DNA of 64,000 nt from Candidatus Sumerlaeota bacterium. GTDB taxonomy: Bacteria > Sumerlaeota > Sumerlaeia > SLMS01 > JAHLLQ01. The stretch is taken from NCBI GenBank assembly GCA_030156535.1, contig JASGMJ010000022.1, forward strand, positions 9,987 to 73,986, in the 5' to 3' direction. Of this stretch, positions 1 through 64,000 are shown one piece after another; within the stretch, counting starts at the first letter, position 1, and each line of letters begins with the position of its first letter. The notes under the pieces were generated by a model that worked only from the letters and a program-made list of their open reading frames with translations, had not been told where the DNA came from and ran no database searches. The position numbers and the translations under genes were made by a program.

Positions 1-668
1 TCGTAGAAGCCGGGAGTCTGTTGCACCAGCTGGACGCGCTCCGCCTGGGGGGTGGCGACGAACCATTGCTGGTCGGGTTCGGTGCGCAGGATGACAGTCG
101 CTTCGCCGCCCGAGCGCCAGCCGAGCAACTCGGGGGGTCCCTGCGTGGCGACTTCGCCCGGTGTCACGGTCATCGTGGCGAAGCCCTCGTCGTCGATCAT
201 TTCGGCGGCGGGGTCGGGCACTTCCTCCTCGTCGTTGACGAGGAACTTGTAGGTGAAAGCGCCTTCCTGGGCGGCGGGGATGTCGGCGATCCAGAGGCCG
301 TCGAGCGTGAGGTGCATCTGGTGCTTCGCGGGTTCGCCGTCCGTATTCTTCACGAGTGTGGCCACGGAGGTGACGCCGCTGCGTTCGAGTTCGACGTGCG
401 CCCAGGCGCCCTGGCCCGGGTCGATCAGGTCGAGCGGTGTGTCCTCCGGCACGGGAACGACGAGCTCGGTCTTGGGAAGGAACTCGAAACGGAACGCGGT
501 GCCCCGCACTTTGAACGCCGTAAGGATCATCCAGACCAGCGGCAGCAGAACAAAGAGCAGCAGCAGAACGAGAACGGCGTAGATCGCCGAGTCCCGAATG
601 GCGATGAGCGCCGGCGTCTGTGAGAGCGGCGGCGGGGAAGGGTTTTTGATGTCGGGCCGGCTGTCCAT
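1..668 (-). CDS. Carbohydrate ABC transporter permease, MalG/UgpE-type (5' part only, continues past window start), with a large insertion after TM1 carrying a CBM48/AMPK-beta-like glycogen-binding signature
   Basis: Not in the ORF track because it is open at the window edge. My reverse-complement translation from ATG at 668 gives MDSRPDIKNPSPPPLSQTPALIAIRDSAIYAVLVLLLLFVLLPLVWMILTAFKVRG..., i.e. a MalG-type TM1 plus the W-M-x-x-T-x-F-K motif. It starts 10 nt after the stop of the upstream MalF-type permease. The frame then stays open for more than 170 codons and includes HLTLDGLWIADIPAAQEGAFTYKFLVNDEEEVPDP. Confidence 0.6.
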   Translation of the reverse strand, partial: MDSRPDIKNPSPPPLSQTPALIAIRDSAIYAVLVLLLLFVLLPLVWMILTAFKVRGTAFRFEFLPKTELVVPVPEDTPLDLIDPGQGAWAHVELERSGVTSVATLVKNTDGEPAKHQMHLTLDGLWIADIPAAQEGAFTYKFLVNDEEEVPDPAAEMIDDEGFATMTVTPGEVATQGPPELLGWRSGGEATVILRTEPDQQWFVATPQAERVQLVQQTPGFY

Positions 669-677
669 CGGCGTTTC

Positions 678-1619
678 TTAATCCTTGGGAGAGAGAACCT
701 TGAAGTTGATGAAGGCAACGACGATGGCAATGCCGAGGAGGACAAAACTGATCGCCGCGGCTTCGCCGTACATCGATTCGTTGAAGACCTTGAAGAGGTG
801 GTAGCCGCTGATGCGGCCGCTTTGCAGCGTCGTGTCGAGCACGCGGACGCTGGTGCCGCCGGTGTCATCGGTCAGCGCGTAGATCTCGGCAAACGCGTTG
901 AGCGAGCCCACGAGCCCGGTGATCGAGAGGAACAGGATCGTGGGCTTGAGCATCGGGATCGTGATGTGGACGAGCTTCTGCCAGGGGTTGGCGCCATCGA
1001 CGTCGGCGGCCTCGAAGATCGAGGAGGAGATGTTGTTCAGGCTCGTCAGAAACAGGATCATGCCGAAGCCGGCGTTCTTGAGCACCATGACGAGCGCGAT
1101 GGCGGGCAGCACGAGCCACGGGTTGTTCAGCACCCCGGAATCCGCGAGCCCGTGGACCCCCGCCCAGTGCAGGAGCACGGAGAACAGGCCACCCTTGGGG
1201 TTGTAGATCAGCAGCCAGATCACGCCGACGACGTAGATGTCGAACACGTTGGGGAGGAAGAAGCCGCTGCGCAGGAGGGCGAAGCCGCGCCGCTTGCGGT
1301 TGAGCATCAGCGCCAGGGCCAGCGACATCGCGATGCCGGGCGCGATCATCAGCAGCGCATAGACCATCGTCAGGAAGATCGACCAGAGGAACACGGGGTC
1401 CTGGAAGATGCGCACATAGTTGCCGAGGCCGACGAACTCCATCGTGCCAAACAAGTCGTAGAAGTCCGAGTAGATCGTGACGCGGTACAGGCTGATGAAA
1501 AGACTGTAGAAGAGCGGGTAGCCGATGAAGACGACAAAGACGGCCATGAAGGGCAGCAGGAACGGTGCGGCCTCAAGGTCCTGACGAATCGAAATATGCT
1601 CGCGATGCTTGCGCGCCAT
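678..1619 (-). CDS. Carbohydrate ABC transporter permease (MalF/UgpA-type)
   Basis: 313-aa ORF with multiple hydrophobic TM segments. EAA-loop motif SIFEAADVDGANPWQKLVHITIPMLKP. Tightly packed between a GH13 gene and the second permease. Confidence 0.9.
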   Translation of the reverse strand: MARKHREHISIRQDLEAAPFLLPFMAVFVVFIGYPLFYSLFISLYRVTIYSDFYDLFGTMEFVGLGNYVRIFQDPVFLWSIFLTMVYALLMIAPGIAMSLALALMLNRKRRGFALLRSGFFLPNVFDIYVVGVIWLLIYNPKGGLFSVLLHWAGVHGLADSGVLNNPWLVLPAIALVMVLKNAGFGMILFLTSLNNISSSIFEAADVDGANPWQKLVHITIPMLKPTILFLSITGLVGSLNAFAEIYALTDDTGGTSVRVLDTTLQSGRISGYHLFKVFNESMYGEAAAISFVLLGIAIVVAFINFKVLSPKD

Positions 1620-1640
1620 GGGCGTACTGTTCCCTTCCTG

Positions 1641-4154
1641 CTACTCTACCTCGATGACCGCTCCACCAATCGGCGGCAGGGTCACGGACGATCTTGTGAA
1701 GTCGGTGGACGGCTGACTTGTGCCTGGTGTGGCATGAAGCAGCCGGAACTTCCGGGCCCTCGTCGGGATTTCCACCGTCTGCTCCTTCGTGCTGTTGTTC
1801 AGCACCACCAGCAGGGCGCGGCTCTTGTCGGCCGGGTCGTGCCGCCAGTAGCCGAACACGTCCTTGTCGTCGTCCACGATGGCGGTGCGGTAATCGCCCC
1901 GGCGCAGCAACGGCTCGCGCTGGCGCAGGTGGAAGAGCGCACGGAACTCCTCGCGCAGATCCTTGTCCACCCGGTAGTCCGGGTTGTCGAACGGCTCCAT
2001 GTCGTCCCACCACATGGGCATGCGGCACATCGGGTCGTCGGCGCCGTACATGCCCACCTCGGTGCCGTACCAGATCATGGGGGCGCCGATGTAGGTTGCC
2101 TGGAAGAGTGCCATGAGGCGGAGTCGGCGGTAGGCTTCCTCGGGGGGACGGGCGTCGTTGTACGCGGCGCCGTCTTCGTCCTGGCGCCGGTTGGCGCCGT
2201 CGTAGGGGAGATCGGGATTCGCGATGCGCGAGACCCAGCGATCGGTGTCGTGGCTGTCGAACAGGTTTTGCAGAACATAGGTATGGTTGCGCGGATAGCG
2301 GATGCGCAGACGGGCGAGCCGGCGGTCGAATTCGCTCGCCGTGATCTTCTCGCGGTCGTTGGCGAACCAGGGGAACGCGGCCTTGGGGAGTTGGTAGTTC
2401 ATCACGGCGTCGAACGTCTGGCCGTCGAGCCATTCCTCCGCCGGATCCCAGATCTCGCCGGTGATGTAGGCCTCGGGGTTGATCGAGCGCACGTGCGCGC
2501 ACCACTCCACCCAGAATCCCATCGGCACGTCCATGGGGACGTCGAGGCGCCAGCCATCGATGCCGTCGGAGGGATCGCCGTCGCCATTGGGGTCCATCCA
2601 GCGGTGCGTCACGGCGAAGATGTGGGCCTTGGCGGAGTCGCTGGCCAGCCCGTCGGGGGATTTGGCGAACTCGGGGAGCCCGTCGAATCCCGCCCAGCCC
2701 CGGTAGACGAACGGGTCCCAGCTCACGACGTTGAACCAGTCGGCGTAGCGCGATTCCTTGCCGTTCTCGCGGACGTCCAGGAATGCGGGATGGTCGTCGC
2801 CCACGTGGTTCCACACGCCGTCGAAGATGATGCGCATGTCGCGGGCGTGCACTTCGCGGATAAGTTCCAGCAGCATGCGGTCGGACGCGTTGAACTTCCA
2901 CGTCGTGGGATCGAGCAGATCCTCGCCGTCCTTGACCGCTGCGTACGACCCGGCGACGCCGTAGCCGTCGTCGGCGTGAACGTAGGTGCGCGCGTTGTAT
3001 TTGTGCGAATTGTGCGAGACGAACACGGGGTTGAGGTAGATGGCCGTGACGCCGAGTTCCTTGAGGTAGGTCAGCTTGTCGATCAGGCCGCGAAAGTCCC
3101 CGCCGTAGAGGCGGTCGTACATCGACCACTTCCAGAACGTCCAGCCATCGGTGCGCTCCCACGGGTACTCGGTGTACCAGTCGCTGCGCCACGGATGGGT
3201 GCGTCCCTTGGTGCGGGGCTCGCCGGTGAACTCGGGGTTGTTGGCCGTGTCCCCGTCGCGAAAGCGATCGACCATGATTTGGTACCAAATGGCGTCGCGG
3301 GCCCATTCGGGGGGCTGTGGGGCGCGGGGGGCATTCACTCTCGGATAGAGGTCCGGGTGCTTGTGCTCCGGTGTCTCGAAGGAGGCGTCGCCATCGCGCA
3401 GCTCGAAGTGGTAGGACATCATTGCCGTGGAGGGGCGCAGGTGGTACTCGAAGTAGTCGAACAGTTCGTCCGCCGCCGCGAGTTCCATTCTGTAGCGGCC
3501 GGACTGGCCGGGGCCCTTCATCACGAACGACACGCTTTCGACGTCGTTGGCCAGCGCCCGCACGCGAACGATGGCGTCGTCCGTCCCGATGCGGTCGTAG
3601 TACAGGTAGGCATCGGGGTCGTGCTTTACGGCGCGCGATTCGATGACACCGTCGCCCCGCTTGGGAGTGACATCGTGCAGGAAGGCCACGACGCCCAGAC
3701 GCAGGAGCGAGTTGCCGCTGCCGCCTTCCTCGCGCAGTGGGTTCAGCGGGTCGGACTCCCAGATGTCGGGCGCAGCGACGAACTTGTAGGCGTACTCGCC
3801 GCCGGCGAGACGCGCGGTGACGGAGTAGACCCCGTCCGCGTCCGGGCCGGAGAGGGGAAGCTCGGCGCGGTTCCAGCTATTGAACGTTCCGGCGACAGCG
3901 GGATCCTTGACGGGGGCGTCCGGTTTCCAACGGAACGTCACCAGATAATCGTCGTCGCCGATCTCCCAGACGTCGAGATGCTCGGGGTGGGGGAATTCGA
4001 CGGGACGGCGGGTGAAAGTCTCGACGCCGGGAACGGGACCAGCCAGCGCGGACGAATGGAATGCCCCGCCGATAAAAATTAACCCACTCGCTCCTGCAAG
4101 CAGGATTCCCTTTTTCAAAACATCGGCCGAATGAGTAAAAAGTCCTGAAAACAT
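1641..4154 (-). CDS. Exported GH13 alpha-amylase-family enzyme (neopullulanase/cyclomaltodextrinase-like) with N-terminal CBM48-like module
   Basis: GH13 conserved regions IFDGVWNHVG (I), GIDGWRLDVPMDV (II), YITGEIWD (III), LFDSHDTDR (IV). N-terminal VAGTFNSWNRAELPL...GEYAYKFVAAPDIWESDPLNP. The ORF runs to 4226, but the ATG at 4154 (MFSGLF...) directly precedes a signal-peptide-like stretch ending ...AFHSSALA. Confidence 0.9.
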   Translation of the reverse strand: MFSGLFTHSADVLKKGILLAGASGLIFIGGAFHSSALAGPVPGVETFTRRPVEFPHPEHLDVWEIGDDDYLVTFRWKPDAPVKDPAVAGTFNSWNRAELPLSGPDADGVYSVTARLAGGEYAYKFVAAPDIWESDPLNPLREEGGSGNSLLRLGVVAFLHDVTPKRGDGVIESRAVKHDPDAYLYYDRIGTDDAIVRVRALANDVESVSFVMKGPGQSGRYRMELAAADELFDYFEYHLRPSTAMMSYHFELRDGDASFETPEHKHPDLYPRVNAPRAPQPPEWARDAIWYQIMVDRFRDGDTANNPEFTGEPRTKGRTHPWRSDWYTEYPWERTDGWTFWKWSMYDRLYGGDFRGLIDKLTYLKELGVTAIYLNPVFVSHNSHKYNARTYVHADDGYGVAGSYAAVKDGEDLLDPTTWKFNASDRMLLELIREVHARDMRIIFDGVWNHVGDDHPAFLDVRENGKESRYADWFNVVSWDPFVYRGWAGFDGLPEFAKSPDGLASDSAKAHIFAVTHRWMDPNGDGDPSDGIDGWRLDVPMDVPMGFWVEWCAHVRSINPEAYITGEIWDPAEEWLDGQTFDAVMNYQLPKAAFPWFANDREKITASEFDRRLARLRIRYPRNHTYVLQNLFDSHDTDRWVSRIANPDLPYDGANRRQDEDGAAYNDARPPEEAYRRLRLMALFQATYIGAPMIWYGTEVGMYGADDPMCRMPMWWDDMEPFDNPDYRVDKDLREEFRALFHLRQREPLLRRGDYRTAIVDDDKDVFGYWRHDPADKSRALLVVLNNSTKEQTVEIPTRARKFRLLHATPGTSQPSTDFTRSSVTLPPIGGAVIEVE

Positions 4155-4457
4155 TGGTCCCTCATTGCCGGGTGGCGGTCTGCGAACAGGACGGGAAGGA
4201 TGGCTCATGCGGCCCACGGTGCCCAAAATCCGCCGCTGCCCCGTTGTGGCTCAAACGTTGCCTGCTTGACGAGCAACGCCCTTTGCTCCCCAATCCGCCG
4301 TGCCTAGGGCAACCATAACGCGGTGCTTGTGGATGTTGTTGTTGCTTCTTGTTAGGAAACTTTTATCGCTCGCCGTATATGACCTTCGCGTTTCCCGGGC
4401 AGAAAAGACAACGGTAATGGGCCCGTGCGGGCCGTCAATCGCATGGAGGGTTGCAAG

Positions 4458-6932
4458 ATGGCTAAAAGGATCGGAACAATTTTTATCGGAGCAGGGGCAC
4501 TCCTTCTGGCGGCGGGTTGCACGGCCAGGAATCCGCACGCACTGGCGCGGATCGGGGAGCACGAGACCGAACGCGTCTGGAAGGTGTCGAAAACGCCGGA
4601 ACCCCTTGGCGCGTTGACGATGATCCCCGGCGACGAGCGGCGGATCGGTCTGCGCGGGGCGGTTGCAGGGGAGGAAGTGCGGGTGCAATCAGCCAGCTAT
4701 GCCGCGGGCTCGGCGGAAATCCTTTCACTTTCATTTGTGCCCGGCGACGAAGAAATTACGGTTCGTGCAGTACCGGGAAAGGGTGGCGAGGGAGTCCTGA
4801 TTTTGAAAGCGATTACGTCCTCCGGCGAGCACGCTGAGCTTGCCGTCCCGTACAAGGCCGCGTTCCACCCCATCGTCACCTTCACCTATCGCCCGCCCGC
4901 AGGCGCCAGCCCCCAGCACGTCTTCGTCGCCGGAGCCTTCAACGGTTGGAGCAGCGCGCGTCATGAACTGCTCGACAGCGGCAACGGCGTGTACACGCTC
5001 GACCTTCCGGTTCCGCCGGGCAACTGGCCGTACAAGTTCGTCGTCGATGGCGAATGGATGGCCGATCCCGCGAATCCAAAGAGGGAGGCAGGCGGGCACG
5101 GCAACTCACTTCTCGACGTGGAGGGCACCTCGGCTGATGTCTTGACGTTCTCGCTGCTCTCGTCGGCGATGCCGGGCTCGGGCCCGCAGGGCGCGATCGC
5201 GCTGGCTTCCGGCTTCGACGAACCATTGGATCCCGCACGCGTTCATCTTGTCGTGAACAACGTGCTGGCCCCGCGTCAGTGGTGGAGCCTGGACGCGGCG
5301 GGGCAGACGGTGCGTCTGGCCATTCCGCCGGATCAGTGGCTCGACGAAAACTTTATCGTGCTGTTGGCGAGCGACACGGCCGGGCGTACGGGCATCTTTC
5401 AGTCGCGCGCCGACCTGCCGGGTGCACCGCGCTCGCCCCGCGACGAGGTCATTTACTTTGCCATGACCGACCGGTTCCTCGACGGCGATCCGTCGAACAA
5501 TCCCGTGCACACCGAGACGGAGGAAGAACTGCATCCGCTCGCACGCTATCATGGTGGCGACTGGCAGGGCATCACCACGAAGATCGACGAGGGCTACTTC
5601 GACAAGCTCGGCGTCACGTCGATCTGGCTCTCGCCCGCCAATCGCAACACCGACCGCATCGAGCAGGACGCGCTGCCTCCGCATCGCCGTTTCTCTTCCT
5701 ACCACGCTTACTGGCCCACGTCGCTGGACGAAACGAATCCCCCGTTCGGCACGGCACGCGAACTCGCCACCCTGGTGGACAACGCGCACGAGCACGAGAT
5801 CGCGATCCTGCTCGACTACGTTGCCAACCACGTTCACGAGACGCATCCCCTTGTCGCCGAGCACCCCGACTGGGTCACCGACATGCACACGCCCGACGGA
5901 CGCCTGAACATCCGCCTCTTCGACGAGTACCCGTTCACCACGTGGTTCGACAATTTCCTGCCGACGCTGGAATACCACGACAATCCCGAGCTCGTGCAGA
6001 CGATGGTGAAGAACGCGGCGTACTGGCTGGACAAAACGGGTGCCGACGGCTTTCGCCTCGACGCGGTGAAGCACGTCGATCCGGCGTACTGGACGGCGTT
6101 GTCGGAGGAGTTGTACGAGCGCTACACGCTCGGCCGTGGCGAGAACATCTACACGGTGGGCGAGACGATTTCCGACCGCTCGACGATCAACAAGTTCGTG
6201 GGGCCGGGCCTGCTGACGGGGCAGTTCGACTTCCCGCTGCTCTTCGCTCTTCAGGGGCCGCTGGGGCGCGGCGATGGGTCGTTCGCCGACGCGGCCGAGG
6301 CGGTTCTCGCCTCACAGGAAGAGTACCCCGCCGCTGGCGTGATGAGTCCGCTGCTGGGCAACCACGACGTGGTGCGCTTCATGGCGCTGGTCGATGGTGA
6401 CATGCCGCCGGGGGTGGACGAAAAGGAAGTGGGTTTCACGAACCCGCCCCGCGTGGATCGAGCTGATTCGCACGCCCGGATGCGCCTGGCGTTTGCGTTT
6501 CTCTTCTCGGTGCCCGGGCCGCCGACGTTGTACTATGGCGACGAGATCGGCATGACGGGCGCACACGATCCTGACAACCGGCGCTCGATGCGCTGGCAGG
6601 ATTGGAGCAGCGAGGAGACGGCGACGTTCGAAGCCGTCTCGCAACTGGCCCATGCACGCGGCGCGTCCGTGGCACTGCGCCGTGGACGCTATGAAATCGT
6701 GGCAGCGGGCGAGGACCACCTGGTGGCCGCGCGCGTGAGCCCGGAGGAAACGGTGCTGATCGCGATGAAGGCAGGCTCCGGAGCGGTGACGGCCGAACTG
6801 CCTGCGGCGTGGGGAAGCCCCGCGGCCCTGGAGCCCCTCGTGGATGGCGGCTTGCGGGCGTCCCTGGCGGGGGAGAGCGTGGAGTTCGCCGGGCCCTCGC
6901 AGGCCTACGGATACTGGATCGTGCGGTGGTAG
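4458..6932 (+). CDS. GH13 alpha-amylase lipoprotein with CBM48-like module
   Basis: GH13 regions LLDYVANHVH, GADGFRLDAVKHV, YTVGETISD, LLGNHDVVRF. Lipobox MAKRIGTIFIGAGALLLAAGC. VAGAFNGWSSARHELLDSGNGVYTLDLPVPPGNWPYKFVVDGEWMADPANP. GGAGGG lies about 10 nt upstream of the ATG at 4458; the track ORF starts at 4425. Confidence 0.9.
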   Translation: MAKRIGTIFIGAGALLLAAGCTARNPHALARIGEHETERVWKVSKTPEPLGALTMIPGDERRIGLRGAVAGEEVRVQSASYAAGSAEILSLSFVPGDEEITVRAVPGKGGEGVLILKAITSSGEHAELAVPYKAAFHPIVTFTYRPPAGASPQHVFVAGAFNGWSSARHELLDSGNGVYTLDLPVPPGNWPYKFVVDGEWMADPANPKREAGGHGNSLLDVEGTSADVLTFSLLSSAMPGSGPQGAIALASGFDEPLDPARVHLVVNNVLAPRQWWSLDAAGQTVRLAIPPDQWLDENFIVLLASDTAGRTGIFQSRADLPGAPRSPRDEVIYFAMTDRFLDGDPSNNPVHTETEEELHPLARYHGGDWQGITTKIDEGYFDKLGVTSIWLSPANRNTDRIEQDALPPHRRFSSYHAYWPTSLDETNPPFGTARELATLVDNAHEHEIAILLDYVANHVHETHPLVAEHPDWVTDMHTPDGRLNIRLFDEYPFTTWFDNFLPTLEYHDNPELVQTMVKNAAYWLDKTGADGFRLDAVKHVDPAYWTALSEELYERYTLGRGENIYTVGETISDRSTINKFVGPGLLTGQFDFPLLFALQGPLGRGDGSFADAAEAVLASQEEYPAAGVMSPLLGNHDVVRFMALVDGDMPPGVDEKEVGFTNPPRVDRADSHARMRLAFAFLFSVPGPPTLYYGDEIGMTGAHDPDNRRSMRWQDWSSEETATFEAVSQLAHARGASVALRRGRYEIVAAGEDHLVAARVSPEETVLIAMKAGSGAVTAELPAAWGSPAALEPLVDGGLRASLAGESVEFAGPSQAYGYWIVRW

Positions 6933-7357
6933 GGGCGTGACTGGCGGCGGGTATAAAACTTTAGTGGAGCCCGCCGCCGCAGCGCCGTGGCCAGGGTGTC
7001 AGCGAAGGTGGATGGAGCGGGTAAAGCGGAGCGAGAACAGCCGGCAGGGCAAGGCGTGGGGTTGTAACCGCTTTCCATGGCCCATTATCTGTCCGTCTCA
7101 TAAAAAAATAACGCCCCGTTCATTTATAACATCCTTTAAAACTTCCGCGAACGGCTTGACAGGGCACATCGAATGAAATGATGTTCTCCATGTCCACTTT
7201 AGAACGCGGTGCCCATTCCAGCGCACGCCTCCAGGTGGAAGATGTATCAGGGCGGATGTATCGCGGGCACAGTGGCCAATAGGGGCCTGCCGGGAAACGC
7301 CACCCAAGCGGATTGCACCCCGTGGAATCCACCATCCCAGAGGAGGTATCTCCAAGC

Positions 7358-8056
7358 ATGACGCAGTCTCGCATCAAAACCATTCGAACCGGGCAGGGCT
7401 TCACCCTGATCGAGCTCCTGATCGTGGTGGCCATCATCGCCATCCTGGCGGCGATCGCCGTGCCCAACTTCCTGGAGGCGCAGGTTCGCTCCAAGGTTTC
7501 CCGCTCGCTCTCCGATATGCGCACGATCCGCACGGCCCTCGAATCGTACGCCGTCGACAACAACAAATACCCGGAGACGGACTTGGGCCGCGCCGCCTAC
7601 AACGCGGGGTATCGCACGATCGACCGCCTCACCACGCCGATCTCCTACATCACCAGCATTCCGAAGTCCCCCTTCATCGAGAAGTTCGGTGCCAGTAACG
7701 CCACCGACCCCAAGATGGCAACGCTGCGCAATCACGTGCTTTATGTCCGCAAGGACCGCGCACGCTCGACGGACAGCGAGAACCCTACGGGCTCCGGCGT
7801 TGACGCAAACTACTACAGTGATCGCATCGCTTATCTTCAGCCCCCTCTGAGTGCCTCCATCCCCGTGCTCAACGGCATTGGCACAGCAGGCCAGTGGCTG
7901 ATGAAGAGCAACGGCCCCAACAACTTCGACGACCGTGAGGCCCCTCCCGTTGGCTTTGGGACAAGCGGCCGCGTCTACGACCCGACGAACGGTACTGCCT
8001 CTGACGGCGACATTGTCGTCTTCAGCGACCTTTCCGGCACGGGCAAGAACATCTAA
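7358..8056 (+). CDS. Prepilin-type N-terminal cleavage/methylation domain protein (type II secretion / type IV pilin-like pseudopilin)
   Basis: MTQSRIKTIRTGQG|FTLIELLIVVAIIAILAAIAVPNFLEAQVRSKVSR has class III signal features (G-1, F+1, E+5). GAGGAGG RBS lies upstream of the ATG at 7358. C-terminal YDPTNGTASDGDIV motif is shared with two paralogs in the window. Confidence 0.85.
   Translation: MTQSRIKTIRTGQGFTLIELLIVVAIIAILAAIAVPNFLEAQVRSKVSRSLSDMRTIRTALESYAVDNNKYPETDLGRAAYNAGYRTIDRLTTPISYITSIPKSPFIEKFGASNATDPKMATLRNHVLYVRKDRARSTDSENPTGSGVDANYYSDRIAYLQPPLSASIPVLNGIGTAGQWLMKSNGPNNFDDREAPPVGFGTSGRVYDPTNGTASDGDIVVFSDLSGTGKNI
7400..7504 (+). repeat. Conserved 105-nt pseudopilin N-terminal coding segment, copy A
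   Basis: Encodes FTLIELLIVVAIIAILAAIAVPNFLEAQVRSKVSR. The same 35 aa (one substitution in copy B) recur at 47986..48090 and 49030..49134. Nucleotide differences are mostly at third codon positions. Confidence 0.85.
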
Positions 8057-8178
8057 GGGATGGAGACACGGGGGCTGGTGTCTCTCCGGCCTCATCATCG
8101 TTGTTCGCACCATCCGAAACCCTGAACAATTCGACCACGAACGGTACCAACTCAACACACCCTCTGGAGGGTAATACC

Positions 8179-9810
8179 ATGCAGCAGCAATCGTTTCGCA
8201 CCGCTCTCGCGATTGGCCTGATTGCCGGAGCCGGCAGCCTGGCCTTCGCACAGGAAGGCAACACGACGTTCTTCACCGGCGAGCACGTTGTCGCGGGTGG
8301 AAATCTCCCGGCTTTTAGCAGCTTTGATCCCAGCGTCAATGACGCCACGAGCCGCATGTACAACGACGGCACGACTGCCGGCGACGTCAGCGCGTCCGAC
8401 CACATCTGGACCTACTCCGCCACTGGCATCACCCCTTCGGGCGACCCCCTTGCGGTTGAAACTTGGAAGATGGCGACTTGGGATGGCGTGGATTCGGGAA
8501 CCGCCTGGTCGCATGAGAGTCCGTCGGGTGGCGACGCTCTGTATCCCACCAACGAAGCGGCCGTGGATTTCTTCTGGGTGGACCCGGACGGTTCGATGGG
8601 CGACGGCTACCTGCCGGATAACAACTTTGTCTACACCTCGCCGAACAACATTGCGGCGCGGATGCAGGCAGCGAGCAGTTTTGCCATTTTCGGCAACTTC
8701 GGCACGGAGCTCGGTGCCACTGGTGACTGGGGAGACTCTGGCACCCATCTGTCGCTGACTCGCAATGCCAGCACGCAGGAGTGGGAGGTCACCCTCTCCG
8801 GCTGGCAGAACATCGGCAACAAGGAATTCAAGGCCGTAATGAACGGCGACTGGGGGCCCGGAAACGAAATCGGCACCAACGGTTTTGGTGGCGGCAACAT
8901 CAGCTTCTTCCTGCTCAACAAGGCCGACGTGGTGACCTTCAAGGTGCGCGAAGCCGACGGCCGCTACAAGTTTGAAGGCCTGACGCCGCTCCCCAGCACG
9001 GATGGCGTTTATGCCCTCGGACCGTGGACGACGACGCCCGAGACCGACAGCATGATGACATCGGTCGCAGATGGCTTTGAACTGACCGTGACCGTTCCGA
9101 CGGCCGGCCAGCAGACCCTGACAGTGTTCGAGATCTCCGGTGGTAATCTTGTCAAGCTGTGGCCGGGACAGGGCGCGCATCCCTTCAAGACCACGACCGA
9201 CAATCAGGAGATTCGCGTCAACCTGCACACCGCCTCCATGGCGGACGGTGCCTTCCCCGATTCCGACTTCATTTACACGGACCCGGCTTCTCGCATCGAC
9301 TTCACCGCTGCAGCCAACGCCCGTATCCAGATCGTCGGGCCGCTCAGCATGTGGGGCCTGCGCTATGGCGGCGACTTCGACAACCCCGCCACCGATGGCG
9401 TTGGCAGCAATGACCCCGTCGCCACACAGGTCGGCTCCGATGCGTTCCTGTATCGCTGGGACGCCCCGACGACCAACCACGGCACTCCTGCACCGGGCCT
9501 GACCAAAGAGTACAAGGCCGTTGCCGTTACTGACGACATCGCCATCTCGGCCTCGAACGCCTGGGCCATTCAGCTTGGTGGTGTCCATGACCTGACCGGC
9601 GAGGAACGCAAGTGCGGCCTCTCGCTGCTTGGCGACAACAAGAACCCGAGCTACGACTTCCTGGATGCGACGGACTACTCGTTCTTCGTCGACACGGCTA
9701 CCGGCCGCGTGAAGGTCCAGCTCGCCACGGATCCTGTCCCGACACTTCGTCCCGCCCGTGCGAACGACGCCGTCGGCGCCTCCAATGTTTCCGAGTGGAC
9801 CGCCTACTAA
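8179..9810 (+). CDS. Secreted protein with two internally repeated beta-rich modules (putative carbohydrate-binding), function unknown
   Basis: Signal peptide MQQQSFRTALAIGLIAGAGSLAFAQ, with GGAGGG RBS before the ATG at 8179. Internal duplication: DGYLPDNNFVYTSPNNIAARMQAASSFAIFGNF...EFKAVMNGDWGPGNEIG vs DGAFPDSDFIYTDPASRIDFTAAANARIQIVGPL...EYKAVAVTDD...AWAIQLGG. It lies 122 nt downstream of the pseudopilin on the same strand and is followed by a strong terminator. Confidence 0.75.
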   Translation: MQQQSFRTALAIGLIAGAGSLAFAQEGNTTFFTGEHVVAGGNLPAFSSFDPSVNDATSRMYNDGTTAGDVSASDHIWTYSATGITPSGDPLAVETWKMATWDGVDSGTAWSHESPSGGDALYPTNEAAVDFFWVDPDGSMGDGYLPDNNFVYTSPNNIAARMQAASSFAIFGNFGTELGATGDWGDSGTHLSLTRNASTQEWEVTLSGWQNIGNKEFKAVMNGDWGPGNEIGTNGFGGGNISFFLLNKADVVTFKVREADGRYKFEGLTPLPSTDGVYALGPWTTTPETDSMMTSVADGFELTVTVPTAGQQTLTVFEISGGNLVKLWPGQGAHPFKTTTDNQEIRVNLHTASMADGAFPDSDFIYTDPASRIDFTAAANARIQIVGPLSMWGLRYGGDFDNPATDGVGSNDPVATQVGSDAFLYRWDAPTTNHGTPAPGLTKEYKAVAVTDDIAISASNAWAIQLGGVHDLTGEERKCGLSLLGDNKNPSYDFLDATDYSFFVDTATGRVKVQLATDPVPTLRPARANDAVGASNVSEWTAY

Positions 9811-9858
9811 GGCCCCGCTCTTCCAAACGCTTCACGCGAACCCCTACCACTCCACGAG

Positions 9859-9892
9859 CCGCCCCCGCCTGCAAGCGGGGGCGGTTTCGTTT
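9859..9892 (+). terminator. Rho-independent terminator after the pseudopilin / secreted-protein operon
   Basis: Perfect 10-bp GC stem CCGCCCCCGC / GCGGGGGCGG with 6-nt loop, followed by TTTCGTTT. Confidence 0.7.
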
Positions 9893-10085
9893 GAAGACCG
9901 CGCACCTTGCCGACAATCACCCACTTCCACATTCGTCGAGGCTGGGACGCCTCCGAGTTCAACTTCCGGCGACGATTCATCAAGACTGCTCTACGACAAG
10001 GCTCCGTGCCCTGTCGCATTGAGAACATCCCGCTGCGCCTGTATGATCCACGGAAGCAAATTTATTGGACGGGTTTCTTTCTTTT

Positions 10086-10108
10086 CTCCGTGCCTCCGTG
10101 TCTCCGTG
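10086..10108 (+). repeat. Three tandem copies of CTCCGTG at 8-nt spacing
   Basis: ctccgtg-c-ctccgtg-t-ctccgtg read directly, about 65 nt upstream of the ATG at 10172. Immediately followed by hairpin GTGGTGAAA-TGA-TTTC(C)ACCAC (10106..10127). Confidence 0.5.
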
Positions 10109-10171
10109 GTGAAATGATTTCCACCACACACGACTTTCGAGAAAGCGCCCTCCCGGCGTTGCGATGAAGCC

Positions 10172-12172
10172 ATGAGTCCCAAGCGTCCGAAAACCGCGCA
10201 AGCCGCGCGCAAGTCCCTTTCTCCCCGCCAGCGTCTGTTGCTTGTCGCCTTCGGGTTGGGCGTGGCGTTGGGGTGCCTGCTCCTCGTGGAGATCACCCTG
10301 CGCGCCATGGGCTATGCGCGCCCGGACCCGTTCTTCGCCGAGGGACCGGACGTGCCCGGGTATGGAACGGTGCACGTGACGTCGGAGAATTGGGCGCGGC
10401 GGTTCTTCTTTCAGCGCGTCGATGGCAAGCGCCTGCCCGTGGGGAGTTCGGTGCCCCAGTACTACTTCACCCCGAAGCCGCGCGAGGCGTTGCGGGTGGC
10501 GGTGATCGGCGAATCAACGGTGCAGGGGTTCCCCTATCCGGCGAATCTTTCCATCAGCCAATACGTGCAGGCGCTCCTGCAGGACCTTGCCCCCGAGCGC
10601 GACGTGCAGGTGTTCAACTTCGGTTTCACGGCTGTGGCATCCTATCCGGTGTCGCGCGTCGTGGAGGAGACCGCCGTGCAAACGGAGTGCGACGCCGTTG
10701 TGATCCTCGTCGGGCACAACGAGTTCTTCGGTGCGTATGGAGTTGCTTCGAGTCAGTACGCCGGCAACTCGCGCCGGTTGCTCGCGCTTCACGAGGCGTA
10801 CAACGATCTGCGCTTCGTCAAGCTGCTGCGGGAGGGCATCGGGAAACTGGGGACGGAGTCAGATGCCGGGCAGGAAGCAGAAGGGGGCTTGATCAACTAC
10901 ATGGCGGCGGACAGCGGCATCGGGCCGGATGACGCGCGGCGCAGGACGGCGGCCACGTTGCTCGAAGCGAACGTGCGCTGGTCGATTCGTCACTGCCGCG
11001 ATGCCGGAATTCCGGTGCTTGTGGGCACGATGCCGAGCAACCTGTCGGGCTTTGCGCCGGTGGGGCGTTCGGTTGCCGCCCTGCCCGGGACGGACGAGGC
11101 ATTGAAGGAAGCGATGCAGATCGAGGAAGGGCCCGGGCGCCTGGCCGCTCTGGAGGCACTCGCCGAGAAGGACGCGAATCACGCGCTGCTGTGGTTTCGT
11201 CTGGGCGAGGCGCGCGAGAAGGCGGAAGACAACGAGGGCGCGCGGGTGGCGTTCGTGCGGGCCCTCGATCTGGACGGAATGCCTTGGCGCGCGCCGACAC
11301 TGTCGAACGAGGCGCTGCGCCGTGCGGCGGCGGAAGAGGGAGCCGCGCTCGCCGATTGCGTGGAATCGTTTCAGCAGGCAACGAAGTACGCCGCGCCCGG
11401 GTGGGACTTCTTCGACGACCACGTGCATCCGTCGCTGCGGGGCCGGATGCTTTATGCGCGCACGCTTGTCGATGGGCTGATTCCGCTGCTCGGGCTTGAG
11501 GGGCGTGAAGGGAGCCTGCGCGCGGACGAAGAGTACCAGCGCGAGCTCGGCGGCCAGCATCTTCTCTCCAGCCGCGAGGCGTACAACCGTCTCGGTTCGC
11601 TCTTCGAGGGGCCGCCGATGTCGGTCAACAACGAACAAGTGTACGGGAACTTCGTGAGGATCGTGAATGACCTGGATGCGCGGATGTTGCCGGAGGAAGC
11701 GAATGCGTGGCAGATCCACGGCAAGCTGGTGGAGGAAGGCGTTCCCGGTCCGCCGCCGGCGCTTGTGGCGGGCACGCTGATGATGCAGGCGGGGAAGTTG
11801 CGTCCGGCGATTTATCAGATGGGGATTGTGCGGCAGTCGCGGACGCTGTTCTCGATGCCGTGGGTGCAGGCGGCTTGGACAGAGGGGCATTGCCGCCGTC
11901 TGCTGGGCGAGCCGCTGGGGCCTGCCCTGGAGCGCGACCTCGACCGTGCGCTGATGGTGCTGGATGTGCTTCCACAACTCGAATCCGGGCCCGAGGCGGA
12001 GTTGCACAAGGCCCGTGGGCAGATTTACTGGGTGCAGGAGCGCTACGACGACGCCATCGCCGAGTTGGAGAAGGTCCTGGCCGTTGCGGAAAGCGACGAG
12101 GCACGCAAGGACGCGCGCACGTCGATCGAGGCCATCAAGGCGGAAAAGCAGGCCCGTATGGCGCAGCAGTAA
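10172..12172 (+). CDS. Membrane-anchored SGNH/GDSL-type hydrolase with inserted and C-terminal TPR-like repeats
   Basis: N-terminal TM LLLVAFGLGVALGCLLLVEI. SGNH blocks: VAVIGESTVQG (block I, Ser in GES), VILVGHNEFFG (block III, GxN), FFDDHVHPSLRG (block V, DxxH). TPR-like LWFRLGEAREKAEDNEGARVAFVRALDLD and KARGQIYWVQERYDDAIAELEKVLAV. Confidence 0.7.
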   Translation: MSPKRPKTAQAARKSLSPRQRLLLVAFGLGVALGCLLLVEITLRAMGYARPDPFFAEGPDVPGYGTVHVTSENWARRFFFQRVDGKRLPVGSSVPQYYFTPKPREALRVAVIGESTVQGFPYPANLSISQYVQALLQDLAPERDVQVFNFGFTAVASYPVSRVVEETAVQTECDAVVILVGHNEFFGAYGVASSQYAGNSRRLLALHEAYNDLRFVKLLREGIGKLGTESDAGQEAEGGLINYMAADSGIGPDDARRRTAATLLEANVRWSIRHCRDAGIPVLVGTMPSNLSGFAPVGRSVAALPGTDEALKEAMQIEEGPGRLAALEALAEKDANHALLWFRLGEAREKAEDNEGARVAFVRALDLDGMPWRAPTLSNEALRRAAAEEGAALADCVESFQQATKYAAPGWDFFDDHVHPSLRGRMLYARTLVDGLIPLLGLEGREGSLRADEEYQRELGGQHLLSSREAYNRLGSLFEGPPMSVNNEQVYGNFVRIVNDLDARMLPEEANAWQIHGKLVEEGVPGPPPALVAGTLMMQAGKLRPAIYQMGIVRQSRTLFSMPWVQAAWTEGHCRRLLGEPLGPALERDLDRALMVLDVLPQLESGPEAELHKARGQIYWVQERYDDAIAELEKVLAVAESDEARKDARTSIEAIKAEKQARMAQQ

Positions 12173-12184
12173 CGCGCCTGCTTG

Positions 12185-13732
12185 CTACATCACGCGCTTG
12201 AACATCGAGTAGTTCGTCGCGTGGCCGCGGTCGACGGAACGGAACATTCGCACGCCCTTGGGCGGCAGCGTCACCGTCAACGTGCCCGCGTGCAGAGTGG
12301 TGCGCTCGCCGGTGAGGAGGCACTCCATCGGCGCCGCGTCCATCCAGAGCGAGTAGCGCACCGGGATCAACTCCGTCACCGTTTCGCTCGTCGAGGGATT
12401 CGCAACGATGAGCACCGTGTCGATGGCGTGCTCGGAAGTGCGCAGAAAGCACACGAGGCGTTCGGCGTCGAGCACACGGCAGTCGCCGTGAATGAGCGCC
12501 GGGTTCTTCCGGCGCAGGCGCAGCAGGCGGCGGATGAAGGCGTACTCGGGGTTGTCGTCGTTCACGAGATCCCATCGCATCGCCCCACGGCAGAAGGGAT
12601 CGTGCCCGCCCTCCATGCCGAGTTCAGAGCCGTAGTAGATCGTGGGGCAGCCGGGGAGCGTGAACTGCAGCACGCGCAAGAGCTCGCGCATGGCGATATC
12701 CGGCACGAGGTGGGGCAGGCGCGCCGTGTCGTGATTGTCGAGGACGAGGTGGCTGCGCAGAAGGCCGTCGTAGTCGCATTCGTCGAGCGCGCGCTGGAGG
12801 GCACGGTTGAACGCGGCGGGGGAGAACCTGCCGGCGGCGAGTGCGAGCATCAGTTCGCGCCAGTGCATGAGCAGGATGCCGTCGAGCACGGTGAGCCAGT
12901 CCTGCGGGTAGTTCCAACATTCGCCAACGACCCAGGAGCCTGGTTTGGCCTCGTGGGCGCAGTTGGTGAGGTCGCGCAGAATGGCGGGGCCGAGGTCGGG
13001 TGCGACGTCCAGGCGCCAGCCGTCGATGCCCTCGTTGCTCAGATACTGGCGCACGATGCCGTCCTCCGCGGCGTAGAGCCAGTCGCGGACGGCCGGGTTC
13101 TCCAGATTGAGCTCCGGCAGATTGGGGACGTTGCGCCATCCGCGCCATCCATTGCGGAACTGCTCTCCGATGTAAAAGAACTCTGCTCCGTCCCCGGTTT
13201 CCAGTGCCTTCTCGAAACAGCGCGCGTGCCGTCCCATGTGATTGAACACGCCATCGAGCATCAGGTACATGCCGCGTTCGTGCAGACTGGTGGCGAGTTG
13301 CTTGAGTTCGGCGTTGGTGCCGTACTGCGGGTCCACGCGGCAGTAGTCGCCGGTGTCGTACTTGTGATTGGTCCACGCCTCGAAGATGGGATTCAGATAA
13401 ACCCATTGAACGCCAAGTTGCTGGAGGTAATCGAGCTTGGCGCGGAGCGATTCGAGGTCGCCGCCCCAGAACTCCAACTGTCCCTCGACGATTCCCTCGG
13501 GTTCGATGCGGTGGCCGCGCTGGGGCGTGTCGCTCCACTGTTTCAGACGGCGCGGCGGGGCGTAGTGCTCGCGTTTGGCATCGAGGCGGCTGGAGGGCGC
13601 AAAGCGATCCACGATGATCTGGTAGACGACGGCACCGATGCGCGGGTCGTGGCGGCGTTCTTCGATGCGCCGATGGCGCTGTTGCTCGATGGCGCTGAAC
13701 AGGGCGGGGTTTTCGGTTTGCTCGTGCGTCAT
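12185..13732 (-). CDS. Cytoplasmic GH13 alpha-glucosidase / maltodextrin-hydrolysing enzyme
   Basis: GH13 regions MLDGVFNHMG, GIDGWRLDVAPDL, WVVGECWN, VLDNHDTARL. No signal peptide. The ATG at 13732 (MTHEQTENPALF...) avoids an implausible P/S/T-rich extension of the track ORF (to 14014) that would overlap the upstream gene. Confidence 0.85.
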   Translation of the reverse strand: MTHEQTENPALFSAIEQQRHRRIEERRHDPRIGAVVYQIIVDRFAPSSRLDAKREHYAPPRRLKQWSDTPQRGHRIEPEGIVEGQLEFWGGDLESLRAKLDYLQQLGVQWVYLNPIFEAWTNHKYDTGDYCRVDPQYGTNAELKQLATSLHERGMYLMLDGVFNHMGRHARCFEKALETGDGAEFFYIGEQFRNGWRGWRNVPNLPELNLENPAVRDWLYAAEDGIVRQYLSNEGIDGWRLDVAPDLGPAILRDLTNCAHEAKPGSWVVGECWNYPQDWLTVLDGILLMHWRELMLALAAGRFSPAAFNRALQRALDECDYDGLLRSHLVLDNHDTARLPHLVPDIAMRELLRVLQFTLPGCPTIYYGSELGMEGGHDPFCRGAMRWDLVNDDNPEYAFIRRLLRLRRKNPALIHGDCRVLDAERLVCFLRTSEHAIDTVLIVANPSTSETVTELIPVRYSLWMDAAPMECLLTGERTTLHAGTLTVTLPPKGVRMFRSVDRGHATNYSMFKRVM

Positions 13733-13823
13733 GTGTCGTTGCTCCGGCGGCTGGCTGTAAAGAAAGCCGGGGAGGGTGAGCTCCCCGGCCGGTGCTGGTG
13801 TTTGTTGTGTTCGTTCGCGGCCA

Positions 13824-16800
13824 TCAGGGGCAGGCGCTGATGATCTGAAGGGCGTGGTTGAAGATGCGTTGTGCATCGGCGGGAGTGACACTGCCGTCCC
13901 CGTCGCCGGCATCGACGCATCCATCCGCGTCGTCTGGTGCGATGTCGGCGGCGTCGGAGGAAACACCCGTGCCGCACGTGGCGAACAGGAAGCATTCGAA
14001 CGCGGCCTGCGCATCGGCGGGGGTCACGACTCCGTCCCCATTGGCGTCTCCGGGGACGACGGGTGCCGAGCCGATGTTGGCGGCGCCCGGCGTGGGCACG
14101 GAGGCGTCGGCGCCGCTCGTCGGATCCCAGTCCGCCGCGCTGTCGGTGTCGGTGCTTGCCGAGTCGCGTGCCAGCGAATGGTTGCTTGTTCCACTGGCCG
14201 GGCCTGCAACGTCGCCCACCAGGGTCGTGCCGTCCGGTGCCTTGCGAATCACTCCACTGGTCTCTTCGTTGGCGCTGTTACGCCAGTCCACATAGTCGAT
14301 GCCGATTCCCCACGGATCGACGAGACCGACGGACGCGCCGCGCGTCTCGTCCCACGGGATGTTGAAGCCCGTGTGGAGAACTGTCGCCGTATCGGCTGGG
14401 GGAGTGGTGCCGCCGTCGTCCGACACGAGCAGATAGCCCCCCGGGGCGATCGTCGTTCCATCGGGGAAGACATAATCGCGCGGAACGATTTCCTTGTCGT
14501 TCATGCGCAGCGCCCAGCCGGAAAGATCGACGGGCGAAGCGCCCGGGTTGTAAAGCTCAACCCAGTCCGGCACGCCGGCGAACACTTCGTTGATGAGGAC
14601 GGTGGGGCTGGTGCCAAAGGCAGCGACCGCTTCGATGGTCTGCGTGCCGACGTAGGAATCGCTCGCGTTTTCGGGGAGCGTGTTCGGGCTGGCGCCGCCG
14701 GTGTCGGGCGCCGTGACGGCGGCGAGGCGGATCTTGCGCGGGTCGGGATTTCCGAGCGCCTCCAGCGGGAGGACGATCTCGAACGTGTTCGGCCCCGCGA
14801 TGGTTGTTCCCGGTGCGGCGGAGAAACCCGCCGTTGCCGCATCGTAGCCCGCGGAGAACGAACTGTTGAACTCGAAGTTGTCAAACGCTCCCGGCAAACC
14901 GTCGCCGCCGACGGTGTAGCCGTATGCCGTGCCCGGCGATGTCATGCCGAAAACGGCGTCGAAGCCCACGCCGGCGGTGACGAGCGCGGGCGCGAGGGTG
15001 AAGTCGGCACGGCTGATGTCGCCGCGCAGGCCATCGGATTCGTCCGTCAGTTCCACGCCCATTTCCGTCGTGCCGCCGCCGGAACCGGCATTCACGTCGA
15101 TGTAGAGAATCGAGACGTTGTCCAGGCTGTCCTCGTTGGCGCCGAACATGTCGCCGCGCAGAGCAATGCCGAGCACCCCGTCGCGAACTGCCGCGTGCAA
15201 CTCCGTCAACGTGCCATCGGCGCCGTAGTCGGCGGGGAGTGCGCTGCCGGTGGAGCCGTCGGCGGCGGAGGCCGCGAGGACGGGCAACGCGAGGAACTCC
15301 GTGGCGTCGCCGTCGATGGCGAAGGGAGGAAGCGTCTCCGGCTGGCCGAGTCCATCAACGGTCAGGCTCGAGTTCGCTTCCGACGTGAAGCCCGTGCCGT
15401 TGGGGCCGGTGCTGGCGCGGACGCGCACGGTGTAGGTGCCGTTCTGCAGGCTCAGCGCCCCGGCGGGAATCGTGTCGGCCAGATCGAAGGAGCCGACGGG
15501 CTTCGTCACCGAGAACGCTCCGGCAGGCGGATCGGTAAGCGTCGCGATCAACTGCGAATCGGCGGGGCCATCCAGGAAAATCTGGGCAAACCCCGGGGCC
15601 GAGCCGAACGTGCCCGCGACGACGATCTCCGTGGGGTTGGTGACGGTCTCCCCCGGAGGGGCGGGATTCGTGATCGTGATCGTGGGGCCCGAGGCGTCAT
15701 CGGCGACCGTGACGTTGGCAATCGCTTCGGAGGGCGGCTCGCCTCCGGCGGTCAGCTGGGCGACGGCGCGGAACGTGTGCGGGCCGGGGCCGTAGTTGCG
15801 CCAGAGGAAGCGGAACTCGTCGTAGTCGTCGCCGCCGAGGTTCTGATCGTTCTGCACGAGACGGCCAACCGGGGGGAGCAGCGAGGCGTCATACGGCTCG
15901 GCGCTGATCGCGGCGCCGTCATCCACCTGCAGCATCACGGTGTAGTCGCCGTCGTTGAACGAGATCGGGCCGTCGGCTGCGGACTCCGTGTTCACGCGGA
16001 CCACGATTTCGTTCGCGTACTCGGCGGTATCGATGCTCGCGGGGAAGGACTCGAAACTGACGCTGTCCGAGGAAGGATCGGTGTCCACGCCAATCAGAAT
16101 CTCGGGTGTTGCGACGTCCACACCGATGTTGTCGAAGCGCGTGATCGAGTAATTGCCGGATTCCTCGAAGGCGACGACGGTGATTTCGGTTGTCGTGCCG
16201 GTGCCCGCAAAGCCGCTGAGCACGCGGCGCCATTCGAGGCGGTCGTGCTGGCGCGCCTTGTTGCTGTCGTTGACGAGCGCGAGAACCTGCTCATCGGTGG
16301 CATCGGCGGGAACATCGAGCAGAATGTGAACGGCGTTCGCCGTGTGGTCGGACTGCACGGCGGCTTCGTAGTCGGCCGAGGTGATGTCGCCGCTTCCGGT
16401 GCGGGGCGGGAAGAGGAGTTCGGCGGTTGGCGGAACGCGATCGAGATAAACCACGGCGCGTTCGTTGTCGTAAATGGCGGGGGTATCGGCGGGGCGCTCG
16501 AGGAACGCCACGGTCTCGATGTACGTGTAGCCTTCCTTCAGGTTCGTGGCGTCGATGCTCGCCGTGTAGGTGCCGTCGTTGACGTTGGGGAAGTTCTCGA
16601 AGCCGGCGAACTCGCCGTGGGCGTTGCGGGTGCCGTCGCCATCAACATCGACTTCGCCGAAGTTGACCTTGATGAGCGCGGCGTCGCTGACCGGCGAGTC
16701 GGCCACGTCGAGTTGAACCTCGATAGTGTCGGCCGTGACGACTTGCAGCGTCGTCAGGCGGCGCTGGGCCTGCGAGCGGCCGTCGTCGGGATCGGGGCCG

Positions 16801-18479
16801 ATCGTCGATGAGGCGTTGGCAATCGTCAGCGTGGAATCGGGCTTTTGCGGGCCGTAGATCACGTACCCCAGACCGTGGAAAGTGTCGTTCGTATTGCGGT
16901 TGCGCGGAACGCGGAGCGTCACGCGGCTGTCGCTGCCAACGGTGATGGTGTCGAAGATGTCGTCGTTCGGATCAACGGTTGTGCTCGTGGCGTTGCCGGT
17001 GAGTTCGACGAGAACGGTGCCGGGCGCAAAGGAGGTGTCGACACTGCGCTCGTCGTATCCGCTGTCCCCCCGGTCGTTCAGGCCGACGAGGCAGGCGTTG
17101 AGGCGCTCGTAAACATAGACCGTGTCGTCGATCCAGCGCGTTGCGTGGCCGCCGCGCGCGTACTCCTTGTTGATGCGCACCAGCGTCGTGATGTGCGCGT
17201 TGCCGTTGCCGAGCGCCTCGGGGCGGCCCGGTTTGGGGAAGTCGCGTCCGTCGCCGAATTCGGCGGCATTGTAGTACACCGAGGGATAGCCCGTGCGCGT
17301 GAGGATGTGCGCGTGCCCGAGCAGATTGAAGCCCGGGCCCTCGGTGGAGTAGCCGCCGCCGGTGTTGTCGTGGCTGTTGACGAACATGACGCCGCGGCTG
17401 CCGTCGTTGTAGTCGCCGTCCGAACCGTCGAACGAGGAGTACTCGAGGTCGCGCATGTCGCCAAAGCCCTGCGCGCCGAAGACACTGTTCATGGCAAAGA
17501 ACAGCGGGAAGTCCAGCATGTCGCGGTTTCCGTAGCCATCCTTGCGCGTGTAGGAAGTCAGCAGGTCGAAGTTGCTGTCGAGCGCTTCGCCGAAACTGAA
17601 GGGCGTGAAGGCCGAACCGTCGATCGGGTTGCGCCCGACGTTGTAGACCGCCTGGTCGTAGAAGTCGTTGAAGAAAAACTGGGGGACGTGCTTCACGGCA
17701 TCGATGCGGAAGCCGTCAACGCCCTGCACCTCGACCATCCACTGCAGGTAGCGCATGAGCAGTCCGGTGGCGTTTTCCTCATAGGGATCGCCCGCCATGG
17801 GATCGGCGAGGTTGAACGGATGGCGGCCGTTTTCCAGCGGGAGATCCAGGTCGGGATAGAACTGGCGGTTCTCTTCGCGGGGCGTTTCGTTCGGAATGTT
17901 GTTCGTGGCCCCGGGAACAGGGTGGCGCGTGAAGCGGTGGTTCTTTTCCTGGGCGATGTCGTTGAGTCCGGCGAGGCGTCCGTTCAAGTCGCCCTCTTCG
18001 TAGGCGCCGTGGAAGTCGCCATCGACGTCGCTGTCCAGGGTCGTGACGAATCCGGGGTAGCCACCGTTGGCCTCGAAGTCCGGCGTGCTGCCATCGCGAA
18101 AGCCGTTGTGGTTCACAATCGCATCAACGAAGACACCGATGCCGGCGCGGTCGAATTCGGTGTTCATCTGGCGGAAGCTCTGGGCCGTGCCGTAGAGCGT
18201 CTGGTCGTAGGGCGTTCCGAGGTCGAAGCGGTCGAAGACGTCGTAGCCGACGGAGTAGCCGCCGGTGTCGGCCTTGCCGGGTGGGGGCACCCACAGCGAT
18301 TGGTAGCGGGCCATGAAGACGTCGGGAGCGCGGCGCTCGATCGTCTTCCACTTGCTCTCGAAGTACTGGAGGATCACGTCACCGGCGGCGGCGCGTTGCG
18401 GCGCCAGGCTCAGCGCTCCGGCCACTGCCATCGCTGCGGCCACTCCGGTCTTCCTCGCAAGAACGCGCACTTTGCCCAT
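13824..18479 (-). CDS. Giant secreted GH13 alpha-amylase (1551 aa) with Ig-like repeats, lamin-tail (LTD) domain and C-terminal dockerin-like EF-hand pair
   Basis: Signal peptide MGKVRVLARKTGVAAAMAVAGALSLAPQRAAA. GH13 regions FVDAIVNHNG, VDGFRIDAVKHV, FSFGEALD, FVNSHDN. LTD signature VLINEVFAGVPDWVELYNPGASPVDLSGWAL. Tail GDANGDGVVTPADAQAAFECF...DGDGSVTPADAQRIFNHALQIISACP. GAGGGAAG RBS. Confidence 0.9.
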   Translation of the reverse strand: MGKVRVLARKTGVAAAMAVAGALSLAPQRAAAGDVILQYFESKWKTIERRAPDVFMARYQSLWVPPPGKADTGGYSVGYDVFDRFDLGTPYDQTLYGTAQSFRQMNTEFDRAGIGVFVDAIVNHNGFRDGSTPDFEANGGYPGFVTTLDSDVDGDFHGAYEEGDLNGRLAGLNDIAQEKNHRFTRHPVPGATNNIPNETPREENRQFYPDLDLPLENGRHPFNLADPMAGDPYEENATGLLMRYLQWMVEVQGVDGFRIDAVKHVPQFFFNDFYDQAVYNVGRNPIDGSAFTPFSFGEALDSNFDLLTSYTRKDGYGNRDMLDFPLFFAMNSVFGAQGFGDMRDLEYSSFDGSDGDYNDGSRGVMFVNSHDNTGGGYSTEGPGFNLLGHAHILTRTGYPSVYYNAAEFGDGRDFPKPGRPEALGNGNAHITTLVRINKEYARGGHATRWIDDTVYVYERLNACLVGLNDRGDSGYDERSVDTSFAPGTVLVELTGNATSTTVDPNDDIFDTITVGSDSRVTLRVPRNRNTNDTFHGLGYVIYGPQKPDSTLTIANASSTIGPDPDDGRSQAQRRLTTLQVVTADTIEVQLDVADSPVSDAALIKVNFGEVDVDGDGTRNAHGEFAGFENFPNVNDGTYTASIDATNLKEGYTYIETVAFLERPADTPAIYDNERAVVYLDRVPPTAELLFPPRTGSGDITSADYEAAVQSDHTANAVHILLDVPADATDEQVLALVNDSNKARQHDRLEWRRVLSGFAGTGTTTEITVVAFEESGNYSITRFDNIGVDVATPEILIGVDTDPSSDSVSFESFPASIDTAEYANEIVVRVNTESAADGPISFNDGDYTVMLQVDDGAAISAEPYDASLLPPVGRLVQNDQNLGGDDYDEFRFLWRNYGPGPHTFRAVAQLTAGGEPPSEAIANVTVADDASGPTITITNPAPPGETVTNPTEIVVAGTFGSAPGFAQIFLDGPADSQLIATLTDPPAGAFSVTKPVGSFDLADTIPAGALSLQNGTYTVRVRASTGPNGTGFTSEANSSLTVDGLGQPETLPPFAIDGDATEFLALPVLAASAADGSTGSALPADYGADGTLTELHAAVRDGVLGIALRGDMFGANEDSLDNVSILYIDVNAGSGGGTTEMGVELTDESDGLRGDISRADFTLAPALVTAGVGFDAVFGMTSPGTAYGYTVGGDGLPGAFDNFEFNSSFSAGYDAATAGFSAAPGTTIAGPNTFEIVLPLEALGNPDPRKIRLAAVTAPDTGGASPNTLPENASDSYVGTQTIEAVAAFGTSPTVLINEVFAGVPDWVELYNPGASPVDLSGWALRMNDKEIVPRDYVFPDGTTIAPGGYLLVSDDGGTTPPADTATVLHTGFNIPWDETRGASVGLVDPWGIGIDYVDWRNSANEETSGVIRKAPDGTTLVGDVAGPASGTSNHSLARDSASTDTDSAADWDPTSGADASVPTPGAANIGSAPVVPGDANGDGVVTPADAQAAFECFLFATCGTGVSSDAADIAPDDADGCVDAGDGDGSVTPADAQRIFNHALQIISACP

Positions 18480-18701
18480 TGTCTTCCCTCGTCAATCGTC
18501 TTCGGGGCGCGCCCGCGGAACGGACTCCGGTGCGAAACCCCGGCGGCGACACGGTAGGAAGAAGGCGCGGGGCTGTCGAGTCGGAACGAGCGATTCACTA
18601 AAATTTGGAGTGCCCGTTTTGCCCCATTTTACCGGGAGTTTTATTGCCCTCTCTCCGGGCCGCGCCACCCTTGCGATACTTCCCTCCCGGGAGAACGCTC
18701 C

Positions 18702-19865
18702 ATGTTCCGCCGCTCCACGCCGATCCGTGCTCTGGCCCTGGCGCTCGCCGCCTCCACAGGCCCCGCCGTTCCGGTTGAAATCGCTCTTCACCAGGAGACC
18801 CTGCCGGGGCAGAGCGTCTTCGTCTCCGGCCCGCTGCCCCTGCTGGGCGGCGGCGATGTGCGGCGCGCCGTCAAGCTCTCGCCCCACCAGTATCCGGTCT
18901 GGTCGATCGTCATCGACCTGCCGCCGGGGACGAGCTTCCAGCCGAAGTTTTATCTGCGCGACGACGCCCCCGCCCGCCTCGCGGATGCGGGAAATGCCAC
19001 GCCGATTCCCACGACGCACACGATCACCACGCCGGCGGCGGAGGAACCCGGGGGCCTCCAGCGCGATCCCGTCCCCGGGCCCGGTGCGTCGATTCCGCGC
19101 CGCGAGTCCTTCACGTGGACCCCGTCGGCGCCGCTCTTCAAGCCGCGCGCGATCACCGTACTGCTGCCGCGCGGGTACGACGACACCACCACGCGCCGCT
19201 ACCCCGTGCTCTATGCCGAGGACGGGCAGAATGTTTTCTCGCCCGGCGGGCCGTTCGGATCGTGGGATCTCGATCTGATCGCGACGGATCTGATCCGCAG
19301 AGGCGAAATCCCCGAGATCATCATCGTGTCCATCGACAATGGCGGGGTCGACCGCATCGCCGAGTACATTCCCGAGTGGATCGTCTACAAGGATGTGCCC
19401 ACGCGCGGCGGAGAGTACCTGCGGCTGCTGATCGGGGAAGTGATGCCGGAGATCGACCGGCGCTATCGCACGAAGCGCGGGCCCGCAAACACGGCACACC
19501 TGGGGAGCTCGCTCGGCGGCGTGATTGGCTTCGAGGCCGCCAACGAGCACGCCGACGTGTTCGGCGCCGTCGTCGCGATGTCGCCAAGTTTCTGGCTCAA
19601 CCGCCCCGGGTTCGTCGAGCGCGCCGGGCGCCCGCCATCCACCCGCGCGCGGCTCTACATCGACTCGGGCACCGAGGGGCCGAACAGCGACGCCTATGCC
19701 GACACGATGGCCGTGCGCGATGCGCTCATCGAGAGCGGTCACGTGTTCGGCGCACCGTTCCTGCACACCGTCGGCCTCGGGGACGGGCACAACGAAGCGG
19801 CCTGGCGCGGGCGCCTGCCCGGCGCGCTGCGCTGGCTGTACGCGCCAACCACCACAACGGAGTGA
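18702..19865 (+). CDS. CBM20 (starch-binding) domain fused to an esterase-D/enterochelin-esterase-type alpha/beta hydrolase
   Basis: N-terminus VPVEIALHQETLPGQSVFVSGPLPLLGGGDVRRAVKLSPHQYPVWSIVIDLPPGTSFQPKFYLRDD fits the CBM20 pattern. Then ITVLLPRGYDDTTTRRYPVLYAEDGQNVF and nucleophile elbow LGSSLGG, typical of the putative-esterase family. Confidence 0.8.
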   Translation: MFRRSTPIRALALALAASTGPAVPVEIALHQETLPGQSVFVSGPLPLLGGGDVRRAVKLSPHQYPVWSIVIDLPPGTSFQPKFYLRDDAPARLADAGNATPIPTTHTITTPAAEEPGGLQRDPVPGPGASIPRRESFTWTPSAPLFKPRAITVLLPRGYDDTTTRRYPVLYAEDGQNVFSPGGPFGSWDLDLIATDLIRRGEIPEIIIVSIDNGGVDRIAEYIPEWIVYKDVPTRGGEYLRLLIGEVMPEIDRRYRTKRGPANTAHLGSSLGGVIGFEAANEHADVFGAVVAMSPSFWLNRPGFVERAGRPPSTRARLYIDSGTEGPNSDAYADTMAVRDALIESGHVFGAPFLHTVGLGDGHNEAAWRGRLPGALRWLYAPTTTTE

Positions 19866-19876
19866 GGAGGCCCCCC

Positions 19877-20506
19877 ATGCCCAAGATGTGCCCCAAGATC
19901 ATCCTCGAAGGCACGCGTCTGACCTTCAAGACCGACCTCGCGTTCGCGCTCAACGAGCACCCGCGCATCGTCGGCCCGCGCAAGTACCGCTACCACTCGC
20001 CCCTCATCAGCGGCGAATGGTGCGTCTTCACGAACTTTCCGTGGGGACGCGGACTCATCAACTTCGATCCGGCCGAGGAACGCCTCGCGATGGAAACCTA
20101 CGCGACGTGGATGCGGCTGTTCGAGTTGCAGAAATACTACTCGTGGGTGATCGACCGCTTTCACATTTCGACGCGGGCGTTCCAGCTCCAGCACCGCGAG
20201 AAGGACTACGAATTCGAGTGGCTGGAGGACCGCCTGAAGGCCGTGGGGTTCCGGCTCGTGTTCCTGACGCGCACGGAGGAGAGCTTCGTCGAGGCGCGCG
20301 AACGGCGTCTGAAGGTCTCGGCGAAACCCGACCAGTACGACGACCTCTCGTACTTCCACCGCGAGCAGGCGCTGATGCGGCGGCTCGTGGCGCAGTCGAA
20401 GCTGCCGACGCTGGAGGTTGACATCTCGGACAACGACGTACCCGCCGCCGCCGAACGCGTCGCGGACTGGATGGAATCCACGGGCGCGCTCTACGCGGAC
20501 TACTGA
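19877..20506 (+). CDS. Hypothetical protein, sulfotransferase/P-loop-kinase-like fold with atypical phosphate-binding loop
   Basis: ATG at 19877 lies 11 nt after the upstream stop and is preceded by GAGGAGG. PKIILEGTRLTFKTDLAFALNEHPRI resembles a sulfotransferase 5'-PSB region (...G-x-x-K-x-G-T-T...L..HP.I) and VIDRFHISTRAF a 3'-PB-like element. A canonical GK[ST] is absent. Confidence 0.6.
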   Translation: MPKMCPKIILEGTRLTFKTDLAFALNEHPRIVGPRKYRYHSPLISGEWCVFTNFPWGRGLINFDPAEERLAMETYATWMRLFELQKYYSWVIDRFHISTRAFQLQHREKDYEFEWLEDRLKAVGFRLVFLTRTEESFVEARERRLKVSAKPDQYDDLSYFHREQALMRRLVAQSKLPTLEVDISDNDVPAAAERVADWMESTGALYADY

Positions 20507-20762
20507 TTGTATTGTGGGACCGCATTTCCCCCTGACACCCGCGCCGCGATGTCCCATACTGTGTGCAGTGCGTGGGGTGGACCTTGTGGATCGGGGGAGT
20601 CTGTCGATGAAAACGAAACGCGGGTCTAATGATGTCGCGTCCCTGCAGGGGCGACTCGCTTCACTATTCCCCTGCAGAGTTTGCCCCCGGCAGGGGGCCA
20701 ACACGCTTGACCCCGAGTGACTTTCTGCCAAGCTGGATTTGGGGGTAGATTGAAGGAGTGCG

Positions 20763-21884
20763 ATGCAGGCACCACCAGTACGGAACTTTTCCCTCCAGCA
20801 GATTCTGGACACGATGGCCGATGGCGTTTATGTCGCCGACCGGGATCGGAGGATCATTTTCTGGAACAAGTCGGCCGAGCGCTTGACGGGCTGGCTGGCG
20901 GAGGACGTTGTTGGCCATTCGTGCCGCGACAACATTCTGTGCCACGTCGACAAGGACGGTCACCACATGTGCGGCGAGGAGTATTGCCCGCTGCACCGTT
21001 CGATCGTGACGGGGAATGCCACGACGGAACCGGTCATTGCGTTCGCCCAGCGCAAGGACGGCTCGCGCGCCCCCTTTGAAATCAGCATCGCGCCGATCCG
21101 CGACGATACCGGCGAAGTCGTTGCCGCCGTGGAAACGTTCCACGATCTCAACGTGCAGATGCTCGACTTGGAGCGCGCGCGGAAGATTCAGCGCGAGGCA
21201 CTCCCCCAAACGTTTCCGGCGAGCGAGCACTTTGCGTTCCGCGTCCATTACATGCCCCAGGGGATGATCGGCGGCGACTTCTACGCGGTGAACGTTCAGG
21301 ACAGCGGCGCGGTGCTGATCCTGATCGCGGACATCATGGGGCACGGGGTGGCGGCCGCGCTGTACACGATGTACCTGCGGTCGATCTGGGAGGAGCAGCG
21401 CAATCTGCAGGACGATCCCCTGGAATTTCTCGCGATTCTCAACGACCGCCTGCATCGGCTGGTTTATCGCGACAACGCATTCGCGACGGCGGCGCTGATG
21501 CGGTTCGACCCGGCGACGGGGCGGCTTGAAGTCGCCGGCGCGGGCCAGAACTGCCCGCTGGTCTTTCGCACGGATGGCACGGTGGACAAGCTGATGACGG
21601 CGGGGCTGCCGTTGGGGCTGATTCCCGACGCTCCGTACGACAAGATCGAGTATACGCTGGCGCCCGGCGACGTGCTGCTGGCGTGCACGGATGGCGCCGT
21701 CGAGATTGACAACGACAAGGGCGAGGAACTGGGCGACGACGGGTTGATCGCGCTGCTCAAGGAGCTTGGCTATCCGAACCACAAGGTGCGCTTCAGCCTG
21801 GTGGACGAGGCGCTGCTGCGGTATTCGAACGACATTCGTCTGCGGGACGACGTGACGCTGCTGGAGATGCGGTATCTGGGGTAG
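20763..21884 (+). CDS. PAS-domain PP2C/SpoIIE-family serine phosphatase (RsbU-like)
   Basis: PAS: LQQILDTMADGVYVADRDRRIIFWNKSAERLTGW. PP2C/SpoIIE: MIGGDFYAV...LILIADIMGHGVAAALYTMYL...LLACTDGAVE. GAAGGAG RBS. Confidence 0.85.
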   Translation: MQAPPVRNFSLQQILDTMADGVYVADRDRRIIFWNKSAERLTGWLAEDVVGHSCRDNILCHVDKDGHHMCGEEYCPLHRSIVTGNATTEPVIAFAQRKDGSRAPFEISIAPIRDDTGEVVAAVETFHDLNVQMLDLERARKIQREALPQTFPASEHFAFRVHYMPQGMIGGDFYAVNVQDSGAVLILIADIMGHGVAAALYTMYLRSIWEEQRNLQDDPLEFLAILNDRLHRLVYRDNAFATAALMRFDPATGRLEVAGAGQNCPLVFRTDGTVDKLMTAGLPLGLIPDAPYDKIEYTLAPGDVLLACTDGAVEIDNDKGEELGDDGLIALLKELGYPNHKVRFSLVDEALLRYSNDIRLRDDVTLLEMRYLG

Positions 21885-22097
21885 AGGGTAGTGGCGCGTG
21901 GTGCGTTTCTCGTGGTTCGTGGGGAAGTTCCAGGTTTTCAGTTTTCAGGCGAAAAGCACGGGGCTGCGCACCCTTTTGTGGGTTCGGGTGATTCGTGGCT
22001 TGGTGGCTTGCGGGTCTTGACCCGGGGCGCTTGGGTGTAAACGCTTACGGCAACGCGAGGGCCGCCCGGCTCCGCGACACCCGGGAGGAGTTGCCCC

Positions 22098-24872
22098 ATG
22101 AAGCCCGATGCGTCCCACATCCGCCAGATCCACGTCGTCAGCAACACACACTGGGACCGCGAATTCCGCCGCACGTTCGAGAAAACACGCCGCCGCCTGC
22201 TCACCATGATGGATGTCACCCTCGACATCCTCGAAGCCGATCCCGCGTTTCCATCGTTCACGATGGACGGTCACTCCATCATGATCGACGACTATCTGGA
22301 AATGCGGCCGGAGCGCCGCGAGCAGGTCGAGGGATTCATCCGCAGTGGGCGCTTGATCATCGGGCCGTGGTACACGCTGCCCGAGACGATGAGCATCGGG
22401 CACGAGGCGTTGGCGCGCAACTTCCTGTGGGGGCGCCGCAACATGGAGCGCTATGGCGCGCCGCGCGGCACGGTGGCGTACACGCCGGCCTCGTGGGGCC
22501 AGACGGGGCAGTTGCCACAGATTCTGGCAAACTTTGGTCTGACGCGCACGATGTTCTATCGCGGCATCTCACACCACGAGAGCGACGCGGAGTTCCGCTG
22601 GCAGGCGCCCGACGGGACGGAGTTGCTCGGCAGCCGTTTCGCGATCTACGCGCGTTACAACTGGTACTACCAGGTGCACCGCGCCGTGACGCGCGGGCGG
22701 ACGTTCACGAAGGACTACGTCTGGGGTGAATTCGACGAGGCGCCGTTCCGCTTTGCCGATGGGCTGGCGGGGGAGGACCTCGCGTTCGATCTGAAGGACC
22801 CGTCGGTCGATTACGACGGCTCGCGTCTGAAGAAGGCCATCGAGGACATGGTTGAGGCGGAGGGGCCGCACTTCACGACGGAAGTCTTCCTGGCGATGCA
22901 CGGGCACGACATCTCCGTGGCGCATCCGTTGGAGAGCCGCGTCGTCGCCGATGCGCAGAAGGCCTTTGAAGGCAAGTACGCGATCACGCACACGAACCTG
23001 GAGGACTACTGGGACGAGCTGGAGAAGCATCTCGACCGCGAGGCGCTGCCGGTGCTCAAGGGCGAGCGCCGCGCACATCTCGTCAAGGGGATGTGGACGT
23101 ACCTGCTCCCCGCGTCGATCAGTGCGCGCACGTACCTCAAGCTGCTCGATTTCGCGGCGACGACGGCGCTGGTCTCCGTTGCCGAGCCGCTCGCGTCGCT
23201 CGCCTCCGCCTTCGGCGTGCCTTATCCGTCCGCCTATGTGGACCGCGGGTGGGAGTTCCTGCTCTCGAATCACACACATGACGCGAACGGCGGGTGCGCG
23301 CCGGACGAGGCGTGTCTGGACATCGAGTACCGCTATCGCAAGGCGCGCGACTGCGCGGAGATCGTGATGGAGGACGCGATGGGGGACATTGCCCGGCGGC
23401 TCTCGCCCGCGGGCCAGCCCGCCGATGCGATGCAACTGATCGTCTTCAACCCGCTGCCGTTCGAGCGCGATGCCGTGGCACTGGTCGATCTGGAAATTCC
23501 CGCGAAGCACAAGGCCGGCGCCGCGCGGCTCGAAAGTCCCGCCGATAACGTGACCGACCGGCAGCCCGTGAGCACCGAGAAGTCCAGCTCGTTTGTCGAC
23601 AGTATCTGGGACGTGCCGACGATTCTCGACTCGCACCGCCTGCGGTTCCACGCGCGGCTGCGTCGTTTGCCGGGACTTGGCTGGCGCGCGTACACGATCG
23701 TGCCGGAGCACGGCGAGCTTCGCCACCCCGGTTCCCTCGTCACGGGCTCCGCCACGATGGAGAACGAGTGCGTGCGCGTGACGGTGAACGCCAACGGCAC
23801 GATCCGGCTGGAGAACAAGCAGACCGGCCGCGTGTACGACGGCCTTGGCTATCTGAGTGATCAGGGCGAGGCGGGCAACGCCTGGCGCCACGTCGCGCCG
23901 CGTTACGACCGCGTCTACACGTCGCTGGGCGTGGCGGCGAACGTGTCCATCGTGGAGAGCGGCCCGCTCGTCGCCCGCATCGCGGCGGAATTTGACTTCC
24001 CCGTGCCGGTCGACTACGCCGACGGCACGTGCCGCGCCGCGCGTCTCGTGGCGCTGCCTATTCGCGTGGTCTGGCGTCTGGAAGCGGGCTCGCCGACGGT
24101 GAAGGCAACGCTGGAGGTGGACAACCGCGCGAAGGACCACTGGCTGCGGGTGTGCTTTCCGACGGGGCTGGAGACGGAGGAGTCCGTGGCCGACAGCCAC
24201 TTCGACGTCGTGCGCCGGGCGATTGCCGTGCCGGACTCGACGGGCTGGGTCGAGCGCTTCGAACCGACGCATCCGCTGCGCACGTTCGTGGACTTGTCCG
24301 ACGGGAGCGACGGACTCGCCGTGTTCACGAAGGGGCTCTTCGAGTACGAGGCACGCGAGGACGCCGCGCGCACGTTGCTCGTGTCGCTGATTCGCTCGTG
24401 CCGGATCAAACTGGCCGTCAGCGAGGAGAAGCAGACCGAGCTGCCCGACCAGGGCGTGCAGTGCCCCGGCCCACATACTTTCGAGTTCGCCGTGCATGCG
24501 CACGCGGGCACGTGGGAGGACGCGGGTCTGCCGAATCGCGCCGCCGAGTTCGCCGTGCCGGTGCGTGCGGCGATGATCGGACGCGGCAAGGGGGACCTGC
24601 CGCTGGAGGCGAGCCTGTTCGCGGTGGACAACGCCGTGGTGCACGTGACGGCGGTGAAGCAGGCCGAGGACGGGCGGGGACTGGTGGTGCGGCTGTACAA
24701 CGGTTCGGACGCGGCGCAGGACGTGGCGCTGCGTTTCGGCCGCCCGGTGGTGTCGGCGTGCCGGGCGCGGATGGACGAATCGGCGGGCGAGGCGCTGGCG
24801 GCCGAGGGTTCGGTGGTGCGGCTGACTGCCAGGCCGCACGCGATCGTGACGCTGCGGGTGGAGGTGGGGTAG
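22098..24872 (+). CDS. GH38 family glycoside hydrolase (alpha-mannosidase / MngB-like), cytoplasmic, paralog 1
   Basis: N-terminal IHVVSNTHWDREFRRTFE and GRLIIGPWYTLPETM, typical of bacterial GH38. 924 aa, no signal peptide. GGGAGGAG RBS. Confidence 0.9.
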   Translation: MKPDASHIRQIHVVSNTHWDREFRRTFEKTRRRLLTMMDVTLDILEADPAFPSFTMDGHSIMIDDYLEMRPERREQVEGFIRSGRLIIGPWYTLPETMSIGHEALARNFLWGRRNMERYGAPRGTVAYTPASWGQTGQLPQILANFGLTRTMFYRGISHHESDAEFRWQAPDGTELLGSRFAIYARYNWYYQVHRAVTRGRTFTKDYVWGEFDEAPFRFADGLAGEDLAFDLKDPSVDYDGSRLKKAIEDMVEAEGPHFTTEVFLAMHGHDISVAHPLESRVVADAQKAFEGKYAITHTNLEDYWDELEKHLDREALPVLKGERRAHLVKGMWTYLLPASISARTYLKLLDFAATTALVSVAEPLASLASAFGVPYPSAYVDRGWEFLLSNHTHDANGGCAPDEACLDIEYRYRKARDCAEIVMEDAMGDIARRLSPAGQPADAMQLIVFNPLPFERDAVALVDLEIPAKHKAGAARLESPADNVTDRQPVSTEKSSSFVDSIWDVPTILDSHRLRFHARLRRLPGLGWRAYTIVPEHGELRHPGSLVTGSATMENECVRVTVNANGTIRLENKQTGRVYDGLGYLSDQGEAGNAWRHVAPRYDRVYTSLGVAANVSIVESGPLVARIAAEFDFPVPVDYADGTCRAARLVALPIRVVWRLEAGSPTVKATLEVDNRAKDHWLRVCFPTGLETEESVADSHFDVVRRAIAVPDSTGWVERFEPTHPLRTFVDLSDGSDGLAVFTKGLFEYEAREDAARTLLVSLIRSCRIKLAVSEEKQTELPDQGVQCPGPHTFEFAVHAHAGTWEDAGLPNRAAEFAVPVRAAMIGRGKGDLPLEASLFAVDNAVVHVTAVKQAEDGRGLVVRLYNGSDAAQDVALRFGRPVVSACRARMDESAGEALAAEGSVVRLTARPHAIVTLRVEVG

Positions 24873-25306
24873 GGGAGATCGCTCTCAACGCCCTCGATCT
24901 CCGTATGGTGCCTCGGTGCCCGCGTCGGTCAGCGTCGCCCCGCCAAGAATCCTTCGCCTTCCGCCTTCACCGAGACGATGGCGGGACAAGTGTGCGCTTC
25001 TGTCTCTGGAACCCGGCAGAACATCCGGAGCCAGATTGTTTCTTGGGGCAAACGCTTGAGCCCACGCGGCCTTCCGTCATGCTGGCTTCGGGCGTGAAAA
25101 AAGGAGGCCAATACCGGTATCGCCACCCCTGCGTATTTTTCCTTCCAGTACCTCCTGGATACGATGTCCGCTGCATCGATTCAGGCGGGGCCCCACCAGT
25201 AATGACATCCCTCTCGGATGCTCCCCGTCCCAGGCAGTCGGCCTCGATCCACTCCCCAAGCGCCAGACTGGCATTGATCGACCCTGTGCAACCCTGAATG
25301 GCGATC

Positions 25307-26647
25307 CTACGGACTGGCGATGACGACACGGAAGCCCAAGGTGTTCAGCCGGGCGTCTGGGTACATACCCTTCTGCGACGCGGACTGCAGGTCTAGCGGG
25401 ACATCGTCCCACGAACCACTGCGGCGAACGCGGAGCGACCCACTATCGGGACCCTTGGGGTCTGTCACACTCCCACCTGGGTAGTTCCCCAACCAGTCCA
25501 TGCACCATTCCCACACGTTGCCGTGCATGTCGTGCAGGCCCCACGCGTTGGGCCGCCTGCCGCGCACCGGCTTGGCCTGGCCGCCCGAATTCGACTCGTA
25601 CCACGCGTGGTTTCCCAGCGCCGAGTCGCTGTCCCCAAACGAAAAGTGCGTCTTTGTCCCGGCGCGGCAAGCGTACTCCCATTGCGCCTCGGTGGGCAAC
25701 GACACGCGCAGGTCGGCCCGTTGTCCGAGTCGCCTGGCGAAGTCGTCGCTCTCCAGTGCGGTCACGCAATACATGGGGAAGTCGGGCCCCTCGCCCCACG
25801 ACTTGGAGGAGTCGATTGGGGCAAAAGGATCCACGGGTTTCATCTGCTCGAGGCTGGTGCCCATGATGATCCGCCACTGCTCTTGCGTGGTCTCCGTCTC
25901 CGCCATCCAGAACCCCCGCGTCAGGGTCACCCGCGTTTGCGGCCCCCCGCAGCCGTCCTCGGGGGAGCCCATAAGGAAGGTCCCCGGGGGGATCCAGCGA
26001 AAGTACATGAACTCCCGCCCACCCAGGATCATCGGCCACCGTTGCCCCGCGCTTGGGTTCGGTGGCGGAGAGGAACGTTCCACCGGGCCCTGCTTCCAGT
26101 CAGAAGCGACGAAGTCCGCCACATCGGCGGAGTGGACAAGTTCAGCGTCGACACCGCAGGAGACCGGCACACGGAATTCGGCGGTTTTCTCTCCCTCCGT
26201 CACGCTGCCGGCGGCGAAGTGGATCGTCCGGCGGACAAAAAAAACGTGGACTTGGCCCGGATCGGGTGCGGGCAGGGTGACGGACTTCTCAGACGTGATG
26301 CTGTGCGAACGGCTGACCTCCTGCATCACCATCCGCTCGGCGGAGGTGGACCAGTTCTTTCCGGTTTCCGCGCCGCCGTGGAAGATGACGCCGACCCCGG
26401 CGTTTGCCCCGGCATAGCTGCCCGACTGGGACCCTTCGCTGCTGCCCGTCGCGCTGGCGCGCCCCATCGCCCCGCTGATGCTGACGTTTTCGGTCTTTGA
26501 CAGCGGCGCGCCGTCGTTGCGGACGACCACGCATTCGACAGTGGTCTCGCTCACCAGATTGTCGCGCAGGCGGACCTGCGCGGGCAGCCATCCGGTAAGC
26601 AACAGGCTCATACAGAGGATCAGGGGGATCGTGCGATTAAGGGTCAT
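25307..26647 (-). CDS. Secreted FGE-sulfatase (SUMF1/EgtB/PvdO-type) domain protein with unknown ~200-aa N-terminal domain
   Basis: Signal peptide MTLNRTIPLILCMSLLLTGWLPAQ. C-terminal half RWIPPGTFLMGSPED...TQEQW...RLPTEAQWEYACRAGT...WGLHDMHGNVWEWCMDW...RVRRSGSW matches the FGE-sulfatase family pattern. Confidence 0.85.
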   Translation of the reverse strand: MTLNRTIPLILCMSLLLTGWLPAQVRLRDNLVSETTVECVVVRNDGAPLSKTENVSISGAMGRASATGSSEGSQSGSYAGANAGVGVIFHGGAETGKNWSTSAERMVMQEVSRSHSITSEKSVTLPAPDPGQVHVFFVRRTIHFAAGSVTEGEKTAEFRVPVSCGVDAELVHSADVADFVASDWKQGPVERSSPPPNPSAGQRWPMILGGREFMYFRWIPPGTFLMGSPEDGCGGPQTRVTLTRGFWMAETETTQEQWRIIMGTSLEQMKPVDPFAPIDSSKSWGEGPDFPMYCVTALESDDFARRLGQRADLRVSLPTEAQWEYACRAGTKTHFSFGDSDSALGNHAWYESNSGGQAKPVRGRRPNAWGLHDMHGNVWEWCMDWLGNYPGGSVTDPKGPDSGSLRVRRSGSWDDVPLDLQSASQKGMYPDARLNTLGFRVVIASP

Positions 26648-26903
26648 GGGGGACCAGTTCCTCGTCTAGAATAGCACCAGTGAACGGTATGTCTTCTTTT
26701 GTGTCAATAACGGGATAGATGAGAGGCGCCATGGCCAACTCGCACTCCTCTTGCAACCTTGCCAATACGCTTGCGGTCTCCTTTATTTCCACTTTTTACT
26801 ATCCCCACCCCGAGGCCGTCGGATTTGACGGCCCCAGCGGCGTGAAGTGCGCACTCCTTCCGGCGCCTCATTGACGAATGCCCCCGCACCCCACAGGAGC
26901 ACC

Positions 26904-29642
26904 ATGACCCGCTACGATTGCCACGTCATCTCGAACACCCACTGGGACCGCGAATGGCGCTACCCGTTCCAGGCCTATCGCACCGATCTGGTCGATCTGC
27001 TTGATCGCCTGCTCGATCTGTTGGAGCGGCGCCCGGATTATCGCGCGTTCTTTCTCGACAGCCAGACGGTGATCCTGGAGGACTACCTGGAAATTCGGCC
27101 GGAGAACGAGGAGCGCATCCGCGCGCTGGTGCTCGCCGACCGCTTGCAGATCGGGCCGTGGTACACGTTGCCCGACGAGTGGGGGTGCCCGGGCGAGGCG
27201 CTCGTGCGCAACCTGCTGCTGGGGCATCGCCAGGCGCGCGCCTTTGGCCGCGTTGCCAAGGTGGGCTACACGCCGTTCTCCAACGGCCAGATTTCCCAGC
27301 TCCCACAGTTGTACATGGGCTTCGGGATTGATTCGTGTTTCTTCTACCGCGGCGTGGGCAAGCACGTGGCCAAGCCCGAGTTCGTGTGGGAGGGCGCGGA
27401 CGACACGCGGGTCTTCGCCTTCAAGTTCGGGGACTACGCGCGCTACAACTACTACTATCTGGCGTACCGGCCGGGTCTGCTGGGCCGCACGATCAAGGAT
27501 CGCGACTACACGTGGGACCCCGACGAGGTGCCCTACCACGTGGCGAATTCCACGGTGTCGCTGGACCGGCAGTACGGCTGGCTCGAGCAGAAGCTGTTCG
27601 TGCGCGAGGACAAGATCGCCGAGGCGCTCGCCGACACGCGCAAGTTCACGGCCGACGACGCCCAGACGAGCCAGTTGCTCTACATGATGGGGCACGATCA
27701 CAGCGCGGCGGCGGAGGAGGAACTCGATCTCGTCGAGGCGCTCGACAAGGCCGCACGCCCCTCGGGCGACCGCATTCTGCACAGCGCGCTGACCGATTAC
27801 ATGGAGGCTTTCCGCAAGGAGGCCCGCGACCTCGCCGTCCTCAAGGGCGAGATGCGGCACGTCAACAAGGAGGGCCTTTGGACGAACCTCATGGGCCATA
27901 TCCTTTCCTGCCGCCTGTATCTGAAGCAGCGTAACGCCAAGGTGTGTGCGGACATTCTGCACGGCGCCGAACCGCTTGCCGCGATGGCGTGGATGACGGG
28001 GTGGGAGTGGCCCGCCGGGTTCCTGAACGTGGCGTGGAAGAAGATTCTGATCAATCACGCGCACGACGCAATTGGCGGATGCAGCACCGACCGCGTGCAC
28101 GAGGAGATGCTGGCGCGGTGGGGCGAGGTGGAAACGCTGGGCGAGGAGTTGTGCCGCCGTGCGATGCGCGACATGGTGAAGCGCATCGACGGGTCGGCGC
28201 TGCGCCGCGAGGACTTGCAGCTCACCGTCTTCAACACGCTCCCCTTCGAGCGCCGCGAGCTTGCCGATCTGTGGATCGACCTGCCGCACCAGGAGGCCGG
28301 GACGCCGTTCCGTCTGGAAACATCCGGTGGCGCCGAAGTTGCCTACCAGGTCCTCGACACTGGGTCGTACAAGGCGAGCATTGAAGGCCAGTTGGAACTG
28401 ACGATGCCGTTCCGCGTGCAGCGCGCGCGTGCCCTCGTGGAGGTGCCCGCCGCGCCGGCGTGCGGGTACGAGGTGCTGACCGTTCGCATCGGCGAGAAGC
28501 CGGCCGCCATCGCCAACGGAATCGTTGCATCGCCGAACGCGCTCGAGAACGAGCACCTGCGCGTGACGTTCAACGGCAACGGCACGTTCGATCTGACGGA
28601 CAAGGCGAGCGGCCGCACGATGAAGGGCCTCGGACTGCTGGAGGACACCGCCGAGTTTGGCGACCCGTGGAACCGCGAGGTTCCCGCGCGCGCCAAGCCG
28701 ATTCTCTCGCGTGGATGCAAGGCCACGATTACGGTGCTTCGCGACGGACCGCTGGTCGGGACGCTGCGCGCGACGTACAGCTTCTCCGTCCCCAAGGGGC
28801 GCGATGGCGACAAGCGCAGCAGCAAGCGCGTTGCCCTGCCCGTCACGGTGGACGTGTCGCTGCGGCGCGGCGAACGTTTCCTCGGTGTCGAAGCCGAACT
28901 CGACAATCGGGCCACGGATCATCGCCTGCGCATGTTGTTTCCCACCGGTATCGCGAAGGCCACCGAGGCGACGGCGGACAGCCAGTTCGACGTGGTCCAA
29001 CGCCCCATTGAATTGCCCAACGCCAAGGGATGGCGCGAGGCACCGTACCCCACGCAGCCGATGTGGAACTGGGTGGATATCAGTGACGGCGAACAGGGCG
29101 CGGCAATCATCAACAACGGCCTGATCGAGTACGAAGCCGTGGACGACGCCGAGCGCACCGTGGCGATCACGTTGCTGCGGGGCTTTGGCAAGTTCGTCTT
29201 CTCGCGTCCCACACCCGGTTCGCAGTGCCTCGGCACGCGTCGCTATGCGTTCTGGATTCATCCCCACGCGGGTGATTGGCGGGAGAGCGACGTGGTGCGT
29301 TTGGCGCAGCGGCACGTTGTGCTGTTGCAGGGCGTGTTGTCGGCGCCGGGCAAGGGCACGCGGCCGCGCCGTGCCAGTTTCCTGAGCGTGACGGACGACC
29401 GCCTCATTGTCAGCGCGATCAAGCAGAGCGAGGACGGCAAGTCCGTCGTCGTGCGCCTGTGGAATCCGCGCGCGGAGACGATCAGCACACGGGTTGACTT
29501 CGAGGCGCCCGTTGCGAAAGCCACGCTTCTCACGCTCGAGGAGCTGGTGCAGGAAGAGCTCGCGCCCGCTGGCAACTCATTGACTCTTGCCGTGGGGCCG
29601 AAGAAGATCGTGACCCTCGCCGTGTCGTTGGCGGGAATGTGA
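26904..29642 (+). CDS. GH38 family glycoside hydrolase, cytoplasmic, paralog 2
   Basis: MTRYDCHVISNTHWDREWRYPFQ and DRLQIGPWYTLPDEW. AGGAG RBS before the ATG at 26904; the track ORF starts at 26847. Confidence 0.9.
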   Translation: MTRYDCHVISNTHWDREWRYPFQAYRTDLVDLLDRLLDLLERRPDYRAFFLDSQTVILEDYLEIRPENEERIRALVLADRLQIGPWYTLPDEWGCPGEALVRNLLLGHRQARAFGRVAKVGYTPFSNGQISQLPQLYMGFGIDSCFFYRGVGKHVAKPEFVWEGADDTRVFAFKFGDYARYNYYYLAYRPGLLGRTIKDRDYTWDPDEVPYHVANSTVSLDRQYGWLEQKLFVREDKIAEALADTRKFTADDAQTSQLLYMMGHDHSAAAEEELDLVEALDKAARPSGDRILHSALTDYMEAFRKEARDLAVLKGEMRHVNKEGLWTNLMGHILSCRLYLKQRNAKVCADILHGAEPLAAMAWMTGWEWPAGFLNVAWKKILINHAHDAIGGCSTDRVHEEMLARWGEVETLGEELCRRAMRDMVKRIDGSALRREDLQLTVFNTLPFERRELADLWIDLPHQEAGTPFRLETSGGAEVAYQVLDTGSYKASIEGQLELTMPFRVQRARALVEVPAAPACGYEVLTVRIGEKPAAIANGIVASPNALENEHLRVTFNGNGTFDLTDKASGRTMKGLGLLEDTAEFGDPWNREVPARAKPILSRGCKATITVLRDGPLVGTLRATYSFSVPKGRDGDKRSSKRVALPVTVDVSLRRGERFLGVEAELDNRATDHRLRMLFPTGIAKATEATADSQFDVVQRPIELPNAKGWREAPYPTQPMWNWVDISDGEQGAAIINNGLIEYEAVDDAERTVAITLLRGFGKFVFSRPTPGSQCLGTRRYAFWIHPHAGDWRESDVVRLAQRHVVLLQGVLSAPGKGTRPRRASFLSVTDDRLIVSAIKQSEDGKSVVVRLWNPRAETISTRVDFEAPVAKATLLTLEELVQEELAPAGNSLTLAVGPKKIVTLAVSLAGM

Positions 29643-29679
29643 TGCCCGTGGCCAACCCTGTCCCTGCGAGGAAGTAATC

Positions 29680-30690
29680 ATGAATTTGGGTACGTCCAAC
29701 CTCCCGATCCCGGGTATCGGGGTCATTCCTCCCGATGTATCCAGCGACTTTATCGAGGTCGCGCACACGTTCGACGGTTCCTTTGCGGCGGGACAGGAAG
29801 GCGTGCGCCGGATTTTGACGCCGCTGGACCGCAAGGTTGAGTTCATCGTCTTCGCGGACAAGACGCTGGCATACGTCAAGTCGGCGATGGGGTATCCGGC
29901 GCTGTACCCGTTGCTCGACGCGAGTTTTCGCGGCCCGGCCGATGCTGTGCTGATGGACCTCGACGGGACGAGCGTCCACAGCGAGGAGTTCTGGATCTGG
30001 ATCATCCAGCAATCCACGGCGCGCCTGCTGGATAATCCGAAGTTCGAGCTGGAGGACGAGGACCTGCCGCACGTCTCCGGTCACTCGGTCAGCGAGCACC
30101 TGCAATACTGCATCGGCAAGTACTGCCCCGACAAGAACGTCGAGGAGGCCCGCCGTCACTACTTCGCGATCACGCACCACGAGTTGGCGGAGATCGCGGC
30201 AGGGCGCGGACGGCCGAACGCGTTCAAGCCGACGCCGGGCCTCAAGGAATTCCTGCTCGAACTGAAGGCGAACAAGATCGCGATCGGGCTGGTGACGTCG
30301 GGACTCCATGAGAAGGCCTGGCCGGAGATTCTCTCGGCGTTCCGCACGATGGAACTGGGCGATCCACTGGAGTTCTACGACGCGATCATCAGCGCCGGGC
30401 ACGCCGTCCGCAAGGGGCAGGCGGGGACGCTGGGCGAACTCGCCCCCAAGCCGCACCCGTGGCTTTATGCGGAGACGGCGCGTATCGGGCTGGGTATTCC
30501 GGTGGAGCGGCGCCATCGCGTGATCGGGTTCGAGGACTCCTCGGCGGGCGTGGTGTCGATCCGGCTGGCGGGATTCGCGGCCGTGGGCGTCGGAGGCGGA
30601 AACATCGAGCGCAGTGGCGTGCGCCCGCTGCTGCATCGCGCGATCGGGACGCTGCCCGAGGCGCTGCCATTGGTGCTGGGGCGGGAGTAG
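29680..30690 (+). CDS. HAD-IA superfamily hydrolase (beta-phosphoglucomutase/phosphatase-like) with ~90-aa N-terminal extension
   Basis: HAD motif I MDLDGT, motif II LVTSG, motif III KPHPWLY, motif IV FEDSSAGVVSIRLAG. GAGGAAG RBS. Starts 37 nt after GH38 paralog 2. Confidence 0.8.
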   Translation: MNLGTSNLPIPGIGVIPPDVSSDFIEVAHTFDGSFAAGQEGVRRILTPLDRKVEFIVFADKTLAYVKSAMGYPALYPLLDASFRGPADAVLMDLDGTSVHSEEFWIWIIQQSTARLLDNPKFELEDEDLPHVSGHSVSEHLQYCIGKYCPDKNVEEARRHYFAITHHELAEIAAGRGRPNAFKPTPGLKEFLLELKANKIAIGLVTSGLHEKAWPEILSAFRTMELGDPLEFYDAIISAGHAVRKGQAGTLGELAPKPHPWLYAETARIGLGIPVERRHRVIGFEDSSAGVVSIRLAGFAAVGVGGGNIERSGVRPLLHRAIGTLPEALPLVLGRE

Positions 30691-30709
30691 GAAGTACGCG
30701 CCTGATTCG

Positions 30710-31876
30710 TTATTCGGCAAGCCCGTGCAATAATTTCCGTGCCGTTGTTTCGTAGAACTCCCGCTCCTCGTCGAGGCGGCCGGGCGTGGTTCGTTCGCTC
30801 CCTTTGTCCAGGCGGCGCGAACGCATGGAGAGCTTCTCCAGTGCCAGCAACAATTCGAGCGCGTGCGTCAGGGTGTCGTCTGCTGCCGTTCCGTAGGCGC
30901 GCAGGAACGTCTCGTACTGCGCGTGCGGCGTCAGCCAGCGGCGCAGCCCGGCGAAGTCCTCGGCCGGATGCCCGAAGCGCACCGTCTGGAAGTCGATCCA
31001 GGTGATCGTGCCATCGGGCGCGCACAGGAAGTTGCCGGGGTTCATGTCGCCATGCACCAGACGGGGGCGCCCGAAATGGCTCCGGGCGATGGTCTGGCCG
31101 ATGGTGCCGAGGACACTGCGTACCTCAGCGGGTTCGAACGTTCCGAGGCCATAGCGCGCGGCGCGTTGCCCGAGCGCGGCGAGGCGGCGCGTCCATTCGC
31201 GTGCGGGATCGGGCGAGCGGCGGCCGCGCCACGGCTTGCCCCACGCGGCGCCGTCGACGGCGTGCAGACGCGCGATCTGCCGAGCCAGGCGCTCGAGCAG
31301 TTGCGCATCGACAGGTTTGCCGGGGTCGGGATAGGCGCCCGGTGCCTCGCGTTCGATGACGAATTCGCCCCGGTAGCGCCGCCGCGAGGCAAACGAATCG
31401 TCCCACAGCAGCACCTGGGGCACCGTGAGTCCCGCGCGTCCGAGCAGGACGCCTGCTTCCACGTGATCACGCGCCCGGCGGGCGGGAACGGAGTACGGCC
31501 ACGCGCGCACGATCAGCGGCCCGTGGCGTTCGTGCCGCCAGCGAAAGACGAGCGACTGGCGCCCGACGGCGATGCGTTCGAGCTCCGCCGAGGCCGTCTC
31601 CCACTCGACGCTTTCGGCGGCGAGGACGGAGGCGAATTCCTGCGTGCGGCGGGCGAGGCGCTTGGTGCTCGTCGGCGGCAGCGCGGTGTGGTTGATCCAC
31701 TTCCAGACACGGCAGAGCGGGTTGTTGGAGGAAAGCGCCACGATGGGGGAGAGACTCGCCGGGGAATGCGTTGGCGCGGGGCTTGTGCCCGCCGCGCTCA
31801 ACGCAAAGCGATTCCCCACGGGCGCCAGAGAGTCGAGCGGGTTCTTGCCCGGGATGCGGGCATCATGAGTCCGCAT
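30710..31876 (-). CDS. Aminoglycoside-phosphotransferase (APH)/choline-kinase-fold kinase, substrate unknown
   Basis: Catalytic loop LVHGDMNPGNFL and metal-binding WIDFQTVRFGHPAEDFA. The track ORF extends to 32203 but that part overlaps the FMN-reductase gene. The first ATG clear of it is 31876 (MRTHDARIPG...); the start remains uncertain. Confidence 0.7.
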   Translation of the reverse strand: MRTHDARIPGKNPLDSLAPVGNRFALSAAGTSPAPTHSPASLSPIVALSSNNPLCRVWKWINHTALPPTSTKRLARRTQEFASVLAAESVEWETASAELERIAVGRQSLVFRWRHERHGPLIVRAWPYSVPARRARDHVEAGVLLGRAGLTVPQVLLWDDSFASRRRYRGEFVIEREAPGAYPDPGKPVDAQLLERLARQIARLHAVDGAAWGKPWRGRRSPDPAREWTRRLAALGQRAARYGLGTFEPAEVRSVLGTIGQTIARSHFGRPRLVHGDMNPGNFLCAPDGTITWIDFQTVRFGHPAEDFAGLRRWLTPHAQYETFLRAYGTAADDTLTHALELLLALEKLSMRSRRLDKGSERTTPGRLDEEREFYETTARKLLHGLAE

Positions 31877-31958
31877 CCTCCCAGACAGGAGTTCGTCCGG
31901 CCCGCAGCGGCCCCGTTGAGGCAGTGCCGCTCTGTTCCGGCACACCCACTTCTTCCGT

Positions 31959-32513
31959 TCACCCCTTTGCCGCGATCCCCTGCAGGCGTTGGGTGAAGTT
32001 GGCGAAGCCCTTGGTCTGCTCCCTGAGCATTTCAAGATGCTTCTCGGACGTGAGATTGCCTTCGGCGTCGAGCTTGTTGCCCACGCCTTCGATGAACACG
32101 CGCTTGGGATAAAAGAAGGCATTCCGGTAGCCGAAAACGAGCTGGAGCATTTCAACGGGGCGGAGGGCTCCCCACACACCCGCGGCTTCGCCAGTAAAGG
32201 CAACGGGGCGGCTCTCGAAGCTCTCGGGGAACTTGAGCATGTCGATGAAGTATTTCAGGACGCCGGGAAAGCCGCCGTTGTATTCGGGGGTGACGATGTG
32301 GAGGCCGTCGGCCTGCAGGACGCGGTTCTGGAAGGGAAGAAAGGAGTCGGGCTTCTTGGCGTAGGAGGCAGGGGAGAAAATCTCCGGCGGCAGGTCCTGG
32401 AGATTGAGAATGGCGCTCTCCACGCCCTGCTCGTCGTAGAGCTTCTTGATAAGGCGGGAAATCTTCAGGGCGTTGCAGTCCGGGCGATTCGTCCCGGAAA
32501 TGATTTCGATCAT
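31959..32513 (-). CDS. NAD(P)H-dependent FMN reductase family oxidoreductase
   Basis: MIEIISGTNRPDCNALKISRLI...LHIVTPEYNGGFPGVLKYFIDML is characteristic of the FMN_red family. AAGAGG RBS before the ATG at 32513. Confidence 0.85.
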   Translation of the reverse strand: MIEIISGTNRPDCNALKISRLIKKLYDEQGVESAILNLQDLPPEIFSPASYAKKPDSFLPFQNRVLQADGLHIVTPEYNGGFPGVLKYFIDMLKFPESFESRPVAFTGEAAGVWGALRPVEMLQLVFGYRNAFFYPKRVFIEGVGNKLDAEGNLTSEKHLEMLREQTKGFANFTQRLQGIAAKG

Positions 32514-32663
32514 CGTGAGACCTCTTGGAGAAGATGATCGGGGAGAAAGCAAGATCGGTGCAATATGCAGGCGGCGGGATGCCGGTCAGGAAATGGCGAG
32601 AAAATCGTCAGGACTGTGCTTGCTCCTCGCCGGGATTCCCATGGCACTGTCGCTTCTTACGCC

Positions 32664-33620
32664 ATGAGCCGTCTTGCCCCCAAATTGCTGGAATCAATCG
32701 CCTTGGAGCGCATCACTCCCCTGCTGGGGGAGAGCGGTGTGCCACAATTTGCGCTGCCCACGCGGGGCAACAACAGCGAGGTCTATCTCCTGAGCTACCC
32801 TTCCGGGACGGGAGCGGTGCTGCGTGCCTTTACGGATCGGCACGAATACCGGCGTTATCGGCGCGCCATGTCCTGGGCCTCGCGTCACGACGCACCGGTG
32901 CCTCGGTTGCTGGGGTGCTGGGGCAGTCCGGCGTGCATTCGCCGCTGGGGGCGGCTGTTTTGTCTGGAGGAATTCGTCGACGGGCCGCTGGCGGAGGAAT
33001 GCGACCTCGGGGATCCTGCGGTGCAGGGGGCGATTCTGGACGCGGCGGCCCGGCTGCACGACAAGATCGTTCCCGCCGACGGTGTCTGGACGCGTCTGCG
33101 CTACCATCCCCCGCGCCAGCCCTACCTGCTCGCACGCGCGCTCAAATATCTGGCGGAAATCCCGCCCTCGTCGCCGGTGTTCTCACCGGCTGAACGCCAG
33201 CACATCGAGTGCCGTCTGGCCGAAAGCGCTGCCGCGATTCCCCGCCAGAAGGTGTTCTCGCTGGTTCATCACCACCTCGCGGCCGACGACATTGCGTTGT
33301 GGCGCGACGGGCGCGGGGCAGTGGTGCTCGACAACGGCGGGCTGCGCTTCGGCCATTGGGGGCACGATCTTGAGGACGTTCTGGCGTTTCTCGACGGAAA
33401 CGACGTGGAGCAGCGCCGCCGCCTGATCGCGCTGTATCTGGAGCGCCGCACCACCCTTCCCGCGTCGTTCCCCTACGAGCCCATGGAGACGTTCTTCCAG
33501 GCGGACCGGCATCTGAAGAAGCTCCGTTCCTGGGTGCGCAAGCTCGGCCCGGATCCCGGCGCTCCGCTGTCCGAGCAGGTCGAAACCCACCGCAGCGCGC
33601 TGCTGCGCCTGCTGGCCTAG
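32664..33620 (+). CDS. APH-fold protein paralogous to 30710..31876 but with substituted catalytic residues (probable pseudokinase)
   Basis: Where the paralog has LVHGDMNPGNF / WIDFQTVRFGH, this ORF has LVHHHLAADDI / VLDNGGLRFGH. The catalytic Asp and Asn of H-x-D-x4-N and the DFx Asp are replaced. Start taken at the ATG at 32664 (MSRLAPKLLE...). Confidence 0.65.
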   Translation: MSRLAPKLLESIALERITPLLGESGVPQFALPTRGNNSEVYLLSYPSGTGAVLRAFTDRHEYRRYRRAMSWASRHDAPVPRLLGCWGSPACIRRWGRLFCLEEFVDGPLAEECDLGDPAVQGAILDAAARLHDKIVPADGVWTRLRYHPPRQPYLLARALKYLAEIPPSSPVFSPAERQHIECRLAESAAAIPRQKVFSLVHHHLAADDIALWRDGRGAVVLDNGGLRFGHWGHDLEDVLAFLDGNDVEQRRRLIALYLERRTTLPASFPYEPMETFFQADRHLKKLRSWVRKLGPDPGAPLSEQVETHRSALLRLLA

Positions 33621-33730
33621 GGAGCGCACTCGTGTCCTCCGATGAAAGGGCCTGTACGGCGGGGCTTGACGCTCTGCCCCGTCATCCCGTCGCGTAGAGC
33701 GAGAGCATCCTCACGGCCAGGGCTTGTCTC

Positions 33731-34669
33731 ATGCAGATTACAGTCTCCCGCCTTCTCCAGGAGAAGGGCAAACAATTCGACCTGCGTATTGCCGCGGGGA
33801 GCAAGGGGCTGGACAATCCGATCGCCAGCAGCGAGCTCAACCGTCCGGGCCTGGCGTTTGCCGGTTTCCTGGACGTTTATACGCACGACCGCATTCAGAT
33901 CCTCGGGAACACGGAAGTCACGTTCCTGGCGAGCATGGAGGCGCGCCTGCGCCGCGAGCGCATTTCGGCGGCGCTGGAGTACGCACTGCCGTGCATCATC
34001 GTGACGACGGGGATCGAGCCGCCACCCGAGCTGCTGGAGATGTGCGAGGCACGCGGAATCCCGCTGCTCGTGACGTCGAACACGACGACGCGGCTGGCCA
34101 GCAACCTGACGTTTTATCTGGAACGCGTCTTTGCGCCCACGGAAACGGCGCACGGGGTGCTGGTGGACGTTTTTGGCGTGGGCCTGCTGATCATGGGGTC
34201 GGCCGGCGTCGGGAAATCGGAATGCGGCCTGGAACTGATCGAGCGCGGGCACCGGCTGGTGGCCGACGACGTGGTGATTCTCAAGCGTCTGGGGCGCAGT
34301 CTTCTGATGGGCTCGGCGGTCAGCAACGTGGCGCACCACATGGAAGTGCGCGGACTCGGAATCGTGGATGTCGAGCTTCTTTTTGGGGCCGGCTCGGTTC
34401 GTGATGAAAAAAAGATCGATTTGGTGGTGCGGCTTGAGCGGTGGAAAGAGGACACACTGGTTGACCGCCTCGGGATGGATGAGCACTTTCGCACGCTGTT
34501 AGGCGTTGAGGTTCGGGAATTTACGATTCCGGTGGAGCCGGGGCGGAACATCTCGATCCTGGTGGAAGTGGCCGCACTGCAATACCGCATCCACTCGCAG
34601 GGGCGCAACCCCGCCCAGGAACTCAACGAACGACTTATCAAGCACATGGCGCGGGCACGCCTCATCTGA
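33731..34669 (+). CDS. hprK: HPr kinase/phosphorylase
   Basis: Walker A GSAGVGKSECGLELIERGHRLVADD and signature HHMEVRGLGIVDV. 312 aa. Confidence 0.9.
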   Translation: MQITVSRLLQEKGKQFDLRIAAGSKGLDNPIASSELNRPGLAFAGFLDVYTHDRIQILGNTEVTFLASMEARLRRERISAALEYALPCIIVTTGIEPPPELLEMCEARGIPLLVTSNTTTRLASNLTFYLERVFAPTETAHGVLVDVFGVGLLIMGSAGVGKSECGLELIERGHRLVADDVVILKRLGRSLLMGSAVSNVAHHMEVRGLGIVDVELLFGAGSVRDEKKIDLVVRLERWKEDTLVDRLGMDEHFRTLLGVEVREFTIPVEPGRNISILVEVAALQYRIHSQGRNPAQELNERLIKHMARARLI

Positions 34670-34704
34670 TTGCGTGCCCGCCGCCCGACGACGAGATACC
34701 CTGC

Positions 34705-36816
34705 ATGAAAACGGTTCAGTTTGTCTTCGCCCTGCACGACCACCAGCCGGTCGGTAATTTCGACGGCGTGTTCGCCGATGCCTACGAGAAGGCCTACCTG
34801 CCTTTTCTGGACCTGCTGGAAATCTACAAGGGCTTCCGCGCGGTGCTGCATCACACCGGCCCACTGCTGGAGTGGATCGAGGAAAACCGCCCGGATTACC
34901 TGAAGCGGCTGGCGCGTCTGGTTGCCAGCGGACAGGTGGAACTGCTGGGCGGGGCGTTCTACGAGCCGATCCTTCCCGTGATTCCCGAGGCAGACCAGGT
35001 GGGCCAGATCCTGAAAATGTCGGACTGGCTGGAGAAGCGCTTTGGCACGCGCCCGCGCGGCATGTGGCTGGCCGAGCGCGTGTGGGAGCCGACGCTGCCG
35101 ACGGCGATGGCAAAGGCCGGGATCGAGTACACGGTGCTCGACGACTCGCACTTCGCCTCCGTCGGTGTCCGGCCCGAGCAGGCGCTGGGCTATTTCCTCA
35201 CCGAGGACCAGGGCAACGCGGTCGCCGTCTTTCCGATCAACGAGGCCGTGCGCCACCGCATTCCCTATGCCCAGCCCGACGAGACGATCCACTACCTGCG
35301 CGAGATGAGTGACGCGCAGGCGGCGCGCACCGTCGTGATGGCAGACGACGGCGAAAAGTTCGGCGTGTGGCCCGATTCGCACTGGTACTGCTACCAGGAC
35401 GGCTGGATGTACCGCTTCGTCGAGAAGGTGGTGAACAACCGCGACTGGATTCAGATGAAGACGTTCTCCGAGGTGCTCGACACCACGGAACCGCTCGGGC
35501 GTGTGTACCTGCCCACGGCATCGTACAGCGAGATGATGCAGTGGGCGATGCCCCCGGAGGCGAGCAACGAACTCGACGAAATCAAGAACGACCTGAAGGA
35601 GCGCGGTGCCTACGACCGCGCCCATACCTATGTGCGTGGCGGCTTCTGGCGCTCGTTCCTGACAAAGTACGACGAGTCGAACCACCTGCACAAACGCATG
35701 TTGCACGTCAGCGGCAAAATCGCCGCGCTGGAGGCGGAAGGACAGGGCGGAGCGAAACTCGACGCCGCGCGCGATCACCTGTGGCGCGCGCAATGCAACT
35801 GCGCCTACTGGCACGGTGTCTTCGGCGGCATCTATCTGACGAACCTGCGCAACGCGCTCTACCGCCACCTGATCGCAGCGGACACGCTGGCCGATGAAGT
35901 CGCGCACGGCACCAGGCCGCGCGTTTCGTATCTGGCAAAGGACTTCGACGTGGACGGCGCGCCGGAGCTTCTGGTGGAAACACCGGACCAGGCGATGATG
36001 TTCAAGCCCCAGCAGGGCGGCATCCTGGTGGAGCACGACATCCGCGCGGCGAACGTGAACCTGCTGGATACGCTGGGCCGCCGGCGCGAGGCGTACCACA
36101 AGAAACTCGAAGAGTCGGGCAGCGACGCGCGCGTGAAGGAAAAGGACCTCGGCAAGTATCTCGCCGTGGACTGGTACCGCCGCGGCGCGCTGATCGATCA
36201 CTTCATGGGGCGCGAGACGACGCCGGAAATGTTCCGCACGGCCGCGTACCCCGAACTCGGCGAATTCGTCACCGGGCCCTTCGAGTTGGAATGGGAAACC
36301 GTGGAGGACAGCGCCGTCATCCGCATGAAGCGCGAGGGATTCGTGACGCTCGCCGTCGGCGCGATCCCCGTTCTGCTGGAGAAGACGATCTTCATCCCGG
36401 CGTCAGGATGCGCCAATCGCGTGGAGTACCGCGTGACGAACAAGTGGGACGTGGAACTCGAAGCGCGTTTCGGCGTGGAGTTCAACGCGAACCTGTTGGC
36501 GGGCAACGCGCCGGATCGCTATCACGAGGTGGAAGGCGCGAACCTGGGCGGCGAGAACTCGCTCGATTCGCTCGGCATCGTGAAGAACACGCGCCGCTTT
36601 GCGCTCGTCGACGAGTGGATGAAACTGCGCGTGCAGTGGGAACTCTCGACGCCCGCGGAGCACTGGCGCCTGCCGATCGAAACCGTTTCGGATTCGGAGT
36701 ACGGCATCGAGCGCGTCTACCAGTCGACGGTGGTCATGCCGGTGTGGAAGCTCAAGCTGGCGCCGGGCCGCAGCTTCGAAGCCGTGATCGACTATGGCGT
36801 GACGCAGTTGGACTGA
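34705..36816 (+). CDS. GH57 family alpha-amylase / 4-alpha-glucanotransferase-type enzyme
   Basis: FALHDHQPVGNF (HxHQP), WLAERVWEP (nucleophile Glu region), MADDGEKFGVWP (acid/base Asp region). 703 aa with a long C-terminal beta-rich part. Starts 35 nt after hprK. Confidence 0.9.
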   Translation: MKTVQFVFALHDHQPVGNFDGVFADAYEKAYLPFLDLLEIYKGFRAVLHHTGPLLEWIEENRPDYLKRLARLVASGQVELLGGAFYEPILPVIPEADQVGQILKMSDWLEKRFGTRPRGMWLAERVWEPTLPTAMAKAGIEYTVLDDSHFASVGVRPEQALGYFLTEDQGNAVAVFPINEAVRHRIPYAQPDETIHYLREMSDAQAARTVVMADDGEKFGVWPDSHWYCYQDGWMYRFVEKVVNNRDWIQMKTFSEVLDTTEPLGRVYLPTASYSEMMQWAMPPEASNELDEIKNDLKERGAYDRAHTYVRGGFWRSFLTKYDESNHLHKRMLHVSGKIAALEAEGQGGAKLDAARDHLWRAQCNCAYWHGVFGGIYLTNLRNALYRHLIAADTLADEVAHGTRPRVSYLAKDFDVDGAPELLVETPDQAMMFKPQQGGILVEHDIRAANVNLLDTLGRRREAYHKKLEESGSDARVKEKDLGKYLAVDWYRRGALIDHFMGRETTPEMFRTAAYPELGEFVTGPFELEWETVEDSAVIRMKREGFVTLAVGAIPVLLEKTIFIPASGCANRVEYRVTNKWDVELEARFGVEFNANLLAGNAPDRYHEVEGANLGGENSLDSLGIVKNTRRFALVDEWMKLRVQWELSTPAEHWRLPIETVSDSEYGIERVYQSTVVMPVWKLKLAPGRSFEAVIDYGVTQLD

Positions 36817-36824
36817 AACGGCAT

Positions 36825-38012
36825 TCAGTCCCTCCGCCGCAGCCACTCTCCCACGCGCGCAATGGCGCCCGCGTTGGTGTTGGCAACCGTGGTCACAAGC
36901 CACTGCCCGTCCAGCCGGTAGAGTCCGCCGGGATGCGTGAGCACGCCCGCGTCGCGCACGAGGCCGAGGGCTGCCTGCTCCGCGTCTTGCTCCGTCCCCA
37001 ATTTCACGGGAAGGTACACGCCCCCTTCGGGGAGAGCCGTTTCGATGCCCGCAGCGCGCCACGCGGCGACGCACGTTTGCATCCGCGCGCGCCACAGGGC
37101 GGCCAGGCGTTCGGCTTCCGTTGCGAGCGCCTCCATGAGCAGGGGCAACGCGCCCTGAACGGCTTCGTTGACGGGGAGGAAGGTGTCCGAGAGGTACTCC
37201 GCAGCGGCGAGAAAACTCCGGCGGCGCTCTTCATCGCCTTCGACGACCATCCAGCCGGCCTTCAGTCCGGGGAGCGACGCCATCTTGGACAAGCCGTTGA
37301 GCGTCACGCACAGCGGCGCCCCAAACGCCGATGGCCGGGGAACGCTGCCAGCGCCGTGCAGCACCGTGCGGAAGACCTCGTCGAGCACGACGGCGATGCC
37401 CCGTTCGCGCGCGAAGACGGCCAGCGCGCGCAGTTCCTCCGCAGAGGCCACCGAGCCCGTGGGGTTGTGCGGTGAAACGACAACGATGACGCGGGTGCGC
37501 GGCGTGGCCTGGAATGCGACTTCCTCCACGTCGATGCCCCAGTGCCCTTCGCCGCCGGGCCGCATGTGATAATGCCGGACGCGCGCGCCCGCCAGCATCG
37601 CCAGATCGTCGAAGAGCGGGTAGGTGGGCGCGGGGCAGAGGACGTCGTCGCCCGGCTCGCACAGCAGGCGGAAGCAGTACCAGTAGGCCAGGCTCGTTCC
37701 GGGAGTGAGCAGCACCTCGCCGGGCGTGACACCGCCATGCCACCGGGCGACGGCTTCGCGGGCCAGCGCATTGCCGCGTGCGTCGGGCCGGTACGTGGCC
37801 GTGGCGCGCAGGCCGTGACGCAGTGCGTCCTCCAGAACGGCGGGGGGGAAGACGATGCCGTGCTCGTGCGGGTTGGCGGTGACGAGATCGTCAACGGGGA
37901 GGCCCGCCGCCCGGCGCTGCTCCGCCGCGCGGAGAAGCTCCGACGCCTCGCCTGCTCCCCATTCGTCGATCAGCCGCACGGGATCGTTTCTCCGCGGAAA
38001 GTCGGCACGCAC
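36825..38012 (-). CDS. Class I/II PLP-dependent aminotransferase
   Basis: VVSPHNPTGSV and Lys motif LNGLSKMASLPGLKAGW. 395 aa, GTG start. Confidence 0.85.
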   Translation of the reverse strand: MRADFPRRNDPVRLIDEWGAGEASELLRAAEQRRAAGLPVDDLVTANPHEHGIVFPPAVLEDALRHGLRATATYRPDARGNALAREAVARWHGGVTPGEVLLTPGTSLAYWYCFRLLCEPGDDVLCPAPTYPLFDDLAMLAGARVRHYHMRPGGEGHWGIDVEEVAFQATPRTRVIVVVSPHNPTGSVASAEELRALAVFARERGIAVVLDEVFRTVLHGAGSVPRPSAFGAPLCVTLNGLSKMASLPGLKAGWMVVEGDEERRRSFLAAAEYLSDTFLPVNEAVQGALPLLMEALATEAERLAALWRARMQTCVAAWRAAGIETALPEGGVYLPVKLGTEQDAEQAALGLVRDAGVLTHPGGLYRLDGQWLVTTVANTNAGAIARVGEWLRRRD

Positions 38013-38115
38013 TGAAGGCAGTGCCTACGGGGGGAGAGAACCAGAGCGGGAAGTGCGTGTCACGCGGGATGAACGACGGTGCCTGATCCCGTGCATTGGA
38101 GGGAGCCCTCGCCCA

Positions 38116-38145
38116 TTGACGACTGCCCGGGGCGCACCCTACAGT
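38116..38145 (+). promoter_or_regulatory. Candidate sigma-70-type promoter for valS
   Basis: TTGACG (38116..38121), 18-nt spacer, TACAGT (38140..38145), about 60 nt upstream of the GTG start. Motif match only. Confidence 0.3.
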
Positions 38146-38206
38146 TTCGCCCCTTTGGGGACTGAGTCGCTAACCCCAGGAACGTCAAGCGCTGAGGACG
38201 GTTTCC

Positions 38207-41053
38207 GTGCCCGAGATGAATCAGAAGAACGAACTTCCCAAGCAGTACCAGCCCAATGAGACGGAAGCACGTTGGTCCGCGTTCTGGGACACCCAGGGGT
38301 ATTTCATCGGCGATCCCGATCACCCGGGCGAGCCGTACTGCATTGCGATCCCGCCGCCGAACGTGACGGGCGCGCTGCACATGGGGCACGGGCTGGACGA
38401 AACGATTCAGGACACGCTGGTGCGCTATCACCGCATGAAGGGGCGCCGGGCCGTGTGGGTGCCGGGAACGGACCACGCAGGCATCGCAACCCAGACCGTG
38501 GTGGCGAACAAGCTGGCACGCGAGGGACGCAACCGGCGCGACATGGAGCGCGAGGAGTTCGTCGCCGAAGTCTGGAAGTGGAAGAAGGAACACGGCGACC
38601 GGATCGTGAGCCAGCTCAAGCGGCTGGGATGCTCGTGCGACTGGTCGCGCGAGGCCTTCACGCTCGACGACGCGCGGGCCCGCGCGGTGCGCACGGCGTT
38701 CAAAACCCTGTACGACCGCGGGCTGATTTATCGTGGCGAGTACCTGGTGAACTGGGACCCCGTGAGTCTGACGGCATTGTCCGACGACGAGGTGGAGTAC
38801 GAGGACGAGAAGGGGTACCTGTGGCACCTGCGCTATCCGCTGGAGGATGGCAGCGGACACGTGGTGGTGGCGACGACGCGCCCCGAGACGATGATGGGCG
38901 ACACGGCCGTCGCGGTGAACCCGACGGATGAACGCTGGCAGCACCTGATCGGCAAGAACGTGATATTGCCGCTGATGGACCGGCCGATCCCGGTGATCGC
39001 CGACGACTTTGTGAAGAAGGACTTCGGCACCGGTCTGGTGAAGATCACGCCCGGGCACGATCCGAACGACTTTTTGTGCGGCACGCGCCACGACCTCCCC
39101 ATGATCAATGTCATGACGGAGGACGGGCACATCAACGAGAACGGCGGCAAGTACGCCGGGCTGGACCGCTACGAGGCACGCGAGCGCGTCGTGGAGGACC
39201 TGAAGGCGCTGGGCCTGTTGGAGAAGGTGGAGGAGCACGATCACCGCATTGGACGCGGCTATCGCAGCAAGGCGGTGATCGAGCCACGCCTCTCCAAGCA
39301 GTGGTTCGTGAAGATCAAGCCGCTGGCCGAGAAGGCGCTCGCCGCCGTCGACAACGGCGACATCCGCATCATCCCCGAGTCGCCCTGGGGCGATGTCTAT
39401 CGCAACTGGATGACGAACGTGCGCGACTGGTGCATCAGCCGCCAGCTCTGGTGGGGCCACCGTATTCCGATCTGGTACCGCAAGGACGACCCCGAAACGG
39501 TGATCTGTTTCGCGGGCGAAGGCGTGCCGCCGGAAGTGGCGAAGGAGCCGGAAGCGTGGGCGCAGGACGAGGACGTGCTCGACACGTGGTTCTCGTCGGC
39601 GTTGTGGCCCGCGTCGATCCTGGGCTGGCCGGAGCAGACGAAGGACCTGGCCTCCTGGTATCCGACGAACGTGCTGGTGACGGGCCACGACATCCTGTTC
39701 TTCTGGGTGGCGCGGATGATCATGTTCGGGCTGGAGCTTGTCGGAGGAAAGCCGTTCTCCGACGTGTATCTGCACGGCCTGATTTTCGGCAAGACGTACT
39801 ATGAAAAGAAGGGCGGGCAGATGGACGTGATCCCGCCGCTGGAGGCACGCAAGTTCGAGCTCGATGGCGGCGGGAAGCTGCCAAAGAACGTGACGGCGAA
39901 GTGGGAGAAGATGTCGAAGTCGAAGGGAAACGTGATCGATCCCATCGACGTGATCGACGAGTTCGGAACGGACGCGTTGCGCCTGACGGTGGCGGCGTAC
40001 GCAGCGCTGGGGCGCAACATCGACCTGGACTGGACGCGCTTCGAGGGCTACCGCAACTTCGTGAACAAACTGTGGAACGCGACGCGGTTCGTGCTCATGG
40101 TGACCGAGCCGCTGACGGGCGAGGAATTCCGCGCGGGAGCACGCACGTGCGCGCTCGCCGCGGAGGACCGCTGGATCCTGACCCGGATGCAGCGCACCGT
40201 GGACACCGCGACCCGCCACCTCGACGCCTACGAGTTCGACAAGACGGTCGCGGCGCTCTATGCGTTCGTCTGGGGGGATTACTGCGACTGGTACATCGAG
40301 CTGGCCAAGCGCCGCGTGTACAACGAAGAGGCGGACCCGGCGGGCGCGCGGGCGGCGCGGGCAACGCTGCTGACGGTGCTGGAGCACATCTGCCGCCTGC
40401 TGCATCCCGTCATGCCATTCGCAACCGAGGAAATCTGGCAGATCATGCGCGAACGCCTGACGGGGAAAGCACCGGGCGAGGAGGCGCCGGAATGGGCGGG
40501 TTCGGACAGCGGCTTTGCGAAGGGGAGCCTGTGCGTGGCGCCGTGGCCGCTGGCAGAGGGCTTTGAGATCGACGAGGCGGCGGAGGCCGAGATCGGACTC
40601 TTGCAGGAGGCGATCGGGGCGATCCGCAACATCCGCGGCGAGATGTTCGTGCCCGTGGAAATGAAGGTGGAAGCGCTGATCGAGCACGAATCGGCGGCGT
40701 GCCGCGCGGCACTGGAGGCCCAGGAAGGGGCCATCCGGGCGCTGGCATCGGTGAGTGCCCTGAAGGTGGGCGAGAAGCTGGAACACCCCAAGTTCGCCTC
40801 GACCTACGTGTCGGGGGGGATGACGATCCTTGTTGTCTTACCCACGGAGTTGGTGGAGAAGGAACAGGCGCGGCTGCGCAAGGAATTGGAATTCGCGCAA
40901 AAGGGCCTTGCGGCGTGCCGGGGCAAGCTGGGCAACGAGGGCTTTGTTGCCAAGGCACCGCCGAACGTCGTGGAGCAGGAGCGCGCCAAATTGGCCAAGT
41001 TGGAAGCCGATGTGGAGGCGATGCGCCAGAAGCTGGCGTCGATGGGCGGGTGA
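38207..41053 (+). CDS. valS: Valine--tRNA ligase
   Basis: PPPNVTGALHMGHGL (HIGH region), KMSKSKGN (KMSKS), C-terminal coiled coil. 948 aa. GTG start 8 nt after GAGGAC. Confidence 0.97.
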   Translation: MPEMNQKNELPKQYQPNETEARWSAFWDTQGYFIGDPDHPGEPYCIAIPPPNVTGALHMGHGLDETIQDTLVRYHRMKGRRAVWVPGTDHAGIATQTVVANKLAREGRNRRDMEREEFVAEVWKWKKEHGDRIVSQLKRLGCSCDWSREAFTLDDARARAVRTAFKTLYDRGLIYRGEYLVNWDPVSLTALSDDEVEYEDEKGYLWHLRYPLEDGSGHVVVATTRPETMMGDTAVAVNPTDERWQHLIGKNVILPLMDRPIPVIADDFVKKDFGTGLVKITPGHDPNDFLCGTRHDLPMINVMTEDGHINENGGKYAGLDRYEARERVVEDLKALGLLEKVEEHDHRIGRGYRSKAVIEPRLSKQWFVKIKPLAEKALAAVDNGDIRIIPESPWGDVYRNWMTNVRDWCISRQLWWGHRIPIWYRKDDPETVICFAGEGVPPEVAKEPEAWAQDEDVLDTWFSSALWPASILGWPEQTKDLASWYPTNVLVTGHDILFFWVARMIMFGLELVGGKPFSDVYLHGLIFGKTYYEKKGGQMDVIPPLEARKFELDGGGKLPKNVTAKWEKMSKSKGNVIDPIDVIDEFGTDALRLTVAAYAALGRNIDLDWTRFEGYRNFVNKLWNATRFVLMVTEPLTGEEFRAGARTCALAAEDRWILTRMQRTVDTATRHLDAYEFDKTVAALYAFVWGDYCDWYIELAKRRVYNEEADPAGARAARATLLTVLEHICRLLHPVMPFATEEIWQIMRERLTGKAPGEEAPEWAGSDSGFAKGSLCVAPWPLAEGFEIDEAAEAEIGLLQEAIGAIRNIRGEMFVPVEMKVEALIEHESAACRAALEAQEGAIRALASVSALKVGEKLEHPKFASTYVSGGMTILVVLPTELVEKEQARLRKELEFAQKGLAACRGKLGNEGFVAKAPPNVVEQERAKLAKLEADVEAMRQKLASMGG

Positions 41054-41090
41054 AACACCTGATTACGAGAGACGCACCGGAGGCTGTCCG

Positions 41091-41369
41091 ATGTTCGGCA
41101 TGTTGGGATTCGCACTGATTGCACTGGGAGGCATCATCCTGCTGGGGGCGGGGATCTGGCAGCTCGTGGAGGCCTTCAAAGACAGCGTGCTGTGGGGCGT
41201 GATCTCGCTGATTTTCTGCGGGGCGGGCGGCGTGGTGTGGTGTCTGGTCAACGTGAAGGACGAGGGGTGGAAGCCGCTCGTGGCGGGCTGCGGCGGGATA
41301 CTGCCACTGGCACTGGGGATCGTGATGGCCAACATGGAACTGGCGATCAAGCTCGTGGAGACGTCGTAA
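41091..41369 (+). CDS. Small integral membrane protein (92 aa), unknown function
   Basis: MFGMLGFALIALGGIILLGAGIWQLVEAF...GVISLIFCGAGGVVWCLV...LVAGCGGILPLALGIVMA gives three hydrophobic helices. GGAGG RBS. Starts 37 nt after valS. Confidence 0.6.
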   Translation: MFGMLGFALIALGGIILLGAGIWQLVEAFKDSVLWGVISLIFCGAGGVVWCLVNVKDEGWKPLVAGCGGILPLALGIVMANMELAIKLVETS

Positions 41370-41691
41370 CGGCAACCGCAGTGGCTTGGGGATCAACCGA
41401 TGTGGCTTGGGCATCCCGCGCAAGCTGGGCAAGCTCCGGCCTTCCATGGCGCTTTGGGATTTGTATCGCAAGACGGACGGCAACCGTGGTGCCCGGGCAG
41501 AGAGCGGCTCGGCCAAGGCGGTTCCAGCGTCCCTCAGGCTGGACAGGCCGTGGCCTTCCGTGACGCCCGGGGTTCCTTTCCATTGGCCGAGGCCACCTCG
41601 GTTGGACGCTCCGCTTCGGCGTTCTTCTTGCTCCCTTACTGAATCCATTCCCATGCACCGGCGCTGCCGGTGGAGAAGGTAACGCATCGAT

Positions 41692-42561
41692 TTGAGTCCC
41701 TCGTCCGATTCCTCCCGCTCTTCCGTTCCCGGGCTGAATACCCCCGGTGAAGGCGCGCCGCATGGCTCGCGGCGTGGCACGTTGGACTTGCTGCGGGGCC
41801 GGTTCATCACGGGGCTGATTACAATCATCCCAGCCGCGGTGACCATCTGGGTGATTGCCCTGATGGTGGAGCTGCTGAATCGCAACGTCGGGGCGCTGAT
41901 CCGCCCATTCGTGCAGGAGTACCTGGAGTTCCTGGGCTGGCCGGGGGCGATGGCGGGGCCGCTGACGATCGGGATCTCGCTGGGCCTGACCCTGCTGTTC
42001 ATCATGGCCGCCGGGATTTTGTCGCGCTTCTTCTTCATCCGGCGGGTCATCCGGATGGGCGAGGACATCGTCGAGCGCATTCCGCTCATCCGCTTCTTCT
42101 ACATCACGCCACGCGAGGTGCTCAGGACGCTGACGGCCAACCGCACGGCCAGCAAGCGCGTCGTCATGATCGAGTACCCCCGCAAGGGCGTCTGGTGCGT
42201 GGCCTACGCCACGGGCGAGCTGTTTCACCAGCCCGCCGGCCATCACGTCGTCACCGTCTTCCTCCCCACGACCCCAAACCCGACGAGCGGGTTTCTCCTG
42301 ATGGTCGACAAGGACGATGTGTACGACGTGAATCTGGGGACGGAGGACGCCGTGCGCTTCATCATTTCGGGTGGAATCCTGGCGCCCGACAACCTGCACA
42401 TGGCCCCGTTCAACGGCCTGCAAAACAAGCCAAACCTGCCGCCGCCCGAACCGCTGACGACGCACCTGCCCTCCGGCGATGCCGTCGCAACGGGGTCGCC
42501 GGCGATCATCCTGCCAGCGGGCAGCAAAGTGGAAGACCAGCCCGCCAAGAAAACCGACTAA
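41692..42561 (+). CDS. DUF502-family membrane protein
   Basis: FITGLITIIPAAVTIWVIALMVELL, RVVMIEYPRKGVWCVAYATGE, TVFLPTTPNPTSGFLLMVDKDDVYDVNLGTEDAVRFIISGG match the DUF502 pattern. TTG start with GGAGAAGG upstream; start uncertain. Confidence 0.8.
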   Translation: MSPSSDSSRSSVPGLNTPGEGAPHGSRRGTLDLLRGRFITGLITIIPAAVTIWVIALMVELLNRNVGALIRPFVQEYLEFLGWPGAMAGPLTIGISLGLTLLFIMAAGILSRFFFIRRVIRMGEDIVERIPLIRFFYITPREVLRTLTANRTASKRVVMIEYPRKGVWCVAYATGELFHQPAGHHVVTVFLPTTPNPTSGFLLMVDKDDVYDVNLGTEDAVRFIISGGILAPDNLHMAPFNGLQNKPNLPPPEPLTTHLPSGDAVATGSPAIILPAGSKVEDQPAKKTD

Positions 42562-42574
42562 GAGGAACCATGCC

Positions 42575-43930
<1,356 letters not shown>

Positions 43931-44147
43931 GCTGGACGTGCCCAAAGTCCCCGGTCTTCAGGAACTGTTCTGCCTCTGATCGCCGCCGCGAAGACCACCA
44001 ACCAAAATCGGAAAACTGAAGGCTCTTCCCATTCGTTTCGCGGAACCGCGAGACGGACGGGAATTCCTTGCGTTCGGTCGACCGGGTAGGGTGGATGGTA
44101 GAGACGGATGCTGCCGAACCGAAACGGGCGCTCCGCCAGGGAGCCAA

Positions 44148-45839
44148 ATGACGATGGAATTGCTGACGCTGCTGCGGGAAGCGGACGAAAAGGATGCGTC
44201 GGATCTTTATCTGATCGCGGGGGCCGTGCCGGCCATGTCGCTCTACGGGCGTTTTATGGCGCCCGACGGTTGCGCGGGCGAGCGCCTTTCCCCCAGCCGG
44301 GCCATCGAGTTCGCCCGTCAGGTGATGACTCCGGAGCAGTGGGAGGCCCTGCTCGAAAAACGCGAGGCCAATCTGGCGTACATGACGCCGTGGCGCAGCC
44401 GCTTTCGCGTCAATGTGCTTTGGCAGCGTGGACACGTGGGCATGGTGTTGCGCCGCGTGGTGGAGAACATCCCGACGCTGCGGATGCTCGGGCTGCCGCC
44501 GGTGCTGCGCAACATCGCGCTGGCCGAGCGCGGCATCGTGCTCATCACCGGGGCGACGGGGAGCGGCAAGTCCACGACGATGGCGTCGATGATCGACTAC
44601 CGCAATCACCTGCTGACCGGGCATGTCGTGACGATCGAGGACCCGATCGAGTTCCTCTACCGCCACCGGCGCTCGATCGTGACGCAGCGCGAGGTGGGCA
44701 TCGACACGCATAGCTTTGGCGAGGCCCTGAGGAATTCGCTGCGCCAGGCGCCCAACGTGATTTCGATCGGCGAAATGCGCGATGAAGACTCCGTGAAGTT
44801 CTCCATGCACGCCGCGGAAACGGGCCATCTGGTGTTCGCGACGCTGCATTCGACGAACGCTGTCTCGGCCGTCAAGCGCCTGCTCAACTTCTTCCCCTCC
44901 GAGATGCACGAGCGTCTGCTCATCGGCCTTTCCACGAATCTGACGGCGGTGATCAGCCAGCGCCTCGTGCGTGGCAAGCACGGCGGGCGTTCCTGCGCCA
45001 CCGAGGTGATGACCAATTCCCCCCGCGCGCGCGATCTGATCAGCCGAGGCGAAACGGACAAGTTGCGCGAACACATCAACAGCGAGCACCACGACGGCAC
45101 ACAGTCGATGGACCTCGCCCTCTATCGCCTGGTCCGGCGAGGCCAGATCAGCGACGAGGACGCGCTGCAAAACGCAAACTCGGAAAATGATCTGCGCCTG
45201 CGCCTGGGCGGCGTGGGCATTTCGCCGGGCTCTTCGTGGGAGGACCTGCAAGACCCCTGGGTCTCCATCCCCGAAGACTACATTTTCCCCGAGGACTTCA
45301 ACCCTCCCGCCGAGCAGGCCTTTGCGCCGGATTCCTACAACAACGAGGGTGCAGCGAACTTTGACACCGGCACGGCCTCGGGCATTAGCCCCGCACGTCC
45401 GGACCTGGCCGTGAAAAAACACCCGGAAAAGACGGAAAAGAAGACGGAACGGAGGCACGAGCCGCCGGAGGAGCACGCGGACGGCGATCCCGAAAGCCGC
45501 GAGAGCGTTGTGGCCCGCTACAAGGACGTGATCCAGCAGGCGACCTCGAAAGCCGTGGCGCCACCCCCAGCTGCACCCCCTGCGGCATCCGCACCGCCCA
45601 GACAGCCGAAGCCGCAAGACCCGCCGCCTCCACCCCAAGAGCAGGCGCCGCCCGCCGGGAAACCCGTCGCTCCGGCGACGCCCCCTCCCATCATGCCCAT
45701 GCCCCAGCGCACCCCCCTTCCCGTGCGCGACGACCCCGGCATGCCGCCCAAGGGCCCCCTGCCCTTCCGCCCCAGCACCGAGGACATTCCCATCCCGATG
45801 CCGGGCGACGAACACGACGAGGATTTGGACCTGGATTGA
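44148..45839 (+). CDS. PilT/PilU-family type IV pilus retraction ATPase with ~200-aa Pro-rich, acidic C-terminal extension
   Basis: ASDLYLIAGAVPAM, Walker A ITGATGSGKSTTMASMIDY, VVTIEDPIEF, IGEMRD, GHLVFATLHSTNA. The core ends near ...NSENDLRLRLGG (about aa 355 of 563). The tail is P/A/E/D-rich and ends DEHDEDLDLD. Confidence 0.88.
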   Translation: MTMELLTLLREADEKDASDLYLIAGAVPAMSLYGRFMAPDGCAGERLSPSRAIEFARQVMTPEQWEALLEKREANLAYMTPWRSRFRVNVLWQRGHVGMVLRRVVENIPTLRMLGLPPVLRNIALAERGIVLITGATGSGKSTTMASMIDYRNHLLTGHVVTIEDPIEFLYRHRRSIVTQREVGIDTHSFGEALRNSLRQAPNVISIGEMRDEDSVKFSMHAAETGHLVFATLHSTNAVSAVKRLLNFFPSEMHERLLIGLSTNLTAVISQRLVRGKHGGRSCATEVMTNSPRARDLISRGETDKLREHINSEHHDGTQSMDLALYRLVRRGQISDEDALQNANSENDLRLRLGGVGISPGSSWEDLQDPWVSIPEDYIFPEDFNPPAEQAFAPDSYNNEGAANFDTGTASGISPARPDLAVKKHPEKTEKKTERRHEPPEEHADGDPESRESVVARYKDVIQQATSKAVAPPPAAPPAASAPPRQPKPQDPPPPPQEQAPPAGKPVAPATPPPIMPMPQRTPLPVRDDPGMPPKGPLPFRPSTEDIPIPMPGDEHDEDLDLD

Positions 45840-45939
45840 TTCTTCGAGGAATCTGCCCCAGGACGTTTTCAGAGTCCCCGAACTTCGTGCCGCGCGGCGC
45901 GATGGTGTGGGGATGCAGCATCTTGCGGAGAGGGTGGCG

Positions 45940-46545
45940 ATGAACTTCCTGGCACATCTGACGTTTGCCGATCCAACGCCCGAGTCGATGGCGGGGAATC
46001 TGATGGCGGATTTTCTGCGCGGGGCGCTGGATCCGGGGCTCCCGGAGGAAGTGCGTGTGGGCATCATGCTGCACCGGCGCGTCGATGCATTCACGGATGC
46101 GCATCCGCTCTTTCATCGCAGCCGTAATCGTATTCGCCCGCGCTGGGGGCGTTATTCACCGATCCTGGTGGACATCTTTTACGATCATGTTCTGGCACGC
46201 GAATGGGATGAATTCGCTTGCATCGGGCTGGGCGATTTCGTGCGCGAGGCGCATGCGTTTTTAGCCGAGGCCGAGCCGCTGATGCCGGAGGTGATGCAGC
46301 GCGTGATGGCACGGATGCGGGCGGAAGACTGGCTGCTCTCGTATGCCGAGAACGCGGGGATTGCGGCGACGCTGGCGCGCCTGGAGCGGCGCTTCAAGCG
46401 CCCACCACCCGAGGCACTTGCGCTGGCGGCCGACGACCTGGCGGCCCACTACGAGGGGCTGGCGGAGGACTTCCGGGAATTCTTCCCGGAGCTGCGCGCA
46501 CACGTGGAAGAGGCGACGGGACACCCCTCGATCTATCTGCGGTAA
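45940..46545 (+). CDS. acpH: Acyl carrier protein phosphodiesterase
   Basis: MNFLAHLTFADPTPESMAGNLMADFLRG... is the typical AcpH N-terminus. About 200 aa. Confidence 0.8.
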   Translation: MNFLAHLTFADPTPESMAGNLMADFLRGALDPGLPEEVRVGIMLHRRVDAFTDAHPLFHRSRNRIRPRWGRYSPILVDIFYDHVLAREWDEFACIGLGDFVREAHAFLAEAEPLMPEVMQRVMARMRAEDWLLSYAENAGIAATLARLERRFKRPPPEALALAADDLAAHYEGLAEDFREFFPELRAHVEEATGHPSIYLR

Positions 46546-46578
46546 AAACGAAGGAGCGGGCCCTTTCGAGCCCGCTCC
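46541..46578 (-). terminator. Intrinsic terminator between convergent acpH and the LamG-like gene (best on the minus strand, possibly bidirectional)
   Basis: 9-bp stem GGAGCGGGC / GCCCGCTCC (46553..46561 / 46570..46578) with 8-nt loop. On the minus strand it is followed by CTTCGTTTTTACC. Confidence 0.6.
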
Positions 46579-46609
46579 GACGTGATGAGGAGATTGCAGT
46601 GCGAGATGA

Positions 46610-47494
46610 CTACTCGAACATCTGCCATTCGTTGACAGAGCTCACGACGGCACCGGTGGGAAGAACAAAGTTCGAAGGGGTGAGCACGCCAGCCGACAGG
46701 GCGATCGCGTCCACGCCGCCGCTCAATCCGCGGTGATCGGTTGTGTTCGCTTCCAGGCTGTTATGGATCCCGACACCGATGCGGCGCAGGGAATTGTAGC
46801 CGGTGGGGAACAGTGTCGCGGAAGCCGACGAGGCGTCGTAGGTGCTGGTGCCGACCTGGGCTCCGTTGCGGTATGCGATGATCTGGCTGTTTGCGGGACT
46901 GGCATCGTTGTAGTCCAGAACGAGGACGTCGTGGTACCAAGTGTTGGCGGCAACCACCCCGGTTCCGAGGATCTGGACATTCTCGGAGTTCGAGTCGCCG
47001 CGGTCCGTCCAGAAGTCCATGCGGTCGGCACCAACGGTGCGGATGAACAGTTGGGCTGCCTCGCCTGCAGGCCACTCATTGCCGATCGGCGTCTGGATGC
47101 CGGCCGTGTTCGAGCCGCCCGAGGCATCATTGGTGTACCAGACGACTTCGATGGTCACGTCCTGAAGGATGCCGTTGTCGGACGTGATGGTCAGGCCTTC
47201 GTCCTGTCCGGCGCCGGAGTCGACGAGAAGAGCCTTGCCACCTTGGGACGTGCCGGAAACGCCCGCCGGAGCGCCGATGCTCGGGCCGTCGCCATTGTGG
47301 TTGCGCATGGTGTAGGAGAGGGAGAGGCCGAAGAGAGAACCCTGATCGACTTCGCTGGCGCCAAGTGTGTAGGCCGTGCCCTCGGCGATACCCGTCGCAT
47401 CAGCAGCGTCGTCGAAATTCAAGTAAACGATTGTCTGTGCGGAGACTGCCGAGCAAAGCAGCGCCGCTCCCAAGGTACAAAGTGCCTTTCTCAT
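46610..47494 (-). CDS. Secreted LamG/concanavalin-like lectin-fold protein
   Basis: Signal peptide MRKALCTLGAALLCSAVSAQ. Beta-rich body with ...NTWYHDVLVLDYNDASPANSQIIAYRNGAQVG..., typical of Laminin_G_3-type jellyrolls. AGGAGAAG RBS. C-terminus ...SSVNEWQMFE. Confidence 0.7.
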   Translation of the reverse strand: MRKALCTLGAALLCSAVSAQTIVYLNFDDAADATGIAEGTAYTLGASEVDQGSLFGLSLSYTMRNHNGDGPSIGAPAGVSGTSQGGKALLVDSGAGQDEGLTITSDNGILQDVTIEVVWYTNDASGGSNTAGIQTPIGNEWPAGEAAQLFIRTVGADRMDFWTDRGDSNSENVQILGTGVVAANTWYHDVLVLDYNDASPANSQIIAYRNGAQVGTSTYDASSASATLFPTGYNSLRRIGVGIHNSLEANTTDHRGLSGGVDAIALSAGVLTPSNFVLPTGAVVSSVNEWQMFE

Positions 47495-47967
47495 GTTTCT
47501 TCTCCTGCGAGGGGATGAAGTAAGCGTTACCATGAGGCTGTGTAAGCGCTTTCTTGATCCACGGTCAAGGGCAAAAATGTCCAGTCAGGACGATTTCGGT
47601 TCTCGGGAGAGGCGTTTCTTGCCCACCCGGGCCCGCATGTAATATCTCTCCTTTTCTGCTATTGTGGAATGAATTCGCTTACAGGAGGTTGTCCGGGATG
47701 CTGCTCGTCGTGTCGGGCAGCAGTAGTGTTTGTGGAGAGGAATGCGCGTATTTGCCCCAAAAGAGAACGGCTTCTGTGCAGGAGACTACTTTTTGTTTGA
47801 TGTGCTAAAACGCTTCATTCGATCTTTTTCTATCGACCGAAAGCGCATTCGCTCCATTTGAGAGTCCTCCTGTCGGAACATCGAAAAAGGTTCGCTGTAA
47901 CCGATTTCGACTGCCGCGCAAGAGTCTTCCGCACTGTCACCCACCCCCTGAAGGAGGATTTCGATAA

Positions 47968-48580
47968 ATGAAGTTTCAGAAGGCCTTTACGCTCATCGAA
48001 CTGCTCATTGTGGTGGCAACCATCGCCATCCTTGCAGCCATCGCTGTTCCTAACTTCCTTGAAGCCCAGGTGCGCTCCAAGGTCTCCCGCACCGAGGCTG
48101 ATATGCGTTCCATCAAGACCGGCATTGAGTCTTGTGCCGTTGACTACAACAAGTAACGCCTGCGGGCGTTCCTGTGCGGACCTTTGGGCTGCCGGGTATC
48201 CGGAAGGTTCGGGGCAATTTCGCCTGCGCCTCATCGCGACTCCGGTTGCCTACATGAGTTCCCTGCCAGGTGACTCGTTCAATACGAACTTCGGGGGATT
48301 TGTGGAGCCGTGCGACCGGCCCAGTTTTGTTTATCACCATAAGCAATATCATGCAAACGCCTTTGGGGTCTGGAATCCTGGGCCTCCAGGACAGGGGAAG
48401 TTGACAACTGACCCGGCATGGGTTCTGTGGCCAGAGGGTATAGACCCTGAATGGGTCCTGTATTCCCAAGGCCCCTCAGCCACCGTCGACGGCGTGACCA
48501 CCTACATCACCGCCATTCCCTATGATCCGAGCAACGGCACCATCAGTCATGGCGAGATCGTCACCTACGGTCTTGGCTGA
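47968..48580 (+). pseudogene. Pseudopilin paralog interrupted by a 43-nt insertion (premature TAA plus +1 frame change)
   Basis: Frame 1 (47968..48156): MKFQKA|FTLIELLIVVATIAILAAIAVPNFLEAQVRSKVSR...CAVDYNK*. Frame 2 resumes with YPEGSGQFRLRLIATPVAYMSSLPGDSF...PYDPSNGTISHGEIVTYGLG. Deleting 48154..48196 restores VDYNK-YPEG, matching paralogs VDNNKYPET and VDANRYPYD. A perfect AAGGAGGA RBS is retained. Confidence 0.7.
47986..48090 (+). repeat. Conserved pseudopilin N-terminal coding segment, copy B
   Basis: Encodes FTLIELLIVVATIAILAAIAVPNFLEAQVRSKVSR, one substitution relative to copies A and C. Confidence 0.85.
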
Positions 48581-49014
48581 GCTTCGCTTTACTCTTCTTT
48601 CCCTCTCTCCGCCCTCCCGGTTTCTCCTTTTTGCCCGCATTGGCCAAGACCCGGCGCTGAACAAGAGCCACCTGATCGGGCTGATCGCGGCCGCTGACGC
48701 CGCGTTTCCTGCTTTGTCTGCAAGCGATTTCGCCAGATGTCTTTTGCCCCGCCGGGGAGAGCTGTTTCTGCAGGGGATTCCGTTGTTTTTTGTCTTTTCG
48801 GCTTCCAGCTGGAGGTGTGCACTGCAGTTCTTTTGTCTGTAAGCGAATTCTTTGCTTGCTTGCTTGCTGGCGTGGAGTGGCGGTAATTCTTGGCCGCTGC
48901 AACCGATTACGTTGCCCCGTCCCGGGGCCCCTGCGGGGAGGGGCTCCCGCGCGAATCTCTCGGCTCTTTCTTCCAGAAGCGGAGGAAGACACCCCTTGCA
49001 AAGGATGATGTCCC

Positions 49015-49701
49015 ATGACCAAGCGTGCGTTTACCCTGATCGAACTTCTGATTGTCGTGGCAATCATTGCCATTCTGGCGGCGATTGCCGTTCCCAACTT
49101 CCTGGAGGCGCAGGTGCGCTCGAAAGTCTCGCGCGTGAAGGCGGATATGCGCACGATGGACACGGCCCTGAAGTCTTACTACGTTGATGCGAATCGCTAT
49201 CCCTACGACAAGGCTTACAGCAATACGATGGGGATTCCGGGAGATCGCCAACTGGAGGATTGGAGCATCGCGAGCCTGTTCATGCTCTCCACCCCGATTT
49301 CCTACGTTTCCAGCGTGAACTTCGACGACCCGTTCCTAGTCAGCAACGAGGCAGGAGCTGTGCCCCCGGGGTGGCCGAATCCTCCCGCCGGCGAGCTCCC
49401 CTACTTCAATCTTGGCTACGGGACGGATGTGGTGTCGAACTCCAGTTCAGGGAACTGGGGCGATCTCGTTGGCCCGGCAAACGAAAACACACCGGATGCG
49501 GGCTTTGTTCTCGTCAGCTACGGTCCCGACCAATTGTACATGGGGGCAGAGTGGATTTCGGCCGGGCCGGATGCCGATACAGGCTCCAACAGCATGGGCC
49601 TGACAAAGCGCATTGACCAGATTTACGATCCGACGAACGGGACGATCAGCGCGGGCGACATCGTGCGCGTTGAAGTTCCTGGTGTGCAGGTGACGTTCTG
49701 A
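49015..49701 (+). CDS. Prepilin-type N-terminal cleavage/methylation domain protein (pseudopilin), paralog C
   Basis: MTKRA|FTLIELLIVVAIIAILAAIAVPNFLEAQVRSKVSR. C-terminal YDPTNGTISAGDIV. AAGGA RBS. Confidence 0.85.
   Translation: MTKRAFTLIELLIVVAIIAILAAIAVPNFLEAQVRSKVSRVKADMRTMDTALKSYYVDANRYPYDKAYSNTMGIPGDRQLEDWSIASLFMLSTPISYVSSVNFDDPFLVSNEAGAVPPGWPNPPAGELPYFNLGYGTDVVSNSSSGNWGDLVGPANENTPDAGFVLVSYGPDQLYMGAEWISAGPDADTGSNSMGLTKRIDQIYDPTNGTISAGDIVRVEVPGVQVTF
49030..49134 (+). repeat. Conserved pseudopilin N-terminal coding segment, copy C
   Basis: Same 35-aa segment as copy A; differences are at synonymous sites. Confidence 0.85.
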
Positions 49702-49788
49702 CTGATTCCGCCAAGCGAGACGCTGAAAACCGCGGACACCCCCGGCGTGCCGGGGGTGTCCTGCTGTCTTGGTGCTGAAGGCTTTTGT

Positions 49789-50334
49789 CTATTCGAGCAG
49801 CAGCAGGGCGAAGAGTTGGAACGGGGCGTCGGCCTCGCGCACGACGTAGTCCTGCCAGAGGACCATTTCGAGAGTTTCGCGCAGTTCGATGCCGATGGCC
49901 TCGAAGGTGGGGCGGCGCTTCTGGGGGAAGTCGCAGGGGCGCAGCGAATCGTCGTGGTGCAGGTACAGGCAGTTGCCGATGGCGAGGGCGAACGCCTGGG
50001 TGTAGCCGCGCACCTGGGACTGGCGCTCGATTTCGAGCACGTCGCGGGAGAACTCGCTCCAGACGCCGCGGATGTCGCGCTGGCCGAAGGGTTCCTCGCG
50101 GCGGAGCAGCAGGCCGTACTTGTAGCTGTCGATGATGATGCGGGTTTCGTCGTGCTGGGGGGTGTGGGGCGGGACGAGGTCGGACTGGCGGACCTGGCTG
50201 CACGTGTACTGGCAGCGCAGGCGGACGGCGGGGGCGGTGAAGATTTGGGGGGTGTGGATGAACTTTGCCTCGGAGAGGCCGAAGGTGCCGGGGTCCTGCA
50301 TGATTTGGGCGATGAGTCGTTCACGCACGGCCAT
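49789..50334 (-). CDS. DUF2284-like (predicted metal-binding) protein with partly substituted Cys ligands
   Basis: FTAPAVRLRCQYTCSQVRQSDLVPPHTPQHDETR and GNCLYLHHDDSLRPCDFPQKRRPTFEAIGIEL follow the DUF2284 layout (...C..C...CPP... / ...C..C......RP..EA.GIDV), but several Cys are missing. The ATG at 50334 overlaps the nusB 3' end by 14 nt. Confidence 0.6.
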   Translation of the reverse strand: MAVRERLIAQIMQDPGTFGLSEAKFIHTPQIFTAPAVRLRCQYTCSQVRQSDLVPPHTPQHDETRIIIDSYKYGLLLRREEPFGQRDIRGVWSEFSRDVLEIERQSQVRGYTQAFALAIGNCLYLHHDDSLRPCDFPQKRRPTFEAIGIELRETLEMVLWQDYVVREADAPFQLFALLLLE

Positions 50335-50776
50335 TGCGGTGTCCCTTGGCGGGTGCGGAGTCGATCTCGCGCCCGGCGATTTTGCGGACGCGGTCGAGCA
50401 CGCCGTTGACGAATCCGGGCGAGTCGTCGTCGCCGAACTCGCGGGCGAGCTCGATGTACTCGTTGATCGAGACGCGGGCGGGGATGTCGGCACAGAAGAG
50501 GAGCTCGGCGGTGCCCAGGCGCAGGACGGCGCGGATGGAGGCGGTGAGGCGGTCCTCGGTCCAATTCTTGAGGGCGGCGGCCATGGCGTCGTCGATGGCA
50601 TCGTGGTGCTGCTCGACGAGGCCGAGCAGGCGGGTGGAGAGTTCGTCCTGGGGGCGCACGTCGTCGCTTTCGATCATGCCGACGTGGGCAATGGCCTCCT
50701 GACGATCCTGGGCAGTGAAGCCCATGGCGTAGAGGACTTGCAGGGCGGCTTCACGCGAACGGCGGCGACGGCTCAT
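50321..50776 (-). CDS. nusB: Transcription antitermination factor NusB
   Basis: MSRRRRSREAALQVLYAMGF...IRAVLRLGTAELLFCADIPARVSINEYIELAREFG...GFVNGVLDRV. About 150 aa. Confidence 0.85.
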   Translation of the reverse strand: MSRRRRSREAALQVLYAMGFTAQDRQEAIAHVGMIESDDVRPQDELSTRLLGLVEQHHDAIDDAMAAALKNWTEDRLTASIRAVLRLGTAELLFCADIPARVSINEYIELAREFGDDDSPGFVNGVLDRVRKIAGREIDSAPAKGHRNGRA

Positions 50777-50916
50777 GGAGGGCTCCGTGGAAGGTCGGCG
50801 TGGGGTGGCCACGCGGGGCGCAGAATGAGCAGGGCACTGGGGGCAGCGCAAGCGAAGGTCTCAGGGGCGGTTTCGTTTTCCGCCCCTGAGTGCTGGCGGG
50901 AGGGGAGTCGCCCGGA

Positions 50917-52206
50917 TCAGTCTGCCTGCGGCTCGGTTGCTTCTTCCTCTTCTTCGGCGGGGAGGGCGGGGGCATCGACGTCGAGGGCGTTGACGGGTGT
51001 GTTGTCCTGGAGGACTTCGTGGCCGCGGACGACGACGCGGTCGCCTTCCTTGACGCCGAAGGTGACTTCGACCTCGTCCTTGCCTTCGAGGCCGAGTTCC
51101 ACGGCAGTCATGCGCGCCACGTCGTAGCCGGTGTCATTTTGCGGCGTGGCGACGAAGACGATGTCCACATTGTTGCGGCGGGTGATGGCGCTCTTGGGGA
51201 GGCGGATCGTGTCGCGGCGGCGCTCGACGACGATTTCGGCGCGGCCGAACATGCCGGGCTTGAGCGTGCCCGTTTCGTTGGCAAGACGGATGTCCACTTC
51301 AAAGGCGCGGGTGTCGGGGTTGACGCTGTTGGAGAGGCGGACGACTTCGCCGGTGAGGGTGTAGTCTTCGGTGGCATAGAGGGTGGCGTCGGCCTGCTGG
51401 CCGATGCGAATGCGGCCAATGTCCTTGCTGGTGATGTCGCAGCGCATGAAGACCTCGGTGGTATCGACGAGGCCGCAGACGAGGTGCCCACTGGCGACCT
51501 GCTTGCCCTCGTAGCTGGTGACGGCTTCCTGGCCGAAGCCGCGGGTGAAGCGCCCCGTGCCTTCGAGGGTGGCGGGGGCGACGAGGATGCCGGAGTAGGG
51601 GGCCTTGATGACGAGGCGCTCGAGACGAGCTTCGCTTTCGAGCAGATTGGCGCGCGCCTTTTCGAGGTTGATCTGCGCTTGCTTGCGGGAGTTGCGGGCG
51701 CGTTCGAGTTCGAGTTCGGTGGCGTCGAGTTCCTTCTTGGCGGAGATGCCGCGGCTGTAGAGATTCTGGACGGTCTGGAACTCGTCCTCGCGGAAGCGCA
51801 GGGAGCGCTCGGCGATGTCGAGGTTTTCCTTCTGGATGTCGAGGTCGGCGCGGTTGAGCAGGACCTCGCGTGCGAGAGAGGGGCTGTCGAGGCGGGCGAT
51901 GACGGTGCCTTCCTCAACGAAATCGCCTTCCTTCCAGGGCTTTTCGAAGAAAAGGCGGCCGGGTTCCTCGGTGCGGATGGCGAGGCTGCGGGCGGGGATG
52001 ATGGAGCCGGTGGTGGCAATGGTGGAGCGGATCTCGCCGCGCTCGGCTTCGTCGACGAGTACGGGGGTGAGGAAGGGCTTTTCCTCTTTGACCTCAGTGC
52101 TCTTGTCCTCGTCCTTGGAGTTCCTGGCGTTGTTCTCCGGCCGTTTGCAGGCGGCAAGCGGCGCGAGAAGCAGCAGAAGGAAAAGGGAACGAAGGCAGAG
52201 GCGCAT
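50917..52206 (-). CDS. Efflux transporter periplasmic adaptor subunit (HlyD/MFP family) lipoprotein
   Basis: Lipobox MRLCLRSLFLLLLLAPLAAC. Barrel-sandwich, coiled-coil and beta-barrel order: IPARSLAIRTEEPGRLF..., GTVIARLD, long heptad region, VIKAPYSGIL, ...VVRGHEVLQDNTPV. The track ORF extends to 52533. Confidence 0.8.
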   Translation of the reverse strand: MRLCLRSLFLLLLLAPLAACKRPENNARNSKDEDKSTEVKEEKPFLTPVLVDEAERGEIRSTIATTGSIIPARSLAIRTEEPGRLFFEKPWKEGDFVEEGTVIARLDSPSLAREVLLNRADLDIQKENLDIAERSLRFREDEFQTVQNLYSRGISAKKELDATELELERARNSRKQAQINLEKARANLLESEARLERLVIKAPYSGILVAPATLEGTGRFTRGFGQEAVTSYEGKQVASGHLVCGLVDTTEVFMRCDITSKDIGRIRIGQQADATLYATEDYTLTGEVVRLSNSVNPDTRAFEVDIRLANETGTLKPGMFGRAEIVVERRRDTIRLPKSAITRRNNVDIVFVATPQNDTGYDVARMTAVELGLEGKDEVEVTFGVKEGDRVVVRGHEVLQDNTPVNALDVDAPALPAEEEEEATEPQAD

Positions 52207-52396
52207 ACAGAACAGACCCCGCAGAGGTGGGAAGTCATGGGGTCGCGGTGGCGGGAATCGGGGCAAGGGAATACCCGGTGGGGGAGTTCGTTCGCTTCCC
52301 GGTTCCTCGCTTGCCTCTCTGCCTCTGTCCTTGTCCTTGCCCGGGGCTTTGAGTACGAAACATGGGAATCGCCGATGAAAGCGCACGTGGTGCACG

Positions 52397-53443
52397 ATGG
52401 ATGCTGAACGGATCACGGGGAACCTTCCGAACCGGCCAGCAGCCGTGAAGCACGAGTCACGCAATCCCCTGCACTCGTCGGCGGGATTGCAGACGGACTT
52501 TCTGGACAACGAAGTGGTCTCGGCGGCGGACAATCCGTTGCGCGGCTGGCGATGGTTCGGCGCCGAATTGCTCTACGCCGAGTTGTGGCCCAAGTGCGTG
52601 CTTTTCAATCCCGTGATGGTGTATTTTTCGGGGCGCCGCGCGGGGCGCGAGGAGGACCTGCTCGGCCTGGCGCCGTGGGCCACGCTGCTCCTGCTCCACA
52701 TCGCGTTCATGTTCTTTGTTGCCAGCGACGGCGCGGAAATCATGGCGCTGGCAGTGCTGGAGCTCATCCTTCTGCCCATCATGGCGGCCATTGTTACAGG
52801 CGTGATGACGGGCAGCCATCTGCGCCACGCGATGCGGGGCATGTCGCTGGAGGAGTTTCTGACGACGCCGATCACGCCCCTGGATCTCGTGCAGGGTTTC
52901 TCGGTGCGCCCCATCGCCGTGCAGGCCGCCGCGCACTTTGGCTTTCTCGTCCTCAATGCCGCACTCGTTCTCATGGCCACGTGGTATCATGACGGTTCGC
53001 CGGGGTTTGTTGCCTTCGTCATCATGGTGGTCTGGAGTCCGGTGGTGTGGCATCTGATGCGCGGAACGAACGAGCTTGGCGGGGCGTTCGGAGTGCGCGC
53101 GCATCTGTGCATCAAGGACCCGCACATTGCCGCGATGCGCATGATGCTCGACATCCTGCTCTACATTGTTGTCTGCGTGGGAATCGCGATCCTGATGATC
53201 CCCGGGCTGATCGCCGTGATCCAGCTGACGATGGGGTTGTTCTGTCTGCTGACGCCCGTCCTGCTGGTGGTGTTGCCCCTCCTGATCGTGCGGCAGACGC
53301 GCGCGTGGGCGGTGAGCGCGATGAACTTCTGCCACGAGAATCCACAGGAGTGGTGGGTCAACGAGTTGAACGAAGAGGGACGTTTCGTGCGCGAACGCGG
53401 GCTGTGGACCGGATGGGACATGGAGGGGATGCGCGTGGATTAG
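52397..53443 (+). CDS. Hypothetical polytopic membrane protein
   Basis: 348-aa ORF with several long hydrophobic helices (LLLLHIAFMFFVA, LAVLELILLPIMAAIVTGVM, FGFLVLNAALVLMATW, FVAFVIMVVWSPVVW, ILLYIVVCVGIAILMIPGLIAVIQLTMGLFCLLTPVLLVVLPLLIV). No family recognised; start uncertain. Confidence 0.6.
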   Translation: MDAERITGNLPNRPAAVKHESRNPLHSSAGLQTDFLDNEVVSAADNPLRGWRWFGAELLYAELWPKCVLFNPVMVYFSGRRAGREEDLLGLAPWATLLLLHIAFMFFVASDGAEIMALAVLELILLPIMAAIVTGVMTGSHLRHAMRGMSLEEFLTTPITPLDLVQGFSVRPIAVQAAAHFGFLVLNAALVLMATWYHDGSPGFVAFVIMVVWSPVVWHLMRGTNELGGAFGVRAHLCIKDPHIAAMRMMLDILLYIVVCVGIAILMIPGLIAVIQLTMGLFCLLTPVLLVVLPLLIVRQTRAWAVSAMNFCHENPQEWWVNELNEEGRFVRERGLWTGWDMEGMRVD

Positions 53444-54876
53444 CCGATCACCGCCGGAGCGGTTCCCTCGTTCTTGGCGGGGGCAGGCTTGCCGTCACGC
53501 GCGGCGTAGCCAAACGGCGTGGCCGCAGCGGGGAGGTCGATCACGAAACGCGCGCCGCCTTCGGGGCGGTTCTCGCCCACGATGCGTCCGCCGTGGGCTT
53601 CGACGATGCGCCGCGCAATGGGCAGACCGAAGCCCGAGCCGCCACGGCGTCCCGTCACGAAAACCTGGAAGATTTCCTCGGCCTTTCCTTCGGGCAGGCC
53701 CGGCCCCGTGTCCTCGACGAACAGGCGCCACACGCCCGTTTCCAACGCCACGGCGCGCACGTGCACTTCGCGGCGGGGGACGTTTTCGAGTGCCTGCGCG
53801 GCATTGAGCAGGATGTTCGTGAGCACCTGGCGCACCGCCGTTTGGTCCGCGTTGATCCATGCATTCTCGGGCACGTCGCGGATCAGGCGCGCGTCGCGTT
53901 CCTCGAATTCCGGTTCCATCAGCGTTGCGACTTCGCCCAGCAGCGAGCCGAGCCGGATCGGCTCGGTCTCCAGCGACGACGGGAGTGCGAAGTTCATGAA
54001 GTTCGAGACGATGGCGTTGAGGCTCTGAATCTGGCGCTGGACGTTGCCGATGGTTTTCGCGGCGAACTCGGGTGAATTGTCACGCGGGTCCTCCAGTTCC
54101 TCGCGCGCGGATTCCAGATGCAGGTTCATCGCGTGAAGAGGATTGCGGATTTCGTGGGCCAGGCCGCTGGCCAGCGTGCCGATGTTCGCGAGGTGCTGGG
54201 CCTCGGCGTGCACCTGCTGCAACTCGTGGTGGCGCTTCCAGATGATGTGCAGCATCGCCATGGCGAGCGCAAGGCAGCCAATGACGGCAAGCACCATCCA
54301 GATCAGGCTGCGCTCGATGCGCGCACTGACGGGATCGAGGCTCGCGAGGGTGAGGTCCTTTTCGAGTCCGTAGGTCACGTAGCCGAGCGTCCGCTCGCCC
54401 GAGCGCACGGGGAGGCGCTCGGCCTTCACGCCCTGCGGGTACTCGCGGAACTCCAGCTCCCACGTCAGCGGTTTGTCGGAAGCGGGGATGATTCCGGCGA
54501 GCGACTGGCCCTTGCGCAGCGGGCACTTGTCCGTCGCTTCCTCGCCGCCGAACTGCTGGTAGAAGCAGTTCCCCTCGTTGTCGATCATGGCGGACATCAC
54601 GACGGCGCCGTTGTTCGACATGATACGAAGCTGGGCCTTCACGGCGGGGTCGTTGGCCACCTCGGCCAGTGATCCGATCGGGCGTCCTTCCTCGTGCTCG
54701 TATTCCGAAACGATCTTTTCGATTTCCGCGACGGAGTACTCCGCGATGCGGTTGGCTTCCTCGTGGGCGACTTCGACGAGTTCGTCCTTCATTCGGTTGA
54801 TGATGAGGGCGGAGACGAGCACGATCAGCGAGACGCAGAGCAGGAACATGCCCGTGACCGTGAAGAGCGTGCGCAT
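53440..54876 (-). CDS. Sensor histidine kinase with periplasmic sensor domain
   Basis: Two TM segments bracket a ~200-aa loop. H-box LASGLAHEIRNPLHAM. ATPase boxes NILLNAAQAL, VEDTGPGL, GGSGFGLPIARRIVEAHGG. Start taken at the ATG at 54876 (MRTLFTV...); the track ORF runs to 55182. Confidence 0.85.
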   Translation of the reverse strand: MRTLFTVTGMFLLCVSLIVLVSALIINRMKDELVEVAHEEANRIAEYSVAEIEKIVSEYEHEEGRPIGSLAEVANDPAVKAQLRIMSNNGAVVMSAMIDNEGNCFYQQFGGEEATDKCPLRKGQSLAGIIPASDKPLTWELEFREYPQGVKAERLPVRSGERTLGYVTYGLEKDLTLASLDPVSARIERSLIWMVLAVIGCLALAMAMLHIIWKRHHELQQVHAEAQHLANIGTLASGLAHEIRNPLHAMNLHLESAREELEDPRDNSPEFAAKTIGNVQRQIQSLNAIVSNFMNFALPSSLETEPIRLGSLLGEVATLMEPEFEERDARLIRDVPENAWINADQTAVRQVLTNILLNAAQALENVPRREVHVRAVALETGVWRLFVEDTGPGLPEGKAEEIFQVFVTGRRGGSGFGLPIARRIVEAHGGRIVGENRPEGGARFVIDLPAAATPFGYAARDGKPAPAKNEGTAPAVIG

Positions 54877-54983
54877 GCGGGTGGAGCACGCGGCGTTCAG
54901 CAGGCCGCGCTTCTCGCCGCAATTGGGCGTTGCTGCTGCGTTGAGGTCTTTGGACACGCGCGTCTCCGTGGCGAGGTCGAATT

Positions 54984-56309
54984 GTGCCTTCTCGTCTAAC
55001 AACCCTTGTGCCGTCCGGCAAGGCCGGACATCCACTGGACGCGCCTCTTGCGGCGAAGGATTCGCGAACCGTGTGGACGTCACCCGACTTTCTGATCCGA
55101 TGGACGCTCGAGCACAAGCGGCTTGCCCGCCAGGTGCTGCGCGGCATCCGTCCCTCCGCTGAATCGGCGTGGAGCCGCCCACCCCGCGCCGGAGCGCCCT
55201 GGCCGCTCGTGCTCTACTCCCAGGTGGCCTGGGACGACGTCTGGCAGCGCCCGCAGGAACTCGCGCGCGGCATGGCTGCCCACCGCCCCGTGCTCTTCGT
55301 CTCGCCCGTGCAGGTGCACCAGACGGCCGGCCCCCTGAACGGACGATGCGAGACCGTGCGCGTGGAATGTGGCGGGCGTCTGACGATTCTCTCGCCGCTG
55401 CTCCTCACGGGCGAGTATCGCGGCTCGGCCATCCGCGCGCTCAACCGCGCCATTCTGGCGCGCGCCCTGCGCCCCTTCGTCCACGGCAGGCCGTTTGTCT
55501 TCCTCTCCAACTCGCCGTTCGTCGATGACCTCCAGGCCACGCTGCGCCCGGCCCTGACGGGCTACGACATCATCGACGACTTCTGCGCGTTCGAGTGGGC
55601 ACCGGCGAGCGCCCGCCGCCGCGAGCGCCGCCTGCTGGCCCGATGCGATTTCGCCACGGCGGGAACGTGGGCGCTGCACCGCAAGTACCAGCGCTCCGCA
55701 CCGGGCATGGAGTACCTGCCCAGCGGCGTCGATTTTCCGAAGCTCACCCGCCCCGCTCCAGAACCCGCCAGCCTCGCGGACCTTCCCCACCCGCGCTTCC
55801 TTTACGTCGGCACGCTCAACGACCGCCTTGACGGCGCGCTGTTCGACCGCGTGGCCCGCGCCTTCCCCGAGGCCACCATCGTCGTCGTTGGCCCGCGCCG
55901 CCAGACGTTCAGCGCCCCGGCCTTTCCGTCCAACGTCGTCGAGCTCGGTCTCAAGCCGCACGACGAACTCCCCGGCTTCTACCAGCATTGCGACCTGGGC
56001 CTGATGCCCTTTGCGGACAACGATGCCGCGCGCGCGATCAACCCGGTCAAGACGCTCGAATACCTGTCCGCCGGGCTCCCCGTCATCTCGACGCCGATCC
56101 CCGACGTGAAGCGCTTCTACGTCCCCCCCGTCGTCATCGCGCGTCCGGACGAATGGCCCGCGCAGATTCGCCGGATGCTCGCCGAGGACACGCCGGAGTT
56201 GCGCGCCGAACGCCGCGCCTTCGCCAGCGGCCACTCATGGGAATCGCTCGTTCAACGCATGGAGAACCGCATCCGTGCGCTCGAAGAGAAGCGGAGAGGC
56301 GCGCGATGA
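54984..56309 (+). CDS. Glycosyltransferase (GT-B, TuaH/GT1-like)
   Basis: N-terminal LVLYSQVAWDDVWQRPQELARGMA (the W-D-x-V-x-Q-R-P-Q motif common at the N-terminus of this GT group). C-terminal LMPFADNDAARAINPVKTLEYLSAGLPVISTP. Start uncertain: GTG at 54984 (track) or in-frame GTG at 55209 (VLYSQ...), which I consider at least as likely. Confidence 0.75.
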   Translation: MPSRLTTLVPSGKAGHPLDAPLAAKDSRTVWTSPDFLIRWTLEHKRLARQVLRGIRPSAESAWSRPPRAGAPWPLVLYSQVAWDDVWQRPQELARGMAAHRPVLFVSPVQVHQTAGPLNGRCETVRVECGGRLTILSPLLLTGEYRGSAIRALNRAILARALRPFVHGRPFVFLSNSPFVDDLQATLRPALTGYDIIDDFCAFEWAPASARRRERRLLARCDFATAGTWALHRKYQRSAPGMEYLPSGVDFPKLTRPAPEPASLADLPHPRFLYVGTLNDRLDGALFDRVARAFPEATIVVVGPRRQTFSAPAFPSNVVELGLKPHDELPGFYQHCDLGLMPFADNDAARAINPVKTLEYLSAGLPVISTPIPDVKRFYVPPVVIARPDEWPAQIRRMLAEDTPELRAERRAFASGHSWESLVQRMENRIRALEEKRRGAR

Positions 56310-58054
56310 GGTTCCTGTTCGTCACGTACCGCTGGGGCGTCGATCTGGTGGGAGGCGCGGAGATTCACCACCGCCGTCTCGTGCACGATCTGCTGGAGCT
56401 TGGCCACGAGGTTGACGTGTGGACGACCACGGGACGCGACATCGCCCCCGCGGCGCACTGGGCAACGGAATGGACACCGGGCTACCCCGAGGGCGAACGC
56501 GTGGAGGACGGCGTGCGCGTGCGGCGTTTCCGCATGGACGCGGGCAATCGCAAGCTGCTGCAAGTCTCCGCGCGCTATCTGCAGCGTTACATCGAGCGCG
56601 AATGGAGCGGGGCCGACCCGCGCACGATGGCGCGCATTGCCGCACGCCAGCCGGAAGCGCAAGAGCCCTGGGTGCATCTGCTCGACGGCTGGCATCCCGT
56701 GGAGCTCTGCCACGATGGCACGATGGCGCGCTGGTCGTTTCGCGAATCGCACATCGCCGCCTTTCCCCTTGGTGTGCATGGCGAATTGTGGATTTCGGGA
56801 AAGGCGCGCCGTCCGCTTCGCCTTGGCGTGCGCGACGGGTCGGACCGCTATCACTGGCGCGACGTCGAGGGTGACTTCGACGTCATGTTCCCCGTGCGCC
56901 GCGCGGAGGAGGGCGCCGATGCGTTCTCGCTCCTCGTCGAGCAACCGTGGCGCCCCCTGACGGACTACCGCACGCTCGGCGTCTACGTGCAGTCGGTGCG
57001 CTGGATGCCGGCGGGAACGCAAACGCCCGTCGAAGCCAATCTTTGGAACGACCACCGTGCCATCGGACGCCGCGACCCGGAGGCATGGTGGGAACTCCTC
57101 TGGCAGCGCGCACAGACACGCCCCGAGCGTTATGCGAAACTCTTCGACTGGCTGCGCGGCCCGCGCAGCGGTGCGCTCGCCAAGGCCCTGCGCACGCCGC
57201 CGCCCTGCGACGCCGTCATCGCCGCCAACCTGCCGTGGTCCATCATTCCGATGGTGGCGCGCGAATGTCCGTTGCCGCTGCTGGCGATGGCGCTCTGGCA
57301 CATCGAGGACGACTTCTACTATTGGCCGCAGTACATCGCCGCGCTCAAGCAGGCGCGCCTGGTCCTCGCGAACACGCCGTACTCGGCCGAGCGCTTCTTC
57401 CGCCCGCGCGGCATTCGTGCGGAGTTCGTCGGCCCCGGCGTGCCGCTCCCCCCCGAGCCCGCTTCCCCCATCGACGCCGCCGCGTGGAAGCAGCGCCACG
57501 GCATCGCGCAGGACGAGGCCGTCGTGCTGAGCGTGTCGCGCAAGAGCCCGGAGAAACGCTACGACACGATCGCCAGCGCGGTTGAGTTGTTGAACGCACG
57601 CGGACGGCGCACGCGCTTTGTTCTCATCGGCCCCGACATGGATTGCCGCGTCGTGCCCGCGTCCACGCTCTTTCTCGGCCGCGTGGACGACGCCGAACTG
57701 GATGCGGCGTACCGGTGCTGCGACGTGTTCGCCCTGATGTCCGACAGCGAGAGCTTCGGCATGGTGCTGGCCGAGGCCTGGTTGCGCGGCAAACCGGTGA
57801 TTGCCAACGCGGCGTGCGGCCCGGCGGCGTCGCTGGTGGACGACGGTGCCGACGGCCTGCTGGCGCACGATGTCGAAACACTTGCCGGGCGCATTGCCGA
57901 GCTGCTCGACGATCCCGCGCGCGCCCGCGCGATGGGGGAAGCGGGCCGCGCCAAGGCCCGCCGCGACTTCGTCCAGCGCGCCGCCACTCAGCGCCTGCTC
58001 GCCGCCGCCCGGCAGGCCCTCGCAAACCGGCCTTCTCCGCCGCTCTCTCCTTGA
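56306..58054 (+). CDS. GT4/GT1-family glycosyltransferase with ~200-aa insertion in the N-terminal Rossmann half
   Basis: MRFLFVTYRWGVDLVGGAEIHHRRLVHDLLELGHEVDVW. C-terminal Glycos_transf_1-type FALMSDSESFGMVLAEAWLRGKPVIA...DGADGLL. ATGA start/stop overlap with the upstream GT. Confidence 0.8.
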   Translation: MRFLFVTYRWGVDLVGGAEIHHRRLVHDLLELGHEVDVWTTTGRDIAPAAHWATEWTPGYPEGERVEDGVRVRRFRMDAGNRKLLQVSARYLQRYIEREWSGADPRTMARIAARQPEAQEPWVHLLDGWHPVELCHDGTMARWSFRESHIAAFPLGVHGELWISGKARRPLRLGVRDGSDRYHWRDVEGDFDVMFPVRRAEEGADAFSLLVEQPWRPLTDYRTLGVYVQSVRWMPAGTQTPVEANLWNDHRAIGRRDPEAWWELLWQRAQTRPERYAKLFDWLRGPRSGALAKALRTPPPCDAVIAANLPWSIIPMVARECPLPLLAMALWHIEDDFYYWPQYIAALKQARLVLANTPYSAERFFRPRGIRAEFVGPGVPLPPEPASPIDAAAWKQRHGIAQDEAVVLSVSRKSPEKRYDTIASAVELLNARGRRTRFVLIGPDMDCRVVPASTLFLGRVDDAELDAAYRCCDVFALMSDSESFGMVLAEAWLRGKPVIANAACGPAASLVDDGADGLLAHDVETLAGRIAELLDDPARARAMGEAGRAKARRDFVQRAATQRLLAAARQALANRPSPPLSP

Positions 58055-58184
58055 AAACGCCCTGCAAGCGTGCATGGTCGTTTCATCGGATTCGTCCGCG
58101 CAACGGAACCCGGCACTTCAATCGCTTGTCCCATTCAACAAGACGATCCCCGAAGGACGGGCATACCCCGCCGGGAGAAGAACC

Positions 58185-59159
58185 ATGAAGACTCCACGCC
58201 TATTCGCTCTCACCCTGCTGTTCGCACTGCTGGCGGTCTCGGCTGTCACCGCGCAATCCAAGCTCGAACGCAAACCCGAAGCGCAGGCGGGCACGCGCGT
58301 TCAGGTCGTTCCCCAACCCGAACGCATCGCCGTCTACCCCGAGCAGATCACCGTTACGCTGCGGACTGATCGCAGCTCCTATTGGGAAGGGGACGATGTG
58401 GACATCACGTTCCGCGTCAGCCACGATTCCTACCTCTATCTGTTCAGCACCGATCCGCGCGGCGAAACCCGCATGATTTTCCCGAATCGCTACGACCGCG
58501 ACAACCTCCTGCGTGGCGGACGCACCTACCGCATTCCCGATTCGTCCTACCGCATGGTCGCAACGGGACCGTCGGGCTACGACACGTTGCACGCCATCGC
58601 CACGACGGAACGCTATGACTGGATCGACCGCGGTTATCACCGCATTTCCTACGACGACCCGTTTCCGATCGTTCAGCGCGCACCGGCGCAGTTCTTTGGC
58701 GAGGTGCGGCGCAGCGCCGAATCGCAGGTGAATGCCAAGGTGGCAGGGCAGCGCAATTCGGGCGTCGCCACCGAACGCATCGCCGTTGTTCCCGGCCACC
58801 TCTGGAAAGCGCCCGGCTATGGCGAGGCCATCCGCACCGTTCGCGTCCGTGGACGCAGTTACTATGAACCGCCCAATGTGCGCCCGCCGGACATCCGTTC
58901 TCCCATCATCCGTCCTCCCCACCGGGATGACTACGACAACCCGGGGGAACTGAGCATCAGTTCCTCGCCCAGCCGCGCGTATGTCTACATCGACGGACGC
59001 TACGTCGGACGCACGCCCTTCGATGCCGAGCTCAAGGCCGGACGTTACGACGTGCAGGTCTACAAGGACGGCTACTATCCGTGGACGACGACGGTGGACC
59101 TCGATCCGAACCGCCGCGAATCCTTCCGCTTCGCACTCCGCAGGCTGCCTTACCGCTAA
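58185..59159 (+). CDS. Secreted DUF4384 + PEGA domain protein
   Basis: Signal peptide MKTPRLFALTLLFALLAVSAVTAQ. DUF4384-like YWEGDDVDITFRVSHDSYLYLFSTDPRGETRMIFPN. PEGA LSISSSPSRAYVYIDGRYVGRTPFDAELKAGRYDVQVYKDGYYPW. Confidence 0.8.
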   Translation: MKTPRLFALTLLFALLAVSAVTAQSKLERKPEAQAGTRVQVVPQPERIAVYPEQITVTLRTDRSSYWEGDDVDITFRVSHDSYLYLFSTDPRGETRMIFPNRYDRDNLLRGGRTYRIPDSSYRMVATGPSGYDTLHAIATTERYDWIDRGYHRISYDDPFPIVQRAPAQFFGEVRRSAESQVNAKVAGQRNSGVATERIAVVPGHLWKAPGYGEAIRTVRVRGRSYYEPPNVRPPDIRSPIIRPPHRDDYDNPGELSISSSPSRAYVYIDGRYVGRTPFDAELKAGRYDVQVYKDGYYPWTTTVDLDPNRRESFRFALRRLPYR

Positions 59160-59372
59160 GGAAGTCGCTGCGCGATGGCCGTCACCATCCACTTCTGTGA
59201 CGGCATCGCGTTGGAGGCCTGCCTTCCCTTGTGATGCCATCGATTGCTCAGGGACGGGGCCCCATGATCTCAGGCTCTATTCAGGAATCCTGTTGATCCC
59301 GGTGCCGATTGGGGCGAGGAAGCCACGGGGGTCATTACTTCCTTTCTTTTATTAAGACTTCAGGAGTGTTCC

Positions 59373-61193
59373 ATGTCCTATTTCAAGGGGAGAGGTCTGC
59401 GCCGGTTTCTGGGCGCGGTGTTGATACTTGCTGCCACGGCGACGACGGCACAGGCGCAACTGTTGTCCGGCGCCAACTGGTTCGAACGCGAAGTTGGCAA
59501 GGGGGTGACGTGGAGGTACTATCAGTTCGACGATCTCTTCAGCAGCAAGCAGAGCATCTCGTACATGGAGGTGGATCTGGACGATCCGGATGTTGATTTC
59601 CAGATTCGTTTCCGCGAGGCGGCCGTGGGACCCAGCCCGCCCGCAATTTTTCCGCGTGCCCCCACCAGCACGTTCGCGGGCGAAGTTCCCGGAGCCAAGG
59701 CCGCAATCAACGGCACTTACTTCAATACCAAGAGTTATGATTCCGCGAATCCCACGACGCCCTGGGGCGGTGGGACGACGTACCTCAAGGTCGACGGAAC
59801 CACCGTGCATGCGTTCGACGGGACAAATGTCAACACGTCCGGTATGGGGATTCTCTACAACACCAAGAATGACGTGACGTTCGAGCGCAGGCCGGAATCG
59901 GGCGGATGGACAGGCATCGATTCCAGCTGGCAGAACATGATGATCTGCGGCCCGGTGCTGCTCAAGAACGGTGTTGTCGAGACCTACGCGGAATCAAACA
60001 CCCACGCGACCGCGCGCCATCCGCGCTCGGCCGTTGGCATCACGAGCACGAACAAGCTGATCCTGCTGGCTGTGGACGGGCGCACGTCCGACGCGGCGGG
60101 CATGTCGTGCACCGAGCTTGCGCAGGTCATCAAGGAACTCGGCGCGGTTGACGCGATCAACCTCGACGGCGGCGGCTCGACGACGCTTTGGGCTGCGGGC
60201 GAGCCCTACAGCGGCGTGGTCAATTTTCCCTCCGACAACGGTACCTACGACCACCTCGGCCAGCGTTCCGCAGCCAACGCGTTGATTGTGACGTCCACGG
60301 CGCCCACACCCGCACCGTGGGACGGCCGGCTGAACAACATCACCTATGATCTGACGGCGCGCTCGGGCGATCCGTACACCGTGACGCTGACGTACACGAA
60401 CATCGGCACGGAGACGTGGACGCCGGGCACTGTCAAGGTTGTCCCCAGCCGCGCCCTCGGCCGCACGAGTTCCTTCATTCCGGCGGGCCAGGAGAACACC
60501 TTCTTCGCGATGAGCCCCACTTCTGTCGCCACGGGGCAGACGGCGACGTTCACGCTCACCCTGACGCCGCCGGAGGTGGCCGCCGACACCGCCTTCATCG
60601 AGCACTTCGCTCTGTCGCACAGCACGCTCGGCTACTTCGGCCCGGCGGACAACGAGGCGCGCGTCACGGTGACGGTGCGCCCCTCCTTCACCACCACGCC
60701 GCCACCGATGATCGTTCAGGGCGGATCGGGTGCCCCCAACAGCCAATGGTACGAAGAGACCTCGGGGTCATGGAGCAACTCCAGCGTCAGCTTCACGGCT
60801 CCCGGCGTCTACAGCCCCGGCAGCCAGCGCTATGTCGGCGCCGGTTCCACGGGCCGCTCGGCACGCTTCGCCCCCGTCTTTGAACTCCAGGGCTTCTACA
60901 AGGTCTCCGTCGCCTTCCCGGCCAGCACGAACAGCATCGCGGTACGCTACGACGTGAACCATCTGGGTGGCACGTCGTCGTTCACCGTTGATCAGAACCA
61001 GACGACCGGATCGCCCAATGAGTGGGTGGAGCTCGGCACGTTCGAGTTCGGCACCGGTACGACGAGTGGCGGGGCGTTTGGCGCGCACAGCGTCGTCATC
61101 GGCAACCCCACGACAACCGGCAACCGCTTCTACTCGGGCGCCGTGCTCTTCGAATTCGACGAGACGGTTGTGCAGGACTGGGAGGGGTACTGA
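59373..61193 (+). CDS. Secreted phosphodiester glycosidase (NAGPA/DUF2233) family protein with Ig-like and golvesin-C-like C-terminal domains
   Basis: Signal peptide ...LGAVLILAATATTAQA. MICGPVLLKNGVV...HPRSAVGITSTNKLILLAVDGR...AINLDGGGSTTLW. C-terminal ...GFYKVSVAFPASTNSIAVRYDVNHLGGTSSFTVDQNQ...WVELGTFEF. Ends VVQDWEGY. Confidence 0.85.
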   Translation: MSYFKGRGLRRFLGAVLILAATATTAQAQLLSGANWFEREVGKGVTWRYYQFDDLFSSKQSISYMEVDLDDPDVDFQIRFREAAVGPSPPAIFPRAPTSTFAGEVPGAKAAINGTYFNTKSYDSANPTTPWGGGTTYLKVDGTTVHAFDGTNVNTSGMGILYNTKNDVTFERRPESGGWTGIDSSWQNMMICGPVLLKNGVVETYAESNTHATARHPRSAVGITSTNKLILLAVDGRTSDAAGMSCTELAQVIKELGAVDAINLDGGGSTTLWAAGEPYSGVVNFPSDNGTYDHLGQRSAANALIVTSTAPTPAPWDGRLNNITYDLTARSGDPYTVTLTYTNIGTETWTPGTVKVVPSRALGRTSSFIPAGQENTFFAMSPTSVATGQTATFTLTLTPPEVAADTAFIEHFALSHSTLGYFGPADNEARVTVTVRPSFTTTPPPMIVQGGSGAPNSQWYEETSGSWSNSSVSFTAPGVYSPGSQRYVGAGSTGRSARFAPVFELQGFYKVSVAFPASTNSIAVRYDVNHLGGTSSFTVDQNQTTGSPNEWVELGTFEFGTGTTSGGAFGAHSVVIGNPTTTGNRFYSGAVLFEFDETVVQDWEGY

Positions 61194-61225
61194 TCCCACT
61201 GGGAGCGGAGCTTTGATTCAACGAA

Positions 61226-61270
61226 ATCAGCCCCCGCCTGGCAAACCGGCGGGGGCTGATTTTTCGTTTC
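61226..61270 (+). terminator. Rho-independent terminator (possibly bidirectional, between convergent genes)
   Basis: Perfect 13-bp stem ATCAGCCCCCGCC / GGCGGGGGCTGAT with 9-nt loop, followed by TTTTCGTTTC. Confidence 0.8.
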
Positions 61271-61289
61271 ACGTTCTTTTTTCGCTCCG

Positions 61290-62498
61290 CTATCTTCCGC
61301 CGCCGCCGGGGCGTCCGCCACCACCCGAGCGCCCTCCACTTCCACCCGGAGGAACGCCACGGGTCGGAATATCGATGTCGGGAATCTCGATGGTGGGGAG
61401 GTTCTCGGGGAGTACGGGCTGGGGAATGGTGTAGGTTTCCTCGGGGCCGTAGTCAAAGCGGCTTCCCGCGTCGTAAGTCAGGATGTACTTGTAGCCGCCT
61501 GCCAGAGGATGGCGCAGGTAGGCAGGTCGCTGGGTGATTTCGCGCTGGATCATCCCCGGCAGGGTGGATTGGTCGCGCTTGGCGTCGGCGATGGACTGGG
61601 TGCCGGTGGTGGCGACTTCGGCGGCGAGGTCATAGCGCCCGGGGAGGACGAAGACACGCTGCTGCATGGAGTACGGTTCGATGATGATCGAACGGCTCAT
61701 CGGGCCGCTGAGGAGAAAACGGACGGTCTGGCTGGAGGAGTTGACGAGTTGGAGTTCGGAGTCGGAGGAGTCGATGCGGCCGACGGGGCGCGGGGCTTCC
61801 AAGCGGATGAAGTCGCTCTCGGCGATGGTGGCGACGCGCTCGTCGATGCTCGTCTCCACATCGCGCACCTCGGGGGTGACCCAGCGATCCTTGAACAGAA
61901 CGAGGCCCGCGGCGGCCTGATCGGCGGCAAACAGCTCGTCGCGCTTGGCGGGAGTCAGCCACTGGCCCTTGTAGTTTACCAGGCCCTTGGCCTGCATGGC
62001 GAGGGCCTCGGCCTCCTCGGCGGGATACCATTCGCCGTTGAATTCGACGAGGCCCTTGTCGGCGGGCTTCACCCACTCGCCCTGAAAGAGAACAAGGCCT
62101 TCTGAGCGCATGCGGGCAGCGTAGTTCTCCGGCGTTTCCTTGAGCTCAAAGGAGAGGCTTTCGTTGCGGAACAGATAAAGTTGAACGGGCTGGGGCAGCG
62201 GGCGGAAGTAGCCGTCCTTTTCGACAGTGATCCAGAAGGCGTCGCCATAGCGGCCGCTGGCACGCAGAGGCGTTTGGACACCGGTGGAGTAGGAGGTGTC
62301 GTCCCAGGCACGCGGTGGCCACGGACGCCAGTCATCGTCGTTTGCCGAGGGCGACCACAGGACCGTGGCGCCCGGCGGAGTCGATTCCACGACGAGGCGC
62401 GCACACCCGGTTGTGGCGAGAAGAGAGGCTGCCAAACAAAAACCGCCGGCCCATCGCACGATGCGGCTGACCGGCGGAGAAACGGAAACCGCTGTCAT
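61290..62498 (-). CDS. Lipoprotein with PEGA-like N-domain, four G-L-V-x-[FY]-x-G-x-W repeats and an RGG-rich C-terminal tail
   Basis: Lipobox FCLAASLLATTGC. LVVESTPPGATVLW. Repeats EGLVLFQGEWVKP / KGLVEFNGEWYPA / KGLVNYKGQWLTP / AGLVLFKDRWVTP. Tail RGVPPGGSGGRSGGGGRPGGGGR. The ATG at 62498 lies 11 nt after the upstream stop; the track ORF starts at 62546. Confidence 0.7.
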   Translation of the reverse strand: MTAVSVSPPVSRIVRWAGGFCLAASLLATTGCARLVVESTPPGATVLWSPSANDDDWRPWPPRAWDDTSYSTGVQTPLRASGRYGDAFWITVEKDGYFRPLPQPVQLYLFRNESLSFELKETPENYAARMRSEGLVLFQGEWVKPADKGLVEFNGEWYPAEEAEALAMQAKGLVNYKGQWLTPAKRDELFAADQAAAGLVLFKDRWVTPEVRDVETSIDERVATIAESDFIRLEAPRPVGRIDSSDSELQLVNSSSQTVRFLLSGPMSRSIIIEPYSMQQRVFVLPGRYDLAAEVATTGTQSIADAKRDQSTLPGMIQREITQRPAYLRHPLAGGYKYILTYDAGSRFDYGPEETYTIPQPVLPENLPTIEIPDIDIPTRGVPPGGSGGRSGGGGRPGGGGR

Positions 62499-62508
62499 AG
62501 GTGTCGCC

Positions 62509-63249
62509 TCAGGCCAATTCTTGTTCAACGGGCTGGAAGGTTTCATCTTCGCTCAGGATGCGCGAGCAGTGATCGCACTGAAAGAGCGAGTCGTTGCGAT
62601 GAAGTTCCACTAGGCGGTTGGGAAGCAACGCATAGTTGCATCCGGTGCAACTGCCGTTGCGGACGGGGACAACTGGGTTGTCGGGCCAGCGTTTGCGGAC
62701 GCGCTCGTAAAGTTCGAGGGAGGGGGCATCGATTTTCGGGACTGTCTTGGCGCGTGCCTTCTGAAGGGCGTCGATGCGCTGCTTTTTCTTGGTCACCTGG
62801 TCGCGGATGCGGTTGCGCTCGGTGCGGGCACGTTCCTTGGCCTCGGCGAGTTCGGCCTCGGCGGCGATGGTCTTCTCGTTGAGCTGCGGGTCTTCCTCAA
62901 GCAGTTGCATGCCGCGCTCTTCGAGCCGCGCGATGGTCTTCTTCAGGCTGTCGATCTGGGCGGAGATGGCGGTGAGTTCCTTGCCGGTCTTCACGAGCAT
63001 CTGCTGGGACTGGTACTGCTTCAGCTTCTCGGTGCTGAGGCGAAGTTCCTGCTCGGTCTTGCGGCGCTCGGCCATGCGCTTTTCGATGGTGGAGTGAAGT
63101 TCCTCCACTTTCTCGGTCTTCTTGCGCAGCTCGGCTTTTGTCTCCTCCCAGATAACGGGATAGCGATTGAGCTGCTGCTGAAGCTGACCGGTTTCGCTGT
63201 CGATCTCCTGCAATTCCAGGAGCAGGCTAATCTGCGGATGCACGGCCAT
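62509..63249 (-). CDS. COG1579/DUF164-type coiled-coil protein with C-terminal C4 zinc ribbon
   Basis: Long heptad-rich region (LLELQEIDSETGQLQQQL...), then CTGCNYALLPNRLVELHRNDSLFQCDHCSRIL. GAGGAAG RBS before the ATG at 63249. Confidence 0.8.
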   Translation of the reverse strand: MAVHPQISLLLELQEIDSETGQLQQQLNRYPVIWEETKAELRKKTEKVEELHSTIEKRMAERRKTEQELRLSTEKLKQYQSQQMLVKTGKELTAISAQIDSLKKTIARLEERGMQLLEEDPQLNEKTIAAEAELAEAKERARTERNRIRDQVTKKKQRIDALQKARAKTVPKIDAPSLELYERVRKRWPDNPVVPVRNGSCTGCNYALLPNRLVELHRNDSLFQCDHCSRILSEDETFQPVEQELA

Positions 63250-63523
63250 TGGGTCTTCCTCACACGTTTTCTTTTGGTCGATCGTTGGTGACGGCAGGGC
63301 ATTCTTGTGAAGAACAAGGAAAGGGAGCCGGGAGAACTTGTCTCTCCCGCCTTCGGAACCTTCCGAAGCTTGGGAAGATAGAAGGCCCTGGCGATTCAGC
63401 TTACGTTCGTTTTGCCGTCCGCCCCGGGAGCCGGATTCCATGAAACCCGTCCAACAGAAGAAAAGCTAGGGGAGTCCCCTCTCGTGCCTCAAGGCTTTTC
63501 GTCCGGTGCGTGTGGGCCCTGCG

Positions 63524-63838
63524 CTACAGATGAACGACGACGGCCCATTCGTTGGCGGTGCGGTACAACGTCAGGCGCAGCGAAAGCGCAAGCCGATGGA
63601 CGGTGAGATCCCCTTCGCCGATGGTCTCGATGCGGTGCCACGCCTCGGGTTCGACGAGAGTGGAAAGTTCGCGGGCAATGCGCTCGGAGGTGAGAGGGGG
63701 ATAGGGGCCGGCGGGGAAAAGGTCCTCGCCCCTGCGGCGCAGCATGGGCGGTGCGCCGGCGACGAGATGGATTTTCCCCGCGCCCTCTTCCTCGGCACGA
63801 TAAATCAAGTCGTCGAGAGTCCAGTCGGCGTTGGTCAT
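63524..63838 (-). CDS. Stand-alone PilT N-terminal-domain-like protein (no ATPase domain)
   Basis: LDDLIYRAEEEGAGKIHLVAGAPPMLRRRGEDL...LTSERIAREL...LSLRLTLYRTANEWAVVVHL parallels the first ~100 residues of PilT (compare ASDLYLIAGAVPAM...RFRVNVLWQRGHVGMVLRRV in the 44148 gene). It stops before any Walker A. Confidence 0.55.
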   Translation of the reverse strand: MTNADWTLDDLIYRAEEEGAGKIHLVAGAPPMLRRRGEDLFPAGPYPPLTSERIARELSTLVEPEAWHRIETIGEGDLTVHRLALSLRLTLYRTANEWAVVVHL

Positions 63839-63934
63839 GGCGAATTTCGGAGGAGTTGTGTGTTGCCCGGATGCTGACAGAAGCCGGGGGGCCTTCACCC
63901 CCCGGTGTCGTTGATTGCTGTTTGTTCGGGACGA

Positions 63935-64000
63935 TCAGTTGTCCGCTGCGGTGACGCGATCGAGTTCCTCAAGGGTTGTCTGGCCGAGGGCCACCTTGCG
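63935..64000 (-). CDS. 3' end of a GspE/PilB-type secretion ATPase (partial, continues past window end)
   Basis: My translation of the reverse strand gives RKVALGQTTLEELDRVTAADN*, which matches the conserved C-terminal G-x-T-[ST]-x-E-E-[VL]-x-R-V-T of GspE/PilB ATPases. Only 21 codons are visible. Confidence 0.55.
   Translation of the reverse strand, partial: RKVALGQTTLEELDRVTAADN

Follow-up and report, generated by a model that had tools for sequence, protein, structure and literature searches.

The window, by which we mean the whole 64,000-nucleotide stretch of DNA analysed, begins inside a gene of an uncultured Sumerlaeota bacterium. Judging from its sequence, the gene encodes the membrane subunit, of MalG/SugB type, of a sugar ABC importer of the CUT1 family. 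Very probably, this permease carries a CBM48-derived module within its polypeptide chain. The original prediction had proposed such an embedded CBM48-like module, and sequence, profile and predicted fold all supported it. The two parts are each ordinary, the core being that of a CUT1 permease and the module a CBM48, and their combination is known from automatic Pfam annotation. Our literature search found no paper describing an ABC permease with a CBM, of family 48 or otherwise, and a review of glycoside transporters in bacteria, from 2026, made no mention of one, in keeping with the earlier statement that there was no characterised example. The interest lies in the family, of which the window member is a degenerate example.

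The permease ORF starts with an ATG at 668..666 on the minus strand, 9 nt after the stop of the upstream MalF-like gene (678..1619); its other end lies outside the window, past the window start. By translation, the window holds the 5' part of the gene (1..668, minus strand; codons 1-222 of 475), with 253 codons lying beyond the window start. An exact-sequence look-up of the MalF-like protein retrieved a 14.6-kb public contig (SRR23823798, here L001) that was 100% identical to the window across all 10,110 shared nucleotides and reached 4.4 kb past the window start. The complete gene occupies L001:9443-10870 and has 475 codons. As had been supposed, the ORF continued into a permease core. In a phmmer search of the PDB, residues 246-474 matched SugB (E = 2.1e-28, SugB 44-273) and E. 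coli MalG (E = 1.6e-19), and the TM1 region aligned weakly (query 25-67 with SugB 4-47). A precomputed PF00528 (BPD_transp_1) match was present on the 475-aa product. The 222-aa window fragment gave no Pfam match at E ≤ 1, the permease core falling outside the window. As query for a word-indexed search for homologues, the fragment likewise returned no match, and the full-length protein worked. The EAA-type loop AAEIDGANNAQVFSKIVIPVCLP was present, and the AlphaFold helices together with five clear hydropathy peaks (TM4 fell under the cut-off) were compatible with six TM segments in the MalG pattern. In Foldseek, the best matches of the full-length model were SugB and MalG (TMt 0.60-0.66). Permease chains dominated the results, the first CBM48 match appearing at rank 50, and with the full-length alignment as a profile only permeases were retrieved from the PDB, CBM48 being found with the insert-only profile. 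The full model was also matched to MalF chains, with an rmsd of ~15 Å that is not meaningful.

Hydropathy, AlphaFold and conservation placed TM1 at residues ~27-52 (513..590, minus strand), after a short N-terminus. The hydropathy peak spanned residues 31-49 and the AlphaFold helix residues 19-51. TM1 ends in LPLVWMILTAF (to the lysine, LVWMILTAFK; LPLVWMILTAFK), and its P43, W46 and M47 were invariant among the 108 homologues. The original prediction had described TM1 with its WMILTAFK motif followed by more than 170 residues up to the window edge, and in the translation TM1 was followed by 170 residues without a hydrophobic segment. Directly after TM1, alignment with two orthologues that lack the insert, P0082 (289 aa) and P0091 (305 aa), defined a conserved segment, KVRGTAFRFEFLPKT (residues 53-67; 468..512, minus strand), in which G56 and P65 were invariant. 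This segment is common to the insert-less orthologues, and the insertion starts immediately behind it. The two orthologues shared 64-66% overall identity with the window permease and aligned with one clean gap, at ~residues 69-240, between LPKT(E) and RPFAEAL. Thus, both they and the alignment with SugB, which has essentially nothing at this place, confirmed that the loop is abnormally long, the insertion between TM1 and TM2 amounting to about 172-178 residues.

The TM1-TM2 loop should lie on the periplasmic side, because the EAA-type loop must be cytoplasmic and because the helix pattern and the MalG/SugB topology agree with this arrangement. The insert itself was net acidic, with 13 K/R against 30 D/E. 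From homology to MalG and SugB, in which this loop is periplasmic, from the helix pattern and from the charge, we infer that the insert is periplasmic, as had been expected.

An AlphaFold2 model of the full-length protein, built with 108 homologues, had a pLDDT of 91.3 and a pTM of 0.79, and the pLDDT was 94-98 across the insert. The insert modelled by itself reached a pLDDT of 95.4 and a pTM of 0.89. In both models the insert was all-β, and AlphaFold divided it into two β-sandwiches, at ~residues 85-170 and ~178-240. Domain 1 (residues ~85-170; 159..416, minus strand) is a diverged β-sandwich of the CBM48/AMPK-β GBD type by sequence, profile and fold. The start of domain 2 (residues ~178-222 of ~178-240; 1..137, minus strand) is cut by the window edge. 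Its strands were predicted at residues 181-239 with a pLDDT of 94-98, Foldseek gave tandem-Ig matches, and in the model it is an Ig-like β-sandwich, for which no particular family emerged. Structure modelling, which had been suggested as a check, yielded two confident β-sandwiches, the first superposing on CBM48. Judging from the high pTM, the insert may occupy a cap position on the permease.

The assignment of domain 1 came from several kinds of search. The Pfam models CBM_48 and AMPK1_CBM gave no match at E ≤ 1 with the 222-aa fragment and none at E ≤ 0.01 with the 189-aa insert. An hmmscan check with these models and BPD_transp_1 had been proposed; it was positive for BPD_transp_1 on the full product and negative for both CBM models on the window sequence. 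A phmmer search of 1.8 billion representative proteins with the window fragment found its own family and also non-permease proteins, at library-wide E-values of ~1e-6 to 9e-4. The latter matched query stretches within ~residues 86-183, and a Pfam scan showed CBM48/AMPK1_CBM repeats in seven of the nine that were checked. The other two were P0133, a noisy multi-domain protein including CBM_48, and P0132, without a CBM48 match. A family profile made from an alignment of 42 inserts matched pullulanase 5ot1 (E = 1.5e-7) and the AMPK-β1 GBD 1z0n (E = 6e-7) in the PDB, as well as GlgB, CBM48-esterases and SEX4, the E-values for PDB CBM48 modules running from 1.5e-7 to 1e-5 overall. Aligned by hhalign with the CBM48 of a neighbouring GH13 enzyme (residues 148-235), the same profile gave 97.7% probability and E = 2e-12. 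The insert model superposed in Foldseek on 3vgb (rmsd 2.7 Å over 80 columns), 1z0m_B (TMt 0.76, rmsd 2.8 Å), 1z0n_A (TMt 0.66) and 3nme (rmsd 3.0 Å), with modest E-values of ~1e-3. Among the 42 homologue inserts, 16 passed Pfam CBM_48 on their own, the best at E = 1e-14. A third round of homologue searching with the insert profile added 12 small CBM48 proteins and zero new permeases. Since the fragment search, the family profile, hhalign and Foldseek agree, domain 1 is taken as a homologue of the CBM48/AMPK-β GBD.

The neighbouring genes gave a consistent setting. The partner permease (678..1619, minus strand; 313 aa) is MalF/SugA-like, matches BPD_transp_1 only (PF00528, E = 2.2e-13) and is too small to accommodate a P2 domain like that of MalF. 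Upstream of it lies a GH13 α-glucan hydrolase, 837 aa as called in L001 (1641..4154, or up to 4226, minus strand), with matches to Alpha-amylase (E = 1e-41) and AMPK1_CBM (E = 3e-5). A second GH13 gene is divergent (4458..6932, or from 4425, plus strand; 824 aa; Alpha-amylase E = 4.5e-41) and has a canonical CBM48/AMPK1_CBM module (E = 3.4e-10). The motif likeness on which the original prediction was based held up: the quoted peptide DGLWIADIPAAQEGAFTYKFLVNDEEEVPDP occupies residues 123-153 of the permease, the neighbour motifs GEYAYKFVAAPDIWESDP and GNWPYKFVVDGEWMADP occur in the minus-strand and the divergent plus-strand GH13 enzyme, respectively, and the resemblance is far beyond chance. 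Two antisense ORFs further along (7247..8251 and 8152..9588, minus strand) are probably spurious, as they had no Pfam match and the L001 gene calls there are on the plus strand.

With the binding protein read from L001, the operon order was GH13, MalF-like permease, MalG-type permease and substrate-binding protein. The binding protein gene encodes 474 aa, overlaps the permease gene by 4 nt and has SBP_bac_1/8 matches. Its product begins with a lipobox-like LLLLAAC, and its matches in the PDB were weak and mixed. No ATPase gene adjoined the permease operon. The order permease-permease-binding protein was also seen in loci L003, L007, L008, L089 and L090, and in L024 when read from ORFs; L006 was without an adjacent binding protein gene. 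Locus L003 also encodes a separate AMPK1_CBM protein, next after the binding protein. GH13 genes adjoined the permeases in several loci, namely L001, L089 and L090, and the insert-less forms kept the GH13-GH13-permease-permease-SBP context. Judging from the adjacent GH13 genes, the transported substrate would be an α-glucan or maltodextrin.

This gene order bears on whether the insert could serve as a docking platform for the substrate-binding protein, as MalF P2 does for MalE. The 313-aa partner has no room for such a P2 domain, and the binding-protein gene lies directly next in most loci. By homology, moreover, the topology puts the insert on the face that meets the binding protein in MalFGK2-E and LpqY-SugABC, and the full-length pTM of 0.79 suggests that the insert and the membrane domain have a definite arrangement. 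However, insert-less orthologues share this operon, and the binding protein of one of them, L089, is an orthologue of the window's (59% identity), so that docking can do without the insert. The surface of the insert is also poorly conserved. We therefore regard a docking function as unlikely. For the same reason, the insert is an accessory, outside the core transport machinery: permease cores that lack it occur in this operon context, alongside an orthologous binding protein.

To map the sugar site, the AMPK sequence was aligned with all 108 inserts. The four AMPK-β1 positions W100, K126, W133 and N150, the last of which we take to be a further sugar contact, could then be followed through the family. 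In the window protein, W100 corresponded to G111 (338..336), K126 to K141 (248..246), W133 to E149 (224..222) and N150, within a loop (L146-N150) whose alignment is less certain than that at the tryptophans, to F163 (182..180), all on the minus strand. Thus, the lysine alone was kept. The alignment was unambiguous at both tryptophans, where the canonical FNxW reads NTDG here and the canonical NGxxWxxDP reads NDEEEVPDP. By comparison, both GH13 modules of the window keep the canonical W, K, W and N; in the N-terminal AMPK1_CBM/CBM48-like module of the upstream enzyme they stand in AGTFNSWN...YAYKFVAAPDIWESDP...GNSLL. The shared GxW, YKF and DP motif is, on the aligned sequences, mostly a signature of the fold plus the one kept lysine. 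This carries a caution: for the window copy, resemblance to a CBM at the level of motifs gave the correct fold and not the function.

The complete W-K-W-N tetrad was present in 24 of the 108 homologues. Within a canonical set of 27 members, both tryptophans and the asparagine were 100% conserved and the lysine 96%. Glucan binding is the best inference for the family because the sugar site is invariant in these canonical members. The 71-member clade that includes the window protein showed no conservation at the four site columns, keeping only residues of the fold core (W126 at 96%, G124, A99, V102 and E93), and its column equivalent to N150 was often aromatic (W, F or Y). A third group, which includes the sole Blastocatellia-labelled sequence, had D-H-x-E at the four positions.

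The clade of the window protein also has residues of its own that are absent from the canonical group: H91 (68%), R120 (62%), P72 (93%) and R235 (89%). Together with the fold kept despite loss of the canonical site, and with the secreted GH13 enzymes encoded alongside, they might indicate that the CBM48 scaffold has been re-used through a new surface, either for another glycan or for holding the CBM48-bearing GH13 enzymes beside the importer. The same residues may, however, be structural or contact the membrane domain, and we consider re-use of this kind quite improbable. A cap that has kept its fold and lost its canonical site still seemed to us the better description of the window insert.

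The full-length protein retrieved more than 100 full-length homologues with the insertion (430-525 aa, 42-69% identity), so that the expected search for MalG homologues with the same insert was amply rewarded. Many more distant homologues had precomputed matches to CBM_48 and AMPK1_CBM (and X25) along with BPD_transp_1. The named sources were Sumerlaeota/Sumerlaeia, Brocadiae, Blastocatellia and Dependentiae. A scan of GTDB genomes added Planctomycetota MAGs, and there the nearest full-length relatives were all Sumerlaeota MAGs, at 42-58% identity. One member, of 453 aa, was located in a complete genome, that of Candidatus Uabimicrobium amorphum SRT547 (L024 6395-7756).

The insert and the core differed greatly in their divergence. 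Between the window permease and its nearest relative, P0002, identity was 42% in the insert versus 90% in the core, and against every other permease compared it was 18-32% in the insert versus 65-83% in the core. From these identities, the insert in the window lineage would appear to evolve several-fold faster than the core. The core regions were used for a neighbour-joining tree with ordinary MalG-like proteins as the root; it is a rough tree, without support values. In it, the insert-bearing family was monophyletic. Canonical W/K/W/N members occupied several deep branches, including P0061 and P0069 at the base of the Sumerlaeota group, and the degenerate clade with the window protein was nested within the insert-bearing family. 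The insert-less P0082 and P0091 and the one-domain P0077 and P0049 nested, in turn, in the degenerate clade. Read most simply, this pattern would mean that a functional CBM48 and Ig pair was gained once, that its site later eroded in the window lineage and that the insert was deleted on occasion. The family thereby forms a natural series, with an intact site, an eroded site (the window protein included), one domain or no insert, which makes the question of function testable.

In this scheme, the module would have been acquired once, as a canonical α-glucan-binding CBM48. In the canonical quarter of the sampled members, to judge by the residues retained, the insert probably still holds chains of maltodextrin or α-glucan where the importer opens to the periplasm. 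In the window lineage, the site would have eroded to G111, K141, E149 and F163, and some descendants would have deleted one or both domains. The window copy would then be a degenerate scaffold of CBM48 origin whose canonical affinity for α-glucan is slight or absent, and which probably persists as a folded cap or spacer on the periplasmic side. We think this the likelier account of the window copy and hold it with reasonable, not high, confidence. Some observations weigh against it. The fold has been preserved, with high predicted confidence, in ~70 of the degenerate-clade members sampled, which points to a remaining function. CBMs can bind through other surfaces, K141 is kept and the clade is often aromatic at the N150 column, and both GH13 neighbours point to α-glucan as the substrate of the pathway.

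A working α-glucan- or glycogen-binding module in the window protein, capturing oligomers released by the GH13 enzymes for the binding protein or the translocation pathway, would fit several of the results. The CBM48 homology and fold, the GH13 genes adjacent here and in L089 and L090, the kept K141 with the aromatic F163 at the N150 equivalent, and the complete site in canonical relatives are all consistent with it. Against this, both stacking tryptophans are replaced. In rat AMPK-β1, W100, K126, W133, L146 and T148 contact bound cyclodextrin, and the W100G/W133A double mutation, equivalent to the change seen here, abolishes the effects of glycogen, oligosaccharide and cyclodextrin (PMC2642990). 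In addition, the window sequence has no Pfam CBM_48 or AMPK1_CBM match, the site columns are unconserved in its clade, the insert is fast-evolving and relatives have deleted the module. It seems improbable, then, that the window copy binds glucan in the canonical way. The delivery of glucan put forward in the original prediction is thus plausible for the canonical subgroup and doubtful for the window copy, in which W100, W133 and N150 have become G111, E149 and F163; for the latter we keep to a degenerate cap or spacer.

The family raises a wider possibility, which we put forward tentatively and think rather unlikely as a whole: that the CBM48 permeases are an undescribed class of importers holding an α-glucan chain above the pore, and that in Sumerlaeota, including the window, the scaffold has been re-purposed and is not simply decaying. 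If this were true, the canonical W/K/W/N members could take up long dextrins in a tethered fashion. In type I ABC sugar importers, the substrate is thought to be recognised only by the soluble binding protein and a few pore residues. A CBM in the membrane subunit would add a third point of recognition, at least in the canonical members, and this could explain the handling of long α-glucan chains at the inner membrane.

Among known systems, MalG of MalFGK2 and SugB of LpqY-SugABC (PDB 2r6g, 7cad, 8ja7) are the closest to the permease. They resemble it in TM1 and in the whole core (246-474), in the EAA-type loop, in an arrangement of helices that fits six TM segments, and in being accompanied by another permease and a binding protein of family 1. 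MalG, however, has only a short loop and SugB essentially none where the window permease has ~172 extra residues forming two β-sandwiches. Domain 1 shares its fold, and detectable homology, with the CBM48/AMPK-β GBD modules (PDB 1z0m and 1z0n; pullulanases, branching enzymes, SEX4 and CE1 esterases), and in the canonical permeases the W/K/W/N sugar site is intact. The window copy departs from CBM48 in the replacement of W100, W133 and N150. Elsewhere, CBM48 is an appendage of enzymes or of a kinase subunit, whereas here it lies inside a polytopic membrane protein.

Two further comparisons are functional. The P2 domain of E. coli MalF is periplasmic, has about 180 residues, lies between TM3 and TM4 and contacts MalE, not the sugar. 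It offers an analogy of function for the insert, being a large accessory domain lodged between two TM helices in a subunit of a maltodextrin importer; it belongs to the other subunit and is unrelated to CBM48. In GlnPQ, OpuA and the Bdellovibrio MalE-MalF fusion, binding domains of the class I/II fold are fused terminally to the membrane subunit and replace the free binding protein. The likeness there is an extracytoplasmic, ligand-capturing domain carried covalently on the translocator, whereas the window permease has a CBM fold within a loop and a separate binding-protein gene. By analogy, then, MalF P2 and the fused-domain importers are the nearest functional counterparts of the inserted module, and both differ from it in fold, position and partner.

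The insert of the window permease varies in extent among its close relatives. P0077 (393 aa) and P0049 (408 aa) keep a single β-sandwich and lack the CBM48 part, and the orthologues P0082 (289 aa) and P0091 (305 aa) carry no insert at all. The core identity of these four proteins to the window protein is 64-74%. Together, they form a natural deletion series of the insert.

The sugar site also varies in a separate subgroup (P0092, P0094, P0098, P0099, P0101, P0104, P0109, P0112, P0116 and P0120), which has D-H-x-E at the four positions equivalent to AMPK-β1 W100, K126, W133 and N150. Its members include the only sequence labelled Blastocatellia. The NJ tree of the core region, which carries no support values, nested this subgroup among the canonical members. 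This placement suggests that the site changed independently in the subgroup and was not lost in common with the Sumerlaeota clade.

Candidatus Uabimicrobium amorphum SRT547 (NZ_AP019860.1), a named planctomycete strain whose genome is complete, encodes a further family member (453 aa; locus L024, 6395-7756). This gene lies in the same permease-permease-SBP cassette as that of the window protein. By eye, the CBM48 of this member kept the first Trp (FNEW), and the Lys and second Trp seem to be lost (YYYQF and NGSVRVPD). The strain is a possible system for experiments. In the canonical-clade locus L003 (10780-17192), the binding-protein gene is followed by one for a 322-aa AMPK1_CBM protein and then by two tandem copies of a four-gene block, which encodes an AMPK1_CBM-like protein, a 135-aa protein, a PHP-domain protein and a PilJ/MCP chemoreceptor. 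The second copy has a shorter CBM-like gene (265 aa), whose match is only faint.

Downstream of the divergent GH13 gene in the window, gene calls mapped from the identical contig L001 placed two plus-strand genes. The first (7358-8056) encodes a 232-aa pseudopilin-like protein with N_methyl (prepilin-type) and T2SSG matches, and the second (8179-9810) a 543-aa protein with no Pfam match. Two long minus-strand ORFs, of 334 aa (7247-8251) and 478 aa (8152-9588), had no Pfam matches either. Since the gene calls on L001 are on the plus strand, these ORFs are probably artefacts of a G+C content of 64.6%.

Past the window start, L001 encodes the cognate binding protein (10867-12291, 474 aa). A lipobox-like LLLLAAC is located near its N-terminus, and the protein may therefore be membrane-anchored. 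Its top PDB match was 9xf5, which its depositors named only generically, as 'ABC transporter substrate-binding protein'. Typical maltose-binding proteins are about 50 residues shorter.

Follow-up and report, generated by a model that had tools for sequence, protein, structure and literature searches.

A GspG-like pseudopilin gene invariably paired with the gene of a secreted X25-module protein suggests pilin-based export or display of a starch binder

The window analyzed here is a 64,000-nt stretch of DNA from a Candidatus Sumerlaeota bacterium, and its plus strand contains two adjacent genes and a terminator that are the subject of this report. The first gene (7358..8056, +; ATG at 7358, TAA at 8056) encodes a 232-aa prepilin and has a strong ribosome-binding site, GAGGAGG, 10 nt 5' of its start. 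The second (8179..9810, +; ATG at 8179, TAA at 9810) begins after a gap of 122 nt, is preceded by the ribosome-binding site GGAGGG, and encodes a secreted protein of 543 aa with four modules, referred to here as the binder. The pair is closed by an intrinsic terminator (9859..9892, +), in which a 10-bp GC stem (CCGCCCCCGC/GCGGGGGCGG) is followed by TTTCGTTT; the region 9850-9900 folds with -30.1 kcal/mol (z = -3.7 versus shuffles). A preliminary description, made from the letters of the window, had reported this arrangement correctly, including the class III signal of the first product, the signal peptide of the second and the strong terminator, except that its length of 544 aa for the binder included the stop codon. 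A stem-loop at 8060-8090, just after the pilin stop codon, was considered as an attenuator that would yield more pilin than binder, and was dropped because its folding is no better than that of shuffles (z = 0.40) and because the gap between the two genes ranges from 25 to 145 nt across relatives. The downstream GDSL/TPR gene was likewise rejected as part of the operon core, since the terminator and a promoter-like site (10019-10047) intervene; this gene is missing at five of the related loci (L017, L018, L099, L100 and L101).

The pair sits in a GH13/ABC-transporter alpha-glucan locus, as had been proposed, with GH13 genes on both sides and genes for an ABC permease and a CBM20-esterase nearby. 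One of the GH13 products is a lipoprotein, one is cytoplasmic, and others are Sec-secreted. Dockerin_1 is matched weakly (E 5e-4) by the giant GH13 in the neighbourhood. No match to SusC/D was found among the scanned neighbours (the GH13 genes, the ABC permease and the GDSL/TPR gene), and none of the genes for GspD/E/F, minor pseudopilins or PilB/C/Q flanks the pair. The earlier statement that T2SS and T4P genes are not adjacent therefore holds for the immediate neighbourhood, but the window as a whole does contain a PilT/PilU-family ATPase gene (44091-45839), approximately 34 kb from the pair and without a second filament ATPase anywhere in the window, and two paralogous pilin genes (47968-48580, which is frameshifted, and 49015-49701). 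The pilin paralogs in the window thus number at least three, and their N-terminal helices are nearly identical. Type IV pilus genes have been reported in all Sumerlaeota MAGs (PMC8092238).

By its sequence, the 7358..8056 product is a GspG-like pseudopilin. Its class III leader (M1-G14; 7358..7399, +) reads MTQSRIKTIRTGQG and is followed by FTLIE, with predicted cleavage between G14 and F15 and with Glu19 at position +5. Both the G/F-x-x-x-E leader motif and the hydrophobic N-terminal helix are present (GQG followed by FTLIELLIVVAIIAILAAIAVP), and the protein matches Pfam N_methyl (E 9.7e-8), TIGR02532 IV_pilin_GFxxxE (33.5 bits, above cutoff) and Pfam T2SSG (25.3 bits versus a cutoff of 21). 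The NCBIfam GspG and PilA N-terminal matches both fall under their equivalog cutoffs (60.1 bits versus 88.85 for the GspG equivalog TIGR01710). When the profile of the globular domain was compared with the PDB, all matches were to EpsG/GspG (E 9e-6 to 1e-3; 3gn9, 3fu1 and 4lw9 at about 1e-5), in an alignment that spans only the first ~70 of ~180 globular residues. The protein has the class III leader and the conserved N-terminal helix of the T2SS major pseudopilin GspG/EpsG/PulG and resembles it over this first part of the globular domain, and its acidic, GD-rich C-terminal motif presumably recalls the GspG calcium site. Unlike GspG/EpsG/PulG, it has ~100 additional residues in the globular domain, lies outside any gsp operon, and belongs to a type with several paralogs, each beside a different cargo-like gene.

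The binder begins with a Sec-type signal peptide of 24 aa, read from the sequence (MQQQSFRTALAIGLIAGAGSLAFA followed by QEG, with cleavage between AFA and QE; 8179..8250, +), which has no lipobox Cys; hydrophobic N-terminal leaders of a similar kind occur in 28/28 members of the binder family. Four modules follow. N1 (residues 26-137; 8254..8589, +) is an N-terminal beta-sandwich that is distantly X25-like, and repeat module 1 (residues 138-275; 8590..9003, +) consists of a DGxLPD lead-in and an X25 core, with the Pfam match at 169-258. N2 (residues 276-351; 9004..9231, +) is a second beta-sandwich, located between the repeats, and repeat module 2 (residues 352-525; 9232..9753, +) is a divergent X25 with insertions. 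The duplication is real. Both copies contain the motifs quoted in the preliminary description (lead-ins GDGYLPDNNFVYTSP and ADGAFPDSDFIYTDP, plus KEFKAV and KEYKAV), and self-alignment matches residues ~138-273 with ~352-522 at z = 5-7 versus shuffles, with 0/200 shuffles as good. The family profiles of modules 1 and 2 align with a probability of 99.4% (hhalign, E 4.5e-21); by the same method N1 is related to module 1 (96.5%, E 7.8e-10), and N2 only weakly so (76%). An AF2 model, built from the 28-sequence family alignment, has a mean pLDDT of 82.5, with beta strands at ~90 in both N1 and N2 (276-350) and lower confidence in the 390-410 loop of module 2. Pfam gave no dockerin or cohesin match in the binder, and neither a lipid anchor nor a dockerin or sortase signal is found in it.

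The duplicated module is, by homology and modeled fold, an X25 starch-binding beta-sandwich. The window protein itself scores 20.2 bits against Pfam PF22058, X25_BaPul_like (E 6.5e-4), which is under the gathering score of 27, and so the assignment rests on family and fold evidence. PF22058 is matched by 24/28 full-length family members (best E 8.2e-25), and the family profile (region 165-255) retrieves multi-X25 amylopullulanases with E values down to 1e-27. The best Foldseek match in the PDB is 7rpy_A, the X25-2 module of R. bromii Sca5 (E 1.6e-6, probability 1.00), and a further one is 2wan, the B. acidopullulyticus pullulanase BaPul (probability 0.97); SusE/F are absent from the top 50 matches. 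Searches of PDB sequences, with either the single binder or the family profile, found no X25 structure. The likeness to starch-binding beta-sandwiches noted at the outset is borne out by the fold search of the 8179..9810 product, a check suggested with it, and by the Pfam and profile matches of the family. Aromatic residues occupy positions W184, W202 and W225 of module 1 in 25-28 of the 28 members, and positions W392, F400, Y425 and W462 of module 2 in 22-28 of 28; conserved in this way, they may form a binding platform. SusE/SusF and R. bromii Sas20/Sca5 are stated to have modules of the X25 type, and the X25 modules of Sca5, Sas20, SusE and SusF bind maltooligosaccharides (PMC9112005). From this homology, starch, glycogen or maltodextrin are the predicted ligands of the 543-aa protein.

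A scan with the pilin globular domain gave hundreds of relatives in metagenomes, and most relatives considered here are metagenomic. An orthologous pilin gene lies directly upstream of the binder gene, on the same strand, in 14/14 contexts that include upstream sequence, down to 23% identity of the binder (loci with an upstream pilin: the window, L001, L002, L005-L012, L014, L016, L017, L018, L019, L020, L099, L100 and L101). The X25-linked pilins are orthologs with 51-61% identity, whereas their binder partners are only 23-29% identical, and the pilin is therefore far more conserved than its X25 partner. That the two proteins work together, as the preliminary description had supposed in proposing a check of co-occurrence, has strong support of a genomic kind, with the pilin upstream in every relative examined. 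The same description had named the finding of the pair without amylolytic neighbours as something that would refute its hypothesis. Three loci are of this kind, as neither an amylase nor a transporter gene was called in the retrieved flanks of L017, L018 and L100. We take this to mean that the pair is an autonomous module that travels alone, and these loci do not count against glucan binding because their binder copies still match X25. If the relatives all came from a single phylum, common descent instead of selection could account for some of the conserved gene order; this reading is disfavoured because the flanking genes change. In the literature on pilin-X25 pairs, on pseudopilins in polysaccharide loci and on Sumerlaeota pili, we found no description of a pilin-X25 module, and the pairing suggests pilin-based export or display of a starch binder, which we found described nowhere.

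A further conserved feature is the C-terminal tail of the binder, ...SNVSEWTAY-COOH (9781..9807, +), recognized in the alignment of family tails. Its consensus is [ST][AS]VxDWx[LM][YF]-COOH, or in a wider form [ST][AS]-V-x-[DE]-W-x-[LM]-[YF]-COOH, and W540, kept in 27/28 members, is the best-conserved aromatic position of the family. The tail has a pLDDT below 50 in the AF2 model and gave no match in Pfam and NCBIfam scans. An outer-membrane-protein beta-signal was rejected, both because the hydrophobic periodicity (V at -6, W at -3, L/M at -1 and Y at 0) does not fit and because the protein consists of soluble beta-sandwiches in a row. Known sorting domains (PEP-CTERM, Por_Secre_tail, LPXTG and others) were also set aside, as the tail has no transmembrane segment. 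The same tail occurs on unrelated proteins with Sec signals, which contain Laminin_G_3, PD40 and DUF5122 propellers, CBM9-like or NAGPA domains, and tail-bearing ORFs are enriched directly beside paralogous pilin genes (9/13 versus 85/595; odds ratio 13.5, p 1.5e-5). Some pilin paralogs have no tail-bearing neighbour, and in the window one gene with the tail (59373-61193) is not next to a pilin gene; because of the latter, the target of the tail may be a general machinery instead of the neighbouring pilin.

Together, the gene structure, the homology and fold of the X25 modules, and the constant pairing lead us to regard the two genes as probably a conserved unit that exports or displays a non-catalytic binder of alpha-glucan in a pilin-dependent way. 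According to this model, the 543-aa protein would be exported by Sec and would fold as four consecutive beta-sandwiches, of which two are clear X25 modules with putative aromatic platforms. The pilin would be processed by prepilin peptidase and enter a type IV-filament (T2SS/T4P-like) fibre, and it would carry the binder across the outer surface or hold it there, most likely via the flexible, conserved C-terminal tail. The binder might then capture starch, glycogen or maltodextrin chains for the surrounding lipoprotein and secreted GH13 enzymes and for the ABC transporter, in a role that we liken to that of SusE/F in Bacteroides and of Sas20/Sca5 in the Ruminococcus bromii amylosome. The physical contact between pilin and binder, docking by means of the tail, and the surface location of the binder are the parts of this model that we infer.

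A broader reading, which we put forward tentatively and hold to be somewhat doubtful, is that the pair represents one case of an undescribed, widespread display or secretion system, in which GspG-like pilin paralogs are co-encoded with tagged, Sec-exported binders. The cargo of such a system may comprise X25, ConA-like lectin, beta-propeller and CBM9-like proteins, all non-catalytic and each with a C-terminal sorting or docking tag. Docking of the tag, either to the pilin or to the machinery of the filament, would give modular "lectin-on-a-pilus" surface structures for polysaccharide capture.

Among the alternatives to pilin-dependent display, the one that survives best, although we consider it unlikely, makes the pilin a secretion adaptor, i.e., a cargo-specific part of a T2SS-type pseudopilus by which the X25 protein, already folded, is driven out through an outer-membrane secretin. 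The binder would then be released into the medium or onto starch granules instead of being kept on the pilin. The resemblance of the pilin globular domain to T2SS major pseudopilins, and not to long-fibre pilins, agrees with such a role, as does the cargo, a folded protein of several domains with a Sec signal, like T2SS substrates. Secreted proteins that dock a pilin by a terminal peptide (TcpF/CofJ) provide a precedent, and the invariable pairing fits equally well. Against this, other gsp genes are absent near the pair in every locus, cargo-specific major-type pseudopilins are not established for the T2SS, and an unanchored, released binder would be less useful to the producer cell.

We give considerably less credence to an envelope complex in which an unpolymerised pilin acts as an inner-membrane stalk that holds the X25 protein and captures maltodextrins for the ABC transporter. 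The analogue would be the Sulfolobus bindosome and its class III-signal sugar-binding proteins, where pilin-type machinery likewise serves in sugar capture. ABC permease genes flank the locus, the PilT-family ATPase of the window has a weak match to the bindosome ATPase BasE (NCBIfam; E 2e-8, far under cutoff), and passage through the outer membrane is not demanded by the sequence. In the bindosome, however, the binder itself carries the pilin signal, whereas here the binder starts with a Sec signal, and it is another, small protein that bears the pilin signal. In addition, the pair also occurs without a called transporter gene (at L017, L018 and L100, see above), and tandem X25 modules are known to bind polymeric or helical alpha-glucan on cell surfaces (PMC9112005). 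It is highly improbable that pilin and binder have no direct interaction, with the pilin an expanded pseudopilin paralog and the adjacency a matter of inherited synteny or co-regulation, as the number of pilin paralogs and metagenomic relatives and the pilins that lack a tail-bearing neighbour might suggest, since the pair outlasts full turnover of the flanking genes and a drop of the X25 partner to 23-29% identity, the pilins linked to X25 genes constitute an orthologous group of their own, and tail-bearing genes are enriched beside pilin genes.

Non-catalytic starch binders are central to the capture of insoluble alpha-glucan by gut and environmental bacteria. Those known so far are attached by lipid (Sus) or by cohesin-dockerin pairs plus sortase (amylosome). 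The constant company of a dedicated pseudopilin suggests that a third solution to attachment or export, based on a type IV filament, exists in a lineage that is little known and mostly uncultivated. If the tail is a true sorting or docking tag, it would help to predict the surface proteome of such organisms, and would make testable why some phyla have large expansions of pseudopilin paralogs.

Several known systems resemble the pair in part. B. thetaiotaomicron SusE/SusF, which bind starch at the cell surface, also have repeated X25-type modules (PMC9112005) and belong to a starch utilisation locus, and we propose a shared role; they are lipoproteins in a SusC/D-type locus, whereas the window binder has no lipobox and no SusC/D among its scanned neighbours. 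R. bromii Sas20/Sca5 (PDB 7RPY) are, like the window binder, non-catalytic, secreted, multi-module proteins with tandem X25 modules; their aromatic platforms may have counterparts in its conserved aromatic positions. They work alongside GH13 enzymes, in agreement with the locus context here. They are attached by dockerin/cohesin and sortase in the Gram-positive amylosome, none of which the window binder has. Unlike them, it has two further sandwiches (N1 and N2), a conserved DGxxPD lead-in to each X25 core and a tail with W-x-x-Y at the C-terminus, and a pilin is its obligatory partner; the sequences are too dissimilar for HMM detection against PDB sequences. For the proposed function of the tail, the closest parallel is in type IVb systems, where V. 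cholerae TcpF and ETEC CofJ dock on a minor pilin by a flexible terminal peptide. These are also Sec-exported proteins with a short pilin-binding peptide and export by filament machinery, and the differences are the N-terminal position of the peptide, the partner (the T4b tip minor pilin) and the nature of the cargo (a colonisation factor); the likeness is one of mechanism, and no homology is implied. Finally, the Caldicellulosiruptor tapirins and the cellulose-binding type IV pilins of Ruminococcus and Fibrobacter also link type IV filament genes to non-catalytic polysaccharide adhesion. In these systems the fold is a beta-helix or the pilin itself binds, the substrate is cellulose and the hosts are Gram-positive, and the link is to a whole pilus operon, whereas the window binder is linked to a single, dedicated pilin.

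The pilin gene and the gene that follows it form a pair that appears to be co-transcribed. The pilin gene (7358-8056, + strand) is a 232-aa ORF with GAGGAGG upstream, and its product begins with a canonical prepilin leader (MTQSRIKTIRTGQG/FTLIELLIVVAIIAILAAIAVPNF, with Glu at +5, as read from the sequence). The second gene (8179-9810, + strand) starts 122 nt after the first, behind a GGAGGG site, and encodes what we term the X25 protein, after the starch-binding module that it contains; the protein has a Sec signal peptide ending in AFA/QEG, and no lipobox. A terminator with a 10-bp GC stem and a T-run closes the pair (9859-9892, + strand); the region around it (9850-9900) folds at -30.1 kcal/mol (z -3.7 versus shuffles), and there is a promoter-like site at 10019-10047, ahead of the next gene. 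The two genes, the terminator and both repeat motifs of the second protein, all named in the preliminary description, are present in the sequence; the second ORF stands as a signal-peptide gene, with its length corrected from 544 to 543 aa, since the stop codon had been counted.

The main new result is that the X25 protein is invariably paired with an orthologous GspG-like pilin, whose gene immediately precedes the X25 gene, in the same orientation, wherever upstream sequence is available. Among the related loci used for comparison (mostly metagenome contigs, numbered L001-L101), this is so in close relatives (L001, L002, L005-L012) and in nine distant ones (L014, L016, L017, L018, L019, L020, L099, L100, L101), where identity of the X25 protein is as low as 23-29%, or divergence is similar. 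The X25-linked pilins are much more conserved than their partners, with 51-61% identity to the window pilin over the full length and 44-56% for the globular domain alone. GH13 genes occur near the pair in L014, L016, L099 and L101. Around the pair in L017, L018 and L100, the genes called have housekeeping functions (RecJ and PrmA; ArgRS and DnaA; ribosomal proteins), and so the two genes move as a unit, independent of amylase genes.

The X25 protein is a new, very divergent member of the X25 group. Maltooligosaccharides and starch are the ligands of X25 modules, which are present in SusE/SusF, Sas20 and Sca5 (PMC9112005). Close relatives are rare (4 clusters only among 5.8 billion proteins), and a profile search of 1.84 billion representatives gave 185 matches of two kinds. 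The first kind matches over the full length: about 27 relatives have 510-535 aa, and two longer forms (960 aa) carry additional Big_12 domains. The second consists of many proteins in which the match is confined to profile positions ~165-255, a stretch often present 2-6 times; they are genuine multi-X25 proteins, among them amylopullulanases that also have GH13, CBM48, PUD and CBM20 domains. The window protein itself scores below threshold against Pfam X25_BaPul_like (20.2 bits), and 24 of the 28 aligned full-length relatives match that model (best E 8.2e-25). The AlphaFold2 model, based on the 28-sequence alignment, is confident and all-beta (mean pLDDT 82.5, pTM 0.75). Its top PDB match is 7rpy_A, the tandem X25-2 domain of R. 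bromii Sca5 (E 1.6e-6, probability 1.00), followed by 2wan, an X25-containing B. acidopullulyticus pullulanase (probability 0.97), and, at lower rank, by 8jn0, the N-terminal domain of amylase Amy703 (probability 0.96, TM 0.66 on target). The original guess of a starch-binding beta-sandwich was thus correct, and these Pfam, profile and PDB matches allow the fold to be named as X25.

The duplication is confirmed: residues ~138-273 self-align locally with ~352-522 (z 5-7, better than 200 of 200 shuffles), and family-level profile-profile comparison of the two modules gives 99.4% (E 4.5e-21). The N-terminal sandwich (residues 26-137) scores 96.5% in profile-profile comparison, which suggests a further, degenerate copy. 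Residues W184, W202 and W225 of module 1, and W392, F400, Y425 and W462 of module 2, are aromatic in 22-28 of the 28 sequences, and occupy the positions expected for a putative glucan platform. From what is known of the family, the protein would bind alpha-1,4-glucan and have no catalytic function.

Each repeat starts, before the Pfam X25 core, with a D-G-x-x-P-D motif (residues 141-146 and 355-360; 8599-8616 and 9241-9258), with D142, P146, D356 and P360 unchanged across the 28 family members. To our knowledge, the motif is no feature of canonical X25 modules; it might bind a metal or belong to the binding cleft. A 967-aa variant in L099 (6001-8904) has an N-terminal extension of ~460 aa with Big_12 Ig-like domains; its pilin gene is still upstream, and two GH13 genes and an ABC permease gene lie downstream.

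The pilin matches Pfam N_methyl and T2SSG, and in NCBIfam it matches GspG and the PilA N-terminal model below equivalog cutoffs. With the helix left out, the globular-domain profile has T2SS major pseudopilins as its sole PDB matches (EpsG 3gn9, GspG 3fu1, 4lw9 and others; E 9e-6 to 1e-3). The matches cover its first ~70 residues; the remaining ~100, to which no relative was assigned, end in a conserved YDPTNGTxSxGDI motif. As previously described, the pair has no gsp or pil assembly genes beside it. Elsewhere in the window are two pilin paralogs whose helix is nearly the same, and a PilT/PilU-family ATPase (44091-45839, + strand; TIGR01420, 388 bits), which shows that type IV filament machinery is present in the organism. 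The ATPase has a C-terminal extension of ~200 aa, and its gene adjoins that of a sigma-54 response regulator (42479-43930). One paralog (47968-48580, + strand) has the same N-terminal helix and a frameshift near 48150, with the C-terminal part in the next frame (ending ...YDPSNGTISHGEIVTYGLG); either the gene has decayed into a pseudogene or the assembly is at fault. The other (49015-49701, + strand) is intact, with 228 aa, and has little in common with the pair's pilin beyond the helix. On its 3' side, several ORFs on both strands (49700-53450) have no Pfam or NCBIfam match, and where real genes would be candidate minor pilins or cargo.

The best-conserved aromatic position of the X25 protein family, Trp540 (27 of 28 members), lies in a C-terminal tail that is common to other pilin-linked secreted proteins. 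Its consensus is [ST]-[AS]-V-x-[DE]-W-x-[LM]-[YF], followed by 0-2 residues, and model confidence is low here. Two unrelated Sec-signal proteins of the window also end in this tail, namely a Laminin_G_3 protein (46610-47533, - strand), divergently adjacent to the frameshifted pilin, and a NAGPA/Golvesin_C protein (59373-61193, + strand), which has no pilin neighbour. Metagenome contigs were scanned with the pilin globular domain, and 80 loci were kept of more than 427 relatives. In nine of these (L019, L020, L023, L039, L051, L052, L055, L056, L069), the immediate neighbour of the pilin gene, in the same orientation, is a tail-bearing ORF; the products have PD40 or DUF5122 beta-propellers, or a Laminin_G_3 or CBM9-like domain. 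By a crude count of all stop-to-stop ORFs of at least 150 aa, raw rather than curated genes, 9/13 tail-bearing ORFs are pilin-adjacent versus 85/595 others (odds ratio 13.5, Fisher p 1.5e-5). No Pfam or NCBIfam model covers the tail, and no description of it was found in the literature searched; it could serve as a so far undescribed tag for sorting or docking.

The pair is located within an alpha-glucan locus. Upstream are genes for an ABC permease (678-1619, - strand), a GH13 protein with a CBM48-like module and an N-terminal hydrophobic segment (1641-4226, - strand), and a GH13 lipoprotein (4425-6932, + strand; LAAGC). Downstream are a GDSL/TPR gene (10172-12172, + strand), a GH13 gene with no signal peptide seen, read as cytoplasmic (12185-14014, - strand), a giant secreted GH13 protein of 1551 aa (13824-18479, - strand) with a lamin-tail match, and a CBM20-esterase (18702-19865, + strand). 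The giant protein has an unusual amylase architecture, with a weak GH13 catalytic match and a weak C-terminal dockerin-type match, and is kept in Sumerlaeia relatives (1549 aa in L001 and L002). The GDSL/TPR product joins a GDSL-like hydrolase to TPR repeats, has a membrane anchor at its N-terminus, and might de-esterify modified glucans. Its gene is directly 3' of the pair in the window, L001, L002, L005, L007 and L016, elsewhere in the locus in L014, and absent from L017, L018, L099, L100 and L101. The sole match in GTDB species genomes is a Candidatus Sumerlaeia MAG (67% identity), which makes a Sumerlaeota origin of the window probable. In published surveys of MAGs, all Sumerlaeota are reported to have type IV pilus genes and GH13 enzymes (PMC8092238).

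We favour, with some confidence, a model of pilin-dependent export or display. The binder would be exported by Sec, and its dedicated pseudopilin would then capture it, plausibly by the tail; it would pass through a type IV-filament structure or be displayed on one, where it could concentrate starch or glycogen for surface GH13 enzymes. Within this model, the pilin may be an anchor to which the binder stays attached or, with lower probability, a secretion adaptor, the binder then being released. A bindosome-like periplasmic role of the pair is less likely still, and mere synteny of the two genes is the least credible explanation.

In its starch-binding role, as judged from the family, the X25 protein is comparable to SusE/F and to Sas20/Sca5. 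It differs from both in attachment, with neither the lipobox and SusC/D neighbour of the former, nor the dockerin or cohesin of the latter. The pilin resembles GspG, yet is no GspG equivalog and lies outside any gsp operon. Neither an obligatory cassette of one pilin and one binder nor the shared C-terminal tail was found described in the searchable literature, and the pair may exemplify a broader, undescribed pilin-linked display or secretion system, although we hold this only tentatively. The nearest mechanistic precedents are cargo docking by type IVb pili (TcpF, CofJ), the tapirins encoded beside pilus operons, and the archaeal bindosome, all three of which serve here as analogies.
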